Notes under the pieces: model-generated
The model's database searches: none
Told to the model about the DNA's origin: nothing
What the model saw: the letters and a program-made list of their open reading frames with translations, nothing else
Program-made: the position numbers and the translations under genes
Source of the DNA: a virus
Virus record (IMG/VR): IMGVR_UViG_3300037245_003639
Length of the DNA: 64,000 bases
Direction: 5' to 3' (one strand)
Part shown: one piece after another, positions 1-64,000 of the stretch
Layout: every line of letters begins with the position of its first letter
Position numbering within the stretch: position 1 is the stretch's first letter

Positions 1-311
1 TTCAAAAACTCTTGATTGCCACTAGAAAAGCCGATAAGCTTTTGGATAAAACCACCGCTAATATCCCAGTCTTGAGTTAGCTCCTCTTCAAAGATGAGTC
101 TCTTCTCTAGTTGGTTTATGCCTGATACAGTCAGAAGTTCAGCGTCTACCGTATCCGAATTTCGGATAACAACAGTATCCCCAAGATTAAAGCGACGAAT
201 GCTCTCTAGATATGCGTAGCTCGTCCCTTCCGTAGCCGTTTGAGTTAGTGGAATCATCTGAGCGATGTATTTCTCGATGATTAGTTTTATGGCTTTTTGC
301 AGATCGAGCAT
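1..311 (-). CDS. hypothetical protein (5'-partial in window; runs off left edge)
   Basis: open frame on minus strand from ATG at 309-311 to window edge (MLDLQKAIKLIIEKY...); same orientation as neighbours. Confidence 0.35.
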   Translation of the reverse strand, partial: MLDLQKAIKLIIEKYIAQMIPLTQTATEGTSYAYLESIRRFNLGDTVVIRNSDTVDAELLTVSGINQLEKRLIFEEELTQDWDISGGFIQKLIGFSSGNQEFL

Positions 312-577
312 TACCCTTCTACACTCCTATTAATCTGGCGATATATCCCTCGAATAAAATCAAATATCTCTTGATTATCCTGTTCGAATTGGGCGCTCTC
401 TCGCTCAGACATCTTCAAATTGCCATCCTCATCTTTCACGTCCTGATGCAGGAAAGGTCCAGGAACAAAACTTGCAGTCTTGCCTATGTCAACTTTGCCT
501 TCAAGACTGTTTATAACAGCCTGGCGGCGCTGGAGCTTCTGAATCACTTTGTCGATGTTTTTGATACCTTTTATCAT
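311..577 (-). CDS. hypothetical protein
   Basis: 88-aa ORF in minus-strand gene block; stop overlaps next start. Confidence 0.4.
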   Translation of the reverse strand: MIKGIKNIDKVIQKLQRRQAVINSLEGKVDIGKTASFVPGPFLHQDVKDEDGNLKMSERESAQFEQDNQEIFDFIRGIYRQINRSVEG

Positions 578-1317
578 GTCGGTTTACTCAGATCTCGTTC
601 AGTAGTGTTATATCCACGATCTCTATGAGCATATGTGTCATCAAGCCATGGATTACCAAAGCGGTCTCCAATCCTTTGTTGACAATACAGAATAATTTTG
701 CCGTTCAAAATGTCATTCAGACGGCCCAGGGCTATGTTGCGCATCTCTTGGCCATATTCCGAAACATTAGGTTCATTTTGGGCCGCGAAATATTTGTCGT
801 ATATGAAAGCTGCTGCGAAACGAGCAGAAATCTCGTTGACAGGATACGGATAAGCTATCCGAAAGACTCTTGCCCCCGCATCAAAGAAAGTGAGAATAGG
901 ATCTAACGTGGTAATGCTGTTCTGGTCAATAATCGTAGCAACGATATGAACTTCCTCAACCCCTGTATCTTCATCTCGGAGAATAATCTCCTCACCGGGG
1001 TTTAGGTTGTGAGTCGTGCTCGTCTCAACTATCTGGTTGTATTCACTGATAGCTGAATCAAGCTCCCATTCCCCACTAACACATTTTACCAGAGGAGTTT
1101 TGTATAATTGTGAAATGCTGCCATCGATGCGACTGTCTGACAACGAAATATAATACTCAACCACCTCATCAGGTATCCTATTGACACCAACAGGGTTATC
1201 GGGATTCGCTGCGGGGATGTTGATTAGATTTATTTTATCCCCGGTTTGGTCGGGCCGAGCACTAGTCACGGCCTGCGGTAGAATAAGATCGACCTCGATC
1301 ACGGATGCATAGCCCAT
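574..1317 (-). CDS. hypothetical protein
   Basis: 247-aa ORF, no recognisable motif. Confidence 0.55.
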   Translation of the reverse strand: MGYASVIEVDLILPQAVTSARPDQTGDKINLINIPAANPDNPVGVNRIPDEVVEYYISLSDSRIDGSISQLYKTPLVKCVSGEWELDSAISEYNQIVETSTTHNLNPGEEIILRDEDTGVEEVHIVATIIDQNSITTLDPILTFFDAGARVFRIAYPYPVNEISARFAAAFIYDKYFAAQNEPNVSEYGQEMRNIALGRLNDILNGKIILYCQQRIGDRFGNPWLDDTYAHRDRGYNTTERDLSKPT

Positions 1318-1340
1318 TATTGTCCCTCGAAGAATTGCTC

Positions 1341-2456
1341 TTATTTATTCTTGGCAGTCTTCGGGGCTTTGTCCTGTTGGTTCTTGCTCTTATTCTCAAC
1401 TGCCAGTGATTTGATCAAACAACCATTAGACACCGCATACAGGGGATTTTCGGCCAAACGAGCGCTCTTCACTTTGAAGGGCAAGTCCACAGATTTGAGC
1501 ACTGCGTTAAATTTTTCCATGAAGCCAGGCACGCTGGCAGTCCCTCCTGCCACAATAACTTCCAGCGGAGAATCTATCTGGTTCTCAAGCTCATTGAATT
1601 TTTGAGCAAAATTCCGCAGAGCATGCTCAATCATGTTCTGATAAAAGATCTTCAAAGCTGCCTGACGCATATCAGACATATCCACATTGTTTAGGTCAAA
1701 GTTCTTTTCTTTGTAGCGAGTAATCACGGACATATCCACGCCAGCAACCTTGGCCGCTTCGCGGTCAATCCAGTCGCCCGAACGAGCTATGGAAAAACTA
1801 ATCAACGGCATTTGCCTGTAAGCAAAACAAACATTGCACATTCCAGCCCCAAAGGAAAAGGCAATTCCTGTAAATTTAGCCTCACCATTAGGTTCATTTT
1901 CATCTGGCATCGTTGGCTGCTCGCTGAAGATAATGGCCATCGCTTCCGGAATGCATTCGATAGAATACCCCAGTCCCTGCAAAAAACTCGTCAGCATAGT
2001 CTTGTGAAACATTACAGACAGATTGCTATCGATTGGATCTCCAGGAGAACAAAAACACAAAGTCTCATCAGGCTGGTTTGGCTTACCCAATAGATTCTCG
2101 ATGAGTTTTTGAATGATGGCTACACTGAGCTTTTCCTCGCTGGTATTCAGGATACCATTCTGCATTGGGCGCCGAAGTTCACTTATTTTGGTTGCGATTA
2201 GATTTTCGTTCGTCGAACTGGATTTTATTGTAAGAAGGTTTTTGAGTTTGATAGCATCCTCGCCAAGTATGTAAAAGTCATCATCATACTTGGCATATGC
2301 CCAGTTGTTTTCTTTGAGAGTTTCCTCGGTATCGTCAGTGGTAGCAGCATTGAGGAAAACGTTGCGTTCAACAGTAAAAGCACTGCCCCCACCCGCTATA
2401 TCGTCTACTTCGCTTTTGACGAGAAACATGGTCCCGATATCAAGGCCCTTAGCCAT
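1341..2456 (-). CDS. actin-like ATPase (ASKHA superfamily, ParM/MreB/Hsp70-like)
   Basis: N-terminal phosphate-1 motif GLDIGTMFLVK and C-terminal VIVAGGTASVPGF adenosine/phosphate-2 motif. Confidence 0.6.
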   Translation of the reverse strand: MAKGLDIGTMFLVKSEVDDIAGGGSAFTVERNVFLNAATTDDTEETLKENNWAYAKYDDDFYILGEDAIKLKNLLTIKSSSTNENLIATKISELRRPMQNGILNTSEEKLSVAIIQKLIENLLGKPNQPDETLCFCSPGDPIDSNLSVMFHKTMLTSFLQGLGYSIECIPEAMAIIFSEQPTMPDENEPNGEAKFTGIAFSFGAGMCNVCFAYRQMPLISFSIARSGDWIDREAAKVAGVDMSVITRYKEKNFDLNNVDMSDMRQAALKIFYQNMIEHALRNFAQKFNELENQIDSPLEVIVAGGTASVPGFMEKFNAVLKSVDLPFKVKSARLAENPLYAVSNGCLIKSLAVENKSKNQQDKAPKTAKNK

Positions 2457-2466
2457 AATTCACTCC

Positions 2467-3075
2467 TTAGTCAAGTTCATTAGCCAAATCACTAGCACTC
2501 TTTTTGTTTACAATGCGAATAGGTTTGGCCTTATTTTGCCCACCAGTTTCAATTCCCTCCGAAATCTTCCGAATCGATTCCTGCGATATTTCAGCAAACT
2601 GCTTTGGATCAATAGGTAAATCGGCGTTTTCTGATTTCTTTGGTCCTGCAATCTGGATGCTATTAATCTGATCTCTTATCGAAGAAACCAGTCCACCCAT
2701 ATTGTTTACAATGGCCTTTTGAATTGTATGTTCAATATCAAGATGAGGCTGATCTTGTAATTCCTCTGCTACTGCTTGTTTGATGAGCCTGCTCAATTGG
2801 GCTTCATCTATTTTTTGCACTGTGGTCTTTTCTATGACCTGTGGCACAGGTTGAACAGCAGGTTTATCTGCTTGTATTATACTGTGTCGTGTTAGTGCCA
2901 ATCTGCGCTGAGCTATCGCTTTTTTCAGATCGAAACTCCCATCTATGGAGTTTCTGTCGGTGACTAATTCCAGATCCAAAATCTTACGCGGACCAATTTC
3001 GACCCGCAAGTCAGACAGAATGATTGTCCTGGTTGTAAGATTATGAACAATAAACATGCTAATGACCGACCCCAA
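2467..3075 (-). CDS. hypothetical protein
   Basis: 202-aa ORF; start uncertain. Confidence 0.45.
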   Translation of the reverse strand: MGSVISMFIVHNLTTRTIILSDLRVEIGPRKILDLELVTDRNSIDGSFDLKKAIAQRRLALTRHSIIQADKPAVQPVPQVIEKTTVQKIDEAQLSRLIKQAVAEELQDQPHLDIEHTIQKAIVNNMGGLVSSIRDQINSIQIAGPKKSENADLPIDPKQFAEISQESIRKISEGIETGGQNKAKPIRIVNKKSASDLANELD

Positions 3076-3286
3076 TCCGAGGTAATGGAGGAGGCATATC
3101 TTTGCCGAAAAACATCTCGTTCATATGTTTGCATATACTACAAAGATAGTAGACCTTACTCTCTCTAAAGTTAAACTCTATACTGGCTTTTTCTGCGTCT
3201 CGGTTATTACATTTTCCGCAAACACAACTTATCTCGTTGACCCCGATTTCAGCGGTTCCTTCGATACGTATTGTCCCTATAGCCAT
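3059..3286 (-). CDS. small zinc-ribbon protein
   Basis: two CxxC pairs (CVCGKC ... CSICKH) in 75 aa. Confidence 0.4.
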   Translation of the reverse strand: MAIGTIRIEGTAEIGVNEISCVCGKCNNRDAEKASIEFNFRESKVYYLCSICKHMNEMFFGKDMPPPLPRIGVGH

Positions 3287-3314
3287 TTCTCGTCTCCTTA
3301 GAGTTCATTATACA

Positions 3315-4364
3315 TCAAAGAGACAATCCGAGAACATCAAAGACAATGGTCATGGGGTTTAGAATAGTCGTACTATCCGAGCCTGCAAATAACAACCCTA
3401 CTAGGTTATTGTTCGTATCTAGAACCGCAGAGCCGGAATCCCCACCGGCACTCATGGCTCCTGCTACAATCTGTTCATCAAATTGAGCAATTTTACCCGC
3501 TCCATACTGGACACTCACGGTAGCATCGATCAACATGACCTCACCAGTAGTGTATTTGGTAGTACGTCCATACTTCTGAAGAGGCATGCCAAGCTCTGCT
3601 TCAATCACTCCAACAGGCTTTCCTATTTGAACGATATCTTCATTGACGGGCTCGATTGGGTCCGCTAATGCAGCATCCATCTTATTAGCCTCTTCAGATG
3701 TAGTAACTGCAATTAGACGATGTTTGCGGCCCAGGCTTTTGGCAGCGATATTGGCAGCCCCCGCCGTTGCTTTAGCGATTGGACAAGTAGGAGGGTTGCC
3801 AGGAGGAGTTCCTTCCCCTCCGAATACAATGGGAACAAACTCGGCGAGATGAGCGATCAGGTCTGCTGACGATCCCCCGTCATATACGCCTGGCTGATAG
3901 ATCTCATCGCCAATTTCGGCATCGTTACTGTTCGCCAAGACATGGTTGTTGCTAAGAATGTAACTTAGTCCTTCTTTCTTGACCACACAACCGAACGTAC
4001 CAGCAGTAATGTTTTTGTGACCAATCGAAATACCAGGCATCGCTGGACGATGTTTTTGAGTTGGGTCAAATTCCGTCGCCGCGGCAGCCAGAGCGGCTCT
4101 TTTCTTTTTCTTTTTGTTTTGAGCTACAATATTGTTAGTCTCGATGACATCTGTGCCAATGCCTTCTAGGGTCGGTGGTATCTGATCCTTCTTCGCTAAT
4201 GTTTGCATGCTCAGTTTTTTAGTGACTCCGAAGACAATAACCAATTCATCGGTTTTCTGACCATCCTTGATTTTGTAACCGTAGCCGATGATGTTGACAT
4301 TGGCTTTCTTCAACATCGCTCTGCGGTGTTTTCGAATTGCTTTACGGGCTGTTTTGCGATCCAT
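3315..4364 (-). CDS. trypsin-like (S1) serine peptidase with basic N-terminal extension
   Basis: SNNHVLA His region, GDSGSAV catalytic Ser motif near C-terminus; K-rich linker. Confidence 0.65.
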   Translation of the reverse strand: MDRKTARKAIRKHRRAMLKKANVNIIGYGYKIKDGQKTDELVIVFGVTKKLSMQTLAKKDQIPPTLEGIGTDVIETNNIVAQNKKKKKRAALAAAATEFDPTQKHRPAMPGISIGHKNITAGTFGCVVKKEGLSYILSNNHVLANSNDAEIGDEIYQPGVYDGGSSADLIAHLAEFVPIVFGGEGTPPGNPPTCPIAKATAGAANIAAKSLGRKHRLIAVTTSEEANKMDAALADPIEPVNEDIVQIGKPVGVIEAELGMPLQKYGRTTKYTTGEVMLIDATVSVQYGAGKIAQFDEQIVAGAMSAGGDSGSAVLDTNNNLVGLLFAGSDSTTILNPMTIVFDVLGLSL

Positions 4365-5121
4365 GGTTGCCTCCCTCTCTCTGTAATGTTAATTCTTGTT
4401 GACGAGCTTCGTATCTCTCTTCAATCCTCCGGACTAACTCATGTCTAACGATTGACGCTTCTGTCAGTTGAATAATTCCGATATCATCAATCCCTTCCAA
4501 GAGTTGCATCGCATCGGATAAGCCGTTCTTACCTTGGATGTCAGTTTGACGGATATCTCCACAAATAATCATCTTAGAGTCTTCGCCTAATCGTGTTAAA
4601 AGCATCCTCACCTGATCAGGCGTTGAGTTCTGCATTTCGTCGCATATTATGAACGATTTGCGGAATGTAACACCCCGCATATAAGCCAACGGAATAATGC
4701 GGATAGACGAACCTTTTCCATTACCACTGTTGCCATTACCACTGTTGCCATTCCCATTTTTCATCAGTTTATTCATCGTTTCGACAGGAACCACCTGCGA
4801 CATAGCATCGTAAATAGGCATCAGATACGGGTTGATTTTGTCGATCATATCACCAGGCAGAAACCCTAATTTCTCGCCCGCTGCCTCGATAACAGGTCTG
4901 GTGAGAACTAACTTTTCAAACTTATCCTTAAAGAGTTGTTGTAGTCCATAGGCAACAGCTAGGAATGTTTTCCCAGTCCCCGCTGGGCCTGTGACGAAGG
5001 TTATAGTTCTGTGGCTGATGGCTCGAAGTAGAATTTTCTGTTCATCGGTTTTAGCTGAAACGATGATCTTAAGACCATCCAAAATCTCTGACGGGTCTAC
5101 TGAATTGTGTCTCTTTGCCAT
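4342..5121 (-). CDS. phoH: PhoH-like ATPase
   Basis: Walker A GPAGTGKTFLA, Walker B FIICDEMQN, overall PhoH architecture; contains GNGNSGNGNSGNGKG repeat insertion. Confidence 0.8.
   Translation of the reverse strand: MAKRHNSVDPSEILDGLKIIVSAKTDEQKILLRAISHRTITFVTGPAGTGKTFLAVAYGLQQLFKDKFEKLVLTRPVIEAAGEKLGFLPGDMIDKINPYLMPIYDAMSQVVPVETMNKLMKNGNGNSGNGNSGNGKGSSIRIIPLAYMRGVTFRKSFIICDEMQNSTPDQVRMLLTRLGEDSKMIICGDIRQTDIQGKNGLSDAMQLLEGIDDIGIIQLTEASIVRHELVRRIEERYEARQQELTLQREGGNHGSQNSP
4719..4760. repeat. tandem 15-bp repeat (CCATTACCACTGTTG x ~2.8) inside phoH-like gene
   Basis: direct reading of sequence; encodes Gly/Asn/Ser loop. Confidence 0.7.
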
Positions 5122-5127
5122 AAATGA

Positions 5128-5532
5128 TTAGCACCTCCTGATTGCTCTAATCTTACAAAATTTACTGTTCTTACCCCAGTTACTCACTACCAAATCTCCA
5201 AATACTATATTCGAATCATAGTAACCATCGAACTCAAGAATCAAATTCTCGATCGTTTCCCAATCGTTTTTGTTAACAAGAAAGACCTTACCAAGTTTGA
5301 GGGCCTGAAGCCTCATCTCGATAAGGTCTATACCATAGTAATCTTTGATGTAATCCAACCTGTTATCAACAACGTTTTGAACGATAACTTCATACCACCT
5401 GTCTTCAAAGAAACTGCTAACCAATCTTGATTGTTCCCTGTGTGACAAGGCATCAAAGTACCCTTGTCTCTCCTCAAGAGTCTTTTGACTATAGTCGTTC
5501 CAAAATGCTTCGAATGTGAGATATAGCTTCAT
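5128..5532 (-). CDS. hypothetical protein
   Basis: 134-aa ORF. Confidence 0.45.
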   Translation of the reverse strand: MKLYLTFEAFWNDYSQKTLEERQGYFDALSHREQSRLVSSFFEDRWYEVIVQNVVDNRLDYIKDYYGIDLIEMRLQALKLGKVFLVNKNDWETIENLILEFDGYYDSNIVFGDLVVSNWGKNSKFCKIRAIRRC

Positions 5533-5589
5533 GCCGTACCTCGTTCTGCACTTTATTACGAGGCAGCGACAGTTGGTTCCTGCTTTTAA

Positions 5590-6381
5590 TTAGTGAGGAA
5601 AGACATGCTGTCGGGTATGCTTGACCCAGTTCATAGAATTAAAGAGGTCCAATTTTGCCCGCAATTCCTGAGCGTCCGCAGAAACCTCGATAAAGCATTG
5701 AGACCAGGGGATTGTACGATTTTGAATCGGTTTGATCTGTGCAGTGGTCATCAAAAACTCCATTTTTGAACCATCAATTGGAACTGCCGAATTTTCAAGA
5801 ACCATCATATAATTTTCAAACTTGCGATATCGTTCCATTTCGTGAGCACGCCATTTTCTCTGCGTAGCAAGGTCTCCTAAAACATCAAACGCTTCTGCTA
5901 GCTTTTCTTTGATATTTTGGACAGTCCCAAATAACTGAAGCTTAACTTCTTTATCGGTCGCCGAGGCTACTCGATAAAGCTGTGAATCTTCGGAGACAGA
6001 AGTGAAATACTTTTGCGTCTCAGTCGATTGTCTAAAATTCTTAAGACTTCGTTCAAAATGCTCTTGAAGTTGGGCAAACTTACCTATAACCTCTACCGGG
6101 GATAAAAGCTGGCCGACAGTTAAAGTCACTGATGCAGGGGTATTGGCTTCGACTTGACAAACTCCACCTTTCTCGGGAAGAGTAACATCAGGTATTTTTG
6201 CGCTGACGATTACTTTATTCTCAGTGAAAGCGTCGCTTCTCGGCATCTTGCGATGAAGCCTAGCCCCCTTTGGAACGGCTTTCATAAAACGCCACTCGTA
6301 AAATTCCGCGGGAGAAATGGTGGCGAAATACGCAGCAGGATCGTTATTTACAGTAGTAAATGCCTGTGTTATCCAACTCAT
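5590..6381 (-). CDS. hypothetical protein
   Basis: 263-aa ORF. Confidence 0.5.
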   Translation of the reverse strand: MSWITQAFTTVNNDPAAYFATISPAEFYEWRFMKAVPKGARLHRKMPRSDAFTENKVIVSAKIPDVTLPEKGGVCQVEANTPASVTLTVGQLLSPVEVIGKFAQLQEHFERSLKNFRQSTETQKYFTSVSEDSQLYRVASATDKEVKLQLFGTVQNIKEKLAEAFDVLGDLATQRKWRAHEMERYRKFENYMMVLENSAVPIDGSKMEFLMTTAQIKPIQNRTIPWSQCFIEVSADAQELRAKLDLFNSMNWVKHTRQHVFPH

Positions 6382-6550
6382 GATGACAACCTTCTAAAAT
6401 AGCGAGGGAATACTCCAAATTGAGCAAGAACAGTGTTTAACTGACCATCCAGTTTGTCGAGGTCTTTCTTCTCTAGGACCGGCTTTTCCAAAAGCGTCTC
6501 CGCGAGTTTCTCGATTTCTTTGACCTCAGTAACATCGGATTTCTTTCTCA

Positions 6551-7324
6551 TTATTGTGCTCCTGTCTCTGGTACCGCAGGTACAGCGGAGATGGCTCCTG
6601 CCGCAGGAACCTCACGAGAAACCCCTGGAACATCTGCGGTTGCTCCGTCATCTTGAAAAGTTGAGGGATGAGTTTTGCGCTGGTCTTCGGGGGATTGACG
6701 GGGAGCAATAAACGGCTGAGCTATCTTTCGAACATCAACCCATAACGTTCCATCAAATCCCTCATAAGCATTAGATGTTCTTCCTCTAGACAATGCCAAT
6801 TCCGTAGGAAAATCCTGCATTAGATACATACCTTGAGCACTCGTATCGAGTGTCCCGGCTTTGACATCTCTGCGATACGCAGGAGGTAAGTTAGCCGCTG
6901 ACTTTGCCTCTTCAAAAACCTGGTTTAAATCTACAGAAACAGTGCGACCTGACATTTCTTGGGGAGGCTGGCAATCTTCCTCTTCCTTCTCAGCGACGGG
7001 TTCAGCACGACCTTCACCAGAGAACTCCTCGAAAGACATAACCTGCTCGCCCCTCTCTCCTGCTTGAGTCCTGCTTTCTTCCTCTGTTCTATGACCTGAT
7101 TCGTGTTGTATTGTGCTTTGTATCTCACAACGAATGTAAGGCAAAGCATCCTCGTAAATATCGACAGTTTCGTTCATCATTTGCTCAGGGATAATCTGGG
7201 CTATTCTAATTGATGGGTCAGTATGGCTGGCAGGAATGTTGGCATATACCATCGGGGTTCTATTGGGATATTTTCGACCTTGCGGAATAGACGCTGCTGG
7301 TATATGGTTATCGTATAGTATCAT
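6551..7324 (-). CDS. hypothetical acidic protein
   Basis: 257-aa ORF, longest frame in region; antisense ORFs considered spurious. Confidence 0.4.
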   Translation of the reverse strand: MILYDNHIPAASIPQGRKYPNRTPMVYANIPASHTDPSIRIAQIIPEQMMNETVDIYEDALPYIRCEIQSTIQHESGHRTEEESRTQAGERGEQVMSFEEFSGEGRAEPVAEKEEEDCQPPQEMSGRTVSVDLNQVFEEAKSAANLPPAYRRDVKAGTLDTSAQGMYLMQDFPTELALSRGRTSNAYEGFDGTLWVDVRKIAQPFIAPRQSPEDQRKTHPSTFQDDGATADVPGVSREVPAAGAISAVPAVPETGAQ

Positions 7325-7755
7325 TTTTGAACTCTAATTTGCAATCGATCTAAATCTTTCTTCACAATATCCTCAGCTTTGCCGATTACATAAAAGTTTG
7401 GGCTGAAGATATGTATATCTCCCTGTATGCCGTTCAATCTGCCCAGTACCTTCATCAACGTTTTGAAATTAGGACTTTCACTCCAAATGTCATCTACTTC
7501 TGAGCAGCCGACTTGAAGCATCACATCGGCCCGAAAAACAAGGCGGATAAAACCTTCATCTACCTTCTCGTTCATCCACTTTAGGTTATTTTCAGCGCTG
7601 GGCTCACTACCCAAGTGTCGAATAATCGTCTCCCAGTGGTGCTCTTCGTAATTTTCCCCTACTATGAGACCACCATCGGGCGCAATCCAATTCCCGACAG
7701 ATACGGTGAATCCTGCTTTATGAGCGACTTCTTCGCAGATTATCTCGGACACCAC
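7321..7755 (-). CDS. hypothetical protein
   Basis: 144-aa ORF, start overlaps upstream stop. Confidence 0.5.
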   Translation of the reverse strand: MVSEIICEEVAHKAGFTVSVGNWIAPDGGLIVGENYEEHHWETIIRHLGSEPSAENNLKWMNEKVDEGFIRLVFRADVMLQVGCSEVDDIWSESPNFKTLMKVLGRLNGIQGDIHIFSPNFYVIGKAEDIVKKDLDRLQIRVQK

Positions 7756-7782
7756 AGGCCTCTTTGCCGCTATACCGTGCCC

Positions 7783-8115
7783 TTATATTACGTCCCCTCC
7801 TTGAACGGCCACATCCATCGGCTCAGGGGCAGGAGCCTGTACTGGATCAGGGGACCGAACAGGTGCAGACCGAAAACCATCATGCATAACGTTTCTAGGA
7901 TGAACATCGTGCTCTTCCGCAGGATCTCCATCTGTTTTGACTCGATAGCGGTTGGTCGAACGATCGTAGTTAGTGACCTCACCTTTGCCGAAATCAGGCA
8001 TCAAAACTGTTTGCCCTTTACCTCGACGAGGAGAAGTTAGAAAACGGACCCTGTCTCCAGGGTTGTATCGTCGGTGACGAGCTTCTTTTTGTAGTATTGT
8101 TACGAGCCAATTCAT
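7783..8115 (-). CDS. hypothetical protein with MNWL N-terminal motif
   Basis: starts MNWLVTILQKE; SD-like AGAGAGG upstream. Confidence 0.5.
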   Translation of the reverse strand: MNWLVTILQKEARHRRYNPGDRVRFLTSPRRGKGQTVLMPDFGKGEVTNYDRSTNRYRVKTDGDPAEEHDVHPRNVMHDGFRSAPVRSPDPVQAPAPEPMDVAVQGGDVI

Positions 8116-8163
8116 CGTTATACCTCTCTTCTTGATTATACGGGTTGCCTTGGTAGGCTCCTG

Positions 8164-8550
8164 CTATAGTTTTTGCCAACCCCTGGTCAAACCAAGCCAG
8201 TCATCTGGAAGGTCGTAAGGGGTCATAGCTTGACCCTTACATGCTTCCATGACACCTCTTCCCTGAATCCTGCCACCTTCATGTCCTGGACTTCCTATAA
8301 CAACACCACCATTTACACTGAATAACCGTACCATACGAGAGCATTTCTTACAGTGAGTGCTGTTTATGTTGCTCCAGGGTTTCAAAATGTGGCCGAGAGA
8401 TTCAGCTATTTCTTCTGCTTTTTTCCGGAGAATATCTCTTTGTTCTGTAAGTTCCGCCTCTTTATCTTCCCATCTCATAAGGTTCCAGCCACCACCAAGC
8501 TCTTCTGCCAGATAGCCACTTATCTGAGCCCACTTTATTAACCAATTCAC
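8164..8550 (-). CDS. hypothetical protein, GTG start, (V)NWLIKWAQI N-terminus
   Basis: GTG at 8548-8550 overlaps upstream TGA (GTGA coupling); N-terminus matches MNWLQKI family. Confidence 0.4.
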   Translation of the reverse strand: MNWLIKWAQISGYLAEELGGGWNLMRWEDKEAELTEQRDILRKKAEEIAESLGHILKPWSNINSTHCKKCSRMVRLFSVNGGVVIGSPGHEGGRIQGRGVMEACKGQAMTPYDLPDDWLGLTRGWQKL

Positions 8551-9062
8551 TGTTGTTCTCCGAAAATCTTCGTTCCCATTGCTGAGAGCAACTCTATAAC
8601 TCCTGGATGTAGGTCCAATTGAGAGGCACCTTCCATTGATACCCATCTTGCGTCCGAAACCTCCCAGTTGAGTTGATAGTCCTCCCAGGCTAAATCCAGA
8701 ACTTCAACAATATAGGTAGTATACGTGAAAGTTCCATTGGGAGCCTGCCATACATATTCATCTATCAACCGATAATTCTGCGGTACACTCCCAATCTCTT
8801 CCATGGTTTCTCGTAGAGCTGATGCAAACGAATCCTCATGTTCAGGAATCGCGCCCCCTGTTACTCCCCAAGTATTAGGCTCGAAATCCACATTGTTAGA
8901 GCGAAGGGTCATCAACAACTGCCATCCAAAGTGAGGATGATTTCGAACAAAAAGAACTCCACTGGCACTGTTTCCCCAATAAACCTGTCCGTCTTCATCT
9001 TCGAAAGTCTCATCCTCCTCATAAGCTTGTTTTAGCCACTTTTCAGCGACAATCGCTTTCAT
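8547..9062 (-). CDS. NUDIX hydrolase
   Basis: Nudix box GGAIPEHEDSFASALRETMEEIG; start could alternatively be 9134. Confidence 0.65.
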   Translation of the reverse strand: MKAIVAEKWLKQAYEEDETFEDEDGQVYWGNSASGVLFVRNHPHFGWQLLMTLRSNNVDFEPNTWGVTGGAIPEHEDSFASALRETMEEIGSVPQNYRLIDEYVWQAPNGTFTYTTYIVEVLDLAWEDYQLNWEVSDARWVSMEGASQLDLHPGVIELLSAMGTKIFGEQQ

Positions 9063-9085
9063 TGAGATGTGATTAGTGAAAAATC

Positions 9086-9523
9086 TCACAATCCAGGACT
9101 CTGCTGTGCTTTCTGTCGTCCCGCCAATATCCATTGCTGTGGAATTTCGATTTGTTCTTCGCTGGCCGCATAAAATACGCCAGTGCCATCGTCATAAAGC
9201 TCAAAAATGACACCTCCAGGAACATGACGACAACTCTCTTGATCAGGGGCACCGTTTGTACCAATTTGACACTCTTCGACCCACATCTCTTCGTATTCTA
9301 AGAGATAATCCTCTAAATTTGGCTGAACTAAACTTCTAGCTTGCTCTATACTGTCCACCGGATCTGCTATCACTATATCCAAACTATTTGCATGAGTAGT
9401 TCCCCAAACCATCAATACACCCGGACCGGGATCGCCGAATCGCTCTTCAATTGCCGCAGCATCAGCACCCGCTCTCGCTCTATCCATCATATCATCATAT
9501 TGAGCACTTTTGATTCGTAACAT
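9086..9523 (-). CDS. hypothetical protein with MLRIKSAQ N-terminal motif
   Basis: 145-aa ORF; SD AAGGAG upstream; N-terminus shared with 14922..15206. Confidence 0.5.
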   Translation of the reverse strand: MLRIKSAQYDDMMDRARAGADAAAIEERFGDPGPGVLMVWGTTHANSLDIVIADPVDSIEQARSLVQPNLEDYLLEYEEMWVEECQIGTNGAPDQESCRHVPGGVIFELYDDGTGVFYAASEEQIEIPQQWILAGRQKAQQSPGL

Positions 9524-9524
9524 C

Positions 9525-9926
9525 TTAAACTCCTTGTGATGGGTCTGTTGTAGGCTTCTGCGAAGGATCTCTGAACATAGTTTCAGTCATCCTGTAATCT
9601 TTTTTTCTGCCTCTGTTTTCAAGAAACCCGAATCTCTTGTAAAATTGGACCAACCGATTCCTGGATGTGGTGCCTTGATAGGGGTCTTTCACACCAGGGC
9701 TTAATTCCATGCGTTTTCCAATCTGATCAGCATAGTCGATTAGGTCTTGCACAACTTGACTGCCAAAACCCTGTTTGCGTTGTCCTTTAGGAACAATGAT
9801 ATTACTTAGAACTATCCTGTTTTCGTCTTCATAAACATAAAGAAGCAAACCCGGAACTGCTGATTTCCATTTGTCTACGAGGGCCTGAAGAGCTTCTGAT
9901 TTAGCTATCTTTTGTAACCAATTCAT
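9525..9926 (-). CDS. GNAT family N-acetyltransferase with MNWLQKI N-terminus
   Basis: acetyl-CoA motif QRKQGFGSQVVQDLIDYA; ATG at 9924-9926 overlaps upstream TAA. Confidence 0.6.
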   Translation of the reverse strand: MNWLQKIAKSEALQALVDKWKSAVPGLLLYVYEDENRIVLSNIIVPKGQRKQGFGSQVVQDLIDYADQIGKRMELSPGVKDPYQGTTSRNRLVQFYKRFGFLENRGRKKDYRMTETMFRDPSQKPTTDPSQGV

Positions 9927-10207
9927 TATCGTCCCCAACCCTCAGGAACTTTCAGTCTGCGTTGACTGCCAGGAGAAGGAGCTGCGTTGGCGGGAGCCGG
10001 CAAATTCGTTATTTGTTGAGGCCACACTCTTAGACTGCGAACAGTATTTCCATCTGCGTGGTCAACCGCTGCATAATCAGAATAAACCTCTTTAGCGGGA
10101 TTGGTATAAATTGGACCATTTTGAAGTAACCAATAAGATATATCAGAACCAACTTGAAATACTTGAGTCAAGTCAATATTAGCCGATATCTTTTGCAACC
10201 AGTTCAT
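9926..10207 (-). CDS. hypothetical protein with MNWLQKI N-terminus
   Basis: 93-aa ORF starting MNWLQKISANI. Confidence 0.5.
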   Translation of the reverse strand: MNWLQKISANIDLTQVFQVGSDISYWLLQNGPIYTNPAKEVYSDYAAVDHADGNTVRSLRVWPQQITNLPAPANAAPSPGSQRRLKVPEGWGR

Positions 10208-10251
10208 AAGTTAACTGATACTGCAAAAAAGAGGAGGAACCCTGCCAATGT

Positions 10252-10497
10252 TTAGGACTTAAGAGTCGCTTTGGTCGCCCACATCACACGACCCTTATGC
10301 ATCAACCGACATGGCCAACATTGGTCTATACGTCTCAACCGCCATAATTGCCACCATCGCAAATCACAAACTTTGACCCATTTAGGATTTTGGGCAGCGT
10401 GAAGCCACCAGTCAGCGGGGATGATACGTTTGGTTTGACGAAGGACAAGGAGTGGTGAGTCAAATGGTGCGTCACATTCGATGGCTTCAAGAATCAT
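10252..10497 (-). CDS. hypothetical protein
   Basis: 81-aa W/R-rich ORF. Confidence 0.3.
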   Translation of the reverse strand: MILEAIECDAPFDSPLLVLRQTKRIIPADWWLHAAQNPKWVKVCDLRWWQLWRLRRIDQCWPCRLMHKGRVMWATKATLKS

Positions 10498-11192
10498 GAT
10501 TGTGTCCTGGAGGGTTCACTGTGTTTTTCATGCCAATCCACGGCTTTATCATAATCATAATAATAGAATACAGTTATCTGTACATCTAGTTTGCCGGGTT
10601 CTATTTCTACTTCCCTTGACCCACAAACAAAAAAACCACTTCGCTTCGACTTGCCATTTAGGCGGTAGAGTAGTTTGTAGATTCCGTCTGGTGGTTGGTG
10701 GTGGAAACTAACGCAAACCGTTTTCCTATCGTAATGTTCTATTTTTATAGTGGGTTTTTCCGTTGCAAGTTCTTTTACACACAAATACTTATCGGACTTA
10801 TCTAAAAGATTAAGTTCTTCATCCGGCAAACACAAATATAACTGTACAGATTCTTTGCCATCATCAGAGACCAACATGCATTCTCGTTCTAAAAAAAACG
10901 AACTAGGAATTAAACCCCAATTTGAGATCCGCAACTGTACCAATCTATCGACATGCCCTTGGAGATATCTTTTTCCTTGCAATTTCTGACCAGCAAATTC
11001 TAGTCGTTTCCAAGAATACAGCGTGCTCCAAATCAATAGAAATATCACACCAGCGAATACAGTGCTGAATACAGTGCTGAATACACTTTTGATAATCGGG
11101 CATGAATACAAAAAACCCAATATTTTCGGGCAATCTGGCGATAAAAAGAACATGCACAAAGCTATCACCACTAGCCACCAATATTTACTCAT
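10494..11192 (-). CDS. hypothetical membrane protein
   Basis: two hydrophobic N-terminal helices; internal SVFSTVFSTVF repeat. Confidence 0.5.
   Translation of the reverse strand: MSKYWWLVVIALCMFFLSPDCPKILGFLYSCPIIKSVFSTVFSTVFAGVIFLLIWSTLYSWKRLEFAGQKLQGKRYLQGHVDRLVQLRISNWGLIPSSFFLERECMLVSDDGKESVQLYLCLPDEELNLLDKSDKYLCVKELATEKPTIKIEHYDRKTVCVSFHHQPPDGIYKLLYRLNGKSKRSGFFVCGSREVEIEPGKLDVQITVFYYYDYDKAVDWHEKHSEPSRTQS
11055..11085. repeat. tandem 12-bp repeat (GAATACAGTGCT x2.6)
   Basis: seen directly; within membrane-protein gene. Confidence 0.7.
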
Positions 11193-12126
11193 AATTCATC
11201 ACCTTGTATTTCATGCTTGGAATTATACTCGGACGAATCAGGTCAAAAAGCTTAGGGGTCTCGGTGGTCGGGAAATAAACCCGAAGAAATTTGTTCCTTT
11301 TCTGTGGTTTGGGAGAGATGTTGTATCTCTCCGAGAACCAATCACATATCATGTCAATCTCATCACTTGTAAATGAATCAGTGCATAACTTCGCACCTGG
11401 CTGGGCATTCCACCCTTTTTTGATAAACCTGTCCCCCCAATCTGTCGTTCCGTCGTCCATATACCAAACCGCTACTGAAAATGCTGTCAGTTCATCCAGA
11501 ATGGCCTGAGTGATAACCTTCTTGCCATCAGGATAGAAAGCTCGGATTATTGTCTCTACATCAGTGTTGGCATTAGTGTAAAACCTGACATTCGTATACT
11601 CAGCATCATATCTTTTGTCATAGTAAGTCTCATCCTGAAGCGACTTCAACGATACATGCTCCTGCAACTCAGCGAACTTCCAGAGCAGATATTCACGTTG
11701 TTTAGCAGACTGCTTCATCTTGATAGACGAAGGTGACATCTTGCCGCAATCGCCCATCAGAGAGCCATAAATCAACTCCTTCTGACGTTGAGTGAGCGGT
11801 TTCTCGGTCTTCTTGCGATTGATAAACTTGGCGCCCAACCTTGGAATGTCCAAGTGTTCTCTAAGGAAACCGATGTAATCTTTGGAGATGTTGTATTTTG
11901 CTGCAATCTCAAACAGGGACATGCCACTCAAATAGTCCGACCGAAAGTTCGCCTCTGTGACATGATCAAAGAAGCCCTGATTCAAAGCCGACAAAAATTG
12001 GACATGGTTCTTAGAGACATCCAGCAGTTTCGGCATTCGCTTTACATGCATGCCTTCTGCTTTATGCTGTTTGAATTGCTCCAAAGTGAGACGACCACGC
12101 TTACGGTGTGATGGAATAACGCTCAT
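11185..12126 (-). CDS. LAGLIDADG homing endonuclease (two-motif, with N-terminal HTH)
   Basis: motifs LIYGSLMGDCG and VAVWYMDDGT; own TATAAT and AAGGAG immediately upstream. Confidence 0.8.
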   Translation of the reverse strand: MSVIPSHRKRGRLTLEQFKQHKAEGMHVKRMPKLLDVSKNHVQFLSALNQGFFDHVTEANFRSDYLSGMSLFEIAAKYNISKDYIGFLREHLDIPRLGAKFINRKKTEKPLTQRQKELIYGSLMGDCGKMSPSSIKMKQSAKQREYLLWKFAELQEHVSLKSLQDETYYDKRYDAEYTNVRFYTNANTDVETIIRAFYPDGKKVITQAILDELTAFSVAVWYMDDGTTDWGDRFIKKGWNAQPGAKLCTDSFTSDEIDMICDWFSERYNISPKPQKRNKFLRVYFPTTETPKLFDLIRPSIIPSMKYKVMNYE

Positions 12127-12127
12127 A

Positions 12128-12175
12128 AGAAAATCTCCTTCTGAGTATTATACTCACTCGGAAGGAGATTTTACT
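12128..12175 (-). promoter_or_regulatory. 12-bp inverted repeat (terminator-like hairpin for upstream gene) whose loop carries TATAAT + SD for the homing endonuclease
   Basis: AAAATCTCCTTC...GAAGGAGATTTT with T-run on minus strand; TATAAT in loop. Confidence 0.45.
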
Positions 12176-12224
12176 GGAAATATGTTTTCGGGAACTCGTT
12201 TTTGGTCTTACAAAAACCCCTTGT

Positions 12225-13271
12225 TTACGTGGCCGTCTTAAAGAGATATCGGAACCACCTTGAGCGACCTCCAGGAAGCGTATATTCTGGCACTGTGACA
12301 GTCACTGTCAGTCCGGTGTATGGACCTTTGGCCTTTTGCTCCAGAAGTTTTTCAAGCCATTCTTCGTAGTTCTTCTTGAGAGTATCCATTTGAGTAAAGA
12401 TGGTATTGGCTCGCTCCAGTCCGCCGAAAATCTTGGCAGGCTCTTGGAATTGGACATCCATCATCCAGCGACGAATCGCCTCAACGGCGGCTCCCCAGAA
12501 GACCGCAATCCCCCAACGCTCTGGGATGTTGCCCATATGATATGCTGAATGAGGAGGCCAGTTATTGAACAAGTTCATGGACTGAGCAATAAGAACATCC
12601 AGCTCGGAGTCTTTGAACCATCTGAAGTTATAAGATACCAGAACCTGGTCATAATCAGACAAAGCATTATCGAAAGTGATTTTGCCATTCATATAATCAA
12701 CTGAATAGCCAGATTCTTGCTCTTGATTATTTACTAAAATCTGGACGCCAGCGGCCTGATTCCAAGGTCCACTTTTAACACCGCCTGGAAAGGTTAGAGT
12801 AGCAATAGTTTTGTTTCTGTTTAGCCTTGCAGGCTCATGGAATACTGGAATATGCTGAGTATAGCCCATCAACAATTCAAGGTAACTTCTCCAACTGGTT
12901 GTGCGAAGACTGATGATATCGGCTGTGGCATCCAACACAACGAAGTCTTCAGAAAATGTTCCGGTCTCGGGGCCTGTGGCTGTTTCGTAAATGAAAGTGA
13001 CATCCAGAGAGTATTTACCAGTCGCCGCATCTGCCGCAATATTCCACGAAATAACGAACTTACCGAAAGCTAACTTATCCGTCTCGGTAAAAGTCTCTAC
13101 TTCTACTCCATCAGGGTCGTTGATAGTTACATCAATATCAGAGGGGTCATACAAATCTCCATTCACGTCGGTAAACGTGAAAAACAGAACGGCGACACTG
13201 CCGACTACAAACGATCCTCTACCGTCAAGTTCAACAGCCCCAGGGCTCGTAATGATTGGAGGAATTGGCAT
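12225..13271 (-). CDS. hypothetical protein (possibly structural)
   Basis: 348-aa ORF. Confidence 0.55.
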   Translation of the reverse strand: MPIPPIITSPGAVELDGRGSFVVGSVAVLFFTFTDVNGDLYDPSDIDVTINDPDGVEVETFTETDKLAFGKFVISWNIAADAATGKYSLDVTFIYETATGPETGTFSEDFVVLDATADIISLRTTSWRSYLELLMGYTQHIPVFHEPARLNRNKTIATLTFPGGVKSGPWNQAAGVQILVNNQEQESGYSVDYMNGKITFDNALSDYDQVLVSYNFRWFKDSELDVLIAQSMNLFNNWPPHSAYHMGNIPERWGIAVFWGAAVEAIRRWMMDVQFQEPAKIFGGLERANTIFTQMDTLKKNYEEWLEKLLEQKAKGPYTGLTVTVTVPEYTLPGGRSRWFRYLFKTAT

Positions 13272-14245
13272 TATGTCTCCTTGAACATTTCTGTTAGATC
13301 AATCGTTCCGAAACCTACCGCTTTCTTATTGAGGTCGGATAGAGAGCGAGAATATTTTCGTAGATGTTCTACCATTTGCTTTGGTGTTTCGCAGGGCGTT
13401 TTGGGTTTATCTACTTTTCGGTGCTGAGACAAAACAAGAGCACAAACTCCTGCCAACATCGGGCAAGCGTAAGACGTGCCTTTGGACTTACAGAAGGTAT
13501 TACCGATCCAAGTGCTATATATATCCACCCCTGGCATTGCGCAAAATACATTGATTCCCCGAGATGAGAATTTCGCGGCCTTATGGCGCTTGTCATAAGC
13601 TGCCACACCAATCACTTCGGGATAACGGGCAGGAAATGCGACATCAAAATGCCTCTTACCTGAGTTGCCTGCGGCTGCCAGGACGATAATATTTTTCCTG
13701 TAGGCAGTTTTGATAATATTGTGCAATGGCCTAAAGTTGAAAAATGAACCAGCCGATATTGAGATGATATCAACTCCTTTGTTGATGGCCCATTTGACTG
13801 AATTTACCATTGCAGCGGGGTTTCCTCTGCCGCCGTCATCGATAGCTTTTGCCAGATATAAAGATGCGCCGGGGGCTACGCCAATAATCCCTTCGTCGTT
13901 TTTCCTGGCGGCAATAATCCCACTGATAAAAGTTGAATGACCGAAATTATCTTTAACAGTGCGGGAATCTGTGAAATTTTTTGAGTCGGCCACATTCTGT
14001 GCAACCTCGAAATGGTCGCTGCGTCCGCTGTCAATCACACATACTTTGATTCCCTCCCCAAGAGTTTGTTTGTGAATTTCGGGGATATTCAGATCGGTCA
14101 AGCCCCAATCGTAGACTTCAGATAAGGTTTGATAGACGAACTCGATCTGTAAATCCGGCAATTGGATTCGTGGCAGCATAGAGACCTCCAGGATTATGTA
14201 TTGAGATCTTCTGCCCTTTTTTCCTTGGCCAATAAACGAACTCAC
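13271..14245 (-). CDS. subtilisin-like (S8) serine peptidase
   Basis: catalytic Asp region VCVIDSG, His region HSTFISGIIAA, Ser region GTSYACPMLAG. Confidence 0.8.
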   Translation of the reverse strand: MSSFIGQGKKGRRSQYIILEVSMLPRIQLPDLQIEFVYQTLSEVYDWGLTDLNIPEIHKQTLGEGIKVCVIDSGRSDHFEVAQNVADSKNFTDSRTVKDNFGHSTFISGIIAARKNDEGIIGVAPGASLYLAKAIDDGGRGNPAAMVNSVKWAINKGVDIISISAGSFFNFRPLHNIIKTAYRKNIIVLAAAGNSGKRHFDVAFPARYPEVIGVAAYDKRHKAAKFSSRGINVFCAMPGVDIYSTWIGNTFCKSKGTSYACPMLAGVCALVLSQHRKVDKPKTPCETPKQMVEHLRKYSRSLSDLNKKAVGFGTIDLTEMFKET

Positions 14246-14925
14246 TTGCTCTTATTGAAGAACTCAAGCTCATATGGCAAGTCAGCATGGAAATGAACAA
14301 TTTTGCGGAGAGCAATACCAGCATGGGCCACAAAGAGATCATCAGTATGAATCTCTCTAAACTGGTTAATAGCATCGAATTTGGGCAGCAACTGTTTGGG
14401 CAATTTTATGGGGGAAGCGTTTTGTATGTTGATATTCTGAGACAGATAAGTTCCATATCCTTTTTCTTGACGCTTGCGAGGATAATAGCTCAAACCATAT
14501 CCCTCACCAGCCCATTTCAAATCCGCCAATGCGAAGTATAGATCCAAGATTGTTTTGTGGGTGGTGACAGATCCGTTCATAATCCTACCAAAGAATTCGG
14601 CATGTCGGTCCACTGCCCCTGTTTTGGTAAAACCGAGATATCGTTTGGATGAGACCGATGATGCGAATTTTCTGGAGTCTTTTGTGCTGCTGGGGTTGAT
14701 GCACAGATCAGTATTATAAAAGATGGAAAGGTCAGAGAAGGTTAGATCCTGGTTAATATCCACACACCGTTTGATTCGTCGATTGTACTTCATCAACTCA
14801 AAGAGTTTAGGATTGCCTGCCCAAATAATTTGACACCCTGGGTACTTCTTATGTAATCCAATAAGTAAGCTGCCCAGAACTAATATCTCATGGTTAGGCC
14901 CAGACTGTATAAGAACTATCTTCAT
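14242..14925 (-). CDS. GT9 (heptosyltransferase) N-terminal-domain-like protein
   Basis: N-terminus MKIVLIQSGPNHEILVLGSLLIGLHKKYPGCQIIW resembles GT9 start; C-terminal nucleotide-binding half absent. Confidence 0.35.
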   Translation of the reverse strand: MKIVLIQSGPNHEILVLGSLLIGLHKKYPGCQIIWAGNPKLFELMKYNRRIKRCVDINQDLTFSDLSIFYNTDLCINPSSTKDSRKFASSVSSKRYLGFTKTGAVDRHAEFFGRIMNGSVTTHKTILDLYFALADLKWAGEGYGLSYYPRKRQEKGYGTYLSQNINIQNASPIKLPKQLLPKFDAINQFREIHTDDLFVAHAGIALRKIVHFHADLPYELEFFNKSK

Positions 14926-15206
14926 GCAATAGGTGGTCGGTTTTGGGTTTGCCTTAACAGATCCATTTCAGATTCTTCTTGCAAATTCTGTTCATATCTT
15001 TGTCTAAATTGCCTCATGTATTCAACGAACTGAGCGTGCAGGTGAGGATTCTCTTTGATAAATTTGATACATGCTGCATATATTAGTTCCTCATCAATGT
15101 CACCTAAAAATCCTTCTGCATGAAATCCAAGTTCTTTTTCATCGTCCAGTCCTGCATTATAGGATAAATCGGTCCAATTTATTTGAGCACTTTTTATTCG
15201 AAGCAT
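14922..15206 (-). CDS. hypothetical protein with MLRIKSAQINW N-terminus
   Basis: 94-aa ORF. Confidence 0.5.
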   Translation of the reverse strand: MLRIKSAQINWTDLSYNAGLDDEKELGFHAEGFLGDIDEELIYAACIKFIKENPHLHAQFVEYMRQFRQRYEQNLQEESEMDLLRQTQNRPPIA

Positions 15207-15248
15207 ATTTTCTCCAGAAATTTGGTAGGAAATCTCAAAGTTTCTGAT

Positions 15249-15569
15249 TTATTCAGAGATCAGCCACTCATCAAGATCTTCAGTATTGACGTAACCGGAC
15301 CCTCCGCTGGGGGTATCCTGATAGCCATCCTTGACATCCTCATCGTAGTTGGTTGCTTCAACTAAACCCAATTCAACGAAGTCTTCAAAAAGAGCACGCA
15401 TGTTTTCATAGGTGTTTGCCATTAAGTGCTTTTTGAAAGTTTTATATCGTGAATCGTTGCGGCCCTTCTCTCGATACGAAAATTCTTCAAGTTCCAAAGC
15501 ATACTTCATGCTCGACATCCAGCGGTGGTAGACCTGTCGGGCAAGTTGTTTCGCGGAAGTTTCGTTCAT
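15249..15569 (-). CDS. hypothetical protein
   Basis: 106-aa ORF. Confidence 0.45.
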   Translation of the reverse strand: MNETSAKQLARQVYHRWMSSMKYALELEEFSYREKGRNDSRYKTFKKHLMANTYENMRALFEDFVELGLVEATNYDEDVKDGYQDTPSGGSGYVNTEDLDEWLISE

Positions 15570-15572
15570 AAT

Positions 15573-16256
15573 TTAACCCTCAATCATGATTTCTGGTGCC
15601 ATATCACCACCAGAAGCAGCCCAATCACTGGAAGCTGCTGTTTCAGCCTTCACATCAGCAGGCACAAGAATCGCATCCAACGCAGCCTGCGCAGGTGAGA
15701 TCTTGGTTTTCTGCTTATGCTTATTGGCTTGAACATAACTTTCGGGAACTAACTCGACTTTTCCTTTACCAAGTAGAACTTGAAAATGTGAACTATCCAT
15801 TAATGTTTCTTCGCCAATTACGTCAACAGCAATAAAATGCCATTTACCATTCAGTCGTATTCCCTCTGGAAATTGTGGTGTCTGAATGTCCTCAATGAGG
15901 ATGGTGCCGTTGGCAGTTGGATGTAGGTAGTATTTATGTACCCCTGGGGAAGCAGGGGCTTGAGCTATCTTTTGTATCTGATTATGAGCATCCCAAGGTT
16001 GATTCCTATCTCCTAAAAGCCCAGTAAAACGACTTACTTCATTCTCCGGAATATCTTTGACTAACTCTAAATCTCCTTGGAGCCATTCTGCGAATTGTCC
16101 TTTGGTAATGAAATGAGCATCTTCAACGTATAGAATGTCATCATTGGGGACGTAATCTAATAAACTAGGATCTTCTATACGAATGATCTTTGTTTTTTCG
16201 TTTTCTGTGCAAATATAAATCTGTTCTTTATTTGCATCGTAGAATATGATTATCAT
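15573..16256 (-). CDS. hypothetical protein
   Basis: 227-aa ORF. Confidence 0.5.
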   Translation of the reverse strand: MIIIFYDANKEQIYICTENEKTKIIRIEDPSLLDYVPNDDILYVEDAHFITKGQFAEWLQGDLELVKDIPENEVSRFTGLLGDRNQPWDAHNQIQKIAQAPASPGVHKYYLHPTANGTILIEDIQTPQFPEGIRLNGKWHFIAVDVIGEETLMDSSHFQVLLGKGKVELVPESYVQANKHKQKTKISPAQAALDAILVPADVKAETAASSDWAASGGDMAPEIMIEG

Positions 16257-17743
16257 TGTCCACCTTTCAATTGTCGGTGTATTTCTTTGAGTCTGTCCGC
16301 TGCGAGAATCGCCGTATGATTCCAGGTATACTTATCCATAATCAGTTTCTGGAGTCGCTTGTTTCTACTCTGGGCTTCGGCATAATCATTCACAACAGAT
16401 CTCATTATCTGACGAAGTTGATTATGGACATCGGGTGAAGTCATTGCCGGGAACTTCTGACCGTCCCAGTAATGTATTTTCATTTGACCAGGACGAACTT
16501 CCTCAAGCCTATCAAATTCGAGCATATACGAGTTGTCAGGACGCAAGTACATTTGTTGTCCTGAACAGTTAGTCATTATAACCGGCAATCCGCACATAGA
16601 TGCTTCTAAAGGAGGCAACCCTCCGCCTTCTCCTCTGGTCGGCAAGACGAAACAATTGGCAGAACGGTATAACTTGGGCATATCTTGTTCTCGAATAACC
16701 TTCCCGTAACGTACCAAGTGTGGCAGGTCTTTATTGGGGAATTCATCCATGATAGTCTCAATGTCTGTTCTGGGTTTGTTTTTTTCATGTTTGCTGCGAC
16801 CAGATTGATAACGGCTCACAATCATTAAGCTTACGTTGTCAGCTTCTGAAAATTCATCAAAATAGGCTCTTGTCAGGACATCCCAGCCCTTTCTATAGTT
16901 CCAGGAAAACACGGAAATGAAAACGAAATCTTTGATATTTGGCCGAAAATCATAACGAGATCCATTCTCACAATACAGTTCTGTATCTACCCCAGTTGTA
17001 ATAGCGTGAATGGGTTTGTCTTTGATATGTTCTTTGAGTAACGCTGCCGACCAGGGGCTCGTCAACCAAATCTCATCGTAGAACTGGCAACCTTCAATAA
17101 ACTGATTTGGAATCGTATATGACTCGATAGTAGTGTAGAGAATTTTATACCGACCCGTACCCATCTCTGAGAATGAAGGAACAACACTGTCTATACGGAT
17201 ATGATTGCGGGATAGTTCGGTTCGTTCAAGGTGCATAAACTCTGATATCTCGTTCTCCGTAAGTTGATTTCTTCCCATTTTTGCATCGACTTGAAGTTTG
17301 AATCCCATCTCGCTTAATTTATGAGCCACATTGCGATTTACTTTACTGTAACCACTGGCATCGTAAAAAATACCATGGAACTTGATTTCAATCTCATCAT
17401 CAATCACATCTAGACTTGGTGGGTCTGGCAATTCTTCTTTAGGTTCGGACATTGAATCTGTCTCAGACCCGAAAAACTCTGTCGCAGCCTTCTGTTTTAG
17501 ATAAACAATTGCAGTTTCTATGCGTTCGCTGGGATTATGATGAACTATATCTACTGAAGGGCTAATGATCGCACTGCGCAGACCTCTTGATCTCTTCAGG
17601 AGATCCGGGTCAACTTCGTGAGTCCTGCCATCCTCGTACGGAAGATAGAAATCGATATCTTCTATATAAATAGTGTTCTTACTTTTGTTGATGATTTTCA
17701 TGCTCAACCTTCTCTTGGCATTATACTGGTTCCGCATCTTCAT
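16253..17743 (-). CDS. glycosyltransferase family 4 (GT-B, group 1)
   Basis: C-terminal EX7E-type motif GEGGGLPPLEASMCGLPVI. Confidence 0.7.
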   Translation of the reverse strand: MKMRNQYNAKRRLSMKIINKSKNTIYIEDIDFYLPYEDGRTHEVDPDLLKRSRGLRSAIISPSVDIVHHNPSERIETAIVYLKQKAATEFFGSETDSMSEPKEELPDPPSLDVIDDEIEIKFHGIFYDASGYSKVNRNVAHKLSEMGFKLQVDAKMGRNQLTENEISEFMHLERTELSRNHIRIDSVVPSFSEMGTGRYKILYTTIESYTIPNQFIEGCQFYDEIWLTSPWSAALLKEHIKDKPIHAITTGVDTELYCENGSRYDFRPNIKDFVFISVFSWNYRKGWDVLTRAYFDEFSEADNVSLMIVSRYQSGRSKHEKNKPRTDIETIMDEFPNKDLPHLVRYGKVIREQDMPKLYRSANCFVLPTRGEGGGLPPLEASMCGLPVIMTNCSGQQMYLRPDNSYMLEFDRLEEVRPGQMKIHYWDGQKFPAMTSPDVHNQLRQIMRSVVNDYAEAQSRNKRLQKLIMDKYTWNHTAILAADRLKEIHRQLKGGQ

Positions 17744-17767
17744 CGAACAAGTTGGGTATAATGAGAA

Positions 17768-18469
17768 ATGCCAGCTTGTGAAATTACGCTTGACGACTCA
17801 GACGTAATTGAAGATATCTCTCAGCTAGATCCTGGTTCTTTTGAGCCACTTTACTGGGCACTTGAAGATTCGATCTATAAAAGCGAATTACCACTGGCCC
17901 GAATGATTTATAGAGATTTTCTTTATCTTGCTAAGCACCGTAAACAAGTCCTTACGAACGCTTTGCAATCTGCCTACATAACCAGACTCCAAGAAATTGC
18001 CTTTGAGCTTTACGATGAGAAATCATTCAAAGCACGCAAACCCATCGCCATCAAACAGGCGAGTTATTGCAAAAAACTTCCGTTTGATAAAGAAAGCGAT
18101 TTGCGCGATTATCTCGCTGTGAATTCGGATGTTCTCTCAGATGCTCTCGAAGAGGATGTGAGAGTTGTGGACACGGAAGTCAGAACAGATTGTGATTATC
18201 GTTGTGATATTTTGGCGAGTAGCGAGCGAGTTTACTATCCGATAGAACTAAAACTTGGGCAGGCCAATCATGCGGTTGTTTCCCAGATCACCAAATATTG
18301 CTATTTCTTCTACCGTAAATTTAGATACGGGTGGCACAAGCCTATCCAGGGGGTAGTAGTTGCCGCAGGTTTCGATGCCTGGAGTATCAACGAGCTAAGA
18401 AGAGAAGGGATATGGATATTCGATATCTTTCCTAACAGAGATGGGGTTAAGTTAATCAGGATTCCCTAA
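17768..18469 (+). CDS. PD-(D/E)xK nuclease-fold protein
   Basis: DYRCDILA ... YYPIELK motif; TATAAT just upstream. Confidence 0.45.
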   Translation: MPACEITLDDSDVIEDISQLDPGSFEPLYWALEDSIYKSELPLARMIYRDFLYLAKHRKQVLTNALQSAYITRLQEIAFELYDEKSFKARKPIAIKQASYCKKLPFDKESDLRDYLAVNSDVLSDALEEDVRVVDTEVRTDCDYRCDILASSERVYYPIELKLGQANHAVVSQITKYCYFFYRKFRYGWHKPIQGVVVAAGFDAWSINELRREGIWIFDIFPNRDGVKLIRIP

Positions 18470-19140
18470 CCGCCCCAGTTGGTAGTAACCTCAATATCGA
18501 GATCAGAGAACATTTTGTATAACTTCTCTGTATCCTGTTCCGGCTTGAACCCATAGGTTGTGATATCCAAATTGGGAACGGATTTGGTCCAACAATATTT
18601 CCTGACAGCAGATTCGCATATTCGATGAGCTATGGTAACACAAGTTCTTCCCCAGTCGGCATGGTGAACAGTTTCCACTATATCAGATAGGAGTCTTATG
18701 TTAGTATCAATGTTATCTCCCACCAGCATAAACGATTTGTCGAACTCGCCAATACTTTCCGCGAAATCCTGGAATTCATCATCGGATAGTTTAGTCACAT
18801 AATTCTCTTTAACCACTGCGATATTGGAGGATTCGGCATCTTTGTATGATGCGATCTTCAACAATTTCCCATCAATGATTGTCTCATTGAGATGAACTAC
18901 ATCATTAAAAGGAATCAGAAGAGGGAAATCGTAAAACCGATAAAAGTACGTTGATTGCCGCATAACAGCTTGTTGGCTGGTTTTGAATTCAATAAAAAAC
19001 TCATCGGTTTTGAGAGGTTGTCTCTGGCCCTCTCGGTATATATTATCAAAGCACAACAAAATACCGTTGTCGTGGACGACATACGGGATGTCAGATTCTT
19101 GTGAAAGGACTAAAGGTTCTACGTGGCGTACCCAGCGCAT
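18466..19140 (-). CDS. hypothetical protein
   Basis: 224-aa ORF. Confidence 0.5.
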   Translation of the reverse strand: MRWVRHVEPLVLSQESDIPYVVHDNGILLCFDNIYREGQRQPLKTDEFFIEFKTSQQAVMRQSTYFYRFYDFPLLIPFNDVVHLNETIIDGKLLKIASYKDAESSNIAVVKENYVTKLSDDEFQDFAESIGEFDKSFMLVGDNIDTNIRLLSDIVETVHHADWGRTCVTIAHRICESAVRKYCWTKSVPNLDITTYGFKPEQDTEKLYKMFSDLDIEVTTNWGG

Positions 19141-19227
19141 AGTCTCTCGCTTGTATAATTGCTCTGGATTATACCGGAGTTACCAGTGTCGTTCGAAATA
19201 AGTCAAAAACGAAAGTTCCATAATCTA

Positions 19228-20181
19228 ATGGGATACTGTGCCGACGAGCACAATCTTTACACTCTCTCGGCTCTTGACAATCACTTTGAGTTGGCGGCGT
19301 TCGATGGGCAAACCTTCAGCCAGATCTCTCGCTTCGTCATCGCCTATTACCCATATATCAAAGTATCACCGTTTATACACGGGAACACGATCTTCTTACC
19401 AGCAGTTGATGGCCGCATTATAGGGTTAGATTCTCATTCAAATGAACGAACCGTAGACGTTGATCTCGGCCCGACTATGGTTGCGTCAGAGCCGAAATGT
19501 GATGATGAGTTTATCTACTCTGTCTGTTCGATACCAATTTCAAATAGGCCCACTACCGATACGGACATCTCGGTAATCTGTATAAACGACCTCACTTCAG
19601 GCAAAAAGAGAGGACAAAGTTGTGTTCTAAAGGGAAGGACTTCTCCGTTGGTTTTAGGTAAAAAGATATGGGTTGCATCTGAAAAACTTCTCAGCCGATT
19701 TAGCAAACAAGGTGAACAAGAGAAAACGACTACCCTAAATTTCTCCTTATCATTTTCCCCTATCGTAACGGATAAGAGAATATTCACTTTTTCTGACTTC
19801 GGAGGAATCGAAATCTTCGATTTGGAATTGGAGCCCATTGCCCGCTTGATGTCTGGAAAGAACAAATGTTCTCCAATCCAAGTTGGAAACGAAGTTTTCT
19901 GGCTAACAGAGAAAGTTCTCTATAAATTAAATCTGGACACAGAAAAGGTGGAAAGACTCACAGTTTTGCCATCAAAAACTTGCAAGGGTAAAGCTGTATT
20001 TTCCAGAAATCGTATTTATGCGGCTACGCGGGATAATCAGGTTGTGAGCTTTGATATAGGACAAAACCACGCAACCAGTCTAACCGTGGGTAACAACTTA
20101 CGAGACCCAGTAGCAACTAGAAATGAAGTCTTTATAGCCACAGACAGTGAGATATATCAACTATGCTCGACTACGCCATAA
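19228..20181 (+). CDS. beta-propeller-like protein
   Basis: repeat-rich; ORF could start at TTG 19159. Confidence 0.45.
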   Translation: MGYCADEHNLYTLSALDNHFELAAFDGQTFSQISRFVIAYYPYIKVSPFIHGNTIFLPAVDGRIIGLDSHSNERTVDVDLGPTMVASEPKCDDEFIYSVCSIPISNRPTTDTDISVICINDLTSGKKRGQSCVLKGRTSPLVLGKKIWVASEKLLSRFSKQGEQEKTTTLNFSLSFSPIVTDKRIFTFSDFGGIEIFDLELEPIARLMSGKNKCSPIQVGNEVFWLTEKVLYKLNLDTEKVERLTVLPSKTCKGKAVFSRNRIYAATRDNQVVSFDIGQNHATSLTVGNNLRDPVATRNEVFIATDSEIYQLCSTTP

Positions 20182-21167
20182 AAGTTCCAGATCCTGATTT
20201 CCGATACACATCAGAACCCGTTTTTTATGCAGATGACCAACTGACGGTTTATCGCGACGGCCCGTTTGTTAAAGCTGTAGACAGAGATGGAGATGTAATA
20301 AAGACCATTCGCATTTCGTCAAACTTCAAGTATTTCGAGTCTGTAGAGTTGGACGACGCAGTGTTGTTAATGTTCTCTGGTGAGCAAATTATCATCTTCG
20401 ATAAACTGGGAATGAATGTTACCTCCTATAAGTTGGCTACCCATAAATTTGGAACATGTGTCACCCCGATATCGGTACTCAAAGATTCTTTGGGGTTGGT
20501 TTTCGGGACTAGGAGTAGAGGGCATATCCAGTTTTTGAACTATGACTACAAAACACAGCAACGGACCTCGCAAACATCATCTTGGAAGATGGCCAATATC
20601 TCAGATACTGTTCTTCATAACGACAAGCTATATGCCTTGTTGGATAATTCTTTTATGCTCTGTGCTGACGTTGTAACGGGCGAAACATTGTGGACAAGAT
20701 TTGAAACAGGCCATATTTCCCCAAAGATTATTGCCGATGGAGATGATATTTTTTATGCCTGTCAGGGCGTGCTAAAACGTCGTAATCCCGATCTTGAATC
20801 CATCAAAATACCTCTTGTTAAAGTTCATACAGTAGAAGCTAAATTTGGTGATGGTGTAGTTCTGACTGCCATGCAAGGGAAAAGTCTGTGTTGCTATGAC
20901 CTAACAACAAAAAAGATAAGGTGGGAAATCCGCAGCAATCTATCCATTCAAGAAACTTGTCCAATACGTATTCTGATTGACGGCAAAATTCATGATGCTT
21001 TGGCTGTCCGCACCAAAGACCACGTAACAATCATAGATTGCTCTAAAGGAAAAACTGTATACCACAACAAGTTTGATAACCTTGTCCGTATACGCAAGAC
21101 GGGAAGCCACCTGTTATTGCATAAGTATAACGGTTCTACAGGTGTTATTGCAGGTGAATTTATCTAA
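20163..21167 (+). CDS. PQQ-like beta-propeller repeat protein
   Basis: repeats of form ADVVTGETLW / YDLTTKKIRW. Confidence 0.55.
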   Translation: MLDYAIKVPDPDFRYTSEPVFYADDQLTVYRDGPFVKAVDRDGDVIKTIRISSNFKYFESVELDDAVLLMFSGEQIIIFDKLGMNVTSYKLATHKFGTCVTPISVLKDSLGLVFGTRSRGHIQFLNYDYKTQQRTSQTSSWKMANISDTVLHNDKLYALLDNSFMLCADVVTGETLWTRFETGHISPKIIADGDDIFYACQGVLKRRNPDLESIKIPLVKVHTVEAKFGDGVVLTAMQGKSLCCYDLTTKKIRWEIRSNLSIQETCPIRILIDGKIHDALAVRTKDHVTIIDCSKGKTVYHNKFDNLVRIRKTGSHLLLHKYNGSTGVIAGEFI

Positions 21168-21269
21168 TGATCGACTGGCTTTTATACACATGGGAACTGC
21201 TATACTTCTATCTTCATGATTTCATATTGCACACTTGCGAGGAAACAGATTCCTGCTGTAGGAGATAAT

Positions 21270-21638
21270 ATGGAAACTTTAATCGGCGGTTCTTTAGTGG
21301 TTTTCGCTATCACTCTTATAGTCACCAAAGCCAAGGTATTGGAGTGCAAGAGACAGTTTGTTAAAGAACGCTATCAAGCCAGTTGGGTAGGTGATCAGAA
21401 ACCAGGATGGCTGCACTGGTGGTGGCACGCGATGTGGACATGTTCAATGTGCTTGGGGGCATGGGTTGCACTCGTTATTGCCCCATGGTTTTACTGTTTT
21501 GGCTATGTTTTCGACGTATTAATTTTCTTCAGCGCAAATTGGTTAATCCATTGTGTGGAAGACTTTATGTTTCAGACTGCAACTTTTTCCAAGAAATTTC
21601 TTAACAACGATGGAAATGGATTTGACGCTGATGTATGA
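21270..21638 (+). CDS. hypothetical Trp-rich membrane protein
   Basis: GGAGAT SD before ATG 21270; hydrophobic segments. Confidence 0.45.
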   Translation: METLIGGSLVVFAITLIVTKAKVLECKRQFVKERYQASWVGDQKPGWLHWWWHAMWTCSMCLGAWVALVIAPWFYCFGYVFDVLIFFSANWLIHCVEDFMFQTATFSKKFLNNDGNGFDADV

Positions 21639-21730
21639 TGTAGGCGTCGAGAGCGTTTCTCGGCGGTTATCGCCACCTGCGGCGATTCATAAGTAGCAGA
21701 GTGAGTGAGTTGTGCGTAAGGAGAAGTGAA

Positions 21731-22675
21731 ATGTCCAGCACACCTATCGTTCCCACCTGGCAGGCTGAATTCGATTCGAGAATCGCAGCATTTTCCGAAG
21801 CAATTGGAGTTGAAAAAGCGAAAGTTCGTGAAGTGCTCGCTGACTACGGGGCGGACGGCAAGTCAGCCCAAAGTCTTCAAGTCATCGACAGTGAGAAGAC
21901 CCTTCCAATGAATGAGTTGTTCACAATGTTCGTGGACAACGGTTTGACTCAGAGAGGCAGGATGCGTCTTGCTGCCGATCATCTTTGGGGTAAAACGTCT
22001 TTCGAAGAGCCAGCAACTTCTGAGGAGTCGTCCTCTGGTGTTCTTGGCAGTGTCGTTGGGGTTATCAGAGACATGACGGCTGGCATGCGACCCAAAACCG
22101 ATTGGTCGGATCGGGAATTGCTCGAAGCTTACGACGAGACCTCTAACGAAATCTGGGAGATTCTCCGCAAGCGTTCCCACGGGCGTCCGTTTATTGTCAA
22201 CCTTCCCGACAACAGCGGTATCAGCATCGATGAATCCCTCAAGCTGTTGAAAATCGCCAAGAAGCAACCTACCAGCAACAAGCATAAGATTGGTGGCAAA
22301 CTGCTTCACGTTTTCCGCGCAGGCGAGTTCCTCACTACAACGGTAGACGAATCGCCGTTCTGTCGTGGTGTAGCCCTGGTCGGTGATTACTGCTCACAGA
22401 GCGACACCAACTGGGAAGGCGTTTGCCACGAGGCCCGGGTTATCTGTCGGCTGCATGTCGATAAAGTCGAATCGGCAGCGTTGAGCAAGCGGGAGATGAA
22501 GCAGGTTGCGAAGATTGCCAAGAATTTGGAAGAGCTTCGCGATGAGCTTTCCGACGCTGCGTTGATGCATGACGAGTTGAAGGTACAAGACGAACGTCAA
22601 CTACCATCACTCAAGATCAACCCAGACAAAACTTGTCCGCAGTCGTTCCACGGCAAGACGGATAACGCTTTTTAA
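21731..22675 (+). CDS. hypothetical protein
   Basis: AAGGAGAAG SD before ATG 21731. Confidence 0.5.
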   Translation: MSSTPIVPTWQAEFDSRIAAFSEAIGVEKAKVREVLADYGADGKSAQSLQVIDSEKTLPMNELFTMFVDNGLTQRGRMRLAADHLWGKTSFEEPATSEESSSGVLGSVVGVIRDMTAGMRPKTDWSDRELLEAYDETSNEIWEILRKRSHGRPFIVNLPDNSGISIDESLKLLKIAKKQPTSNKHKIGGKLLHVFRAGEFLTTTVDESPFCRGVALVGDYCSQSDTNWEGVCHEARVICRLHVDKVESAALSKREMKQVAKIAKNLEELRDELSDAALMHDELKVQDERQLPSLKINPDKTCPQSFHGKTDNAF

Positions 22676-22735
22676 AATGAGAATTTGGGGCGGGGCAGGG
22701 TTTAACCCTGCCCGCCTCCGTTTTGGAGATTTACT

Positions 22736-23923
22736 ATGCGTCAAAATGACTTTACAGCATCAGTCAGGCGTACAACGGTAGTCAATGTGGACGAAGAAAA
22801 CCACAGATTGCCTCCTGACCATGGTCCGTTCAAAGAGTTCAAAGTAGCAGATTGGTTTTGCCCAGATGAATGGAGCAAAGACGGCGTTTTCATCTCGATC
22901 AAAGAAGGCGATCCCATGTGGTTCGACTTCCGAGGCAACGATGATTGCGCCATTCTCTGCGCTATCCAACGACTCAATCCGGTTACTGGTGATCCCGCCA
23001 ACCTCGAAGGTGGGCTGAGCAAAGATCCGAAGCAGAATTACCTGCGAATGCCCCAGCAACAATGGCTCGACGGCTATGCCAAAGATGGCAAGGTCTATCA
23101 ATTCATCGTGACTAAAGCGGGTGAGGGTTTGGCTGTCAGCGAGTTTGTCTTGCCCAAGCATATGCAGGACAGTCATGCTGTTGGCTTCGCTTTCTTCGGG
23201 CCGAAAAACCCGAAGCCCAAACCCGTGTATCTTCCCAGATCGATGTCGTCACCCACCCTTTATAGTTGCTCTTCTATCCCCATGGGTAATTATGACCAAA
23301 TAACGAAAGGTGACTCGGTAAAAATCGGGGCTAGAATGAAGAACCTTTGTTCCAGCGGTGGCAAAAAGGGGGGGATGTCTGCTGGCGGTTTCGCGAACGA
23401 CAGCTTGGACGATTGTGGAGCTGATGCTGCAATCGATTTCGATGCTGCATCAATTGACTGCTTTGCGGCTCCTGCGGATAGTAGCGGAGATTGTGTTTAC
23501 TCCGAGGGTGAAGTCGAAGTCAAAACAAGCAGTTATGTCGCAATTCCCGATGTCGAAACCGAAGTCAATTATTCCAAGGATGATGTAAAAGTCCAGGAAA
23601 AAATTCCAGAGCATTTGATGGAAGTCGTCGAAGCCGAAGTAGTTGACCGCTTGGAAGAAGTCGATCATACTCAATTCGACAAGGCATCGATGGGCATGGG
23701 AGGTCGCATCAGCCAACTAATCACAACTGACGATAACACGGTCGAATACTATACCGAAAAACCAGCCGCTGTTCTAACTATCTACTTCTGCCTGCCCGAA
23801 CAATTCGAGGCTATCATGAAGCAAGGCGAGCGTCAGGATGCGCAGAAGCAAGATAAATTCGTCCACTCAGGCGAGGTTGGTGGAGTGCAGGTGCCGTTGG
23901 TGAAATCCGCTAAGCAAGACTAA
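22736..23923 (+). CDS. hypothetical protein with acidic C-terminal half
   Basis: 395-aa ORF. Confidence 0.55.
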   Translation: MRQNDFTASVRRTTVVNVDEENHRLPPDHGPFKEFKVADWFCPDEWSKDGVFISIKEGDPMWFDFRGNDDCAILCAIQRLNPVTGDPANLEGGLSKDPKQNYLRMPQQQWLDGYAKDGKVYQFIVTKAGEGLAVSEFVLPKHMQDSHAVGFAFFGPKNPKPKPVYLPRSMSSPTLYSCSSIPMGNYDQITKGDSVKIGARMKNLCSSGGKKGGMSAGGFANDSLDDCGADAAIDFDAASIDCFAAPADSSGDCVYSEGEVEVKTSSYVAIPDVETEVNYSKDDVKVQEKIPEHLMEVVEAEVVDRLEEVDHTQFDKASMGMGGRISQLITTDDNTVEYYTEKPAAVLTIYFCLPEQFEAIMKQGERQDAQKQDKFVHSGEVGGVQVPLVKSAKQD

Positions 23924-24407
23924 CCAACCGCATCGATTCGGTACCAGCGAGATCTGGTTCGTCCAGGTCTCGCTTTACCATTTTAACTTGAGCCAAAGCT
24001 GACTCTGCTTTTTTGAGTTGAAGTCTTAGTTGATTCTGTAGGTTATTTTCTTTGATTTTTCGTTCCAGGCTCGATAGTATTTCTTCCACAGCATCAATGC
24101 CCTCGAACGTACATACGGAATCTACCCTGTATTTGACGACCTGCTTTAGGGTCTCAATGTCATGATCGCAGCAACAGGCAACAATAATGGCATCCTGGTT
24201 TTCTTCTCTGATGGCTTTTATGATGTTGACAGCATTGTCCAGTTGCATAGAGACAACGTAAATATCACATTGCTGCACAGTTTCATCACAAGAGTAACGC
24301 GCTAATCGCGTCTGTTGTGAATTGATGAGCTTTGGTAAGTTCAGTTGGACATAATCAAAGCACGGACAATCATGGCCATAAATACCAATGATAGTTTTTG
24401 AATCCAT
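23910..24407 (-). CDS. hypothetical protein
   Basis: 165-aa ORF. Confidence 0.5.
   Translation of the reverse strand: MDSKTIIGIYGHDCPCFDYVQLNLPKLINSQQTRLARYSCDETVQQCDIYVVSMQLDNAVNIIKAIREENQDAIIVACCCDHDIETLKQVVKYRVDSVCTFEGIDAVEEILSSLERKIKENNLQNQLRLQLKKAESALAQVKMVKRDLDEPDLAGTESMRLVSLA
23946..23977. terminator. bidirectional rho-independent terminator between convergent genes
   Basis: 12-bp stem AGCGAGATCTGG/CCAGGTCTCGCT, loop TTCGT, T-run after. Confidence 0.6.
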
Positions 24408-24420
24408 TTTTTTTCGGCCC

Positions 24421-24807
24421 CTACGACATTAGTTTGAATATTAGCGCTACAATACCTCCGATTGCAGTAGCCGTGGCGACGATGGTAGTCAGGATAAGTT
24501 TCACCCAATATCCAGGTTTGGACATCAGCTCCCGAAAGTCTTGGACAGTGACCTTTAACTCAGTTATTTCTTCTTTTAGGTCAGTCACGGGTTTGTCTCG
24601 TTTAGTGAGTTCATCAGTGATATGGTGTTTTATCTCTGAACGAAACCCATTTTTGAAATGGTCGTTGATTTCTTGGAGATTACGGGCAGAATCTTCCACA
24701 GCAGACTTTAGCCCCGTCATAGCTTCGGTGGAGGCTTGCTGCATGTCGATCATTTTATCGAGGATCTCAGAAATTAGACCCAACGCACTGTTCTTGTCAT
24801 CTGGCAT
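24421..24807 (-). CDS. coiled-coil protein with C-terminal transmembrane anchor
   Basis: C-terminal LILTTIVATATAIGGIVALIF segment. Confidence 0.45.
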   Translation of the reverse strand: MPDDKNSALGLISEILDKMIDMQQASTEAMTGLKSAVEDSARNLQEINDHFKNGFRSEIKHHITDELTKRDKPVTDLKEEITELKVTVQDFRELMSKPGYWVKLILTTIVATATAIGGIVALIFKLMS

Positions 24808-24884
24808 GAATGGGCGACTCCTTATACCTTTATTCTCTACTATGAACGCAGGATATAGACCTGCGCATAAGGTATAATTTCAAT

Positions 24885-26645
24885 ATGCTAGTTGTGAAAA
24901 GTTATCAACTGAACAAAACAGCGGCCCTACCTGCTGATATTTCTTTGCCTCTGGATGGTAAAGAGGAGCAAATCTTCTCTTTTATCAGACGGGCCATAGG
25001 TTCTATGCCCAAAGCTCCTGTGGCTCGGGTCGCCGGGGGCTGGGTGCGTGATAAATTACTGGGAAAACCGTCGAAAGACATTGATATTACAGTCGAAGGA
25101 ACCACAGGAGTTGAATTTGCAAATGCTCTCAGACAATATGCCATCGAAACCCAAGGAACAAAACAGAACATAGTTAGTCGGGTCAAAGACACAGAAGCGC
25201 GTCCCGAGCAAATCAAGAACTTGGCTGTTGCATTCCTGCGTATCTTTGATCAGGATATGGAAATTCTTGATCTGCGAGCAATCGAGTTCTATGAGAAGGG
25301 CAATCGAAATCCCACTGTGATTCGTCTCGAAGAGTTGAAAGCCATTGCACAACAACAGGGAATTCCGAGTTTCGTCAAAGACAAAGCTCCCCATTTGTTA
25401 TCTGCCATTAGCAAATTACCACATGGTAACAGCAACCATCCCAATGAAGTTCTTAAAACCCTTGACGCTCATCGACGAGATCTTACGATAAACTCGCTTT
25501 TCTACAACATCAACACAACGGAGATTGAGGATTTTACAGGTGAGGGATATGACGATTTGCTGACAATGACATTGCGGACTCCTATTGAACCCGTGAAAAC
25601 TTTTCAAGATGACCCTTTGCGAGTTCTTAGGATTCTGCGTTTCCACAGTCGTTACCCGAATTCCAAGATAGCCCCCGAAATTATTCAAGCAATGGCAGAT
25701 GAAGAAGTACAACATCAGATTACTCGTCGTCTTATCAAAGCAGATGAAACCGCAGGCATCGTCCCTGAAAGGACTGCTGAGGAATTACGCAAGCTAATGA
25801 TGGGAGCCCAGCCCGAAGCCGCTCTGCGGGTGATGCATGAAACGGGCCTGCTCCAGAAGATGTTTAATCTGCCAAAGGAATTTCACCCTCTGAATATGGA
25901 CCAAATGAGTTCATATCACAGTCTATCGGTTATTGAGCATATTCTAAATGTAGTAAAGAATGTCAATAACCTAGCCCAGGAATTCAATCTGTCTGGCCAG
26001 GAGAGGATGTTTCTAAATCTGGCCTCTCTATTCCACGACCTTGGGAAACTTGATCCTCGATCACATAAAGCAAAACCAGATGGAACAAGAGGCTATTCAG
26101 GAAGTGAAGCTGATGATTCACTGACCCATGAGCAATCCAGCTCAGATATGTGGGAAAGATTCGCGAGGGCTCTGAGGCTCAGTGATAAAGAACGGACAAC
26201 CATCCAAGATGTTGTTTCGGGGCACATGCGTCCACATGCTCACTTCGAGAATGAGATGCAATCTGCATCGGATAGAACATTACGACGTTATATGCGTAAA
26301 AACCCCCTATGGAAGTTGCAATATATCCTTGCCATGGGTGATGCTATGTCCAAAGCAGATGAGCCCGAGCCGCAGGCAGCAGACCCATATCGAGCAACCT
26401 ATGAGTACATGCAATCCCCAGGTTTTACCCCTCCACCGAAAAGTACTGAAAGACCTTTAGTAGATGGGCATCGAATCATCGAATTGGTTGGAGCCCATCC
26501 AAAGTCAGGTTACATTGAAGATGTCAAAGAGGAAATCAATCGCCTCCGCGATGAGAATCCTGCCTTAACTATTCAAGAAGCAGAACAGTTTATTCTCCAA
26601 ATGAAGGCCGATGGAGCATTCGCCCATCTTCCTCCTCTCCGTTAG
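24885..26645 (+). CDS. cca: CCA-adding tRNA nucleotidyltransferase with HD domain
   Basis: GGWVRDKLLG...DIDITVEG head motif, RRDLTINSLFYN, DPLRVLRILRF, HD motif LFHDLGK. Confidence 0.85.
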   Translation: MLVVKSYQLNKTAALPADISLPLDGKEEQIFSFIRRAIGSMPKAPVARVAGGWVRDKLLGKPSKDIDITVEGTTGVEFANALRQYAIETQGTKQNIVSRVKDTEARPEQIKNLAVAFLRIFDQDMEILDLRAIEFYEKGNRNPTVIRLEELKAIAQQQGIPSFVKDKAPHLLSAISKLPHGNSNHPNEVLKTLDAHRRDLTINSLFYNINTTEIEDFTGEGYDDLLTMTLRTPIEPVKTFQDDPLRVLRILRFHSRYPNSKIAPEIIQAMADEEVQHQITRRLIKADETAGIVPERTAEELRKLMMGAQPEAALRVMHETGLLQKMFNLPKEFHPLNMDQMSSYHSLSVIEHILNVVKNVNNLAQEFNLSGQERMFLNLASLFHDLGKLDPRSHKAKPDGTRGYSGSEADDSLTHEQSSSDMWERFARALRLSDKERTTIQDVVSGHMRPHAHFENEMQSASDRTLRRYMRKNPLWKLQYILAMGDAMSKADEPEPQAADPYRATYEYMQSPGFTPPPKSTERPLVDGHRIIELVGAHPKSGYIEDVKEEINRLRDENPALTIQEAEQFILQMKADGAFAHLPPLR

Positions 26646-26678
26646 TGCGTATAATATCGCAGACAGGAGAATGAACAT

Positions 26679-27668
26679 ATGTTGTTTCTCAAACGTTTGC
26701 GGTTACAGAATTTCTGCAACTTCGAAGATCATACTTTCGATTTCATGAAAGCAGACGGATCGCCAGAGCGATTCGTCTGCTTCTATGGTCCTAATGGAAT
26801 CGGAAAAAGCACATTATTAGAAGCTATTAGCCTGTTGACCAGCGATCAGACGGGACGCCCAATATCTTATGTACGCAATTCATTACGCAAGTATGTCCGT
26901 AACCCAGACTATAACCCTTCCTATCAGAAGCTCATAGGACATACATACAAAAACCAGATTATCACAGGCAATGTAGAGAATGAACTTCCAGAAATGCAGA
27001 TTGAGGGGACATATGAATACGAAGGCAAAGATTATACGATTCTCATGAATCAGGACGGCTGGGTTCGTAATGAGTTTCTTAGTGGAGCCTCTGAAAGACA
27101 TGAGAAGCAAGGGCCTTGGTTTCAGAACGAACTAAAAATGCGGCGAAGAATTTCTCACTCCATCAAAACTGACTCCGACCTTTCATTGAACTCATTCCAG
27201 ATTCATTTCGCCTACCAAAAAGAGTTCGAGGAAATCGTTTCGACCGTGATGCGTTACCCTATCCAATGTATCCGGAGACCAGAGCTAAGTGATACCAAAG
27301 AAGATTTCTGCACAGATGTGGTATTGGTGAAAAATAAGCACCGTATTCATTTCAAACGCATGAGTGCCGGTGAGCGTAAAATCTTGAAGTCATTCAGCGA
27401 GGTTTTGAACCTCATGCACACTTTAGCCCACCCAAGGCCAGGTGATCCAGCTATGCCTGGTTGGCCAAAGCTGCTATTAATGGATAATCTCGTAATGCAC
27501 GTTTATTACGACCGACATGCGACAATGGTCGATTGCTTGAAGCGCGTTTTTAACGAACAACAGATATTCGCCACCACCCACAGTGGAACACTCATCAACC
27601 AGCAACTGGCAAAAGAGAATGACTGGGAGAATGAGCTTTGGTTTGATCTGGAAAAGATCAACTTATAG
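26679..27668 (+). CDS. ABC/SMC-type ATPase (AAA_21-like)
   Basis: LRLQNFCNF start, Walker A GPNGIGKST, signature-like SAGERK, Walker B LLLMDN (Asn in place of Glu), H-loop TTHSG. Confidence 0.65.
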   Translation: MLFLKRLRLQNFCNFEDHTFDFMKADGSPERFVCFYGPNGIGKSTLLEAISLLTSDQTGRPISYVRNSLRKYVRNPDYNPSYQKLIGHTYKNQIITGNVENELPEMQIEGTYEYEGKDYTILMNQDGWVRNEFLSGASERHEKQGPWFQNELKMRRRISHSIKTDSDLSLNSFQIHFAYQKEFEEIVSTVMRYPIQCIRRPELSDTKEDFCTDVVLVKNKHRIHFKRMSAGERKILKSFSEVLNLMHTLAHPRPGDPAMPGWPKLLLMDNLVMHVYYDRHATMVDCLKRVFNEQQIFATTHSGTLINQQLAKENDWENELWFDLEKINL

Positions 27669-28059
27669 GCGTGTCCTCACCGAACAGGTCAAAATCTTCG
27701 TCGATGATTGTTGGATTCAATAAATTCGATTCAAGAACTGATCTGGCAAGTTTCCACTGATCAAGACAATGCATACGCAAAGCTTCTCCGTCAGGCTCGT
27801 TTTGCAACTTGGCTGTACGCCCCAACTTCGTGCCCTCTAGAAATTGAGTTCGCATCGAAGCATCCAAATCGATGCTTTTGTGGACTATTTTGTCCCACAA
27901 TTGGACAATGCCCTGTAGAACTTCAGGTGGCATACTGTTAACCGCCATATTGTAAAGCAGAATACGATCAAGCATGCGCAGATATCCCTCTACGCGCTCT
28001 TGGTCCGTGTTTCGGATTTTAGTTTTGATTTGTTTTTCCATCTTAGGCTGGGTCTCCAA
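27658..28059 (-). CDS. hypothetical protein
   Basis: 133-aa ORF. Confidence 0.5.
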   Translation of the reverse strand: METQPKMEKQIKTKIRNTDQERVEGYLRMLDRILLYNMAVNSMPPEVLQGIVQLWDKIVHKSIDLDASMRTQFLEGTKLGRTAKLQNEPDGEALRMHCLDQWKLARSVLESNLLNPTIIDEDFDLFGEDTPIS

Positions 28060-28252
28060 GAGCAGCTACATATCCTGACCACCATATATCAGCCACTTCT
28101 TTGGTGATTGGTTGTTCTGCAACGAGGATAACTACTTCCTCTTGTGTTTGGTCAACGAGATACAGGCTCTTTATTATTCCACTGTTATCGGCATATTCCT
28201 GTAATATATTCAATACAGAGCGGACCTCGTTCTTGCAAATTATCGGCTTCAT
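28043..28252 (-). CDS. hypothetical small protein
   Basis: 69-aa ORF. Confidence 0.3.
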   Translation of the reverse strand: MKPIICKNEVRSVLNILQEYADNSGIIKSLYLVDQTQEEVVILVAEQPITKEVADIWWSGYVAALGDPA

Positions 28253-28255
28253 TAG

Positions 28256-28594
28256 CTACGCCTTCGCATATTGGATTTTTAGAAGCGCAGCCCGTTTTGC
28301 AAAGAGTTGAAACGAGAAAAAATTGCCTTCTCTGAAAATAATCCAGTGTAAGTCCGAAAAACCGTAGACAGAACCGATGTCCGGTTCTTCTGGTTCCACA
28401 TCACCCGATGCAAGAATTACTCTATCAGGTGTTTCCCAATTCATTTTGCCCTCGTATTTTTTCATCTTTCCGTTTGCCCAAACACGAAGATGAGTAATTT
28501 CTTTTTCAGTCACGGTGGCGGGGTTGAGAATCCATTTGGGCTCTCGTCTCTTGTTTATAACGTCTTCGGGCGGGGGTGGATCTACTTTGGCCAT
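28256..28594 (-). CDS. hypothetical protein
   Basis: 112-aa ORF. Confidence 0.45.
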   Translation of the reverse strand: MAKVDPPPPEDVINKRREPKWILNPATVTEKEITHLRVWANGKMKKYEGKMNWETPDRVILASGDVEPEEPDIGSVYGFSDLHWIIFREGNFFSFQLFAKRAALLKIQYAKA

Positions 28595-28655
28595 AATAAC
28601 CTCCAGGTCATTATACCTGCGTTTGAGTATAATGCACTGTAATCGGAGATGCTAT

Positions 28656-29090
28656 ATGCCAGCCTATGACTATGCTTGTAATAAGTGCGGATTAGTAAAT
28701 GAAATCCGCCACGGAATGACTGAAACCAAGAAATATAAATGCACGGAATGTGGGCATAAATACATGGAGAAGCAGATAAGCGCGACATTTCATGTGGCCC
28801 AGAGTTATCACGCTGGCCCAACCATGGCAGACCGCAAAGAAGGAGAACACACCAAAAGGGTTAAGGATTTAGACCGAGCTGTCAAAGCTCGTAAACGACA
28901 ATTCGGTTTTGACGCTGTCGGAACTCCAGTAGATACGCCAGACCCAAAACATATCGTGAAAAGGGGGCGCACTCTCGGCGGGCAGCAACTTGAAGTAGAC
29001 AAAACAGAATTTGTGAAGGCAGCAGCCAAAGACCCAGCTATGGTCAAAAAAGCTCAAGATGCACTAAAGAAGAGCAGAAGCAAAAAGTAA
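28656..29090 (+). CDS. FmdB-family zinc-ribbon protein with basic C-terminal tail
   Basis: MPAYDYACNKCG...CTECG pattern; GGAGAT SD; TATAAT at 28628-28633. Confidence 0.55.
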   Translation: MPAYDYACNKCGLVNEIRHGMTETKKYKCTECGHKYMEKQISATFHVAQSYHAGPTMADRKEGEHTKRVKDLDRAVKARKRQFGFDAVGTPVDTPDPKHIVKRGRTLGGQQLEVDKTEFVKAAAKDPAMVKKAQDALKKSRSKK

Positions 29091-29119
29091 ATTGGCTGAT
29101 CCCAATTGAGGACTTGTAA

Positions 29120-31057
29120 ATGAACAGGCCATATATTAATAAAAAAGTTACCGTTATTTTACCATGCAAAAACAGAGATCTGAGTTTGTATCAAGTTTTG
29201 CCTGCATGGTTTTGTCAGATAAAACATGCCCAAATTGTTATTGTGGATTACTCATCTCGTAGTTCTCTCTATAGTTTGGTGAAAGAGATTTGCAACCGAC
29301 ACAAAAAAACTCTGGCATACGATATGCCGCACTCCGATGCGGACTGTCTTATTCTCACGGTTAAAGATAAACAGTTCTTCAACATGAGCCATGCTATTAA
29401 TTACGCCATCACCAGAACCACATCAGACGTGATTTCGATTGCAGGATGTGAGAGCTTACCGACTCCTTACTATCTTGAGATAACGTGTAACCTGATCGAT
29501 CATTCCACTTTTACGAGATGCATTCGAGGGAGACTCACCTTTCCTCGACACCTGATAGAGCAAATTAATGGTTATCCCGAACTCATGGAATATTGGGGAG
29601 GGGAAGATGATATTGTAGCTTATCAGTTTACTCAACTTGGAGCCATGTGTATCGATCTTGATTATCTCTTGGCTCGTAATATGCAAACATCGGACTTCCA
29701 TAATCCTTTGCAAGGTTATGCCAATGAGGAACTAAATCTAAACAGGCAATACTCAGAACAAAATGATAACATTAAATACCGGAAAAACGATATAGCAAAA
29801 AAATTTGAAGGAGTAAAAAAGAACAGAAAAGCTTTCGCTCAATATTGCAAAGACTTCGGAGATGAAAAAACAAACAACTACGGGAAAGCCTATGGAGATG
29901 AGCTATCGGTACTGTTGACGCCTCAATCCCAGAAGATGGTGGTAGATGTACTCCCTGAAATCGCATGCCCACCTGTGGCCTCCCGATGCGTCGGCTCCAG
30001 ATGTGCAGTAATAATTCCTTGCATGAATAGATTAGAGAACCTTAAGGCAACTCTGCCTATGTGGTTATCTCAATTACACCAAAACAAACAAATCGTTATC
30101 ATTGATTATAACTCAAAAGTTCCAATTCTGCCACATGTCAAAGATATCTGTGAGGGATTCAAAATGTCTCTCGTTTATAACGAGTACGATGTTGACGCTG
30201 ATGTAGTAGTGTTCAGATTAGATGGCCAGGAACACTTTAATATATCACATGCGTATAACTATGTAGTCAAACGAATTAAAACAGAGGTTCTATCGTTCGC
30301 TTGTGCTGATACATGCCCAGTTGACTATTATCTTGATTTAGTGACCCATGCTGTCGATGAGAAATCAATAATTCAAACCTGGTGGGGGTTGCATACTATA
30401 ACCTATGAGAATTGGAAGAAACTAAATGGGCATCAAGAGTTTTTAGTGGGCTGGGGAGGAGAAGACAGCGACTTTATGGAAAGAGCCGTTTTGATGGGGC
30501 TTAGTTTTGTACATATACCCAAGAACTATTGCTTCCATATACCACAAACACCAGATGCTAAAGGGCAATACAGAGAAGTCAAGCAAATCGACCGTAGCAA
30601 TGCAATTAATATTGCTCGATTCAATCAATATCAGGCACTAAGGGGATATGTCGGAAATTACAAAGATAAAATCGGTGGAAACGAGCCTCTACCATATTTT
30701 GGAACAGAAGAAATACTCTATGTACTGCATGTTTTTGAATATCACGGTGAAGTAGATACGAGCAAATTGCCGCAACTCGCCAAACGAGGCAAAGAAGGTA
30801 TCTTCTACCTGGTTGTTGACGCTGTTGTTTCATTATCGCTTTTTTCAAAAGAAAAATGGCAGCAATGGCTAGATGCAGGTAAAGTAAAAGACCACATCAG
30901 CAAGATGATCCCTGATAACTCTGACATTACTGTTGACAAGTTTCTTTCAAATATTTACATTGAAATCGAAAATAAACATAAGAACCAAATACCTCAAGAT
31001 ACGGAAGAACTTCATGAAGCCAAAAGGCACAACCCTTTGCATAATAATGACGTATAA
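29120..31057 (+). CDS. tandem-duplicated GT-A fold glycosyltransferase (two GT2/GT7-like modules)
   Basis: two repeats of VIxPCxNR...IVIxDY...WGGED (WGGEDDIVAYQ and WGGEDSDFMERA). Confidence 0.65.
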   Translation: MNRPYINKKVTVILPCKNRDLSLYQVLPAWFCQIKHAQIVIVDYSSRSSLYSLVKEICNRHKKTLAYDMPHSDADCLILTVKDKQFFNMSHAINYAITRTTSDVISIAGCESLPTPYYLEITCNLIDHSTFTRCIRGRLTFPRHLIEQINGYPELMEYWGGEDDIVAYQFTQLGAMCIDLDYLLARNMQTSDFHNPLQGYANEELNLNRQYSEQNDNIKYRKNDIAKKFEGVKKNRKAFAQYCKDFGDEKTNNYGKAYGDELSVLLTPQSQKMVVDVLPEIACPPVASRCVGSRCAVIIPCMNRLENLKATLPMWLSQLHQNKQIVIIDYNSKVPILPHVKDICEGFKMSLVYNEYDVDADVVVFRLDGQEHFNISHAYNYVVKRIKTEVLSFACADTCPVDYYLDLVTHAVDEKSIIQTWWGLHTITYENWKKLNGHQEFLVGWGGEDSDFMERAVLMGLSFVHIPKNYCFHIPQTPDAKGQYREVKQIDRSNAINIARFNQYQALRGYVGNYKDKIGGNEPLPYFGTEEILYVLHVFEYHGEVDTSKLPQLAKRGKEGIFYLVVDAVVSLSLFSKEKWQQWLDAGKVKDHISKMIPDNSDITVDKFLSNIYIEIENKHKNQIPQDTEELHEAKRHNPLHNNDV

Positions 31058-31793
31058 TCGACAGCATTTACTACATCACGCAATAGACCAAGCTTGTAAA
31101 CAGAAAGAACCCGTCGATATAGTCATTTGGAATAACGGCCCCCGCCCGCGTATTGATGTTCCTCTGTTTAATGAGATACAAGTATTTCACGGAATCAACT
31201 CAGTCGGTCTACACCAGAGGTTTGTACCCGCTTTGTTGTATCCACATGAATACGTGATGTTTTTGGACGATGATCTGGTTATTGGTTCTCGATTCCTGGC
31301 GAATGCTCTGTCTATCATTGATGCTCACGAGAGTGCAATGGTCGTATCCATGGGATCAGTAATAGAAAATCCACTTAGTCAATATAACATTCGCACGAGA
31401 AAACCAATAGTCGGAAACACTATAAGAAACTCTACTCCTTGGCATTTAGATTTAGGGTCCATGGGGATATGCGTATGCCGTAGAAAATATATTCACTCAG
31501 TTTTCATGAACGGTTTTATACCTCCTCATCCAGCCGAGGAAATAGCCTTTTCAATGATGCACAAAATATACAACAAAGGAGAGATTATCTTAGCCCCTCA
31601 CTCAAAAGAGGACGAGATGGGCATAATCTCTTTTAAACAAGAACACTACAGTGGTCTAACATCCTCCCCTTCTTTTTCTAAAGAAAGAGGTAACATAATT
31701 CAGTCACTAGGGAATAAGCTCAAGTGGGAACCCACAGCGCAAAACTATCCAGAATGGAAATTTGGCGAAGCTTTCGAATATGCGAATAGATAG
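31015..31793 (+). CDS. glycosyltransferase family 2
   Basis: LCIIMTYNRQHLLHHAIDQ N-terminus typical of GT2. Confidence 0.6.
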
Positions 31794-32604
31794 AAAAAAC
31801 ATACTACTCATCATGAGAGTTAGAAACGAAGAGGATCAGCTCGAATGGTTCCTGGACCACCATAAATATTTCTATGATGTATTTGTAGCTATCGTAGACA
31901 GATGCACGGACAAATCCTATAAGATGCTCAGAGGCCATCCTCAATGCGCTGCAATCTTAGAAAAAGTCCAAGATTGCGGTTATTCTCACGCAAAAGATCA
32001 TAATGTTCTGCACAGTATCTGCCAGTATTACTCACACGAATGGATATGGAAATTAGATGCTGACGAACGAATATGTCAGTCTTTTCTGGATGAAATGGAA
32101 GACCTCCCAGACGGCATTGTCAAGATAGCAATGCGGTTTTTGTCGATATATCACAGCACCTCTGATCTCACCGCACCAGAATTTTATCAACATTTCATTG
32201 TCGGAGGACATGAATATGCGTCCATTCATGCTATTCCCCGGCTATTTAGAAAAATAGAGCGAGATGGGGTTCTCAATTGGAACGACGCTCCAACGTATAT
32301 CGCTAACGCGTTATGCTATCATTATCATATGCTAGACGGACGCAGGCGCATCCAGCGGTACAGGACGTATATAGAACATAACCCAGAAAGATTCACTCCC
32401 ACTAACATAGAGAGAGGCTATCGACATATCGTCGAGGTAGCAGGGGCCAAGCATTTGTCCCTCAAAAAAGAGGATGGAGAATTATGTCAAACCAGGGGGG
32501 AACTATATCAACATCTTAGGTCACTGGATTTGCCAGAAGAGCTTCGAGCAGATGTTGACAAAATGTGCAAGCTCCTCTTACAAGAGTGGGCAGAATTTAC
32601 ATGA
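31762..32604 (+). CDS. putative GT-A fold glycosyltransferase
   Basis: LIMRVRNEEDQLEWFLDHH N-terminal pattern; weak. Confidence 0.4.
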   Translation: MAKLSNMRIDRKNILLIMRVRNEEDQLEWFLDHHKYFYDVFVAIVDRCTDKSYKMLRGHPQCAAILEKVQDCGYSHAKDHNVLHSICQYYSHEWIWKLDADERICQSFLDEMEDLPDGIVKIAMRFLSIYHSTSDLTAPEFYQHFIVGGHEYASIHAIPRLFRKIERDGVLNWNDAPTYIANALCYHYHMLDGRRRIQRYRTYIEHNPERFTPTNIERGYRHIVEVAGAKHLSLKKEDGELCQTRGELYQHLRSLDLPEELRADVDKMCKLLLQEWAEFT

Positions 32605-33146
32605 TTCAACTTTATCTAACAGTGGATGATGGACCGAACAAACAAACCGCCGCAATAGCTGATTATCTATCTCAAAGGGGAATCAGAGCAGTTTTCTACC
32701 TTACTGGAGGAGCAATTGAGTGTTTTTCAAATGTCGCCAGAAAGGTTTCGGATTATGGTCATGAAATCGGAAATCATGGATATACCCATCAGTGTCTTTA
32801 TTCCAAATCCATTAAGGAAATAGAACAGGAACTGACAGATACACAAAATATTATCCAGTCTACTGCGGGCCAACTGCCAACAAAGTTTCGGCCTCCATAC
32901 CTTCGTTGGAACGAAGAACATAATCATCTTCTGCAAAAACTAGGCTTGCAGATCGAAGAGCTTTGCATGGGCATTGGCGATGCAACAAAGGAATATAGAA
33001 TCGACTATGAATTGGCTGAACGGAACCTATTTAAAAAAATAGAAGAAACAAAAGTGGTTTTGATTCATTCACGACAGCACACTTTAGAGGGATTACAGGA
33101 TCTACTGAGTTGGTTCGAATCAAAGGGTTATATCTTTGTCGATTAA
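32601..33146 (+). CDS. polysaccharide deacetylase (NodB domain)
   Basis: TVDDGP and GHEIGNHGYTH motifs; ATGA overlap with upstream stop. Confidence 0.75.
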   Translation: MIQLYLTVDDGPNKQTAAIADYLSQRGIRAVFYLTGGAIECFSNVARKVSDYGHEIGNHGYTHQCLYSKSIKEIEQELTDTQNIIQSTAGQLPTKFRPPYLRWNEEHNHLLQKLGLQIEELCMGIGDATKEYRIDYELAERNLFKKIEETKVVLIHSRQHTLEGLQDLLSWFESKGYIFVD

Positions 33147-33846
33147 AAAACACATCTTTTTGCCGGGAAATGCGAGATCAGGAACGACATGGGTAACAAA
33201 ATGGCTGGAGACCCATCCTAATATCGCATGCCGCCATAACTTTTATCTGCTTGATCACGCACTAGGTCTATTTGAACCGGTTGGGCCACGCATTCAACAC
33301 TGTATACAACCCCATGATGTGCGAGTGTTACTGGACTCCGTATTTGACCGATATTCTGAGGGAAAAGAGATTATGCTCGAAAGTTCATCAGGAGACATCT
33401 CTTATGGCGAACGGAGCCCGGCCCATCCCTACGGGCGACATATATCCTATTTCATCCACTCAGTTTACGAAGATGCTTACATTCTTATCATCTACAAAGA
33501 TGGAAAAAGCTGGGTTCACTCTCTCATGAACATTCCCTGGAAGACTGGCCATACAGTAGAACGATCAGTAGATTATTGGATCTCCAAAATGAGCATCATC
33601 CTGGAGCATACTCCTAAAAACACCTTACATATCAAATACGAAGATTTGTTATACAACGATGCCTATCAAGATATACTGGATTTCCTGAATATAGAACACT
33701 TACCACTGGTTGCCTGGGAGGAACCGCATGTTACCGTGTACTCAGAATATGACCCCGACAGATGGAAAAGCATGTCAAAAGAACAAATAAGTATGATGAA
33801 ACGTATGAATCCATGGTTAAAAAGAGCTGGCTATGAAACCATTTGA
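33136..33846 (+). CDS. sulfotransferase-family protein
   Basis: 5'-PSB-like LPGNARSGTTW; TTG start per ORF track. Confidence 0.55.
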   Translation: MSIKKHIFLPGNARSGTTWVTKWLETHPNIACRHNFYLLDHALGLFEPVGPRIQHCIQPHDVRVLLDSVFDRYSEGKEIMLESSSGDISYGERSPAHPYGRHISYFIHSVYEDAYILIIYKDGKSWVHSLMNIPWKTGHTVERSVDYWISKMSIILEHTPKNTLHIKYEDLLYNDAYQDILDFLNIEHLPLVAWEEPHVTVYSEYDPDRWKSMSKEQISMMKRMNPWLKRAGYETI

Positions 33847-33894
33847 CAATCATGTGTTATTCTGATAGGATTATCGCAGCATAAGGAGATGCTC

Positions 33895-34050
33895 ATGCTG
33901 TACCGGTTATTTCACAGGGATAATACGGAAGTCGTCCTTTGCAAGCAGCATTTGGATGAGGTAATTGCCGCTGAAGAAGAAACCATCGGGAAAGTGAACA
34001 CAGAACCAGACGGAGCGCCCTGCTGTATGTGCGAGGACCAGAAATCCTGA
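33895..34050 (+). CDS. small hypothetical protein (51 aa, Cys-rich C-terminus)
   Basis: AAGGAG SD 6 nt upstream of ATG; below ORF-track cutoff. Confidence 0.3.
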   Translation: MLYRLFHRDNTEVVLCKQHLDEVIAAEEETIGKVNTEPDGAPCCMCEDQKS

Positions 34051-34085
34051 CACGAAAAAACTTTCAGAAATAAGCAGGATTTCCC

Positions 34086-34113
34086 TTGCATCTTCCGAAA
34101 GCTAACGTATAAT
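34086..34113 (+). promoter_or_regulatory. sigma70-like promoter (TTGCAT-16-TATAAT)
   Basis: read directly. Confidence 0.55.
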
Positions 34114-34119
34114 ACCTGC

Positions 34120-34283
34120 GTGGTCGAATGATCGACCACCGAAACGGGACGGTAAGAATGAGATGTTTAGCGGATTCATTGTGGCTCTGTGATTATCTCC
34201 TAACGGGAGAGGCCCCCTAGTCCGCGAACGCATAAGCGATAAAGCGAGACTCGGTGGCCTAAACCAGGCGACCGAGTTTTTTG
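34120..34283 (+). ncRNA. candidate structured small RNA / leader (promoter to intrinsic terminator)
   Basis: hairpin GGTCGAATGATCGACC near 5' end; terminator stem GAGACTCGGTGGCC/GGCGACCGAGT + TTTTTT at 34246-34283. Confidence 0.4.
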
Positions 34284-34300
34284 TTTAACTGGACGAAACC

Positions 34301-34801
34301 ATGAGCAATATGACGGGAAGATTTCTCTCTCAATGGGAGATGGCAGAAGCAAAACGGCATGAAGCCCGAGCAAATTCGATACAGAAGCGAGAAGGAACGA
34401 ACTTCCCGCTCAGCGGAATTATCGCTTGGGGATGTGGCTGTTGCATCGGCCCAAGCATACGGTATGACCAGCCGATTCTGTCGGCATCCGAGGCTGATGG
34501 AGTCTTGAAGCAGCGGAAGCATGAAGTGTTTGGGCATCGAATAGGATGGCTCGACTCAGCGAGAATGCCGTCCCGAGTCCATCGCACTATCGACTGCGGA
34601 GAAACGACCGTTTGCGGGCATGTTCCCGCTGATAACGATTGGATTCTGGCAGAAGTGCCTCGAAAGAATCATGGATACAGCCGGTATTGTCGGACCTGTT
34701 TTCAACAAGGCGGTAAAGCATTGCCTTGGCTGAGAAAAGCGGATGTGGCAGAGCGGATGTGGCGGGAGCAGATATGGCGGAACGGCAGACGCGATAGCTG
34801 A
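34301..34801 (+). CDS. hypothetical Cys/Trp/Arg-rich protein in GC-rich segment
   Basis: 166-aa ORF; internal GCGGATGTGGC tandem repeat; coding status uncertain. Confidence 0.35.
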   Translation: MSNMTGRFLSQWEMAEAKRHEARANSIQKREGTNFPLSGIIAWGCGCCIGPSIRYDQPILSASEADGVLKQRKHEVFGHRIGWLDSARMPSRVHRTIDCGETTVCGHVPADNDWILAEVPRKNHGYSRYCRTCFQQGGKALPWLRKADVAERMWREQIWRNGRRDS

Positions 34802-34808
34802 ATAAAAA

Positions 34809-34883
34809 GGCTGGATAGCCCAATTTGGCAGAGGCATACGGTTCAGAGCCGTAAAGTTATGGGTTCGACTCCCATTCCAGCCA
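34809..34883 (+). tRNA. tRNA, class I (5-nt variable loop), anticodon CAG (decodes Leu CUG)
   Basis: acceptor GGCTGGA/TCCAGCC, anticodon arm TACGG-TTCAGAG-CCGTA, T-arm ATGGG-TTCGACT-CCCAT, A73. Confidence 0.55.
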
Positions 34884-34945
34884 TTGCTAGGCTGCTCAGG
34901 GTGGAGCAGCGAGAGACTTGTTTCAAACTCTCCACCCACAGCTTT

Positions 34946-35018
34946 GCCAAGGTGGCCCAACGGCAGAGGCGTCCGTCTCAAAAGCGGAATGTTGTGGGTT
35001 CGACTCCCACTCTTGGCA
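34946..35018 (+). tRNA. tRNA, class I, anticodon CAA (decodes Leu UUG)
   Basis: acceptor GCCAAGG/TCTTGGC, anticodon arm TCCGT-CTCAAAA-GCGGA, T-arm GTGGG-TTCGACT-CCCAC, A73. Confidence 0.55.
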
Positions 35019-35030
35019 TTGAAAATTAAA

Positions 35031-35104
35031 GCCCAGGTAGCCCAATTGGCAGCGGCTCGTGGTTTAGGTCCACGGAGTTGGGGGTTCGAATCCCTCCCTG
35101 GGTA
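35031..35104 (+). tRNA. tRNA, class I, anticodon UAG (decodes Leu CUA)
   Basis: acceptor GCCCAGG/CCTGGGT, anticodon arm CGTGG-TTTAGGT-CCACG, T-loop TTCGAAT, A73. Confidence 0.55.
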
Positions 35105-35233
35105 TTTAGTCATATTGGACAGGAGCGCAACTACTGTCCATGATTGAGCATAAGTGGCATTGCGTAGGTGCTTATGCAAATGACTAGACCGAGGGTGCAT
35201 TGCACTAATCACTCTAGAGGCTCCTCGGCCGAA

Positions 35234-35307
35234 GCGGCGGTAGCCCAATGGCAGCAGGCACAGCACTTAAAATGCTGACAGTGCGGGTTCGAATCCCGCC
35301 CGCCGTA
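35234..35307 (+). tRNA. tRNA, class I, anticodon UAA (decodes Leu UUA)
   Basis: acceptor GCGGCGG/CCGCCGT, anticodon arm CAGCA-CTTAAAA-TGCTG, T-arm GCGGG-TTCGAAT-CCCGC, A73. Confidence 0.55.
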
Positions 35308-35593
35308 TTGGAGAAAATCATGACTCACTAGAACCGGAAAAACCGAAGATCAGTTTTCATGCAGATTGCGTGTTCCATTGTGGTAAAGATGATATACACC
35401 ATTACTGGCAGGAACCCGGAGCACCATTGGGTGAAAAACAAACTTGGCGAGTAGTCTGTGAGCATGGAACAGTTAGAGGCGCCTTTGAAAACGAACTCGT
35501 GGCAGAAATATTTGCCGCATCGATGAATTGGGCATATACCCACGGAGTTTGGAATCGCCCCTAACAACACTGTTCTCTGATAAATGAATAAAC

Positions 35594-35676
35594 GTGGACG
35601 TGGTGAAATGGCAGACACGCCAGCTTGAGGGGCTGGTCCGGGCAACCGGGTGGAGGTTCGACTCCTCTCGTCCGCA
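35594..35676 (+). tRNA. tRNA-Leu (GAG), canonical class II with long variable arm
   Basis: anticodon arm CCAGC-TTGAGGG-GCTGG, variable arm CCGG-GCAA-CCGG, T-arm GGAGG-TTCGACT-CCTCT, A73. Confidence 0.7.
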
Positions 35677-35687
35677 TTGTGACCCCT

Positions 35688-35706
35688 CCTGAGATAGTAT
35701 CTCAGG
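35688..35706 (+). other. perfect 9-bp hairpin (CCTGAGATA-G-TATCTCAGG) after tRNA-Leu; likely processing or termination signal
   Basis: seen directly. Confidence 0.4.
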
Positions 35707-35753
35707 ATCGACGCTTGACAGCGTTTCGGGTGTGTGGTAACATACACCCACTT

Positions 35754-35835
35754 GGGTGAGTTGAGCAATTGGCTGCTCAGCGGGCTGTAAACCCGCCGTC
35801 GTGAGGCATTGTGGGTTCGAATCCCTCCTCACCCA
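35754..35835 (+). tRNA. tRNA-Tyr (GUA), class II
   Basis: acceptor GGGTGAG/CTCACCC, anticodon arm GCGGG-CTGTAAA-CCCGC, long variable region, T-loop TTCGAAT; preceded by hairpin GGGTGTGT-GGTAAC-ATACACCC. Confidence 0.65.
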
Positions 35836-35879
35836 TTCCAGGTATAATCCACATGGAGTAAACCATGCTGGAGTAACCA

Positions 35880-36644
35880 ATGGCTAAGTTTCCAGATTTC
35901 GTTGTAGTCGGACAAACGAAAACCTGTACCACTTCCTTATGGTACAACCTCGATAATCATCCCGACATCACTATGTGTTCTCAGGAGAATGATTCTGAAA
36001 TCCTTACGGGAACAGAGATTACGTTTTGGGGAAGCCGTAATTTTGGCAAAGGGATCGAATGGTATAAGTCATTGTTTCAAGGAAAGGTCGCAGGAGAGAA
36101 AAGCCCAGGTTATATAAACAGGGCACAATGTTTCAAACAAATGTCTCGACATATGCCTGACGTAAAGTTGGTTCTTTGCATCCGCAATCCTGTGGATAGA
36201 GCATATTCTCAGTTTCAGATGAGACAACGCAGGAACCCTGTTACAAAAGCTCCTAGCTATCAAGAATTAGAACAGTCGTCAGAGAAAGGTCGATACTATA
36301 CGCTAATCACAAATAACGTCTTGCCTTACTTCCCTAGGGGGCAGTTGCACCTATGCGTTGCCGAGTGGATGCGTCATGACCCGAATGCTGAAATACAGAA
36401 GGTTTACGATTTTTTGGGCATCGGACACCATTCTCTTCCAAATGTAAGATTGGAATCTTCAATCGCTCATGGCAAAGGGAAACCCAAGGTAGAAGTAAAA
36501 CGGTCTGACGATTATAAAGAGTGGCATAATGAATATCCAAAGCTTCCGGCCCGCATGAGAGCGAAGTTACTGAAACTCTTTGAGAAGGACAATAACAGAT
36601 TGTTCAGTTTTCTAGGTTATGAGATTCCAGAATGGAGCAAATAA
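35880..36644 (+). CDS. sulfotransferase (PAPS-dependent, Sulfotransfer_1/3-like)
   Basis: 5'-PSB-like VVVGQTKTCTTSLW and 3'-PB-like CIRNPVDRAYSQF; TATAAT and GGAG upstream. Confidence 0.7.
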   Translation: MAKFPDFVVVGQTKTCTTSLWYNLDNHPDITMCSQENDSEILTGTEITFWGSRNFGKGIEWYKSLFQGKVAGEKSPGYINRAQCFKQMSRHMPDVKLVLCIRNPVDRAYSQFQMRQRRNPVTKAPSYQELEQSSEKGRYYTLITNNVLPYFPRGQLHLCVAEWMRHDPNAEIQKVYDFLGIGHHSLPNVRLESSIAHGKGKPKVEVKRSDDYKEWHNEYPKLPARMRAKLLKLFEKDNNRLFSFLGYEIPEWSK

Positions 36645-36699
36645 AGTGCGTAAAAGCAAGTTTCGGGTGTGTGGTAACATACACCCATCTGGGTGAGTT

Positions 36700-36780
36700 G
36701 GGCAGGTGGTGTGCCCAGTAGGCTGTAAACCTACCGTTTCGGCATTGGTGGTTCGATTCCACTCTCACCCATTCCTAGTG
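36700..36780 (+). tRNA. tRNA-Tyr (GUA), second diverged copy
   Basis: acceptor GGGTGAG/CTCACCC, anticodon arm GTAGG-CTGTAAA-CCTAC, T-arm GGTGG-TTCGATT-CCACT; same upstream hairpin motif. Confidence 0.65.
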
Positions 36781-36850
36781 TGATTTAACGTAAGTGGATC
36801 ACCTTGGGTGTCCAGCGAATAGTCGCTAAGACATTTATTAGGAAAACAGA

Positions 36851-37111
36851 ATGAAAGAAATTTCTGAAGAACAAGTTGAGTTTGTAAAATGCTCAGGCCG
36901 AAGTGGTTTCTCAATCAGGAGAGCCCTGATTGAAGTGGAAAAATCGGTTGTGGAATGGTGGAAAATGTACTATCATTCAGGTAATGGGCCTGGTGTCTCT
37001 GGGAGTTGTGACTTCGTTGCTCATGCCCCAACAAGAGAACTGGCTCTTGAGCAAGCTCGCAAAATAAAGAATGGGCCATACACCCATTTGTTTCTCAAAC
37101 TGGAGAGCTGA
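36851..37111 (+). CDS. hypothetical protein
   Basis: 86-aa ORF. Confidence 0.4.
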   Translation: MKEISEEQVEFVKCSGRSGFSIRRALIEVEKSVVEWWKMYYHSGNGPGVSGSCDFVAHAPTRELALEQARKIKNGPYTHLFLKLES

Positions 37112-37116
37112 AACCA

Positions 37117-37429
37117 TGCGTAAAAGCAAGAACATTAAACAACTGAAGGTGAAAGCTGCCAATGAGTATCGCAAGGGCAACAGGAAGGAGGCTTACAAAT
37201 TGTGGGAAAAAGCCCGAATTGAACGACTTATTCAACAAGAGAAGATGTAATGAGGTGGACTGGTACCAAACAATCGAGAATCCGTTGGCGACGAGCAGTT
37301 AGAAATCATCGAACAGAGCTTCAAGATAAACGTGATTCCTTTCATCGCTCAAAGGCAAAATCAGGGCATCGATATGTCGAGGAACTTATCTGGCCGTTAG
37401 CCTTACGGCCTAAAAAAAGACTTCGTTAG
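37117..37429 (+). other. two very basic small ORFs (44 aa and 59 aa)
   Basis: MRKSKNIKQLKVKAANEYRKGNRKEAYKLWEKARIERLIQQEKM (37117..37251) and MRWTGTKQSRIRWRRAVRNHRTELQDKRDSFHRSKAKSGHRYVEELIWPLALRPKKRLR (37250..37429); below ORF-track cutoff. Confidence 0.2.
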
Positions 37430-37496
37430 GTCATCCAGCGGCTCTGGACCTGGGTCTCCAAAACCCGGAGGATCGGCTCGACCCCGATATGGCCTG
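37428..37496 (+). tRNA. tRNA-like element, anticodon-loop CCA (Trp-like) with compact non-canonical D-arm
   Basis: acceptor AGGTCAT/ATGGCCT, anticodon arm TGGGT-CTCCAAA-ACCCG, T-arm ATCGG-CTCGACC-CCGAT; only 69 nt, D region 16 nt. Confidence 0.3.
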
Positions 37497-37535
37497 TTGA
37501 GAGGATGCGGCCTAGCAGTAATTGCTTACATACTC

Positions 37536-37620
37536 TTTATGTGGGTTCGAGTCCCATCATTGCAGAGATTCTGCGATGTAGCCTAACTGGCAAAGGCAAC
37601 TGTCTGCAAAACAGTGAAGT
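37536..37620 (+). tRNA. split/circularly permuted tRNA-like locus: 3' half (T-arm + acceptor 3' strand + G73) followed 6 nt later by 5' half (acceptor 5' strand, D-arm, anticodon arm with GCA)
   Basis: 3' half TTATGTGGGTTCGAGTCCCATCATTGCAG almost identical to 3' half of tRNA at 34809; 5' half TGCGATG-TA-GCCTAACTGGCAAAGGC-A-ACTGT-CTGCAAA-ACAGT; acceptor halves complementary (7/7 with G-U). Confidence 0.4.
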
Positions 37621-37660
37621 GAGAAAACAGCAATGCAAACTTTCGCATCCTTCTCTTTTT

Positions 37661-37731
37661 GAGCGCGTACCCAAGTGGCTAGGGAGCGGATTGCAAACCC
37701 GCCTACGTCGGTTCGACTCCGACCGTGCTCT
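37661..37731 (+). tRNA. tRNA-Cys (GCA)
   Basis: acceptor GAGCGCG/CGTGCTC, anticodon loop TTGCAAA, T-arm GTCGG-TTCGACT-CCGAC, U73 discriminator typical of Cys. Confidence 0.65.
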
Positions 37732-37735
37732 TGTT

Positions 37736-37809
37736 GGGGCCGTGGTGCAATTGGTTAGCACATCTGCCTGTCACGCAGAAGGTTGCCGGTTCGAGTCCGG
37801 TCGGTCTCG
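37736..37809 (+). tRNA. tRNA-Asp (GUC)
   Basis: acceptor GGGGCCG/CGGTCTC, anticodon arm TCTGC-CTGTCAC-GCAGA, T-arm GCCGG-TTCGAGT-CCGGT, G73. Confidence 0.7.
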
Positions 37810-37812
37810 TTT

Positions 37813-37887
37813 GGGCTATTGGAAGAGTCTGGAGTCTTCGCCTGCTTGTCACGCAGGAGATCACGAGTTCAAATCTCGTATAGCCCG
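37813..37887 (+). tRNA. tRNA-Asp (GUC), second diverged copy
   Basis: acceptor GGGCTAT/ATAGCCC, D-stem GAAG/CTTC, anticodon arm CCTGC-TTGTCAC-GCAGG, T-arm ACGAG-TTCAAAT-CTCGT, G73. Confidence 0.65.
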
Positions 37888-37890
37888 TTT

Positions 37891-37984
37891 GCCACAGTAG
37901 TTTAAGGACTAAGGCAAAACGTCGAGCCCGTCTTCTTAATAGAGCGGGTGCTCGATCATGCGAGTTCGAGTCTCGTCTGTGGCT
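37891..37984 (+). tRNA. 94-nt tRNA-like element with canonical acceptor and T-arm but atypical body (long bulged hairpin with 14-nt loop); identity unassigned
   Basis: acceptor GCCACAG/CTGTGGC, T-arm GCGAG-TTCGAGT-CTCGT; internal hairpin TCGAGCCCG-(TCTTCTTAATAGAG)-CGGGTGCTCGA. Confidence 0.35.
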
Positions 37985-38003
37985 AATTTCAGTATAATGA
38001 GAC

Positions 38004-38738
38004 ATGAAAGCCTTCACGCTCACTGAGCTTCTTGTTGTTCTATTCATCATCATTCTGATATTAGGCATCGCTATTCCAAGTTTTCCAGCCATGATGCGGG
38101 AAGCTCGCGTTGCGGGCGCTTATACCACCATCAGCAGCATCTTACAGCAAGCCAAAATCCTCTCTCAAATTGAACATAATGTCATGGCAGTCAGGATTAT
38201 GCCTGCTGAGTGGGCCATTGACGAAAAAACAGCCAGAGACAGGCAATGTCTTGTCATCTATCGTTGGGTTTGTTCAACTGATGATAAAGAGAGCGGAGAC
38301 CTCAATAGAGTTGTTTTCCATGAACATCTCGAAAGATATCCTGGAATCGATATTGCACTTTTGCCGACAGGTGTCTGGGCTGCCCCTCTCAAAGCCACAA
38401 GTGATTTCAAGATCTTAGAGGGGGATATCGGGGAGTTTTTCAATGATCCTAATGAACCTGATTTCTTCAATGCGGACGATTTTCTAATCGTCTTTTTCAA
38501 AGGCAGAGAGTTAGTTGGTCGCCCTTATCATTTAGAACTTTGGGAATACGATCCTGTGGCTGGATATGATCAGTTCTTTCATAGAAACCGTTACAAGGGA
38601 GTAGTGATTTATTCCCGAGAGCCGGTGTTGGATGTCGCCAGGCATGAGGACGCTCTGACTAGACAAGAGATTCTGATTCGATTAGGGCGTCGATACTTTG
38701 TGGATTTCAATACGGGCACATTGTTGCCAGCCCATTAA
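38004..38738 (+). CDS. prepilin-type N-terminal domain protein (type IV pilin / pseudopilin-like)
   Basis: N-terminus MKAFTLTELLVVLFIIILILGIAIP matches prepilin cleavage/methylation motif; TATAAT upstream. Confidence 0.6.
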   Translation: MKAFTLTELLVVLFIIILILGIAIPSFPAMMREARVAGAYTTISSILQQAKILSQIEHNVMAVRIMPAEWAIDEKTARDRQCLVIYRWVCSTDDKESGDLNRVVFHEHLERYPGIDIALLPTGVWAAPLKATSDFKILEGDIGEFFNDPNEPDFFNADDFLIVFFKGRELVGRPYHLELWEYDPVAGYDQFFHRNRYKGVVIYSREPVLDVARHEDALTRQEILIRLGRRYFVDFNTGTLLPAH

Positions 38739-38852
38739 AGTGATTTTGGCGCCGATTCGATGAAACATTCAAGGACAAACAGTCGATGAAAGATAACTGA
38801 ATATTGGCTATGGTTCTTCCAGATACAGAATCGGCATTATTTTTCATCAAGG

Positions 38853-39053
38853 ATGGGAGGAATCATGAAAGCCAAACATGTCATCAAGAGATTGTACGGC
38901 CTTTACAAGGAAGGCGAAAACGAGGACGCTGAACTACAAATCAAAGTCAAAGAAGATGACCTCATAGGGAAGATCTATCTCCCTATCAATCCCAAGGATA
39001 TTAAAATCGAGACCATCGACGATATTACGGTTATTATTATCGACCTTTCGTAA
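38853..39053 (+). CDS. hypothetical small protein
   Basis: 66-aa ORF with GGAGG SD. Confidence 0.4.
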   Translation: MGGIMKAKHVIKRLYGLYKEGENEDAELQIKVKEDDLIGKIYLPINPKDIKIETIDDITVIIIDLS

Positions 39054-39076
39054 ATTTCGTTTAGCCGTCCAGGTAG

Positions 39077-39277
39077 GTGTTGTATAATTTATACATGAAC
39101 CTCAAACAGGCCAAACAGTTCATTACAGAACTGATATTAGAAGATATCCAAGAGGCATTTGATAACCAGGATAAACCAAATATCAAATTGCATTTAGGAG
39201 ACCAAAATGAATCTGACGGAATTCCTATGGAGCCTATTCATTGTTGTACAGTTGTGGCCTTGAAAGAACTGTTCTGA
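39077..39277 (+). CDS. hypothetical small protein
   Basis: 66-aa ORF. Confidence 0.35.
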   Translation: MLYNLYMNLKQAKQFITELILEDIQEAFDNQDKPNIKLHLGDQNESDGIPMEPIHCCTVVALKELF

Positions 39278-40171
39278 ATGCAATCGATTCTACGCTATCC
39301 TGGAGGCAAGACTAAGCGCAAAGTGCGTAGTCTAATTCTAAGTCATGCTCCTCACGGCTATCAAGAATATAGAGAACCTTTCGTCGGTGGTGGAGGTGTC
39401 TTTTTCTCAATCGGAGATGATCATAAACGCTGGATAAACGATCTAAATGAGGGGCTTGTCGATGTCTATCTGGCTCTACGAGACAGACCTGACGAGTTTA
39501 TCAAACGCTGCAAATCCGTGCAGCCGAGACAACCGGGGGAGCCCGATGTCTATCCGACTGCAAACAGTTCAGGAAAGAAATACAACAAACGTTTGAAAGA
39601 ACAGTTTGATGATCTGAAATTCAATAACGATGAGGATCAGGCTTTTCGTTATTTCTTTATCAACAGAACTGTCTGGGCGGGTCGAGTAGATTATGAACGC
39701 AAGTCCCGCTTATATTTCTCTAATCCCGAAGGATGGGATATCGTTGCCACTCAACGAATCGAAGCGGCTGCTGAACATCTCCGGAATGTCAAAGTCACTT
39801 GTGGGGATTATGAGAATTTACTCTTAGCACCAGGCAAGAATGTCTGGGTTTACTGCGATCCTCCATATATGCGCGATACGAAACTGTCAGCCACAGACAA
39901 ACTGTATGCTCATGGCTTTACCATGCAAGACCATGAAAGATTTGCGTATTTGGCCCGTAAGTCAGAGCACAAACTGTGCATTAGTTATGATGACGATCCA
40001 AAGGTGAGACAGCTATTCAAAGGATTTACGATCATTCCTCAACAATGGGTTTATTGTGGAACCTCCAACGAAGAGAAAAAGATAGGCCAGGAACTACTGA
40101 TTTTGAATTACCCAGTTCCTGCTGGGGCCATCAAAACGAAACATAAACCAAAGAAAATGGCTCAATATTAA
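39278..40171 (+). CDS. dam: DNA N6-adenine methyltransferase (Dam-like, D12 class)
   Basis: YPGGK start, FxGxG motif FVGGGGVFF, catalytic DPPY. Confidence 0.8.
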   Translation: MQSILRYPGGKTKRKVRSLILSHAPHGYQEYREPFVGGGGVFFSIGDDHKRWINDLNEGLVDVYLALRDRPDEFIKRCKSVQPRQPGEPDVYPTANSSGKKYNKRLKEQFDDLKFNNDEDQAFRYFFINRTVWAGRVDYERKSRLYFSNPEGWDIVATQRIEAAAEHLRNVKVTCGDYENLLLAPGKNVWVYCDPPYMRDTKLSATDKLYAHGFTMQDHERFAYLARKSEHKLCISYDDDPKVRQLFKGFTIIPQQWVYCGTSNEEKKIGQELLILNYPVPAGAIKTKHKPKKMAQY

Positions 40172-40174
40172 GTA

Positions 40175-40204
40175 TTGACACTGATGCTCGGAATGGAGTA
40201 TAAT
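40175..40204 (+). promoter_or_regulatory. consensus sigma70 promoter TTGACA-18-TATAAT
   Basis: read directly; predicted start ~40211 coincides with P1 5' strand. Confidence 0.65.
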
Positions 40205-40210
40205 TCGTCT

Positions 40211-40457
40211 ATCTGGGCTTCCGGCTCGTCGCTGCGGTCAGGAGTTTGACTGGTCGTAGAGGAAAGTCGGGACTGCACCGCTTAAGGTGGAAGACGAAAG
40301 TCGCTTGTACCACTGAGGCAGCAACACAAATTGTCCTAGGTGGTGAGCGGGCCAATGATGGACTGGTTGTGGCACCCTTAATAGGGCGCGGCTCTAAGGG
40401 TCGTGAGATGAATGGCGAGCTAAAACAGAATCCCGCTTATTGGAAGCCCAGATACTT
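40211..40457 (+). ncRNA. rnpB: candidate RNase P RNA (compact, ~247 nt)
   Basis: P1 ATCTGGGCTTCC (40211-22) pairs exactly with GGAAGCCCAGAT (40442-53); P4 5' strand AGAGGAAAGTCGGGACT; P4 3' strand ACAGAATCCCGCTTATTGG resembling bacterial ACAGAAcCCGGCUUAUCGG, with the bulge expected in P4. Confidence 0.6.
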
Positions 40458-40696
40458 TGGTTCACAGAAGAAGACATTTAGCCAAAGCAATCAGTTACCG
40501 TTTCTTTGGCAGTTTAGTGACGGCGATTGTTGTCTTCTTGCTTACAAATGATTTGAATATTACTTTGGCGTTCTTCGCCATCGAATCGGTTGGAAAAATA
40601 GTTCTTTACTATGTGCATGAAAGAGTTTGGTATCATGTTAGTTGGGGAATAGAACACAAAGAACACAAAGATGACAAAATGGGCTCTTCATACTGA
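40457..40696 (+). CDS. hypothetical small membrane protein
   Basis: 79-aa ORF with hydrophobic segment; start abuts RNase P RNA end. Confidence 0.3.
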   Translation: MVHRRRHLAKAISYRFFGSLVTAIVVFLLTNDLNITLAFFAIESVGKIVLYYVHERVWYHVSWGIEHKEHKDDKMGSSY

Positions 40697-41141
40697 CGGA
40701 GCTTGTCAGCCCAATCCCGGAGCAGGCGGTTGGGCTTTCATTCTTCAAAACGGCGAAACAGAAGTTGTTAGACGAGGCATTATTCCTCGGACAACTAACA
40801 ACCGCATGGAGATACAAGCTGTTCTGGAGGGATTGCGTTACTTTATTTTGGAAATAGGAACTGAAAGCAACTCGCTGGTTATCTTCTCAGACAGTAAATA
40901 TTTGATTCAAGGTATTACTGAATGGTGTGATAAATGGGCCAGCAAAGGCTGGATGAAACATGATGAAAATCCTGTATTGAATCAGAGTTTCTGGAAAGAG
41001 CTTCGCACTCTAAAGAACCTCATACAACTTGAATGTGTTCATGTCAAAGGGCATTCCGGCGACGAGATGAATGACAGGGTAGATGCTCTGGCCGTTGAAG
41101 CCGCTTTCAAAGCCAAACAACTCTACGGAGATATAAAATGA
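40671..41141 (+). CDS. rnhA: ribonuclease HI
   Basis: TDGACQPNPGAGGWAFIL, ...VHVKGHSGDEMNDRVDALA catalytic pattern. Confidence 0.85.
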   Translation: MTKWALHTDGACQPNPGAGGWAFILQNGETEVVRRGIIPRTTNNRMEIQAVLEGLRYFILEIGTESNSLVIFSDSKYLIQGITEWCDKWASKGWMKHDENPVLNQSFWKELRTLKNLIQLECVHVKGHSGDEMNDRVDALAVEAAFKAKQLYGDIK

Positions 41142-41389
41142 CGAAGTATTATCTGTGGGGTAACGGATGTAGTTGCTGGACCATTGACCTTTGGAAAGGG
41201 CGCCGACACTTCGAGATGGTCAAAGAATTCAAGGTGAAAGTCAAGCCCACAAGAACTGCCAATAACGACTTAGATGCCCGGCGGCAAATTCAAACTGACT
41301 ACTTGGAGCGCCGTATAAAAGCTGTAAAATATCTTGTGAAGTTGATGGCCGAAACCGGTATTCCCGCAGTTGGCGGTATGTATGAATAA
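41138..41389 (+). CDS. hypothetical protein
   Basis: 83-aa ORF overlapping neighbours by 4 nt. Confidence 0.45.
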   Translation: MTKYYLWGNGCSCWTIDLWKGRRHFEMVKEFKVKVKPTRTANNDLDARRQIQTDYLERRIKAVKYLVKLMAETGIPAVGGMYE

Positions 41390-41390
41390 C

Positions 41391-42446
41391 ATGGCGAAAC
41401 AAGATTACTACGAAGTCCTCGGAGTTCAACGCAATTCATCTGACGCTGAAATAAAAACAGCATATCGCAAAGCCGCGCTCGACTACCATCCCGACCGGAA
41501 TCAAGAACCTGGAGCAGAAGTCAAATTCAAAGATGCTGCGGAAGCATACGATGTGCTTTCCGATACAGATAAAAGGGCTCAGTATGACCGCTTTGGCCAT
41601 AATTCCCCACAGCAGACTCATTGGTCTCAGCACGATCCATTTGATATTTTCAATTCCTTCTTCGGGGGTTTTGGAAGGCAACGCCAAAAAGGGGCCGATT
41701 TACATGCTCGTATTCGTTTAACACTTGAAGAAGTGGCAACCGGAGTAGAAAAGAACTTCTCTGTTAAACAAACAGACCGATGCTCGAAATGTCATGGCAA
41801 GGGAGGAACCGGCCCTCCTTGTCTTGGTTGCGCTGGTTACGGCCAAGTACGACGCCAGGATGGACCTTTCGTTGTATCAGTAGGAGATTGCCCACGGTGC
41901 CAGGGCTCAGGTATAAAAATAGAACAATCCTGTAACAAATGCTCTAGAAAAGGCCATGTAGAGAACAACAAAACGATTTCCATCAAAATTCCCAAAGGGG
42001 TTGACGATGGGCAGGTTATGAGAATACAACGAGAGGGACATCTGAGCGTTCCTTCTGCTCCCAGAGGAGATTTGTATTGTCATATCGAGATTGCTCCGCA
42101 TTCAGTTTTTGAGAGACGAGGCCCTGATTTGTATATGCACAAAACTATCTCATTTGCGGATGCAGTCGGAGGGATCTCAATCGACGTACCTACCATCGCA
42201 GGAGAAGAAGTTTCATTAAAAGTGCCTCCCGGCACTCAATTTGGTCAGATGCTCAGACTTCATGAAAAGGGAATTGAAGGGGCCATTCAAGTTACTCGTG
42301 GTTCCCCTGTAAAAGTTCGAAAGAATGGTGACCAGTTTGTTCAAATAAGAATAGCAGTCCCACAGAATGTTTCAGATGAGGCTATAAAGATTCTCCGACA
42401 ATTTGAAGACACCGTGGCAGGAAAAAACCACGTCTGCTTCGTATAA
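41391..42446 (+). CDS. dnaJ: DnaJ chaperone (type I, with zinc-finger domain)
   Basis: J-domain DYYEVLGV...YHPDRN; four CxxCxGxG repeats. Confidence 0.85.
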   Translation: MAKQDYYEVLGVQRNSSDAEIKTAYRKAALDYHPDRNQEPGAEVKFKDAAEAYDVLSDTDKRAQYDRFGHNSPQQTHWSQHDPFDIFNSFFGGFGRQRQKGADLHARIRLTLEEVATGVEKNFSVKQTDRCSKCHGKGGTGPPCLGCAGYGQVRRQDGPFVVSVGDCPRCQGSGIKIEQSCNKCSRKGHVENNKTISIKIPKGVDDGQVMRIQREGHLSVPSAPRGDLYCHIEIAPHSVFERRGPDLYMHKTISFADAVGGISIDVPTIAGEEVSLKVPPGTQFGQMLRLHEKGIEGAIQVTRGSPVKVRKNGDQFVQIRIAVPQNVSDEAIKILRQFEDTVAGKNHVCFV

Positions 42447-42557
42447 TAACGAATCGGAGGAATAACAGGCAAACAATGTTAGAATCTGAAGACCCTGATG
42501 CTGACCCTTATTGTCGGCGGTCGTTCTGGCACAAACTTCTCATGACATCAGTCCTCG

Positions 42558-42782
42558 ATGACTGCTGGAGATTATCTGCGAATGGACTATTTAAGCACAG
42601 GTTTAGTTGCATTCCTCGGAATTGCAATATGGGATACCGTAAGAATGTTCATACAAACCTGGTGGATCAAGCGCAGTCTAAATCTCAACAACAATGCACC
42701 CAGTTGTAAATGCAATTATTGTTCTTGCTGTGGCTCTTTAATCAAAGGCGAGGAAGATGGAAAAGACACTTGTGATGATTAA
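42558..42782 (+). CDS. hypothetical small membrane protein with Cys cluster
   Basis: 74-aa ORF. Confidence 0.3.
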   Translation: MTAGDYLRMDYLSTGLVAFLGIAIWDTVRMFIQTWWIKRSLNLNNNAPSCKCNYCSCCGSLIKGEEDGKDTCDD

Positions 42783-43185
42783 GCCAGACTGCGTTGAACG
42801 TCATATGTCTGGCTCGGTTATACTTGCTATCGAATCAATCGGCCTCGAAATCTCTCAACTACAAATGAAGCAACTTAGTCGAAAAGAAGCTTGCTCTCTT
42901 TACGCTGAACATAAAGGGAAATGGCATTTTGAAAGAAATATTAATCATGTAACCAGCGGCCCCGTCATTCTCATTGAGGTTGAGGGGCCAAATGCCGTTC
43001 CACGTTGCCGCGAAATCGTAGAGACCTACCGTCGAAGTCACAAAGATTTGATTGAGTTGCCACGTAATCTCGTTCACGCTACTACGGAAGCCACAAAAGC
43101 AGACGAAGAATTGTTAGCAGTAGGGCTTGACAATCACGTTGCTACTGTGTACAGTGCTCATCATGAAGACGCATTCCCCATCTAG
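42757..43185 (+). CDS. ndk: nucleoside diphosphate kinase-like protein
   Basis: TLVMIKPDCVER start, NLVHATTE active-site His region (HGSDS replaced). Confidence 0.55.
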   Translation: MEKTLVMIKPDCVERHMSGSVILAIESIGLEISQLQMKQLSRKEACSLYAEHKGKWHFERNINHVTSGPVILIEVEGPNAVPRCREIVETYRRSHKDLIELPRNLVHATTEATKADEELLAVGLDNHVATVYSAHHEDAFPI

Positions 43186-43227
43186 AAAGGAGGCTCGTAT
43201 GTTATGTCTTAGATAAAGGAGACAAAT

Positions 43228-43608
43228 ATGCGAAATCCTCGTTTGAATAAACTCCGCGAGTACCGCAAGGCACTCCGTGGGGCCAAGGGCTATATTAGCC
43301 TCTGGAAGCTGTTCGACCACATCCACCCTGAGTGCGAGAAAGACCCCCGCTGGTGGCATCCTGATTGGCGTACTTGGTTGGATCAGGTAGACAACATCCG
43401 GGAAGACTGGTTCCGTGAAATCACTCACGAACCAGTCAGTTTCCACTATGGTGGGGGTAACGCTCCCGCGCATTTCCGCCGCGATGTCAATCGCAGTAAT
43501 CGTAACAAAGAGAAACAGGCTATCCGTGATGCCGCATCAAACAACGTGGACTGGGAAGATTTCACATTGCCTCGTCCCCGCCGCAACGTGAACTGGCTGT
43601 GGTGGTAG
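43228..43608 (+). CDS. hypothetical protein
   Basis: AAAGGAG SD upstream. Confidence 0.5.
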   Translation: MRNPRLNKLREYRKALRGAKGYISLWKLFDHIHPECEKDPRWWHPDWRTWLDQVDNIREDWFREITHEPVSFHYGGGNAPAHFRRDVNRSNRNKEKQAIRDAASNNVDWEDFTLPRPRRNVNWLWW

Positions 43609-43622
43609 CGGTATAATGGCTT

Positions 43623-44756
43623 ATGCCTGAGAGTGACTTTTTTGTTGATGGAATCTGGGTTCGCGATACGCAAATGTATCAGAAGTGCAAATGGAACAAA
43701 GACATCATTGATGACCGAGGGGTCATCATCGGTGTCGATGATAATCAAGCCTGGATGCTCAAGTGGTGGTGGGACAAATATCGAGAACATAACTCTCTTC
43801 CCGTCCTATTTGCTGATTTCGGCCTGACGAAGAAACATAGAAACTGGTGCGAGGAAAGAGGTTATCTTTCGCCTCTGATCACTCTCGAAGGCCATCCTTG
43901 GTTTAGAAAACCCTTTGGTTGCTTAGCTACTTGTTTTCAGCAAACCATATGGCTTGATACTGATGTAGAAGTGCGCCGCAATGTTGAGCCACTGTTTGAA
44001 TATGCCGCCGACAACAGTATAGGAATTACATTCGACCGAGGCTCACCTAAACAATGGGCTGAAGCCTTACCAACTGATTGTCGGCTCTTTAATAGCGGAG
44101 TCATCGCATACAACCACGGTGATATTGTTTTCAACAAATGGGCATTGATGGTTATGATCATGTGTCCATTTGAACCTATAGAAAAGAAACTAAAAATTCC
44201 CACCGGTGATCAGGAAGTATTGGCACTATCTATTCGGCAATATGGTCAAGGTCGAGTCAAAGAAATGCCAAAAGAAGAAGTCAGACTTCGCAGAGAACCT
44301 GACCGAATCCTATATGGAGACTGTTTAGTCAAGCATTGGACAGGGCCACATGGTAAAGATGAAATCAAAAAACGCCTTCCATCTTTGACCATAAACCAAC
44401 GACAACATATCCTGGCCAAGATTCCTCCCAAAGGGAAGTTTCTACAATGGAACTGCAACAACGATACTATCTGGTTTGCGGAGCATTTAGACCCAGACCA
44501 AAAGATGCTGGTTATACATCGAGGAGAGAACGAATTCGAGAAGGCTGTGACGGAAATCGGGCTTTCGGATCGAGTTAAATTTCTTCTTGAAGATGAATTT
44601 ATTGCCGAACTATCCATTGATCTGTTTAATGTTCATCTGGTGGACACGGGGAACCTACGCGTTTGTTTATCTAAGGCTCCCAAAAAATCATGGCTTTTCA
44701 CCAAGACACCCAAGGGTCTAAACGGAGTGAGAATAGGTTATGGCAATATGGTATGA
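43623..44756 (+). CDS. GT8-like retaining glycosyltransferase
   Basis: IWLDTDVEV (DxD), FNSGVIAYNHGD, KHWTGPHGKD (HxxGxxKPW-like). Confidence 0.6.
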   Translation: MPESDFFVDGIWVRDTQMYQKCKWNKDIIDDRGVIIGVDDNQAWMLKWWWDKYREHNSLPVLFADFGLTKKHRNWCEERGYLSPLITLEGHPWFRKPFGCLATCFQQTIWLDTDVEVRRNVEPLFEYAADNSIGITFDRGSPKQWAEALPTDCRLFNSGVIAYNHGDIVFNKWALMVMIMCPFEPIEKKLKIPTGDQEVLALSIRQYGQGRVKEMPKEEVRLRREPDRILYGDCLVKHWTGPHGKDEIKKRLPSLTINQRQHILAKIPPKGKFLQWNCNNDTIWFAEHLDPDQKMLVIHRGENEFEKAVTEIGLSDRVKFLLEDEFIAELSIDLFNVHLVDTGNLRVCLSKAPKKSWLFTKTPKGLNGVRIGYGNMV

Positions 44757-45525
44757 AACTGGGAATGGTATGGCCAGATCAAAAATGGCCAAGTGTAATA
44801 TAGGTATCGATGTCTATCTATGTTGCCCCGGCCCGTCTTTGGCTGATGTAAATGTTAGTGATTTACAAATTCCCAACGTGATGACAGTAGCAATTAACAC
44901 TGCATATCCTCACATTCGTCCCGACTTATGGATGGGCATGGATGAACCAGAATGTTACGACAAAACAGTTTGGTGGCAACCCTTTATGAAGATATGCCGA
45001 GGAGGTTACCAGAACAGAAAATGTGATGACCGATTGATATCTAGTTTTCCTAATGTATTCTTTGCAGATTGTGCTGAACCCAAAAGCCGAGCGGAGTTAT
45101 TCAATCTAAGAGCGCATGACGTGCGTTTCGTATGGCATAAGAACACTATGGCAATCTGTCTCCATATTCTGGTTTGGATGGGAGCAAAGAAAATCCACTT
45201 GCTTGGGTGTGACATGGGAGGAGAGAAAGACTATTACGATGATCGGGTTCTTGATGATGAACAGAAAAAATACAACCGTCGTCTTTATGGACACTTATGT
45301 CACTATTTGAAATGGTTTTCTGAAGAAGGAGCCAACCATGGAATCGAGTTGATTTCATGTACCTCTGATTCTCCCATTAACGAGTACCTGGTACACTATG
45401 ATTTGAAAGATGCTTTGGCTATCTCTTTGTCTTCGGTTCCTATCCCGGAGAAAGTAAAACACGTTTTGGAGGTTAGGAAACAGAAAAACAAGGAGAATGA
45501 GAAGAATGAAAATAGAAAGAAGTGA
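44740..45525 (+). CDS. DUF115/MptE-like domain protein (possible glycan-modification enzyme)
   Basis: CCPGPSL and NTAYP motifs; weak. Confidence 0.35.
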   Translation: MAIWYETGNGMARSKMAKCNIGIDVYLCCPGPSLADVNVSDLQIPNVMTVAINTAYPHIRPDLWMGMDEPECYDKTVWWQPFMKICRGGYQNRKCDDRLISSFPNVFFADCAEPKSRAELFNLRAHDVRFVWHKNTMAICLHILVWMGAKKIHLLGCDMGGEKDYYDDRVLDDEQKKYNRRLYGHLCHYLKWFSEEGANHGIELISCTSDSPINEYLVHYDLKDALAISLSSVPIPEKVKHVLEVRKQKNKENEKNENRKK

Positions 45526-46489
45526 ACCAGCCGTAATAGCTTATGATGCAGACCTTTACTCATCATTCCCAGATGTGGTTTTCTTCAATGGTTCTTTCTT
45601 TTGTGTTTATAGAGAATCGGATGTCCATCATCCCACATTTTCTCGTTTAGTCATGATGGACTCTAACGACGGTGAAACATGGCACAGTCAAGTCGTAGCA
45701 ACGGCGACGCTTGCTGACAACGGCTATGTTTTCAATTGTCCGCGACTCAGTGTAATCAACAGGAAACTGGCTCTAACATGTGATACCAAAACAGAGCAAA
45801 AAGAAAAGTTAGCTGGTTGGAAAATCTATTTGGCATGGTCCGGCGATGGCGAGAAATGGACGGATTTCCAAGACATTTTGATATCAGGCATGGTTCCAGA
45901 CAAAATTATCATCGGTGATAGAAAACTCATCATGGGTTATCACATTATCGAAAGCACACATAAATCAAACAGACTCGTTCAGATGATGGCAGAGTCTTAT
46001 GATGGAGGCACAAACTGGAGAGACCGCACAACCGTAGCCGAGAGCAATAAACATGACTTTTGCGAAGGTAGCATTGTGGCTATAGATGCAAAACGTTTGT
46101 TATGTTATTTGCGAGACAACCGTGGCCCCACATTACGTTCCCAGTTTGTGGCCTCGGTTGATGGTGGAAAAACATGGTCAATGCCGTCCAAACTAAATCT
46201 CATGGGACATCGTATTGTAGCCAAAATCAAAGAATCTGAACCATACAAAGGATTAGTGGTCGGGACATTTCGGAATACGCTTAACCGCAATGTAAGTATG
46301 TTTTTGCATAATCTGAAGAGAAAAAGAACCCAAACAGCCAACCTTGACTACGAAAGCAAAGAGTCACTGTTTGATTATGGTTACACTGGCTGGGCTGAGA
46401 ACCAAAAGGGCGAGATCCTGGTAGTTTACTATATCCAGCGACACCGACCTAACCCGATGATTTGCTCTACTTTGGTCAAACTTCAATAA
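45506..46489 (+). CDS. BNR/Asp-box repeat protein (sialidase-like beta-propeller glycoside hydrolase)
   Basis: four Asp-boxes: SNDGETW, SGDGEKW, YDGGTNW, SVDGGKTW. Confidence 0.6.
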   Translation: MKIERSEPAVIAYDADLYSSFPDVVFFNGSFFCVYRESDVHHPTFSRLVMMDSNDGETWHSQVVATATLADNGYVFNCPRLSVINRKLALTCDTKTEQKEKLAGWKIYLAWSGDGEKWTDFQDILISGMVPDKIIIGDRKLIMGYHIIESTHKSNRLVQMMAESYDGGTNWRDRTTVAESNKHDFCEGSIVAIDAKRLLCYLRDNRGPTLRSQFVASVDGGKTWSMPSKLNLMGHRIVAKIKESEPYKGLVVGTFRNTLNRNVSMFLHNLKRKRTQTANLDYESKESLFDYGYTGWAENQKGEILVVYYIQRHRPNPMICSTLVKLQ

Positions 46490-46826
46490 ATCGCAGAATC
46501 GAGTTGTTGATTAACTCAGCGAATTCGGGCATATCCACAAGCCGTTCATGAACTCTGATGATTTTCCAGCCTCTACTGAGTAAAACCCTGTTCTTCTTCA
46601 GGTCTCGCTCTCTCTGGGCAACCTGACGACATGTCAAAGTTCCTACTGATTTATGCCAGTAGTTCCCATCAACCTCAATGGCAATTTGGTCATTTGGGAA
46701 GGCAAAATCAATGCGATAGCGGCCAACCTTGAATTGAGGATACCAAGTGTTAGCTGGTCCGTCATCAGCGACATGAAAACCAATACTAGATAGAGTGTTA
46801 GCTACTTTTCTTTCAAGAGAGGTCAT
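46476..46826 (-). CDS. DUF559 / Vsr-like endonuclease domain protein
   Basis: RIDFAFPNDQIAIEVDGNYWH core. Confidence 0.7.
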   Translation of the reverse strand: MTSLERKVANTLSSIGFHVADDGPANTWYPQFKVGRYRIDFAFPNDQIAIEVDGNYWHKSVGTLTCRQVAQRERDLKKNRVLLSRGWKIIRVHERLVDMPEFAELINNSILRFIEV

Positions 46827-47140
46827 GAGAGACTGCTTTTAATAAAGTGTTCTGCCCAGGCTTTGTCTGCGGCGAGAGTTATGATTTGTCCGAGTTCTTG
46901 AACTCTTTCGTTCCTGTTTGTTTTCATATCTTCAATCAACATTTCAGTTTCTGTTAGTGAGCGCCTTTTTTCAAGTTGCTTTTTAAGTTCTTTGAAGAAT
47001 TGTCCTGTCTCAGTGCCACTAAGTTTCGGGTTTATTTTGACATAGAAATAAAACTCATCTTCTACATCATTATACCTACCCTTGATCCAGAAATGATAAT
47101 CATCCATGGGCTCATTTTCTTGCGTCTGAAAGCCGTCCAT
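46823..47140 (-). CDS. hypothetical protein
   Basis: 105-aa ORF. Confidence 0.5.
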   Translation of the reverse strand: MDGFQTQENEPMDDYHFWIKGRYNDVEDEFYFYVKINPKLSGTETGQFFKELKKQLEKRRSLTETEMLIEDMKTNRNERVQELGQIITLAADKAWAEHFIKSSLS

Positions 47141-47247
47141 GATATCAGTATTCTGCGAATTGGACCTAATTTCCTGCTTCGGGTATCTTGACAGCCTAAT
47201 CGGTAGTTACGCTTTACCACGTCCATTATATGGCTTCCTGTGGCCTA

Positions 47248-47505
47248 TTACGGAGCGTTAAGGCGGGACTTCTTATTGTTGACAATATCATTCAGAAACC
47301 GCAATGCCATCGCCCCTACTTGCACTGCTTCATCTTCCAGGCGCTCCCAGCCATCATCCGCCTTGATAGCATCCCACAGTTCTTCAAATTCCTCGCGCAG
47401 AACACTGATGCCTTCGTGCTTTGATTCAAATGGCTGGAATTTCAAAACGGCTCTATTGTGTTCTTCGATAATCTTCTGGACGTATTCGTTATCAGTATCA
47501 ATCAT
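47248..47505 (-). CDS. hypothetical acidic protein
   Basis: start moved to MIDTDNEYV to avoid long overlap with next gene. Confidence 0.4.
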   Translation of the reverse strand: MIDTDNEYVQKIIEEHNRAVLKFQPFESKHEGISVLREEFEELWDAIKADDGWERLEDEAVQVGAMALRFLNDIVNNKKSRLNAP

Positions 47506-47950
47506 ACTCAAGTCCTCCACACCGGGTCGGCTCAACCATCGCATCGACCAAAGCCTTGCGTTGAACTGGATTTTTGAGAGCTTTAGCGATGAGAGCTTCT
47601 TTCTGTTTGTTGGTGAGCGGACGCGTGAGAGCCTGAGAGAAGGCCGTGATATCACGTTCGTAATGAGCCAGGGCGCCTTGTGGAAGTTCATCAACCATCA
47701 GTAGCTTCCGCGCAACAGAATTGTACTCAAGCGCACGACGAACCGGCTCCACTATTGCAAGCTTCAAAGCCTCGCGACCTTCATCAGTGTTCAGCGCCTG
47801 AGCGATGATGGCTTCTTTTTGTTCACCAGCGGGGAGTCGAACCCGATGAACAGGATGGTTACCGGACAGTTTGCGGCCAAGAGTTCCTGCCCATCCCATG
47901 GAGACAAGATGCTTAGGCCGTTTCTTCATTTGGGTTATGTCGATTATCAT
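47498..47950 (-). CDS. hypothetical protein with MIIDITQMKKRP N-terminus
   Basis: ATG at 47948-50 overlaps upstream TAA. Confidence 0.5.
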   Translation of the reverse strand: MIIDITQMKKRPKHLVSMGWAGTLGRKLSGNHPVHRVRLPAGEQKEAIIAQALNTDEGREALKLAIVEPVRRALEYNSVARKLLMVDELPQGALAHYERDITAFSQALTRPLTNKQKEALIAKALKNPVQRKALVDAMVEPTRCGGLEYD

Positions 47951-48306
47951 TACCAATGCCCTCCAGTTCTGATGACGAGATTTGGGTCATTCGCGGTCAG
48001 GCGCAGTTGCTCCTGAATATATCGAATATCTTCGTCAGTGGCTTCCGGAATCGTCGGGAAATAATGTGGCTGTTCTGCAACCTGTTGAAAATGGGTTGCT
48101 AACCACTTCTTTTCACCGTTTGTTAGTTTCGCGTAAAGCGGAGGCTTTTGACTGGTATCAGCAGGAGTAAGTATTACATTGTTGCTACAACCACATTGAT
48201 AGCAACAGTAGTCGTTGTACACGTCAAGATCCTCATTGCCGCATCCCCGGCAGGTCATGCCGGGCGGTTGAGGTTTGCGTTTCATTTGGGTGATATCGAC
48301 AATCAT
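47950..48306 (-). CDS. zinc-ribbon protein with MIVDITQMKRKP N-terminus
   Basis: CRGCGN...CCYQCGC cluster; N-terminus paralogous to downstream gene. Confidence 0.5.
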   Translation of the reverse strand: MIVDITQMKRKPQPPGMTCRGCGNEDLDVYNDYCCYQCGCSNNVILTPADTSQKPPLYAKLTNGEKKWLATHFQQVAEQPHYFPTIPEATDEDIRYIQEQLRLTANDPNLVIRTGGHW

Positions 48307-48779
48307 TTGACTACGTATTTCACTCCCTCAACGATGAGATATTTGATAGTGCGATGATCCACCAGGCGTAACCGATGACCCTCTGTAATATCCAGATCCT
48401 CGACCATGCTTCTACCAAGCAGTGGTTCAGGAGTAATCAGACGACCTCGCATTACTCGCTCTGAACCATCAGTCTTCTCAAAGCAAACCGTCAAAGGACG
48501 GTTGTGAGAAGCTATCAAAGTCTCTGCTGCTTTGGTCTTCGTGACTTTCACTTCCTCTTCAAATTGGTCCGCTGAAAATCCGCTCTCGATGAGTTCTCTT
48601 CCACGGACTTGGAAGTCCAAATCCGCGGAAGATCCTAAACTCTGGACTTGCAAAACGTCAGGCTTGGCGTCTTTGATTTTGCCGTAGTAAACAAATGCCA
48701 TCAGATCATTTGGTTTGATGGCAGATGCTTTGACTTTGTGCTTAGTCCGGTCAGTTTCTGGGGATAATTTCTTAATCAT
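48303..48779 (-). CDS. hypothetical protein
   Basis: 158-aa ORF. Confidence 0.5.
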   Translation of the reverse strand: MIKKLSPETDRTKHKVKASAIKPNDLMAFVYYGKIKDAKPDVLQVQSLGSSADLDFQVRGRELIESGFSADQFEEEVKVTKTKAAETLIASHNRPLTVCFEKTDGSERVMRGRLITPEPLLGRSMVEDLDITEGHRLRLVDHRTIKYLIVEGVKYVVK

Positions 48780-48862
48780 TTTCAGAACTCCTGTTCAAGT
48801 TTCAATACTTGTGTGTATTATACAACTCAGGAGCTTGAAAACTTTATGACATGGCCAGATAA

Positions 48863-49378
48863 TTACAACCCTTCAATGTATCTCGTGACAATTTCGTCAT
48901 ACAAATCAGGATAATCGGTTCTCAATTTACCTAATTCAACAAGCCGAACAGCGGGAGAAAGAGGTATTAGATAATCCACTGCCATCTGAGCCGCAGCGTT
49001 GAAACTTCCCGCCTCTACGGGGGGTTCGGAATCGCCACTCTCCCAGTCTCGGTTAATATACGTCATCAGAGACACATAAGCCCCGTGATACTCAGGAGTT
49101 CCGGTAAATATCCCATATGGATCTTCTGTGACCCCTGTTACTGGTTCTCCATTGTATTTCCTCTGCGTCATAAAGACAGCAGACTGAACTTGTACATCAT
49201 TTATAGCCAGATACAGGCCAATTATAGAGGGGTCATTGGATGTAGCATCGATAGATAGTGTCCAAAAATCAGCAGCCAAAGTAACAGTCCAACCAGCGCT
49301 ATCATTCGGCCTGCTGTTGATGATGGTCAGATCATATTCGAGAAGCGATATTTCTCTGATGAAAGTGTCGTTAATCAT
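48863..49378 (-). CDS. hypothetical protein
   Basis: 171-aa ORF. Confidence 0.5.
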   Translation of the reverse strand: MINDTFIREISLLEYDLTIINSRPNDSAGWTVTLAADFWTLSIDATSNDPSIIGLYLAINDVQVQSAVFMTQRKYNGEPVTGVTEDPYGIFTGTPEYHGAYVSLMTYINRDWESGDSEPPVEAGSFNAAAQMAVDYLIPLSPAVRLVELGKLRTDYPDLYDEIVTRYIEGL

Positions 49379-49389
49379 ATCTTCTCATT

Positions 49390-50505
49390 TTACGGATGAG
49401 TGAAGTATCCATCACGATTTTTCCAAATCACACCTTCGTGAAAACCTGGGTTTAATTTTTCTATCTCCCAAAATCCGCTATACGATTCAGGAGTACCCTT
49501 TAAATTTAGATAAAACTTATCAACAGAAAATACAACATCAGCCGTATATAGTTCATTATTCGCATGTTCGGCTTGGTTACCGATTATAGTCCCACCCCAC
49601 ATGCTGTATCTATATCCTTGCGGTTTTTGGCCTACATAAATAGCACATCTACCATTGCCTTTGACCGAGAAGTCACAGCCAAAAACATTAATGAGTCCAC
49701 TGCCGTCTTTCCCGCTTTTCACGACTACCGAGGCAGAATTGCCCAAATAACCAAAATGGCAATTCCGCAAATCATGAACAATATTACTAATCGAGTCACG
49801 ACCACTAGTCCCGCCGCCAAAGGTTTGCTTACCTGCAAACGGTCCAAATGGTGATATAATTTGCAGATCATTATATGGTGACGCATAGTAGCAGTGAGCA
49901 TTATGCGATCGTTCATTGTTCCAGATATCAGTATATTCGATTCGCGCAATTTCACTGCCTACATTGTAAATCATAGATGCCCGAGCATACCCATAGAAGA
50001 CACTTCTGGTGATTAAATGTCTTGAGGCAGATCGAGCATATGCCGAGCCAACCTGAACGTTCCGAGCCATAAGCAACAAACAACCAGGTTTAACTTTACT
50101 TGACACAGGAACATCAATATGTACATTATCCATAATAATACGTTTTGAACCAACTAAGTCAAATACAGGCCAACTGCGTGCTTCTTTGTTAGTGTACATC
50201 ACTCGTATATTTAGATTGCGTAAAATCAATCCCTCGCGATCACGCAAGTTGATTGGATGGGTCAACTCTATCACCATCGGCGAAGTGCCAGTGATAATGT
50301 GCTTTTCACCAACAACATAAACTTCACTAAATGCTGTTGAAATCTCACCCCAATCCGATGTCTCGTTAATAGCCTGTTGCAAAATCTTGCCAGCAGGGGT
50401 TTGTTCATTATTTACTTGTCGGGGGACTTTGGTATTAGGACTCAACTGTCCATAAGCAACCGCAGTTAACACAAGCAATGTCACAATTACTTTTAAACTT
50501 TTCAT
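49390..50505 (-). CDS. secreted protein with signal peptide, probable right-handed beta-helix (depolymerase/tailspike-like)
   Basis: MKSLKVIVTLLVLTAVAYGQ signal; Gly/Asn-rich repeats. Confidence 0.5.
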   Translation of the reverse strand: MKSLKVIVTLLVLTAVAYGQLSPNTKVPRQVNNEQTPAGKILQQAINETSDWGEISTAFSEVYVVGEKHIITGTSPMVIELTHPINLRDREGLILRNLNIRVMYTNKEARSWPVFDLVGSKRIIMDNVHIDVPVSSKVKPGCLLLMARNVQVGSAYARSASRHLITRSVFYGYARASMIYNVGSEIARIEYTDIWNNERSHNAHCYYASPYNDLQIISPFGPFAGKQTFGGGTSGRDSISNIVHDLRNCHFGYLGNSASVVVKSGKDGSGLINVFGCDFSVKGNGRCAIYVGQKPQGYRYSMWGGTIIGNQAEHANNELYTADVVFSVDKFYLNLKGTPESYSGFWEIEKLNPGFHEGVIWKNRDGYFTHP

Positions 50506-50523
50506 ATTTTGGCTACTTTCATG

Positions 50524-51840
50524 TTATGTGGCGTTCAGATCTATCCGACTTTGTTCTTGATTATAAACGTTGTTTACAATTTGGACCCCGGTGCTCGTGG
50601 CAGTTTCTGTCCATTTTGGATTGCTGGTTTGAACGGTAGCCCCAGCAGATGTTTCAGTAACCGTAGTGGTATCACGATGTTTACCAGTAATGCTTCTTAT
50701 CTCTCCTGATAGATCCATGAAAACCCAATCACTCCAAGACGCTGCATTTTCCCTTACCCGCACATAATAATTTTCGGATTTATCAAGAACCATATCCAAA
50801 CGGGTCAAATTGGCATTTGTGACATTTGCGATGTCTATAGCTGTCCCTGAACTTGTAGTTCTTATGTTGATAGAAGCTGATGCTTCGTGTTCTCGACGCA
50901 ATTGCCAATCTGTAAATTGATGATCAAATACATCTGCTTCAAATGCCAAAGAAACTTCGTTGTTCTTGAATTTGACAGCATCCTCATTGGAAATATCTCC
51001 GCTGGCGAATCTCGTAGTATTCATATCCAAACTTCTAGTGGCCCGTGCAATATGATCACCAGCAAAAAACAATTCTCGCATTCGAGTGACTGTTAACATT
51101 TCAGGTATTAGCATAAAATCGGCTATATCGCCAGTATAATTATCGTAGGTATCTCCCCAGGTTTCTGTAGGTGCGAACCCTATAGTAGAATCTGCATCAA
51201 AAGCTCCTGCACCTAATCCGTTACCAGTCGAAAGATTATCTAAAATAACCTCATTATCAACTACAAAAGAAAACCGTTCTTCTTCCCTGTATCCTATACT
51301 TACAAAGTGCCAATTGCCATCATTTACTTGCGGGGTAGCAGGAAAAATTTGATACCGACCATCCGCATAAGTAGCACCGATATCTATCGCTGGATTATCT
51401 GCCGGTATTAACTGGATAAAATTAAATTCTAAATCGTCAGTCAATCGTATAGTTAATCTTTGTCCATCTCCTGAATTTTTGGTATGAAAAATAACTGTTT
51501 GATTAGCGCTGGTAGACCGCATCCACCAACACATTGTAAATCCTATTCCTGGGTTAATCGCACTCCACGCATCAGTGAAAGCACTACCTAATGCTTGATT
51601 ACTTGTAAGAGTATTGAAGTCTCCCCCCTCCATTGTTATATAATGATCCGTCCAATGACCATTGCCAACTGTATCCCAAATAGTAGGATCAACACCATCA
51701 TTAACCATTAATATTTCGTTTCCTATAGCATCAACATCATGTAATAATACCGTAGGTGATTCCAACAGAGCTTCTGTCTTAAAAGTAGCTCGACTTGTAG
51801 TGTTTGGAAATGGTTGAGACATAGAACTTACCTCCAACAA
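50524..51840 (-). CDS. hypothetical large protein (possible lectin/jelly-roll structural protein)
   Basis: 438-aa ORF. Confidence 0.5.
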   Translation of the reverse strand: MLEVSSMSQPFPNTTSRATFKTEALLESPTVLLHDVDAIGNEILMVNDGVDPTIWDTVGNGHWTDHYITMEGGDFNTLTSNQALGSAFTDAWSAINPGIGFTMCWWMRSTSANQTVIFHTKNSGDGQRLTIRLTDDLEFNFIQLIPADNPAIDIGATYADGRYQIFPATPQVNDGNWHFVSIGYREEERFSFVVDNEVILDNLSTGNGLGAGAFDADSTIGFAPTETWGDTYDNYTGDIADFMLIPEMLTVTRMRELFFAGDHIARATRSLDMNTTRFASGDISNEDAVKFKNNEVSLAFEADVFDHQFTDWQLRREHEASASINIRTTSSGTAIDIANVTNANLTRLDMVLDKSENYYVRVRENAASWSDWVFMDLSGEIRSITGKHRDTTTVTETSAGATVQTSNPKWTETATSTGVQIVNNVYNQEQSRIDLNAT

Positions 51841-51858
51841 ATATTTGCTAGGAAACTA

Positions 51859-52194
51859 CTATGATTCCTTTACCTGTTCTCTATCGTTGTCTACTTCGAT
51901 TCGGCTGACAGCGTAATCATTAATGACCACAATCCCAACCTCTTCATAGATAACCCAGCCCATCTTTTTATCACGCTGATCAGCAGGTAATACCGTTATA
52001 TCTTGTCGAATGGGGAAACCCCCAGGATCAGGGGAATATGGAAGGCGAGGCCCAGAAGGCCAGTTTTGGTTGATTTCAACATTGCCACAGGCATGACGAC
52101 CCTGAGCTTTAGCCGTTTCAATTAAAGCTTGAGTCAAAGTGGATTTTCCATGACCCTGATGACCAATTGTCCCGACTGTTATTCTTCGGTCCAT
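51859..52194 (-). CDS. mini-GTPase resembling EF-Tu N-terminal G-domain (G1 and G3 motifs only)
   Basis: ITVGTIGHQGHGKSTLTQAL (G1, cf. EF-Tu NVGTIGHVDHGKTTLTAAI), DPGG (G3); no NKxD. Confidence 0.4.
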   Translation of the reverse strand: MDRRITVGTIGHQGHGKSTLTQALIETAKAQGRHACGNVEINQNWPSGPRLPYSPDPGGFPIRQDITVLPADQRDKKMGWVIYEEVGIVVINDYAVSRIEVDNDREQVKES

Positions 52195-52412
52195 GCAAGA
52201 CTTTCTCGTTCTTTACGAATAAGCTTCATTTCCTTTTCGGGGTCAAACCCGATTTCTGATATAAGACTTTGTGTGGAAATGATTTGTTTGTCATGTAGTT
52301 GCATCAATATATGGAACCACTGACGCATTTCACCAGAATCATGATTCTCCATCAGTTTATCAATAATCATGCTAAATCTCCTTTGCACATTATACTCACT
52401 CTCCTGTATCAA
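52179..52412 (-). CDS. hypothetical small protein
   Basis: 77-aa ORF. Confidence 0.4.
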   Translation of the reverse strand: MIQESEYNVQRRFSMIIDKLMENHDSGEMRQWFHILMQLHDKQIISTQSLISEIGFDPEKEMKLIRKERESLAWTEE

Positions 52413-52833
52413 CCACGACCAAAGCGGGGAATGAAGTAACGTTCAAAATATTGAGAGCCACAAGCCTGTGTATGCCTTCGACAATATGAGGCCCTGTTGT
52501 ACTGTCGATGCCTACGATAAGAGGCTTTATCTGTCGAGATTGTCTTATTTGTTCTGCCAGTTCTTTCGACTTTCTGATATCCCCGGCAGAATAAAACACC
52601 TCATGAGGCTCTGTGTTTCCGAAATCATGTACCTCACGTATTCCAGGAAGAACCTCGTATTCAAGAAAACTGGCTCCGATAGAGTTGGTATTGGGCACAT
52701 CGTCCAAGATTGTTAGTCCACCGACTTGAGAACCTGCTGGTGGATAGTGGGCGTCCCAATGTGCCGTGGTTTGCTCTTCTGATGTAAACTCTGGCTCAGC
52801 AAGAGATTGAGATATTTTCTGACACCAGTTCAT
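52396..52833 (-). CDS. ParB/Srx-like nuclease-domain protein with MNWCQKI N-terminus
   Basis: LIVGIDSTTGPHIVEGIHRLVAL resembles ParB N-terminal motif. Confidence 0.45.
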   Translation of the reverse strand: MNWCQKISQSLAEPEFTSEEQTTAHWDAHYPPAGSQVGGLTILDDVPNTNSIGASFLEYEVLPGIREVHDFGNTEPHEVFYSAGDIRKSKELAEQIRQSRQIKPLIVGIDSTTGPHIVEGIHRLVALNILNVTSFPALVVVDTGE

Positions 52834-53100
52834 AACTTAAATACCAGAGTCATCCTGAAGCAACCTGTATAATATTCAATCAAGCGGCAGTTGCGGCGTG
52901 GATGGTGACACGCTATTAACTTTCAGGAGTGGTGATGCACTGGCTGAGGTGAAGTTTAGTCCGCTTCTCCAAGAGACCGTCGAGGGTAGAGCAGGAAGAC
53001 ATCTATGTCAAAGTGAACAACCTGCCAAGGCCCCTAAACCGCCTACGCTGTTGGGACGCCAACGTAAGAACCGTAGGTAAATATCGGAAAATGCCAGAAG

Positions 53101-53125
53101 CAGGGTTCGAATCCCTGCCAACTGT
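53101..53125 (+). other. tRNA 3'-end-like fragment (T-arm CAGGG-TTCGAAT-CCCTG + acceptor-like CCAACTG)
   Basis: no convincing 5' half upstream. Confidence 0.3.
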
Positions 53126-53139
53126 CGCTTGTCTTTTCC

Positions 53140-53168
53140 TTGACATTCTCCAAGAGACCGTGTAGAAT
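53140..53168 (+). promoter_or_regulatory. sigma70-like promoter TTGACA-17-TAGAAT for gene at 53175
   Basis: spacer TTCTCCAAGAGACCGT also present 180 bp upstream (52965-52980). Confidence 0.55.
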
Positions 53169-53174
53169 GCGGTC

Positions 53175-54335
53175 ATGAGAAAAATACTCATTACAGGTGG
53201 ACCCGTTCACGCTCATTTGGACGCGGTAAAAATCATCACGAACAAATTTCGCGGTGGTTTAATGGCCAAATTAGCAGACCAATTGACCGGATTTTTGCAT
53301 CCGCAGTACGAGATCATATATCTCACCGCTTCCCATGCGGCAATGCCACCTCTTAGACCCGACCTGACAGTCGTGGTTCATGAAGGGTTTCAGGATTACC
53401 AACAGAAAGTAAAAGAACTTGCTCCCGATTGCAGCGCCGTTATCATGGGGGCAGCAGTCGTCAATTTGATTCCCAAGAAACCCTTCGAGGGTAAGTTCCC
53501 CAGTCACAACTATCAACCCGGCGACACAATTCCGATTGACTTCGAGATTGCTCCAAGGGTCATCAGTCTGGTCAAAGAAGTAGCTCCCAAAACAATGCTT
53601 TTTGGTTTCAAGCTACTACAAGGCGTTGAACGGGAAGAACTCATTAGAGCCGCCTATGAGGTTTGTCTGGACAGCAGATGCACTGCGGTATTCGCCAACG
53701 ATGCCGACGATCTACAGCAAATCCATGCCGTAACCAAAGAACGTGGCATTCACTCGCTGAAAAGAGACGCATTGGCCGACTGGATCAACGAGTTGTTACA
53801 AGATGATTACTATGCCACTGAATTTGGTCACGAAACCTCATTCGCGGAAGAGAAGGCAAAATTCCCAAGAGCCCTGGAAACTTTTGAGGGTCTCATCAGC
53901 AAGTTTAGACATCAGTTCACTCCTGTCGAAGAAGGTTACATCTTCGGGACTGTGGCCCTACGTTTGGAATCGTATGCAGCAGCCACAAGACCAAGCAACA
54001 ATCGAAGTTTCCTAACAACTGGACGAGGCAAAAAAGAACTATCTTCGTGTATTTTGGTTCGGACTGTCAACCATAGAACGCGACGCGTATGGGTCGCTCC
54101 GAGTTTGAGCAGGGAAAAAGCTTCACTAAACGCCCCTCTGCTACATTATCTGTTCACTAACAATCCTAAGTGCCATCATATAGTTCACTTCCATCAGGCA
54201 ATTCCAGGGTTACCTTATGAGCCGTATGCCCCTCCAGGAACCGAACGTGATGCAATGCGCTCCCAATTAACGTCTTTCAACATCCATGGTCACGGCTGTA
54301 TGCTCATGTTCGACGAAGAGGGAAGACAACTGTGA
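53175..54335 (+). CDS. CoaB-like (DFP/phosphopantothenate-cysteine ligase-like) domain protein
   Basis: ILITGGPVHAHLDAVKIITNKFRGGLMAKLADQL resembles ITAGPTxExIDPVRxISNxSSGKMG. Confidence 0.4.
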   Translation: MRKILITGGPVHAHLDAVKIITNKFRGGLMAKLADQLTGFLHPQYEIIYLTASHAAMPPLRPDLTVVVHEGFQDYQQKVKELAPDCSAVIMGAAVVNLIPKKPFEGKFPSHNYQPGDTIPIDFEIAPRVISLVKEVAPKTMLFGFKLLQGVEREELIRAAYEVCLDSRCTAVFANDADDLQQIHAVTKERGIHSLKRDALADWINELLQDDYYATEFGHETSFAEEKAKFPRALETFEGLISKFRHQFTPVEEGYIFGTVALRLESYAAATRPSNNRSFLTTGRGKKELSSCILVRTVNHRTRRVWVAPSLSREKASLNAPLLHYLFTNNPKCHHIVHFHQAIPGLPYEPYAPPGTERDAMRSQLTSFNIHGHGCMLMFDEEGRQL

Positions 54336-55039
54336 GTTACCCCGACTATGATACCTATAACATGCTTTACGCTCGTTACTTGGATTCCACCAAAACAAAG
54401 CGAATGATGGCTTGGGCAGGCCCTCTAAAACCTAAGAGAGTGCTGGATGCCTGCGGAGGCGGAGGAGAAATCACTTTAGCCGCAATAGAAGATGCCGCTC
54501 TGGTTGTGTATGTGGACCAGGAAGAGAAAATGCTGTCTCCCAGGCTAAAAGGGATACGACGCGAAGCAGCAGCCCGAGGCTATACAGGTGAGGTTCCACG
54601 GAATCTTATGTTTTCAATTGAACCCATTCAACTCTTCCTTTCGAGCCCGCCTCCTAATTTCACAACCGGGCTAGGGGGGTTCGATGTTGTCTTCTGCCAA
54701 CAGGCCATCAACTATTGGCTCAATCCTGAAACAGCGAAACAACTCGCTGCCCTTATGAAGTCTGGCGGGGTTTTCATCTTCAATACCTTTGCCAATAGGC
54801 CTCCAAAAGAACCTTTTGTAAGACAGTATGGACTTAATGGCCGACATTACGTGGAAACCAGTTGGATGGTAGAAGATGATATGGTTCATCATGTTCAAGT
54901 TGCAAGTGGTCTTTCACCACATACCACAATATTCAAGTGGATGTCAGCCGATACTCTCAAAACAATATTGAGCCCTCACTTCCATGTCACTTACAAAAAG
55001 ATGGATCAGGCTTTATATGTGAAATGCACAAAGATCTGA
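54332..55039 (+). CDS. class I SAM-dependent methyltransferase
   Basis: motif I VLDACGGGGEIT; GTG start overlapping upstream TGA. Confidence 0.6.
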   Translation: MSYPDYDTYNMLYARYLDSTKTKRMMAWAGPLKPKRVLDACGGGGEITLAAIEDAALVVYVDQEEKMLSPRLKGIRREAAARGYTGEVPRNLMFSIEPIQLFLSSPPPNFTTGLGGFDVVFCQQAINYWLNPETAKQLAALMKSGGVFIFNTFANRPPKEPFVRQYGLNGRHYVETSWMVEDDMVHHVQVASGLSPHTTIFKWMSADTLKTILSPHFHVTYKKMDQALYVKCTKI

Positions 55040-55597
55040 ATCTGCAATCTGCTGTAATACCTGAGGATAAAGCTCTCGTTCTGCCATCATCACTCGCTGA
55101 CCCAAACTGTCAGGAGTATCGCCAACCAAAACAAAAACAGCAGTTTGAGCCAGAATAGACCCATGATCATACTCATTGTCAGCAAAATGAACTGTGCAGC
55201 CACTCTGCGTTTCACCTGCGGATAAGACAGCTTCATGAACATGATGTCCATACATGCCCTTGCCACCATACTTCGGCAGCAAAGCGGGATGTATGTTTAG
55301 CACCCGACCTTCATAACGATCGGGAATCTTCCACAAGTGAAGGAATCCAGCCATCACAACCAAATCGACTTGAGATACATCCAAAGCCTGAACAATCATC
55401 TCCGAGAAATCAGGCAATTCTGGATAGATGATTTGGACAAGCAGGTCATGTCGGTTGGCTATTTCCACGCCACGAACACGCTTCCGAGAGCTAATCACAA
55501 GAGAGATGTGGATGTTTGATAAACGTCCATCTGCGATACGGTCACATAAGTTCTCAAGAGTAGAACCGCCACCAGAAATGAGGACTGCTATATTCAT
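55013..55597 (-). CDS. purN: phosphoribosylglycinamide formyltransferase-like (PurN/Fmt family)
   Basis: MNIAVLISGGGSTLENL, HPALLPKYGG, catalytic His/Asp region HVHEA...GCTVHFADNEYDHG. Confidence 0.8.
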   Translation of the reverse strand: MNIAVLISGGGSTLENLCDRIADGRLSNIHISLVISSRKRVRGVEIANRHDLLVQIIYPELPDFSEMIVQALDVSQVDLVVMAGFLHLWKIPDRYEGRVLNIHPALLPKYGGKGMYGHHVHEAVLSAGETQSGCTVHFADNEYDHGSILAQTAVFVLVGDTPDSLGQRVMMAERELYPQVLQQIADSDLCAFHI

Positions 55598-55917
55598 ATA
55601 TTGTTCACTGAACGATAACCACGAGCAATAGAGAACATCTGATTAGCATATTCACGCCGACTACTGGTAGTGCCCCACAGACGGTGGCATAGTTTGTCAT
55701 CTACCAACACTCGATGAGCAGCATAGAGCCAAGCGTTGGCCGCTGCGTTACTGCAATACAGTGAATCATCTTTGCTCAAGAAAAGCAATAGCAATTTCTC
55801 AGGAAACAAGATTTTGCGGAGTTCGGGAAGGCCCAATAAACCCCTGAGATAAGCCAGACGTGCAGCGTCTACGACAATTGTAGGGCGATGATGGCGATGA
55901 CACAGGTCAACAATCAT
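55594..55917 (-). CDS. hypothetical protein
   Basis: 107-aa ORF. Confidence 0.45.
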   Translation of the reverse strand: MIVDLCHRHHRPTIVVDAARLAYLRGLLGLPELRKILFPEKLLLLFLSKDDSLYCSNAAANAWLYAAHRVLVDDKLCHRLWGTTSSRREYANQMFSIARGYRSVNNI

Positions 55918-56122
55918 TACCAGACCTCTGCCATTGGTCTTGTGCTATTGATGCAATCGCTTGCAACATATAATGCACTTTCTTTCCATCGTTAGTATCA
56001 AGATCTATTTCGACTTGCAACTTGCTCTCTTTGCTTACGTTATCAGAAGGAACAAAACAAATGGAATAGCCCTTCTCATTGTCAGAAATCAAATCAATGT
56101 GAGGCAACTCGGATTCTCGCAT
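55907..56122 (-). CDS. hypothetical small protein
   Basis: 71-aa ORF. Confidence 0.35.
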   Translation of the reverse strand: MRESELPHIDLISDNEKGYSICFVPSDNVSKESKLQVEIDLDTNDGKKVHYMLQAIASIAQDQWQRSGNDC

Positions 56123-56178
56123 GTTTATCTATCCTATATCAGTTCTTGTATTCGACAGAAGCCAAAATTTTGACCAGA

Positions 56179-56523
56179 TTAGCTCCAACTCTGCCAACAA
56201 TCCCAACTCTTCTCGTCGCACCAATAAACTAACGTGGATGGGGTCTTAATATCTAGAGTCGAGACACCTCGAAATGGAAACCACTTAGCTGTAACGATCT
56301 GAGGGATGACGAGATTATCCAGAAGAGGATACTTTTTGAAAACTTTTGATATCATCAGAGAATGAACTGTACTCATATATTGAGTATCAGGACGCTTAAA
56401 ACTTAGAACCAAGTGTCCAGGAGGAGTGAAACAGACACAAGTTACCCGAGAGCCTGCTGCTATAGTAAAGTGTAGCTGCATCTCAGAGAACAGAATCTCT
56501 AATGCATCAATTATCATCAGCAC
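56179..56523 (-). CDS. hypothetical protein
   Basis: 114-aa ORF. Confidence 0.4.
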   Translation of the reverse strand: MLMIIDALEILFSEMQLHFTIAAGSRVTCVCFTPPGHLVLSFKRPDTQYMSTVHSLMISKVFKKYPLLDNLVIPQIVTAKWFPFRGVSTLDIKTPSTLVYWCDEKSWDCWQSWS

Positions 56524-56872
56524 TCCTTCGATTCAACTTGGATATCCTAAGCGCAATTGGTATTATTTCGTTATAGTTCTTATGTATTATCGCAAGCTCG
56601 TCCTCTGTGAGAAACTTGTTGCCATGGATGTTTTTCAGAGAACCTTCGACTACATTCAGGGCGTTAGCCGTCGATTTGAGGGTGTGGTTTTTTGAGCCCA
56701 TGTTTATCCTGCCTAATTAACTGCCCCCATTCTATAAGTTCACCCATCTCTTCACTTGTAAAACCTCTTTTCCAATCCCAACACATGTCGTCAGTCTTAC
56801 AAACATATCGAGCCACTACATCACCGGATAGGTCCATTTTTGGTGCTCTACGTCTATCTATCACATCAACTA

Positions 56873-57286
56873 TCATTTGTTCTGATCCTGCCTCTCTAAT
56901 ATCCTTCTTTTCCTAGAATTCGCATCAGACCAGAAATCGGTCTCGACCTCACACTTCTCATCAAAAACCATGATACCCACTTCGTCTCCATCAAATCCGT
57001 CCACTTCGATAACGTGAATATGAACAGGAGATTCATCAGCACCGTTTTTCTGCATGTCGAAATAAAATTTGACCGCTGCCTTTGTTTGCTCTTCCAACTT
57101 CCCTCCGACCGTCTCTAACGAAAAGCTGGGAATGATAATTCTTTCAACTCGACCATCCTTATCGACCCTGGAAGCACGAAAACAAATCATGCGATCTCGG
57201 GGCCAGGTATATCTGGTCCCAGTGTGTTTACCGAACTCAAAGTCCTTTTCAGTCCACCATGCAGTCAGAATCATGATTTTCTCCAC
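56873..57286 (-). CDS. hypothetical protein
   Basis: 137-aa ORF. Confidence 0.5.
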   Translation of the reverse strand: MEKIMILTAWWTEKDFEFGKHTGTRYTWPRDRMICFRASRVDKDGRVERIIIPSFSLETVGGKLEEQTKAAVKFYFDMQKNGADESPVHIHVIEVDGFDGDEVGIMVFDEKCEVETDFWSDANSRKRRILERQDQNK

Positions 57287-57288
57287 AT

Positions 57289-57747
57289 TTACCGTACTAA
57301 AGCTCTGTTTTTGCGTAGACTCTTAAGCTTCTCTTGTCCCATTCTTTGCATTCGTTCCGCCCATCGTTGATTTCGTTTTTCCATCGCCAAGGAATATCTT
57401 TGCTCGGGAGTCATTCGGCGTTCTGCCTCCCTCTCTTGGCGTTTTCTTTCCGCTTTTAGGTTTGTTATCTTATATCGTTCACAATCGGTTTCCGGTGTCC
57501 ATCTCTCGAATTCCTCGTCAGACATTGCGTAACAGTCAATGCCCGCAGTATCCATTAAATCCATCTTGTCCAACACGTCGTTCATCTTGCGGTCCTCTTC
57601 TAACCGCTTCTCTTTATCAACTTCGTTATGCCCAGAGCCCTCGCATTGGAGGCAATTGGGATCTGCGGCGGCTTCCCACTGATCATTAGGAAGCTCTTCT
57701 TCGTTCTTGCGACAGGCAGGACATTGTTGGATTGTGATTACTGACAT
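57289..57747 (-). CDS. hypothetical zinc-binding/coiled-coil protein
   Basis: CPACRKNEEE...CLQCEGSG. Confidence 0.5.
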   Translation of the reverse strand: MSVITIQQCPACRKNEEELPNDQWEAAADPNCLQCEGSGHNEVDKEKRLEEDRKMNDVLDKMDLMDTAGIDCYAMSDEEFERWTPETDCERYKITNLKAERKRQEREAERRMTPEQRYSLAMEKRNQRWAERMQRMGQEKLKSLRKNRALVR

Positions 57748-58280
57748 GTAAACTTCTCCAGTTGGTTTCCCAAGTCTTTCACGGGATAATCGAATGACAG
57801 CCGAGTTCCATTTTCATTTCGGCATCCCTTACCGAGAACCAATGTGTAATCCCGTAAGCATCCCGGCAACGGAGGCCGGACTGAAGGATGCTGTGTTTCA
57901 TCCACAACCTCCAGAAATTCAAGGCACTCGAAGTCTTCTGGAGGGCTAAAGCAGTTCCTTCTATCAGTGATGCGGTCGATGGCATCCTGAATCGCTGAGT
58001 CCAAATCAGGATAGAACCCAAAAGACTTACCATCCCACATAACGATGATATTGCCAGGAACCAGGTGGTTGGGGTCAAATCCAAAATCACCCAGTTTTCG
58101 CATAAGATCTTCTAGCCAGGATTTGACTTTCTCTTTTACATCCCAACGTTCAGTATCAGGGAGATCCTTCCACTGCTCACAATCGATAAAAGAGAAGAAT
58201 TCGTCATCCCAGTTCTGGAAAGCTTCGAGCCGCTCTTCTGATGCGTGCTCTTTCCAATAAGATTCAAGCCATTTTCTCAT
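57738..58280 (-). CDS. hypothetical protein
   Basis: 180-aa ORF. Confidence 0.5.
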   Translation of the reverse strand: MRKWLESYWKEHASEERLEAFQNWDDEFFSFIDCEQWKDLPDTERWDVKEKVKSWLEDLMRKLGDFGFDPNHLVPGNIIVMWDGKSFGFYPDLDSAIQDAIDRITDRRNCFSPPEDFECLEFLEVVDETQHPSVRPPLPGCLRDYTLVLGKGCRNENGTRLSFDYPVKDLGNQLEKFTCQ

Positions 58281-58494
58281 TCACATACTCCGAGTACATT
58301 TTAAAGGCAAGCTCGTCCTTTAACATCCTCTTTATTGGAATTGACCAATCTAAATCACATTCCGAACAAACAAAACCTATACGATCATGTTCGGGGTCAT
58401 CAGACAAGAGTACATTATGCTTTATATCATGTTCTTTTAGTGCGTTGATAAATTGTCTGGGTGACCCATTGCTGAATCTTGCCATAATCATCAC
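58264..58494 (-). CDS. hypothetical small protein
   Basis: 76-aa ORF. Confidence 0.4.
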   Translation of the reverse strand: MMIMARFSNGSPRQFINALKEHDIKHNVLLSDDPEHDRIGFVCSECDLDWSIPIKRMLKDELAFKMYSEYVNEKMA

Positions 58495-58808
58495 CTGTTT
58501 TTACATGAATGTTCTTTACAGTAGCAATCGTCATCGCACGGACATACAACAGGCACCTCATTTGCATGTTCACAAAAAATAGAAGACGAACATTCAGGCT
58601 TATCAAAATCCTCGAAATCAATTGTTGGAGCCCTGCCTCGAAACGTGGCAACAGGGAACTTATCCGAACTCTCTAGCAAGACTCGGAGGTCTCCGTTGTC
58701 GTCAACCATGACTTGACCTATCTGTGTATCATCTGATAAACCTAACAAATCATATAACTCACGTCGTCTCACTTTTAGCACAATATGCCGTATTTTTCGA
58801 TGTTTCAT
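58491..58808 (-). CDS. hypothetical Cys-rich protein
   Basis: 105-aa ORF. Confidence 0.45.
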   Translation of the reverse strand: MKHRKIRHIVLKVRRRELYDLLGLSDDTQIGQVMVDDNGDLRVLLESSDKFPVATFRGRAPTIDFEDFDKPECSSSIFCEHANEVPVVCPCDDDCYCKEHSCKNR

Positions 58809-59374
58809 GTAATTCTCTCGATAATCCGATCTAACTCCCCGGAGAACTTAATTTCAGATTCAAATTCCTTAACCATGTTCCGTTTCTCAGCCTCAGACAA
58901 TGGATTCCTTGAACGACGAGAAAAGAGTCGCTTCTTCGCATCCTCTGCCATGAACGCCTGAGCGTCTTCTAGAGACTTGAACTTGCGTCCAGCAAACTTC
59001 TCAATGAACACCAGATTTTTCTTGGCTAATTCTTGAGGGTCCGATTGATGTGAGAAAGAACAAGCCCCTCCCGAATATGACGGAAGCTGACCTGATGATG
59101 TATTGACGAAATGGGGGTTAATCTCCCATTCACTCGTAATCTCTAAAGAACGATTATCCAAATCCTGGGAAGAAAGAGATTTGATATCATCAACAATGGG
59201 TTTCAAGGCCGACTTATACAATGCCTCTCGTTTGGCTTTGACTATCTTTCGATACCGTTCTTGTCGTTCAATGTTGAGTTTTTTCTCTTCTGCAAGCCAC
59301 AACTTTTTTCTGGCTTTCCTGACCTTTAGTTCCGATTCTGCTATCGTGGTTTTCATAATAAAACTCCTCGACAA
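58805..59374 (-). CDS. hypothetical protein
   Basis: 189-aa ORF. Confidence 0.5.
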   Translation of the reverse strand: MSRSFIMKTTIAESELKVRKARKKLWLAEEKKLNIERQERYRKIVKAKREALYKSALKPIVDDIKSLSSQDLDNRSLEITSEWEINPHFVNTSSGQLPSYSGGACSFSHQSDPQELAKKNLVFIEKFAGRKFKSLEDAQAFMAEDAKKRLFSRRSRNPLSEAEKRNMVKEFESEIKFSGELDRIIERIT

Positions 59375-59431
59375 TTATACACGTAAGAAGGGCGAGCTTT
59401 TGGGCTCGCCCTGGTCATCTTAGGTCAGTTT

Positions 59432-60565
59432 TTAATGTAACGGTCGTTCTTCTACTTTGCATCCTGCCGAGACTCTCATGAACGTTAGCGGAGCCAGATT
59501 ATCTTGAACTGTCAAAATTAATCGGTCAAAGTCTTCGCTCTTGAGAACAATCGGCTCTGTCAAATCCAGTGACATAGATACCCATGTAAACACACCATCA
59601 GATCCAGAACCCGAAATACGAGCCCCAGGAAGACTCATGATATCTATGAAATCTCTCAAGATTAAGCTAAAGACAACGCCATCTAATTGAATGCGCCTGT
59701 AATTCAGGCCCCTGGTCAAGGTGCCAAGACCCAAGAAGCCATCATATGGAATAGAAGGCATTGTTGCATCGGCCAAAGTCCCTTCGTATTCATCTACCAT
59801 AGTAAAATGTATAGTATGGACATGTAACCAGGTGCCCTTTGTCGGCTCAAGAACAAAGTCTTCTGGTTGGGCACTATCTCCTGGGGAAACTCCTGTTCCT
59901 GGCAGAGATATCAAATCCAGATAAAAATCAGGAGGTACACCTGTTCCAATATCGATAGTCGCAATACGAAAAGCATCTACAGAAGCGCCTGTCAAAGACA
60001 TATCAGCCAGTGGGATTGTGAATATTTGCCACATATTCAGGCTTCCTGTATCCACATAGTTGCCGATATCAACTGTGGCCCCAACTGCGCCGCCAACTGT
60101 ATCCCACCCCGTTATATTAACTGCTTTGGTGCCCTGTGTAGACCAGCTTGTAATATAGATTGCGCCTTCGACGGCTACATAACCAGATAAATCCAATGCC
60201 GATGCTCTGGCCAACTGCATAGTATCGTTATGAGTTGTGGAAGTTCCATCTATACTCGTAGTCCCACTGTAAACCTGAGCCGCGCTGGCGAAATCCCACC
60301 CCCCACCTACGATTATACTTGTGTCCCATTCCGTGGGAGTTCCCGCATCATCCTCGTAAATAAGTTCTTCTAATGATCCTGAGACCCCAACCACCACACC
60401 AATATTCATGTCAGCGCCGAAAGACGGGCTGACGAAAAAGCGAACTGAATTCTCATACTGTTTCAGAGGACGAGTAGCAACAACTAAAGCATTTATCTCA
60501 TCGCCATCTACGACGTTTGCTTTTCTACCCGTGGCAGGATCAGTTATTTGAGACTTAATAGACAT
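59432..60565 (-). CDS. putative tail fibre / receptor-binding protein (paralog 1)
   Basis: N-terminus ITDPATGRKANVVDGDEINALVV shares pattern with three downstream paralogs; Gly/Thr/Ser-rich. Confidence 0.45.
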   Translation of the reverse strand: MSIKSQITDPATGRKANVVDGDEINALVVATRPLKQYENSVRFFVSPSFGADMNIGVVVGVSGSLEELIYEDDAGTPTEWDTSIIVGGGWDFASAAQVYSGTTSIDGTSTTHNDTMQLARASALDLSGYVAVEGAIYITSWSTQGTKAVNITGWDTVGGAVGATVDIGNYVDTGSLNMWQIFTIPLADMSLTGASVDAFRIATIDIGTGVPPDFYLDLISLPGTGVSPGDSAQPEDFVLEPTKGTWLHVHTIHFTMVDEYEGTLADATMPSIPYDGFLGLGTLTRGLNYRRIQLDGVVFSLILRDFIDIMSLPGARISGSGSDGVFTWVSMSLDLTEPIVLKSEDFDRLILTVQDNLAPLTFMRVSAGCKVEERPLH

Positions 60566-60568
60566 CGA

Positions 60569-61132
60569 TTATCCCAGACTGACGTTATGATAATTGAAAT
60601 ACAATGTGCAAACTACCGTTGCCGTAGTGCTACTCCATACAGTAAGAGTTGAACCCTTCGGCATAATGAAGTCTTGTGGAAAGTTGATATGGGCAGTATT
60701 AGTTTGGCCTCGAAATACATATCGCTCTACTTCTGTGCCACCAGCCAATGTGGCTGCTCCACCATCCAGATCGGCCCCTTGCTCAAAAGTTCCTTCTGCT
60801 GTGCGTCCACTCCCAAAATTGCAATTAGCAGGTGTTAAATCTGTCGCAGTATTCCGTGCACCTGTATCACCGGATTGTATGTATATCTCTGCTGCTCCAG
60901 AGACCGAAATACTAATTCCTTCGCAGGTTATATCTTCTTCAGCGTCGTTGCTCATATAAAAAATGCAATCATCCCCTGCCGTGGCAACCTGCGACCAAAG
61001 AACATGATACGCTGCTCCATCATGGTGGTTAGTATGATGTTCTACTGAGCTGCTTATAGCAGTGACAGCCAACCGATTTTCAATATTAACCTGTGCCTTA
61101 GTTCCACTACCAGCTCCATCTTCTATTTGCAT
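60569..61132 (-). CDS. putative tail fibre-like protein (paralog 2)
   Basis: MQIEDGAGSGTKAQVNIENRLAV N-terminus. Confidence 0.45.
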   Translation of the reverse strand: MQIEDGAGSGTKAQVNIENRLAVTAISSSVEHHTNHHDGAAYHVLWSQVATAGDDCIFYMSNDAEEDITCEGISISVSGAAEIYIQSGDTGARNTATDLTPANCNFGSGRTAEGTFEQGADLDGGAATLAGGTEVERYVFRGQTNTAHINFPQDFIMPKGSTLTVWSSTTATVVCTLYFNYHNVSLG

Positions 61133-61142
61133 GACCTCTCCT

Positions 61143-61730
61143 TTACGTTATTTCTTTCATGAGAAATGATAGTCTTGTATATAACGTGCCACTGGAATGG
61201 TCTCCCACATACGCTAATTCCAGCGTCCGGTTGGGGGCAACGACAACTGATCCTTCTTTATTGAATAAGTTCATATCACCTTCAGCTTTAGTATAATACC
61301 TGTCAATCTCAAGAGCAGTTCCATCTAGAGTCGGGCCAGAATCGTAAGCAGTGACTTCCGCAATGTTTCCAGAACCTTGGTTTAAGTTAATTGGAGTGAC
61401 TGTTGACCCACCACTGACATATTTTCTACCAAGCGCTATTCTATAATAATTGCTGGCGTTAGGAAAACCAGTGCCTCCAGCTTGATCAAGAATTTGATGC
61501 CTGATATATGTTACGACTACACCGTGAGTGCTGCTGACGTTTGTGATATGCAAAACTACCACAATGCCAGATGTCAAAGTGACTGTTCCAATCACTTGAT
61601 ATGCTTGGCCGAGCCTCCAGCTTATGTCGTGCTGTACCGAATCGGAAACTGAATCAACTTGCAGCCGGTTGCTAGACGAAACTTTTGCTCTATATCCTTG
61701 TCCTGCTCCATCTAAAATCATATCAGGCAT
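61143..61730 (-). CDS. putative tail fibre-like protein (paralog 3)
   Basis: MPDMILDGAGQGYRAKVSSSNRLQV N-terminus. Confidence 0.45.
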   Translation of the reverse strand: MPDMILDGAGQGYRAKVSSSNRLQVDSVSDSVQHDISWRLGQAYQVIGTVTLTSGIVVVLHITNVSSTHGVVVTYIRHQILDQAGGTGFPNASNYYRIALGRKYVSGGSTVTPINLNQGSGNIAEVTAYDSGPTLDGTALEIDRYYTKAEGDMNLFNKEGSVVVAPNRTLELAYVGDHSSGTLYTRLSFLMKEIT

Positions 61731-61761
61731 AATAAATTCCCCTAACTATTTTGTGTCAAAA

Positions 61762-62319
61762 TCATAGTTGTTCGTGGTAATTAAACATGATTGTGCCATC
61801 TATTTCGATACTTCCAGTTGCTGCATGAAAACTGATAATTTGATTTTTAGGCAGAATGATATCTTGTTCAAAATTGATACTCTTGCTCTCATTTCCACCT
61901 GCTATGTAAAATCTATTTACCAGAACTTCATTTATAAGACCAGTGATATCATTTCCAGTCCTAAATGTACCTGAGGCTATATTTCCACTGCCGCTATAGA
62001 GGTTCGTGGGCGTAGCTCCACTATGTCCAGCTATAGTGTCCTCTTGTCCTTCCAAATATACGAGAATTTGCTCATTACTGGCAACTCTGATCCACATGCC
62101 TTCAAGTACTATCTCAATATTATTGCTATTTTTGATATAACAGAAACAATCATTTGCCCCCGTTGGTGTTTGTTGGAATACCAAATTAAAAGCTAGTTGC
62201 TCATTTTGGTTTGTATGATGTTCAAGAGTCTGCGTAACCGATTCCACCATCATCCGATTTTCAGCATTGACACCTACAAGATATCCTGTTCCTTTTCCAT
62301 CTCGTATCATATCTGCCAT
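61762..62319 (-). CDS. putative tail fibre-like protein (paralog 4)
   Basis: MADMIRDGKGTGYLVGVNAENRMMV N-terminus. Confidence 0.45.
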   Translation of the reverse strand: MADMIRDGKGTGYLVGVNAENRMMVESVTQTLEHHTNQNEQLAFNLVFQQTPTGANDCFCYIKNSNNIEIVLEGMWIRVASNEQILVYLEGQEDTIAGHSGATPTNLYSGSGNIASGTFRTGNDITGLINEVLVNRFYIAGGNESKSINFEQDIILPKNQIISFHAATGSIEIDGTIMFNYHEQL

Positions 62320-62501
62320 TATTCTAATTCCTCTTTAGTAATTTCGTCATCAGTCAATAACGCCAACTGAATGTTCATCATTTTTAACTCCTCCAAAATG
62401 CACCCAAGTAATTGTGCTATATCTTCATCAGATACAACAACTTGACGCTCATTACCCTCAGTCTTTTGGGGTGTTGAAAAGTAACTCATACTATCACCCA
62501 A
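62319..62501 (-). CDS. hypothetical small protein
   Basis: 60-aa ORF. Confidence 0.3.
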   Translation of the reverse strand: MGDSMSYFSTPQKTEGNERQVVVSDEDIAQLLGCILEELKMMNIQLALLTDDEITKEELE

Positions 62502-63133
62502 TTCAAACTTGTAGACACAATATCCATGCAGTCGTATTGATAATCGATTATTTGAGTCAGCTCTCCATCAATCGTTTCCAAGTTGTAAGCATCGACAATG
62601 ACCTCATTTCTGGTGCTGTCAATCTTTTTGATATCGAACTCTTTACCCGGATTGCTCACGGCTGAAGGAACCGAAATAGTTACATTTCTGCTCGAAGCGT
62701 CCACCAGAATCAAATCGTCTAGGCTTACGATAATGTAATCATTGATGACCGTGATTACATTCTTGTCAGGCCCCTCTTTGTCTTCAGGTTGAACATTTAC
62801 CCATTTTTCAGTCGAACCATCATATTGTAAAAGATCATCATCAGATAACCCGCTCAAATTCAAATCGAGAATATCTTCTTCCCAAGCGAGAGATGCTTTC
62901 CTCTGGTCCCTGGGGCGAGTCTGGCGTTTTGTTCTAAACAGAATGAGCCAGCCCAAACCAATTGCTGTCTGTAAATCTCGTGACTGGTTGAGGTTATCTT
63001 TGGTTGCCTGTTTCAATAAATTGACGGTTTCACCTTGAAGAATGGTGATATTCAGATCACCGATAGAAATCGGCCCTGAAGTGGTATTCCTTACTCTTGC
63101 GGTATCCAAATATGATTGATCGAGAAGAGGCAT
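62486..63133 (-). CDS. hypothetical protein
   Basis: 215-aa ORF. Confidence 0.5.
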   Translation of the reverse strand: MPLLDQSYLDTARVRNTTSGPISIGDLNITILQGETVNLLKQATKDNLNQSRDLQTAIGLGWLILFRTKRQTRPRDQRKASLAWEEDILDLNLSGLSDDDLLQYDGSTEKWVNVQPEDKEGPDKNVITVINDYIIVSLDDLILVDASSRNVTISVPSAVSNPGKEFDIKKIDSTRNEVIVDAYNLETIDGELTQIIDYQYDCMDIVSTSLNWVIV

Positions 63134-63330
63134 ATTCTATCCTTGCTACGGTAAAGTCTCAATTCCTTTGAAAATAGGTATGGTGCAGACTTGAAAATAC
63201 ACAAGAAAAGGGCGAGCCCAAAGGACTCGCCCTTTTCTAATGACAGGTACGTGGATTTATCTTTGAAAAAGCCCCATCAAAAGATGAGGCAAAGGTCTGA
63301 CGATTACCGGTATCCAAAACTTCCTTTTGT

Positions 63331-63828
63331 TTAGGGTTCGACCAGGTAGCAGGTACGGAGTGGTAGATAACGCAACAAAACCGTGTAAGGTACATCAGCG
63401 CCGATTTGAGTATCACAACTATAGGCGAATGTGACGCCATCGCAATCAAAATCGCATAAAGCTGGATTTCCTCCCGGGGGCGCGGTACTCGGAATGCATG
63501 AATATTCAAAGCAACAATCGAAAGTTATATTGCGTGCATCATGGCCTGCCAGCGACGGTTTGTAGTTTGGTTTATTATCACAAACTAAACCGGTGCCACC
63601 CGTGCATTCACATGCAATTTTAAATTTACTCTCCCCTTCACAATATGCGGACCAGCAGTGATTGCAATAACAATTAAAGATGATCTCCGGAGCACATGGA
63701 ACTACCGATGGATCATCCGGTTCCACACACCAAGTCTGAGGAAAAGGGTCGATGGGGTCATCCGCTTTGATGAGTGCAACTGCCAGCAGAACAACAGACA
63801 GTCCGATGAAAATCTTTCCAAATTTCAC
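63331..63828 (-). CDS. secreted Cys-rich protein
   Basis: signal peptide MKFGKIFIGLSVVLLAVALIKA; >20 Cys. Confidence 0.5.
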   Translation of the reverse strand: MKFGKIFIGLSVVLLAVALIKADDPIDPFPQTWCVEPDDPSVVPCAPEIIFNCYCNHCWSAYCEGESKFKIACECTGGTGLVCDNKPNYKPSLAGHDARNITFDCCFEYSCIPSTAPPGGNPALCDFDCDGVTFAYSCDTQIGADVPYTVLLRYLPLRTCYLVEP

Positions 63829-63843
63829 AACGAATCTCCTGAT

Positions 63844-64000
63844 CTAAGGTTCGTACAATTGACAAGCCGACAACGGAAAATCACGTCTCCAGATGGTTTT
63901 CGGCAAGCTGGCGCCTATTAGCGCAGTACAACTATTGGAAAACGAAGTGGCACCGCATTTCCAGTAACACAAATCTGGATTTTGTCCGGGAGGGGCGGTG
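63844..64000 (-). CDS. paralog of the Cys-rich secreted protein (3' end only; continues beyond window)
   Basis: C-terminus TAPPGQNPDLC...CQLYEP parallels TAPPGGNPALC...CYLVEP of 63331..63828. Confidence 0.4.
   Translation of the reverse strand, partial: TAPPGQNPDLCYWKCGATSFSNSCTALIGASLPKTIWRRDFPLSACQLYEP

What the first reader, a model, noticed from the sequence alone, without database searches (positions are those of the whole stretch)
37536..37620. 3'-half then 5'-half tRNA arrangement, either circularly permuted or a tandem-array remnant
A T-arm plus 3' acceptor strand plus G (…TTATGTGGGTTCGAGTCCCATCATTGCAG) is nearly identical to the 3' half of the class-I family. It is followed after 6 nt by a matching 5' half: acceptor TGCGATG, TA, the family D-arm, and anticodon arm ACTGT-CTGCAAA-ACAGT with anticodon GCA. 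The two acceptor strands are fully complementary (7/7 including one G-U). The break falls in the variable loop (…ACAGT GAAG / TTAT GTGGG…). This is the gene order of permuted tRNA genes known from some algae and archaea. The alternative is the junction of two tandem copies after flanking halves were deleted.
Basis: partly seen in the sequence, partly recalled or inferred. Interest (0 to 1): 0.65.

Follow-up and report, generated by a model that had tools for sequence, protein, structure and literature searches.

The report
Phage Y-RNA-like permuted tRNA mimic
The "back-to-front tRNA" is real and is one copy of a conserved family of tRNA-shaped small RNAs in large phages that usually sit beside a Ro60 (Y-RNA-binding) protein gene, so it is a variant of a known RNA class, not a decayed or algal-style permuted tRNA gene.

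Summary
Window 37541-37615 (+) reads T-arm, 3' acceptor strand, G, 6-nt linker, complementary 5' acceptor strand (7/7, one G-U), UA, D-arm, then a GCA anticodon arm. Neither half belongs to an ordinary tRNA.

It is not a local accident. Scans of viral contigs found at least 25 other elements with the same order. Their acceptor, T and anticodon stems covary. They share a YYACA motif and a covarying closing helix formed by the flanks, and the window copy has both. Ro60/TROVE-like genes lie in 14 of 25 such loci against 7 of 104 control loci, often directly downstream on the same strand.

The best reading is therefore a Y-RNA-like tRNA mimic of the YrlA class, which the literature already describes as resembling circularly permuted tRNAs. 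It departs from canonical YrlA in several ways:
- it keeps a complete anticodon arm, and the closing stem leaves from the variable-loop position;
- it lacks the GNCGAA motif;
- it scores 24.6 bits against an Rfam threshold of 69;
- no Ro60-like gene lies in the 64-kb window.

Function and processing (RNase P cleavage, CCA addition) are inferred. A two-piece functional tRNA is not excluded.

The parts
37499..37509 (+). P1 5' strand (GAGAGGATGCG) of the outer closing helix
   Evidence: RNAfold of 37495-37660 pairs it with 37644-37655: 11 bp with T37651 bulged. P1 is window-specific and has not been tested by covariation.
37521..37526 (+). P2 5' strand (ATTGCT)
   Evidence: It pairs 6/6 with AGCAAT at 37629-37634. 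The equivalent 6-mer just 5' of the YYACA motif finds a 6/6 partner in its own 3' flank in 10 of 18 family members, against 12.6% in cross-element controls. The paired sequences differ between members, which is covariation.
37526..37530 (+). TTACA, the family's conserved YYACA motif (5' strand of the internal loop)
   Evidence: ACA is invariant in alignment A5 of 10 relatives plus the window. YYACA occurs in 11 of 22 non-redundant 5' flanks, against 3.4 in shuffles.
37533..37535 (+). P3 5' strand (CTC)
   Evidence: RNAduplex pairs it with GAG at 37621-37623. The same geometry (2-3 bp, a loop of about 5 nt, then 6 or more bp) appears in L086, L059, L098, L030 and L019.
37541..37557 (+). T-arm (GTGGG TTCGAGT CCCAT), preceded by U37540 in the position of nucleotide 48
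   Evidence: Aligned without non-standard pairs to model R1. The three T-stem pairs not fixed by the search pattern covary across the family.
37558..37564 (+). 3' strand of the closed acceptor-like stem (CATTGCA)
   Evidence: 7/7 pairing with 37572-37578.
37565..37571 (+). Loop closing the acceptor stem: G in the discriminator position, then AGATTC
   Evidence: In the family the nucleotide after position 73 is C in 22 of 26, CC in 12 of 26 and CCA in 8 of 26. The window copy has no CCA, and neither do the window's ordinary tRNA genes.
37572..37578 (+). 5' strand of the acceptor-like stem (TGCGATG). The predicted RNase P site lies between 37571 and 37572.
   Evidence: Pairing. The cleavage site is inferred from M. 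smegmatis YrlA, which has a 7-bp stem and is cut by RNase P (PMC4201824).
37579..37597 (+). U8-A9 connector and D-arm (GCCT AACTGGCAA AGGC), with A14, A15 and G18-G19
   Evidence: The UA connector and D-arm are invariant in the family, partly because the search pattern fixed them.
37599..37615 (+). Anticodon arm (ACTGT CTGCAAA ACAGT): U33, anticodon GCA at 37606-37608, A37
   Evidence: A perfect 5-bp stem directly after N26 occurs in 17 of 26 family members, mostly with 7-nt loops of the form CU-NNN-AA. All five stem pairs show compensatory changes.
37621..37623 (+). P3 3' strand (GAG)
37624..37628 (+). AAAAC, the 3' strand of the internal loop
   Evidence: A/C-rich pentamers (GAAAC, AAACC, AATCA, ATTCC) precede the P2 3' strand in relatives.
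37629..37634 (+). P2 3' strand (AGCAAT)
37644..37655 (+). P1 3' strand (CGCATCC-T-TCTC), followed by TTTTT
24885..26645 (+). Context, not part of the RNA: a phage CCA-adding enzyme (PolyA_pol head, RNA-binding and HD domains). It could add CCA to a cleaved acceptor end.
   Evidence: Pfam PF01743 at 1.1e-20, PF12627 and PF01966. Its role on this RNA is inferred only.

Best explanation
Window 37499-37655 (+) encodes a small structured RNA of the Y-RNA-like (YrlA-type) tRNA-mimic class. It is embedded in the tRNA array of a large phage.

Its core is a complete tRNA cloverleaf written in permuted order: T-arm, acceptor stem closed by a 7-nt loop, D-arm, anticodon arm. The two ends of the RNA leave the core at the variable-loop position. 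There they pair into a long interrupted stem (P3, a conserved YYACA/AAAC internal loop, P2, P1).

By analogy with characterised Y RNAs, the stem would bind a Ro60/Rsr ring protein. That protein would be encoded elsewhere in the phage genome or by the host. The tRNA-like head would recruit a tRNA-binding partner such as a modification, processing or repair enzyme, or a nuclease.

The acceptor stem is 7 bp long, as in M. smegmatis YrlA. The RNA is therefore a plausible RNase P substrate. It could be cut in the loop and given CCA by the phage's own CCA-adding enzyme, leaving two pieces held together by the acceptor and closing stems.

Shown here: the anatomy, the conservation and covariation of the family, and the family's association with Ro60-like genes. 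Inferred: Ro60 binding, processing and biological role.
For: 1. Anatomy is exact. MFE folding recovers the T-arm, acceptor hairpin, anticodon arm and an 11-bp outer helix.

2. Family. At least 25 other viral-contig elements have the same order. 7/7 acceptor complementarity occurs 20 times against 0.85 expected. 26 of 28 complementary cases lie outside ARAGORN tRNAs. Over the T, acceptor, D and anticodon helices, 90.9% of cells are paired against 62.9% in shuffles, and 156 cells carry changes on both sides against 50.

3. Flanks. Each element's own flanks pair better than cross-element controls (-27.5 against -20.1 kcal/mol, p = 1.3e-4). The YYACA motif and the covarying P2 helix are present in the window copy at the family's positions.

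4. Context. TROVE and Ro60-vWA are the most frequent Pfam families near the elements, and RtcB, PNKP and Rnl1 also occur. A Ro60-like profile hits 14 of 25 element loci against 7 of 104 others (Fisher p = 1.4e-7), often directly downstream on the same strand. Several of the 7 'other' loci also carry elements.

5. Rfam's YrlA model aligns full-length to the window at 24.6 bits. This is similar to the scores of TROVE-adjacent phage copies, 28.6-37.5 bits.

6. Literature. YrlA consists of a T-arm, closed acceptor stem and D-arm, occurs in phages, and 'resembles circularly permuted tRNAs'. M. smegmatis YrlA, with a 7-bp stem, is cut by RNase P and receives CCA (PMC4201824; 10.1101/312249; PMC12135203).
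Against: - No Ro60/TROVE-like ORF lies anywhere in the 64-kb window (Pfam; phmmer and profile HMM at E<=10). None lies in the 5 kb beyond its 5' end either. Published YrlAs lie within 4 kb of the Ro60 gene.
- The YrlA Rfam score is far below the gathering threshold (24.6 against 69), in the range that junctions of ordinary tandem tRNAs can reach (17-26 bits).
- The GNCGAAN0-1G motif is absent.
- My own model R1, built without the window, gives 64.0 bits. Junctions of ordinary tandem tRNAs reach 62.6 bits. The model score alone does not establish membership.
- Part of the acceptor-stem covariation reflects selection by my own filter.
- No expression data exist.
Confidence: 0.68

Rival explanations
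1. It is a functional permuted tRNA gene that yields a two-piece (split) tRNA. RNase P cuts at 37571/37572. The 3' side is trimmed to G73 and receives CCA. The two pieces stay together through the 7-bp acceptor stem and the closing stem, which takes the place of a long variable arm. The molecule is then aminoacylated and decodes UGY codons, or acts as a chargeable decoy.
For: - The acceptor stem is 7 bp. C follows N73 in 22 of 26 family members and CCA in 8 of 26.
- The anticodon arms are tRNA-like: a 5-bp stem and a 7-nt loop with U33 and R37, carrying diverse anticodons (GAT, TCA, TTG, TTT, GCT, TAC, TAG).
- L059 and L098, whose Ro60 proteins are 97% identical, differ in the element only in the acceptor loop and the anticodon (TTT against GCT).
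- The element sits in a tRNA array next to a phage CCA-adding enzyme.
- M. smegmatis YrlA is cut by RNase P and receives CCA in vivo.
Against: - The family is tied to Ro60-like genes.
- Some members have no anticodon arm, or loops of 6, 8 or 9 nt, or A33.
- The window copy has G73, whereas Cys identity needs U73 (established tRNA identity rules). An ordinary tRNA-Cys(GCA) with U73 lies 45 nt downstream at 37661-37731.
- No two-piece elongator tRNA is known in bacteria or phages (my knowledge; literature searches found none).
Confidence: 0.12
2. It is a Ro60-independent tRNA mimic. It could be a decoy or sensor for host tRNA-targeting defences such as anticodon nucleases. It could also be a processing or punctuation element in the polycistronic tRNA transcript.
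For: - No Ro60 gene lies in 64 kb.
- The element sits inside the tRNA array.
- One relative (L012) lies beside an Rnl1-type ligase, PNKP and RlaP, a tRNA-repair cassette, with no Ro60 detected.
- Anticodons vary between close relatives.
- Phage tRNAs are known to counter tRNA-cleaving defences (PMC10264068, listed).
Against: The window copy shares the YYACA/P2 stem module with relatives that do sit beside Ro60-like genes (L086, L059, L030-type geometry). This suggests the same protein partner. No direct evidence supports any decoy activity.
Confidence: 0.13
3. It is a non-functional remnant: the junction of two tandem tRNA copies whose outer halves were deleted or decayed.
For: - The array is dynamic. 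It contains an 82%-identical duplicated tRNA-Tyr segment and other aberrant tRNA-like sequences.
- TGCGATG can also pair 6/7 with the downstream CAATGCA. This gives a 31-bit tRNA hit that lacks a T-arm.
- Junctions of ordinary tandem tRNAs score nearly as well on R1.
Against: - The flanks show no significant similarity to the missing halves.
- The same architecture, with covarying stems, a shared flank motif and the P2 helix, recurs in at least 25 unrelated phage contigs.
- 7/7 complementarity across a 6-nt linker is not expected from neighbouring tRNAs (0.85 against 20 observed).
Confidence: 0.05

Closest known systems
YrlA, the bacterial and phage Y-RNA-like tRNA mimic (Rfam RF02553; Chen et al. 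2014, PMC4201824; Wang et al. 2018, 10.1101/312249)
   Same: - Order: T-arm, acceptor-like stem closed by a loop, UA connector, D-arm.
- tRNA elbow nucleotides: GG in the D-loop, UUCGA in the T-loop, a pyrimidine before the T stem.
- The 5' and 3' ends pair into a long interrupted stem.
- It occurs in phages.
- At the family level it is adjacent to Ro60/TROVE genes, often just upstream on the same strand.
- The 7-bp-stem version (M. smegmatis) is cut by RNase P and receives CCA.
   Different: - The window element keeps a self-contained anticodon arm with a 7-nt loop. Its closing stem leaves from the variable-loop position rather than forming the 'anticodon stem'.
- GNCGAAN0-1G is absent. A YYACA motif stands in its place.
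- It scores 24.6 bits against the gathering score of 69.
- No Ro60 gene lies within 4 kb, or within the 64-kb window.
Circularly permuted tRNA genes of Cyanidioschyzon, green algae and Thermofilum (Soma 2007; Maruyama 2010; Chan 2011, as cited)
   Same: The 3' half lies upstream of the 5' half with a short linker that closes the acceptor stem. The ends pair.
   Different: Those genes are matured by a splicing endonuclease at a bulge-helix-bulge motif, then by ligation into a circle, then by RNase P/Z opening. No bulge-helix-bulge motif is present here. The break is in the variable region rather than at the positions seen there. The carrier is a bacteriophage, and the family is linked to Ro60-like genes.
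Two-piece (permuted) tmRNA genes of alpha-proteobacteria and cyanobacteria
   Same: They are permuted bacterial genes in which the T-arm and 3' acceptor strand precede the 5' acceptor strand. The product stays as two base-paired pieces without ligation.
   Different: tmRNA has no D stem or anticodon arm, and it carries a tag reading frame and pseudoknots. ARAGORN finds no tmRNA here.
Thermus phage phiLo Yrl1/Yrl2 with phiRo60 (PMC12135203)
   Same: Phage-encoded Y-RNA-like genes lie just upstream of a phage Ro60 gene, the synteny seen for many relatives of the window element.
   Different: Those RNAs were defined by a stem-bulge-stem with a CGAA motif. The text read mentions no tRNA-like cloverleaf.

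Membership tests
YrlA (RF02553; Chen et al. 2014) | tRNA-like module in the order T-arm, closed acceptor-like stem, UA, D-arm, with elbow nucleotides conserved | tested here: met
   37541-37597. It has UUCGA in the T-loop, GG in the D-loop, U before the T stem and the UA connector.
YrlA (RF02553; Chen et al. 2014) | Reaches Rfam's gathering score (69 bits) | tested here: not met
   24.6 bits, full-length alignment with non-standard pairs in the Ro-binding stems. TROVE-adjacent phage relatives also score only 28.6-37.5 bits.
YrlA (RF02553; Chen et al. 2014) | GNCGAAN0-1G motif near the 5' end (presumed Rsr contact) | tested here: not met
   A regex search of the 70 nt upstream finds it in neither the window nor any of the 25 relatives.
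YrlA (RF02553; Chen et al. 2014) | Encoded within about 4 kb of a Ro60/TROVE gene, on the same strand | tested here: not met
   No TROVE or Ro60-like ORF in the 64 kb or in the 5 kb beyond the 5' end. The feature is met for 14 of 25 relatives.
YrlA (RF02553; Chen et al. 2014) | The 'anticodon stem' is formed by the 5' and 3' strands, with no anticodon loop | tested here: not met
   The window has its own hairpin, ACTGT-CTGCAAA-ACAGT. The closing stem starts 5 nt after it.
YrlA (RF02553; Chen et al. 2014) | Bound by Rsr/Ro60; modified by TruB and DusA | not testable with these tools
   Needs immunoprecipitation, EMSA or modification mapping.
   7/7 pairing. ARAGORN finds no overlapping tRNA.
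   5/5 pairs, loop CTGCAAA.
   TTACA at -15. ATTGCT pairs 6/6 with AGCAAT at +14, which is preceded by AAAAC.
   R1 gives 64.0 bits (E = 6.6e-15) with all pairs standard. Ordinary junctions reach 62.6 bits.
Circularly permuted tRNA genes (algal and archaeal type) | 3' half upstream of the 5' half, joined by a short linker | tested here: met
Circularly permuted tRNA genes (algal and archaeal type) | Bulge-helix-bulge motif (3-nt bulge, 4-bp helix, 3-nt bulge) where the termini pair | tested here: not met
   By inspection of the pairing: 5-nt joiners, a 3-bp P3, a 6x5 internal loop and a 6-bp P2.
Circularly permuted tRNA genes (algal and archaeal type) | Circular intermediate and a contiguous mature tRNA; splicing endonuclease present | not testable with these tools
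   Needs circular RT-PCR or RNA-seq. No such bacterial enzyme has been reported.
Two-piece tmRNA | Detected as tmRNA, with a tag reading frame and no D stem | tested here: not met
   ARAGORN reports no tmRNA. A full D-arm is present.

The most novel reading that the evidence does not exclude
The element, and the 7-bp-stem members of its family whose loops contain CCA, are genuine permuted genes for two-piece tRNAs. RNase P opens the acceptor loop. CCA is exposed or added. The halves stay joined through the acceptor stem and a variable-arm-like closing stem. The molecule is then charged and used on the ribosome, or serves as a chargeable decoy for anticodon nucleases. Ro60 would act as its chaperone or quality controller rather than the RNA being a mere tether.
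Probability: 0.12. Interest if true: 0.85.

Novelty: new variant of a known kind. Interest (0 to 1): 0.45.

Why it matters
Y RNAs that mimic tRNA are known, but the partner of the tRNA-like head and the purpose of the mimicry remain unresolved.

This phage subtype is the most tRNA-complete version seen in the sources read here. It has a 7-bp acceptor stem, often with NCCA in the loop, a real anticodon arm with varied anticodons, and a tRNA-array context. It is widespread in large phage contigs, yet it falls below Rfam's threshold, so annotation pipelines miss it.

It offers a tractable set of natural variants for three questions:
- whether such RNAs are cut by RNase P and charged;
- whether the anticodon matters, for example against anticodon nucleases;
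- how divergent Ro60-like proteins recognise a YYACA-type stem instead of GNCGAA.

It is also a plausible living intermediate for the proposed origin of YrlA from dimeric tRNA transcripts.

For genome annotation the practical point is simple. A 3'-half/5'-half tRNA junction in a phage tRNA array should be checked as a Y-RNA-like gene before being called a pseudogene.

Tried and rejected
- **Close relatives of the window.** The exact junction pattern gave no hits in viral contigs. The neighbouring pilin-like and DnaJ proteins gave nothing in IMG/VR. The pilin-like protein has no homologues at all. The GenBank phage collection returned only generic tRNA-Asp matches. The only other copies of this DNA are 100% identical contigs. 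Direct orthologues were therefore unavailable, and a motif-based search was used instead.
- **T-arm-less tRNA** (Rfam hit at 37572-37638, 31.1 bits). Rejected because 13 nt replace the T-arm, there is an A-A mismatch, the upstream strand pairs 7/7, and that arrangement is conserved.
- **Phage attP or integration-site fragment** (a 3' tRNA half). Rejected because the adjacent complementary 5' half, the covariation and the closing stem are not explained by it.
- **Permuted tmRNA.** No ARAGORN call.
- **Intron-containing or insert-containing tRNA.** This is true of L006, a normal-order tRNA with an insert of about 70 nt. It is not true of the window or the other elements.
- **Covariance model R1 as a membership test.** It proved non-discriminating against ordinary tandem-tRNA junctions.
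- **Large vWA proteins of L005 and L010.** No BLASTP similarity to each other or to the window. L005's was later recognised by the Ro60-like profile.
- **Bacterial Gemmataceae/Planctomycetia loci carrying the Ro60-like gene** (L132, L133, L135). No R1 hit.
- **Finding the Ro60 gene of this genome.** Scanning homologue clusters for the 403-kb contig length found nothing among the 120 rows shown. Walking off the window ends reached only short contigs.

Full report
**The observation**

The window's + strand at 37541-37615 reads, without gaps:
- T-arm GTGGG-TTCGAGT-CCCAT
- CATTGCA
- G
- AGATTC
- TGCGATG
- TA
- D-arm GCCT-AACTGGCAA-AGGC
- A
- anticodon arm ACTGT-CTGCAAA-ACAGT

ARAGORN finds eleven tRNAs in the surrounding array (34809-37984) but none here. 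Rfam's tRNA model gives only a marginal 31.1-bit hit at 37572-37638. In that hit 13 nt stand in for the T-arm, and a downstream CAATGCA pairs 6/7.

Rfam's YrlA (Y RNA-like) model aligns full-length to 37521-37626 at 24.6 bits, far below its threshold of 69. The T-arm, closed-acceptor and D-arm part matches well. The Ro-binding stems do not.

**Surroundings**

The window is part of a large phage genome. It encodes PhoH, RNase H, DnaJ, NDK, a Dam methylase, glycosyl- and sulfotransferases, a LAGLIDADG endonuclease and a CCA-adding enzyme at 24885-26645. A tail-tube gene lies just beyond the 5' end.

Identical DNA occurs in two samples. No close relatives could be found through neighbouring proteins or exact DNA.

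**A family, not an accident**

Scanning viral contigs for the element's D-arm sequence gave 10 loci. In five of them the D-arm is preceded by a T-arm, a 3' acceptor strand, a 4-9-nt linker and a perfectly complementary 5' acceptor strand. The acceptor sequences differ between loci.

- Among 104 unique instances, the number of complementary acceptor positions is bimodal. It is 7/7 in 20 and 6/7 in 8, against 0.85 and 3.4 expected when partners are permuted.
- 26 of those 28 lie outside any ARAGORN tRNA on both halves.
- Most instances with 5 or fewer complementary positions are junctions of two ordinary tRNAs.

In an alignment of the 25 non-window elements, the T, acceptor, D and anticodon helices are 90.9% paired, against 62.9% in shuffles. 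They carry 156 cells with changes on both sides, against 50. The acceptor covariation is partly a product of my filter. The T-stem and anticodon-stem covariation is not.

Seventeen of 26 have a perfect 5-bp stem right after N26. Most of these have 7-nt loops of the form CU-NNN-AA with many different anticodons.

The base after position 73 is C in 22 of 26, CC in 12 and CCA in 8. The window copy has AGA. None of the window's ordinary tRNA genes encodes CCA either.

**Flanks**

In the window, 37499-37509 pairs with 37644-37655 (11 bp, one bulge). ATTGCT at 37521-37526 pairs with AGCAAT at 37629-37634, and CTC pairs with GAG.

Across the family, each element's own flanks pair better than cross-element controls (-27.5 against -20.1 kcal/mol, p = 1.3e-4). 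They share a geometry: a 2-3-bp helix, an internal loop of about 5x5 nt, then a helix of 6-12 bp.

The 5' strand of the loop carries a conserved YYACA. ACA is invariant in alignment A5. YYACA is present in 11 of 22 non-redundant flanks, against 3.4 in shuffles.

The 6-mer just before the motif finds a 6/6 partner in its own 3' flank in 10 of 18 elements, against 12.6% in cross controls. The paired sequences differ between elements. The window conforms at every point.

The window's flanks show no significant similarity to the 'missing' tRNA halves (p = 0.31 and 0.42).

**Genomic partners**

Among 85 ORFs from the 25 loci, the most frequent Pfam families are TROVE (6) and Ro60-vWA (6). RtcB (2) and DUF2828/DUF7788 (2) also occur. 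One locus carries Rnl1, PNKP and RlaP.

The proteins of about 490-570 aa next to the elements form one homologous set that links to TROVE proteins. Many database homologues carry the Ro60 vWA domain.

A profile of these proteins hits 14 of 25 element loci against 7 of 104 others (Fisher p = 1.4e-7). Several of the seven also carry elements with other D-arm sequences. One is in the 595-kb contig LR756511, where the element lies 3.5 kb upstream of the Ro60-like gene.

In many loci the element sits directly upstream of the gene on the same strand. This is the synteny reported for YrlA and for phage phiLo.

Rfam's YrlA model scores these TROVE-adjacent copies only 28.6-37.5 bits. The whole subtype is therefore sub-threshold.

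**Interpretation**

The element is best explained as a Y-RNA-like tRNA mimic of the YrlA class. The literature describes YrlA as a T-arm, a loop-closed acceptor stem and a D-arm on a Ro60-binding stem. It states that these RNAs 'resemble circularly permuted tRNAs'. It proposes an origin from dimeric tRNA transcripts. It also shows that the 7-bp-stem YrlA of M. smegmatis is cleaved by RNase P and receives CCA.

The present subtype differs in four ways:
- It keeps a full anticodon arm.
- The closing stem leaves the core at the variable-loop position, giving a five-way junction like a class II tRNA whose variable arm is open.
- GNCGAAN0-1G is absent from all 26 members and a YYACA motif takes its place.
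- The acceptor stem is tRNA-length, often with NCCA.

**What argues against**

The window has no Ro60-like gene in 64 kb, or in 5 kb beyond its 5' end. If the Y-RNA reading holds, the protein partner is elsewhere in the genome or in the host. One cluster statistic gives a longest contig of about 403 kb. Homologues of the Ro60-like family are common in Gemmataceae and Planctomycetia MAGs. That is only a hint about the host.

My covariance model R1, built without the window, scores the element 64.0 bits with every pair standard. Junctions of ordinary tandem tRNAs reach 62.6 bits. Membership therefore rests on four things rather than on the score:
- the 7/7 acceptor stem;
- the absence of the rest of either tRNA;
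- the YYACA motif;
- the P2 helix.

There are no expression data.

**Rivals**

A functional two-piece tRNA is not excluded. The 7-bp stem, the CCA bias, the tRNA-like anticodon loops and the nearby CCA-adding enzyme all fit it. The window copy, however, has G73 rather than the U73 of Cys identity. An ordinary tRNA-Cys(GCA) lies 45 nt downstream.

A Ro60-independent decoy or processing role is possible.

Simple decay is disfavoured by the conservation.

**Verdict**

This is a new variant of a known kind, of moderate interest.

Noticed in passing
window 34809-35307 (+): Four tRNAs of class-I size (74-75 nt) carry the Leu anticodons CAG, CAA, TAG and TAA, all with A73. A class-II tRNA-Leu(GAG) follows at 35594-35676. 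Bacterial and phage tRNA-Leu normally has a long variable arm. Their D-arm (TAGCCCAAT-TGGCAG) is the same type as that of the permuted element. Similar class-I 'Leu' tRNAs occur in L004/L008.
   Followed up: partly
window 37428-37496 (+): A cloverleaf-like sequence with anticodon CCA (Trp) sits directly upstream of the element. Its MFE fold has a 7-bp acceptor stem, a 4-bp D stem with a 5-nt loop lacking GG, and the T-loop CUCGACC. ARAGORN and Rfam both miss it. The folding z-score is 0.
   Followed up: partly
window 37891-37984 (+): ARAGORN calls a 94-nt 'tRNA-Leu(gag)' that Rfam's tRNA model does not match. It has a good acceptor stem and T-arm but a long central hairpin (about 37921-37955) instead of normal D and anticodon arms.
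   Followed up: partly
window 35723-35839 and 36660-36775 (+): An 82%-identical duplicated segment consists of a promoter-like sequence (TTGACA...TAACAT in the first copy) plus tRNA-Tyr(GTA). The two copies flank a sulfotransferase gene (35880-36644) inserted in the tRNA array.
   Followed up: no
window 1341-2456 (-): A phage-encoded actin-like protein matches Pfam Volactin (PF25216) at 9e-69. A LAGLIDADG homing endonuclease ORF is also present somewhere in the window but was not located.
   Followed up: no
L117 5242-5985 (-): Four to five tandem YrlA-like elements lie downstream of a TROVE/Ro60 gene (6208-7887). Three are full-length YrlA alignments at 36-37 bits, and one more was found by my pattern.
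   Followed up: partly
L059 (-, about 8760-8880) and L098 (-): In two phages whose Ro60 proteins are 97% identical, the adjacent elements differ only in the acceptor-loop linker and in the anticodon (CTTTTAA against CTGCTAA, that is UUU against GCU).
   Followed up: no
L006 3404-3544 (-): A normal-order tRNA-like gene has an insert of about 70 nt between the anticodon arm and the T-arm. The insert contains a hairpin (CCCTCCCCCG-N-CCAGGGGAGG) that is repeated in the upstream spacer. The anticodon loop CAGAAAA lacks U33. L005 7040-7180 looks similar.
   Followed up: partly
L012 3981-6587 and 7660-7750 (+): A permuted tRNA-like element lies about 1 kb downstream of an RNA-repair cassette (T4 Rnl1-type ligase, RlaP, PNKP). 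No Ro60-like gene was detected in that locus.
   Followed up: no
proteins P0002-P0121; L132, L133, L135: A Ro60-like family of about 500 aa is mostly unrecognised by Pfam's TROVE model; only some members carry PF25045. It has more than 1,700 members, many in Gemmataceae/Planctomycetia MAGs. The three bacterial loci examined show no element matching model R1 next to the gene.
   Followed up: partly

Follow-up and report, generated by a model that had tools for sequence, protein, structure and literature searches.

RNase P RNA is regarded as a universal cellular housekeeping ribozyme. Precursors of phage tRNAs, T4's among them, are textbook examples of what the host enzyme cleaves (PMC11143913). 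A 64,000-nucleotide stretch of viral DNA (IMG/VR record IMGVR_UViG_3300037245_003639; hereafter the window) raised the question of why a phage would encode such an RNA itself. A sequence-only reading had proposed a compact RNase P RNA-like gene behind a sigma70 promoter and had remarked that so small a copy on a mobile element would be unusual. Here we ask what this RNA is, how widely it occurs, and what it might do for the phage.

A small type A RNase P RNA gene in a tailed phage genome

The surroundings of the locus had been described as phage-like, and our analysis agreed. A contig that overlaps window positions 1-4429 (99.98% identity) carries, 2.4 kb past the window, the gene for a Phage_tube_2 tail tube protein, and the window itself contains PhoH, homing endonucleases, MutT and many PHROG-only families. 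A capsid or terminase gene, which had been named as a check of viral origin, was absent from the 64-kb window in PHROG and Pfam scans with ~30 ORFs examined singly. No ribosomal-protein or other housekeeping family was present among the best 25 of 53 Pfam families in the window. Together, the tail tube gene on the overlapping contig and the overall gene content identify the window as part of a tailed phage genome.

Positions 40210-40454 of the plus strand hold a homologue of bacterial type A RNase P RNA of ~243-245 nt, slightly shorter than the ~247 nt originally estimated. In a permissive local scan, Rfam model RF00010 was the top scorer of the RNase P clan and aligned over model positions 1-367 with 71.5 bits (E 1.2e-21), a significant full-length match that establishes the gene type suggested for the locus; our own covariance model, R1, scored the same RNA at 184 bits. 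The Rfam test was thus positive by E value but not by the RF00010 gathering threshold, which is 100 bits, and a default gathering-threshold scan of the window returned tRNAs only, with no report of an RNase P RNA. The low score is explained by the S-domain, of which a 5-bp P7 and a single hairpin are left, with ~125 S-domain positions deleted. The MFE z-score of the RNA was -3.6. A plain MFE fold was right for P1, for P3 and for some of the core but mispaired the P5/P6/P7 region, and the structure assignment given here is not based on that fold. L076 and L077, two assemblies that are independent and come from other samples, contain the RNA at 100% identity.

The sigma-70-type promoter described upstream of the RNA is the sole perfect consensus on both strands of the 64 kb, where 0.04 would be expected by chance. 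Its predicted start, ~7 nt past TATAAT (40211), falls on the first P1 nucleotides as had been claimed, suggesting that 40175-40204 is the functional promoter of the RNA. At the other end, the RNA stops 2 nt ahead of the TTG start codon of a Pfam-supported DUF2061 gene (40457-40696). An ORF at 40246-40551 that had been called probably spurious overlaps the RNA and is out of frame with the DUF2061 gene; we likewise regard it as most likely spurious. The features of the locus are collected in Table 1.

Table 1. Positions of the RNase P RNA, its structural elements and associated genes in the window.
Feature	Position	Strand	Evidence
CCA-adding enzyme (tRNA nucleotidyltransferase)	24885..26645	+	phrog_2244 E 9e-40; Pfam PolyA_pol, PolyA_pol_RNAbd, HD
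11 tRNA genes, presumed substrates	34809..37984	+	ARAGORN, Rfam
Sigma-70-type promoter: TTGACA 40175-40180, 18-nt spacer, TATAAT 40199-40204	40175..40204	+	12/12 consensus
Whole miniature type A RNase P RNA	40210..40454	+	RF00010, own covariance model R1, L076/L077 identity
P1 5' strand	40210..40222	+	13/13 standard pairs with 40442-40454; 10/11 modelled pairs covary (11 RNAs)
P1 3' strand	40442..40454	+	Partner of 40210-40222
P2 5' strand	40223..40230	+	8/8 pairs with 40414-40421; 6/8 covary
P3 hairpin, 10-bp stem, 8-nt loop	40232..40259	+	10/10 pairs
J3/4 and P4 5' strand (AGGA-AAGUCGGGA) = CR-I, bulged U40267	40260..40272	+	Aligns to GAGGAAAGUCCGGGC core of RF00010
P5 5' strand (CUGC)	40273..40276	+	4/4 pairs with 40318-40321; 4/4 covary
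P6 pseudoknot 5' strand (CCGCU)	40278..40282	+	5/5 pairs with AGCGG 40346-40350 in P17 loop
S-domain remnant: P7 (GGUGG/CCACU), hairpin GAC-GAAA-GUC (40293-40302), 3' internal loop GCUUGUA	40286..40314	+	Pairs verified
P5 3' strand and J5/15 (GCAG-CAA), matches CR-IV	40318..40324	+	Aligns to GGAGCAA segment of RF00010
P15-P16-P17 arm	40325..40371	+	All pairs verified; helices 95-100% paired, covarying (11 RNAs)
P15	40325-40328/40368-40371	+	Pairs verified
P16	40333-40336/40360-40363	+	Pairs verified
P17	40339-40341/40351-40353	+	Pairs verified
29-nt insert at P18 position	40375..40403	+	Two small hairpins: CCCU-UAAU-AGGG; CGCGGCUC-UAA-GGGUCGUG
J18/2 (UGAGAUGAAU), P2 3' strand, J2/4 (AAAACAGAA), P4 3' strand (UCCCGCUU) = CR-V	40404..40438	+	RF00010 alignment

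Fold and conservation across phage relatives

The RNA is not an isolated case: dozens of large viral contigs and at least three cultured phages (DLP_6, Zooman and Big4) carry members of the family. Carriers range from ~50 kb to 735 kb, plus one ~19-kb contig fragment, and include viral contigs of up to 501 kb, the 735-kb huge phage LR756501.1, Stenotrophomonas phage DLP_6 and Microbacterium phage Zooman. The DLP_6 RNA lies at KU682439.2:105773-106019 and the Zooman RNA at OK040793.1:89337-89555. Every relative was found without annotation, and most are located within tRNA gene arrays. Relatives reach 53-72 bits against RF00010, and the LR756501.1 copy gave no RF00010 report at E <= 0.01. In viral contigs, RNA sizes form a gradient from ~400 nt down to 183 nt.

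The leads to cultured phages came from blast searches with relatives as queries; blastn of the window RNA itself against 50,697 GenBank phage records gave nothing at E 1e-5 and chance matches only at E 10. Blast matches in Agrobacterium phage Atu_ph04 and Streptomyces phage LilMartin proved to be false leads. When metagenomes and genomes were scanned with a gapped pattern for a short P5-to-P5 distance, at least 240 loci were recovered, most of which were full-size bacterial RNAs picked up because J11/12 mimicked the 3' anchor of the pattern; L083 was the only compact locus among the matches listed. The gene neighbourhood is not conserved, since IMG/VR relatives of the neighbouring RNase H gene (<= 44% identity) had no such RNA nearby. 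L322 has an analogous promoter with its start at P1, and L011 has a promoter ~16 nt upstream of the RNA, behind a terminator. At L039, several copies occur together with a LAGLIDADG gene, including a truncated 5' fragment beside a homing endonuclease gene and another copy that is possibly degenerate.

The proposed structure was supported by covariation in these divergent copies. A four-sequence test found 98.3% of cells paired and 31 double-change pairs, compared to 1-3 in slid controls. Across 11 distinct window-type RNAs, seven of which played no part in deriving the structure, 97.2% of cells were paired and 47 of 58 pairs covaried, versus 30-47% of cells paired in slid controls. Because the P4 and P6 pseudoknots were left out of the search covariance model, the alignment was not fitted to them; P4 was 100% paired with covariation at six of eight pairs, and P6 was 96% paired with all five pairs covarying. 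The catalytic-domain helices P1, P2, P3, P5 and P15 were each 94-100% paired and covarying. In the single-stranded core GAGGAA and GGU are invariant, and AGAUNAAUG and ACAGAA vary only slightly, among 11 copies that span 37-55% G+C. This comparison of divergent copies shows that the fold and the core nucleotides are under purifying selection.

Individual helices of the window RNA follow the type A plan through the catalytic domain. The exact 12-bp P1 helix of the earlier proposal is present, with its core ATCTGGGCTTCC (40211-40222) paired to GGAAGCCCAGAT (40442-40453), and one added pair extends it to 13 bp. P3 contains three covarying pairs among the four base pairs common to the family. The two strands put forward as P4, AAGUCGGGA (40264-40272, with U40267 bulged) and UCCCGCUU (40431-40438), do form the predicted bulged helix with 8/8 standard pairs. 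GCAA in the J5/15 region is kept in 10 of 11 relatives, and the segment at 40318-40324 matches CR-IV, where the A248-equivalent adenosines lie. At 40365-40367, where the L15 motif is expected, stands a GGU that is invariant in 11/11 RNAs and is a putative L15 element that would pair with the tRNA 3'-CCA (3'-RCCA). The CR-V region (40404-40438) aligns to AGAUGAAUG and ACAGAACCCGGCUUA of RF00010 and is conserved in all relatives. Judged by P1-P5, the P4/P6 pseudoknots, P15-P17 with GGU and the conserved joining regions, the catalytic domain is complete.

The S-domain is a different matter. Just 41 nt lie between the P5 strands, and all that is left is P7 with a single hairpin, together 29 nt. 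P7 is 98% paired across the 11 RNAs, the hairpin is 100% paired with 3/3 pairs covarying, and the internal loop of this mini S-domain is conserved in relatives with the consensus G-N-U-U-G-N-A. The CR-II and CR-III motifs and P8-P14 were searched for in the window RNA and were absent. Thus the P1-P4 topology expected by the sequence-only reading is formed, and the P10-12 topology that it also listed is missing. The 29-nt insert is, by its position, a possible counterpart of canonical P18, and no P8 is present for docking. Its second hairpin folds at -9.8 kcal/mol. Such an insert is found in the window RNA and six relatives and is missing in 4/11; the DLP_6 RNA also folds into two hairpins at this position, the two-hairpin reading of the other relatives' inserts was made by eye, and the L039a insert folded unconvincingly.

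Linkage to tRNA genes and a proposed role in tRNA maturation

The tRNA cluster of the window lies 2.2 kb upstream of the RNA on the same strand. Its genes are ordinary-looking, with 47-66 bits on the tRNA model, and four of them (37661-37984) are spaced by just 1-3 nt. None of the 11 encodes a 3' CCA when the 3' ends are read from the sequence. In relatives, the RNAs lie 1-10 nt from flanking tRNAs in arrays of up to 27 tRNAs, and a tmRNA co-occurs with the RNA in L318 and DLP_6. No RNR-motif ORF and no tblastn match indicating an RnpA protein was present in the window, the family loci or the complete DLP_6 genome; the three bacterial sequences used as queries would let a very divergent RnpA escape, and the search around the window covered 64 kb plus short extensions. 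RnpA matches elsewhere in the phage collection were rejected as mislabelled bacterial contigs.

Building on homology, fold, purifying selection, phage context and tRNA linkage, all of which are shown here, we predict catalytic activity, partnership with RnpA and a physiological role: quite probably, this phage-borne type A RNase P RNA, reduced to its catalytic domain, matures the phage tRNAs together with host RnpA. The window RNA would be transcribed from its own strong sigma-70 promoter with the start at P1, and most relatives would be co-transcribed within a tRNA array and released by the same cuts that free the tRNAs. The RNA would then assemble with the host RnpA protein, no phage RnpA having been found in the sequences searched, and the ribozyme would trim 5' leaders and spacers off closely packed phage tRNA precursors. 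Combined with the phage CCA-adding enzyme, it would form a phage-carried tRNA maturation module, and the supply of phage tRNAs in an infected cell would not depend on how much host RNase P is present. Activity without an S-domain is plausible by analogy with the E. coli C-domain and archaeal type T RNAs. Substrate affinity may be low without the T-loop/D-loop recognition elements (P8-P14, CR-II, CR-III), and protein dependence may be strong, as in the engineered E. coli C-domain. The tRNAs lie 2.2 kb away from the window RNA and its immediate neighbour is a protein gene, so the RNA could additionally function as the 5' leader of that gene's mRNA.

Loss of the RNase P S-domain is expected to relax or change substrate selection. 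Lacking T-loop recognition, the ribozyme could be active with a changed specificity, directed mainly at non-canonical substrates such as the phage tmRNA precursor, phage mRNAs or operon junctions, odd phage tRNAs that are poorly processed by host RNase P, or replacements for tRNAs destroyed by host anticodon nucleases, although we consider this unlikely. The expected effect of S-domain loss on substrate choice (PMC5839562) and the co-occurring tmRNAs in L318 and DLP_6 are consistent with the idea, and the conserved internal loop of the mini S-domain suggests that some contact has been retained. However, the sequence indicates no particular alternative substrate, and the nearest and steadiest neighbours of the RNA are the ordinary-looking tRNA genes. 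Such an activity overlaps with phage tRNA maturation by the RNA and host RnpA, and does not exclude it.

A decoy that titrates RnpA or competes with the host RNase P RNA, lowering host tRNA maturation during takeover, is less likely still. An almost complete loss of the S-domain alongside retention of the protein-binding surface of the catalytic domain would suit such an RNA, as would the failure to find a phage RnpA in the window, family loci or DLP_6, and the very strong promoter would yield a high copy number. Yet a decoy needs no intact active site, whereas the bulged-U P4, J3/4, J5/15, J18/2, J2/4 and GGU are all conserved with minor junction variants only, and P6 is upheld by covariation in 11/11. 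Placement inside tRNA arrays argues that the RNA serves those tRNAs, and sequestering RnpA would also hurt maturation of the phage's own.

The RNA is very improbably a decaying, functionless fragment of a host rnpB gene acquired by the phage: compared with RNase P RNAs of cells it has large internal deletions, and the truncated 5' fragment and possibly degenerate copy at L039 show that such genes do break, but compensatory changes that uphold 47/58 base pairs in 11 divergent copies already contradict decay, the deletion architecture is common to phages from different samples and hosts, and the window RNA has a perfect promoter at the right distance and 100% conservation in independent assemblies. 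Weakest of all, and hardly credible, is that the window comes from a reduced bacterial genome, such as a CPR bacterium or endosymbiont with one small housekeeping RNase P RNA; CPR RNAs do lack P12-P14 and P18 and score under Rfam thresholds (PMC8172020), and no capsid or terminase gene lies in the 64 kb, but the nearby tail tube gene, the phage-type gene content described above without housekeeping families among the best 25 of 53 Pfam families, and relatives carried by the curated 735-kb phage and by the cultured phages DLP_6 and Zooman, whose genomes are complete, already contradict it.

Beyond the window, we lean with moderate confidence towards a broader proposal drawn from the family as a whole, namely that large tRNA-rich phages carry an undescribed class of natural, active bacterial RNase P ribozymes, 183-263 nt long and of the C-domain-only kind, which would have arisen by stepwise loss of the S-domain, would often be transcribed in the tRNA arrays that they process, and would make phage tRNA maturation partly autonomous of the host. 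To our knowledge, RNAs of 183-263 nt are smaller than any known cellular bacterial RNase P RNA. If the proposal is true, tRNA 5' maturation would join the translation functions of large phages (tRNAs, tmRNA, CCA-adding enzyme, aminoacyl-tRNA synthetases), and these would be the first virus-encoded RNase P RNAs and a bacterial parallel to type T of the archaea. The family would also be a natural experiment in which the S-domain was repeatedly removed from a type A ribozyme with P6 kept and P18 dispensable, matching E. coli deletion studies, and the ~400 to 183 nt series in viral contigs offers ready material on what the S-domain does. The cultured carriers DLP_6, Zooman and Big4 make the hypothesis directly testable. 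Since annotation at Rfam thresholds misses these genes, finding them calls for a covariance model of their own. Active RNase P ribozymes of very small size could in addition serve guide-sequence (M1GS-type) uses and in-vitro processing of tRNA arrays.

Comparison with known RNase P RNAs

The phage RNA most resembles bacterial type A RNase P RNA (rnpB, M1 RNA; RF00010), with which it shares P1, P2, P3, the bulged-U P4, P5, P6 and P15-P16-P17 with GGU, along with the joining regions J3/4, J5/15, J18/2 and J2/4. The type A hallmarks, P6 and the P16/P17 arm, are present and covary. It differs in its size (~243 nt versus roughly 330-400), in missing P8-P14 and CR-II/CR-III, in having canonical P18 absent or replaced by two short hairpins, in a score beneath the family gathering threshold, and in being encoded by a phage instead of a cellular chromosome. 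Type B RNAs (RF00011) have P5.1, P10.1 and P15.1 and are without P6, P16 and P17, whereas the phage RNA has P6, P16 and P17, all covarying, and no extra helices.

No description of a phage-encoded RNase P RNA was found in the available portions of the literature, which included the DLP6 genome and huge-phage papers, a 2024 RNase P review and two metagenome RNase P surveys. The earlier statement that no precedent was known for a mobile-element copy therefore roughly holds, with a partial precedent in Mycobacterium austroafricanum and M. sp. YC-RL4, whose additional RNase P RNA copies have altered S-domains and an endonuclease gene between them, and for which horizontal transfer was suspected (Behra et al. 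2022, PMC9569102). The layout of L039, with several copies and a LAGLIDADG gene, is alike. Compared by description only, the mycobacterial copies differ in being a chromosomal, unexplained curiosity, and they were not called phage genes, S-domain-less, or a family.

Diverged RNase P RNAs of CPR bacteria are without P12-P14 and P18 and fall under Rfam thresholds, and the losses recorded for CPR bacteria and Mycoplasma fermentans cover P12-P14, P16-P18 and sometimes P15 (PMC8172020). The phage RNAs are similar in lacking P12-P14 and/or P18 and in their sub-threshold scores. In contrast, the CPR and Mycoplasma fermentans RNAs are sole housekeeping copies and, judged from the description in that paper, appear to retain more of the S-domain.

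Two systems show how far the S-domain can be dispensed with. Taken by itself, the C-domain of the E. coli RNA (Eco CP RPR; Mao et al. 2018) cleaves substrates and needs a P6-like pairing for efficiency but not P18 (PMC5839562); similarly, the phage family always keeps P6, and the P18-position insert is missing in 4/11 RNAs. Eco CP RPR is a laboratory construct with reduced efficiency, whereas the phage RNAs are natural, under selection, and equipped with a small conserved module of P7 and a hairpin. The archaeal RNase P RNA of type T is without most of the S-domain and keeps a conventional catalytic domain (PMC3579882). Like the phage RNA, it is a natural RNA with its catalytic domain kept that the existing covariance model failed to pick up before one was made specifically for it. 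Type T RNAs have a 3-bp P2, a 2-nt P5/P15 linker and a shortened P15, and work with the proteins Pop5, Rpp30 and Rpp29, whereas the phage RNA is bacterial-like, with an 8-bp P2, a 3-nt CAA linker, the P6 pseudoknot, and P16/P17 with GGU. These bacterial catalytic-domain features indicate that S-domain reduction in the phage RNAs arose independently of archaeal type T.

A compact RNase P RNA gene and its fold

With default gathering thresholds, Rfam reported 11 tRNAs in the window and no RNase P RNA. Under a permissive local scan, RF00010 (bacterial type A RNase P RNA) matched end to end, over model positions 1-367, with a score of 71.5 bits (E 1.2e-21) that is significant though it stays under the gathering score of 100. 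Between the two P5 strands, about 125 model positions are deleted. Two assemblies made independently from other samples (Logan SRR11832402 and JGI 3300043172) contain this RNA together with its promoter, 341 nt in all, at 100% identity, which excludes an assembly artefact.

The promoter at 40175-40204 is a perfect sigma-70 sequence, TTGACA and TATAAT with an 18-nt spacer. Chance alone would give 0.04 perfect matches to TTGACA-N16-18-TATAAT in the 64 kb, both strands counted, and this is the sole one in the window. Its predicted start, about 7 nt past the -10 element, is 40211, the onset of helix P1, bearing out the claim of the sequence-only reading that this promoter places the start at P1. 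The P1 helix proposed there also stands, with 13 rather than 12 bp, and closes an RNA of 243-245 nt, not ~247 nt. A DUF2061 membrane-protein gene (40457-40696, +) begins with TTG 2 nt after the RNA 3' end, with no obvious terminator between the two genes in the window. A longer transcript may begin with the RNA and go on to encode DUF2061, RNase H and DnaJ.

Every helix of the RNA was checked base by base (see table). The two P4 strands pair around a bulge, as had been proposed, and the conserved joining regions J3/4, J5/15 (CAA), J18/2 (UGAGAUGAAU) and J2/4 (AAAACAGAA) are kept. Helices P8-P14 and the CR-II/CR-III motifs, normally located inside P7, are absent from the window RNA, which leaves no P10-12 topology of the kind the earlier reading had put forward for checking. 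CR-II and CR-III read the T-loop and D-loop of tRNA. The window RNA keeps the type A catalytic domain (C-domain) in full, with a 29-nt stub for a specificity domain (S-domain).

Features of the miniature RNase P RNA and selected genes of the window
Feature	Window coordinates	Strand	Remark
P1	40210-22 / 40442-54	+	13 bp
P2	40223-30 / 40414-21	+	8 bp
P3	40232-41 / 40250-59	+	10-bp hairpin
P4	40264-72 / 40431-38	+	U40267 bulged
P5	40273-76 / 40318-21	+	
P6	40278-82 / 40346-50	+	pseudoknot into P17 loop
P7	40286-90 / 40310-14	+	around hairpin 40293-40302, GAAA loop
P15	40325-28 / 40368-71	+	
P16	40333-36 / 40360-63	+	
P17	40339-41 / 40351-53	+	
GGU	40365-67	+	position of the L15 motif pairing with tRNA 3'-CCA
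P18-position insert	40375-40403	+	29 nt, two small hairpins
LAGLIDADG/HNH homing endonuclease genes	11185-12126 and other window ORFs	- (11185-12126)	
Dam methylase	39278-40171		
PurN-like formyltransferase	55013-55597		

The structure was built by hand on a four-member alignment and its pairs were then counted: 98.3% of cells were paired and both sides had changed in 31 of 68 pairs, compared to 29-46% paired and 1-3 double-changed pairs in slid controls with the 3' partners moved by 1-3 columns. A covariance model (R1) of the nested helices only then found and aligned further members. In the resulting alignment of eleven distinct sequences, seven of which had no part in deriving the structure, 97.2% of cells pair, 47 of 58 pairs carry compensatory double changes, and the covariation score is 0.85 versus 0.07-0.16 in slid controls. 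None of 500 shuffles reached the observed values, although the sequences are related and the shuffle counts are not probabilities.

Since the nested helices were aligned to R1, fairer tests come from the slid controls and from the pseudoknots P4 and P6, which both lie outside R1 and to which the alignment was therefore not fitted. In P4, 100% of cells are paired and six of eight pairs covary (e.g. CGGGA/UCCCG, CAUCA/UGAUG and CGCGG/CCGCG); in P6, 96% are paired, with covariation in all five pairs. The two unpaired P6 cells reflect a one-column register slip in the Stenotrophomonas phage DLP_6 sequence, whose GAGAA/UUCUC pairs perfectly. Among the single-stranded core motifs, GAGGAA and GGU are invariant in all eleven RNAs and GCAA is present in ten, while AGAUNAAUG and ACAGAA show minor variants. 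Both the slid controls and the P4/P6 pseudoknots are decisive for the fold, and show that selection maintains an intact catalytic domain. The window element is almost certainly a true RNase P RNA homologue with the fold described here.

Phage context and an unannotated family

The window is gene-dense and phage-like, encoding PhoH, RNase H, Dam methylase, MutT, LAGLIDADG and HNH homing endonucleases, proteases, glycosyl- and sulfotransferases and many families known only from PHROG, along with many unmatched ORFs. No ribosomal or other housekeeping families were among the Pfam matches listed (best 25 of 53 families). The 64-kb window holds no capsid or terminase gene, but a contig from the same sample overlaps positions 1-4429 at 99.98% identity, extends 4.5 kb further and includes a gene for a Phage_tube_2 tail tube protein (47 bits against a cut-off of 27) ~2.4 kb beyond the left end of the window. 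These results show the phage origin of the window and support the viral context read from the sequence; a non-viral origin ranks lower. Very large phages typically carry auxiliary genes like those seen here, which include homing endonucleases, Dam methylase, NDK, DnaJ and the PurN-like formyltransferase. A 371-aa protein (1341-2456, -), encoded a few genes away from the tail tube protein, is matched along its entire length by the actin-like Pfam family Volactin (E 9e-69), possibly of separate interest in a phage.

A scan of IMG/VR with the P4 5' motif yielded 75 viral contigs, of which at least 20 exceed 100 kb, with ~130 to 400 nt between the P4 strands. Scans anchored on both strands and on the P4 variant GAGGAAGUUC added 12 loci on contigs up to 501 kb. 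The window architecture recurs in ten further RNAs (loci L011, L318, L319, L083, L039a, L342/L345, L344/L346, L347 and L343, and DLP_6), and other reduced forms keep the core with different stubs (L060, L320, L321/L323, L322 and L046). The smallest, at L060, is just 183-189 nt, with a single GAAA hairpin as its S-domain. CR-II/CR-III are lost, with one exception, in RNAs of up to 263 nt and mostly kept in those of at least 267 nt, so the family displays a gradient of reduction and not a single oddity.

Members in three public phage genomes are unannotated: DLP_6 (KU682439.2:105773-106019, in a 258-nt gap of a tRNA cluster; R1 81.6 bits, RF00010 54.7 bits), Microbacterium phage Zooman (OK040793.1:89337-89555, exactly filling the space between two tRNA-Arg genes; RF00010 53 bits), with the same blast match in phage Big4, and the 735-kb phage LR756501.1 (181312-181538; R1 130 bits), for which RF00010 reported nothing even at E <= 0.01. 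Annotation missed the compact members because all score 53-72 bits or less against RF00010. The earlier observation is confirmed and its interpretation supported: the phage encodes a genuine miniature RNase P RNA that is under selection and is one of a sizeable unannotated family.

Some RNase P matches in IMG/VR are not phage-encoded. Eight short contigs from isolate genomes (L006, L008, L023, L029, L036, L042, L051 and L055) all terminate in the same full-size RNase P RNA of 353 nt, which has the appearance of host rnpB at the border of a prophage or contig. On the 488-kb viral contig L039 (IMGVR_UViG_3300020429_000539), two intact compact RNAs (1886-2115 and 2373-2620, both -) accompany a 5' fragment that extends from P1 to the 5' strand of P5 and leads straight into an ORF of at least 312 aa for a double-LAGLIDADG homing endonuclease (~2620-3620, -); when copy b (1886-2115) is aligned to the model, no GAGGAAAGUC strand can be recognised in it.

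Linkage to tRNA genes and a proposed function

The RNA is preceded, at a distance of 2.2 kb, by eleven same-strand tRNA genes (34809-37984). None encodes CCA, four are spaced by only 1-3 nt, and a CCA-adding enzyme gene is located at 24885-26645, its closest phage relatives (~25% identity) being in huge phages including LR756501.1. The linkage is even tighter in relatives, whose RNAs lie inside same-strand tRNA arrays, usually 1-10 nt from the adjoining tRNAs (L017 with 27 tRNAs, L318 with 26, L060, L083, L004, L039, L320, DLP_6 and Zooman). Free-standing copies have their own sigma-70-like promoters, with the start at P1 in L322, as in the window, and the promoter after a terminator in L011. 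Physical linkage of the RNA to tRNA genes and a CCA-adding enzyme is thereby shown.

The window cluster includes six tRNA-Leu genes (anticodons CAG, CAA, UAG, UAA and GAG, the last twice), tRNA-Tyr(GUA) copies (35753-35836 and 36690-36772) in ~82%-identical 117-nt repeats around a sulfotransferase gene, and a weak additional tRNA-like match (37572-37638, 31 bits). Among relatives, tmRNA genes occur in DLP_6 (L339 820-1093, KU682439.2 ~102792-103065; RF01850 103.7 bits, permuted tmRNA RF04321 136.8 bits) and L318 (6-363; RF00023 100.8 bits); the former is neither annotated in the GenBank record nor mentioned in the genome paper. L342 (501 kb) and L344 (14 kb), viral contigs of ~37% G+C with the GAGGAAGUUC variant, carry amber-suppressor-type CUA-anticodon tRNA genes (1739-1810, -, and 11265-11338, +; ARAGORN label Pyl), which suggests possible TAG recoding.

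The window RNA probably joins host RnpA to form an endonuclease that cleaves pre-tRNAs on the 5' side. A search for RnpA-like ORFs in the window, the family loci and the complete DLP_6 genome found none, and RnpA matches in the phage collection were rejected as mislabelled bacterial contigs. All known RnpA contacts in the bacterial holoenzyme are in the catalytic domain. As an active ribozyme with the host protein as partner, the RNA would cut 5' leaders and short spacers of polycistronic phage tRNA precursors, and in array-embedded copies the cuts freeing flanking tRNAs would also free the ribozyme. More speculatively, the retained, conserved P7-hairpin internal loop (consensus G-N-U-U-G-N-A) could supply a substrate contact in place of those to the T-loop. 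In phage T4, CCA addition precedes RNase P cleavage of some dimeric precursors. By analogy, CCA addition before cleavage would fit the window phage, whose tRNA genes lack CCA and which has both a CCA-adding enzyme and the conserved GGU. Ranked below an active RNase P are an RNA serving as a decoy for RnpA, a ribozyme with an altered substrate range and, set against a fold kept by selection, a pseudogene. The finding would surprise RNase P and phage specialists, and is testable at once in cultured phage-host pairs.

Comparison with known RNase P RNAs

The sequence-only reading knew of no described precedent, which comes close to the outcome of the literature search. No description of a phage-encoded RNase P RNA was found in the full-text literature, where coverage takes in few subscription journals, nor any mention in the DLP6 genome paper, the huge-phage paper, a 2024 RNase P review and metagenomic RNase P surveys. 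The closest published observation found is a 2022 note on M. austroafricanum and M. sp. YC-RL4, in which two additional RNase P RNA homologues show changes in the S-domain, an endonuclease gene separates the copies, and horizontal transfer is suspected (PMC9569102); compared by description, this layout resembles L039.

The phage RNA shares the catalytic domain of bacterial type A, including the type A-specific P6, P16 and P17, but lacks its S-domain and falls short of the Rfam gathering score, and for these reasons we class it as a structurally new type A variant. Type B was rejected on the presence of P6, P16 and P17, and type T on the 8-bp P2, 3-nt linker and bacterial junctions. The overall architecture parallels both archaeal type T, a natural RNase P that works with almost no S-domain (PMC3579882), and the engineered E. 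coli C-domain, which cleaves substrates without an S-domain and needs a P6-like pairing but not P18 (PMC5839562); likewise, the phage members keep P6, whereas the P18-position insert is missing in four of the eleven.
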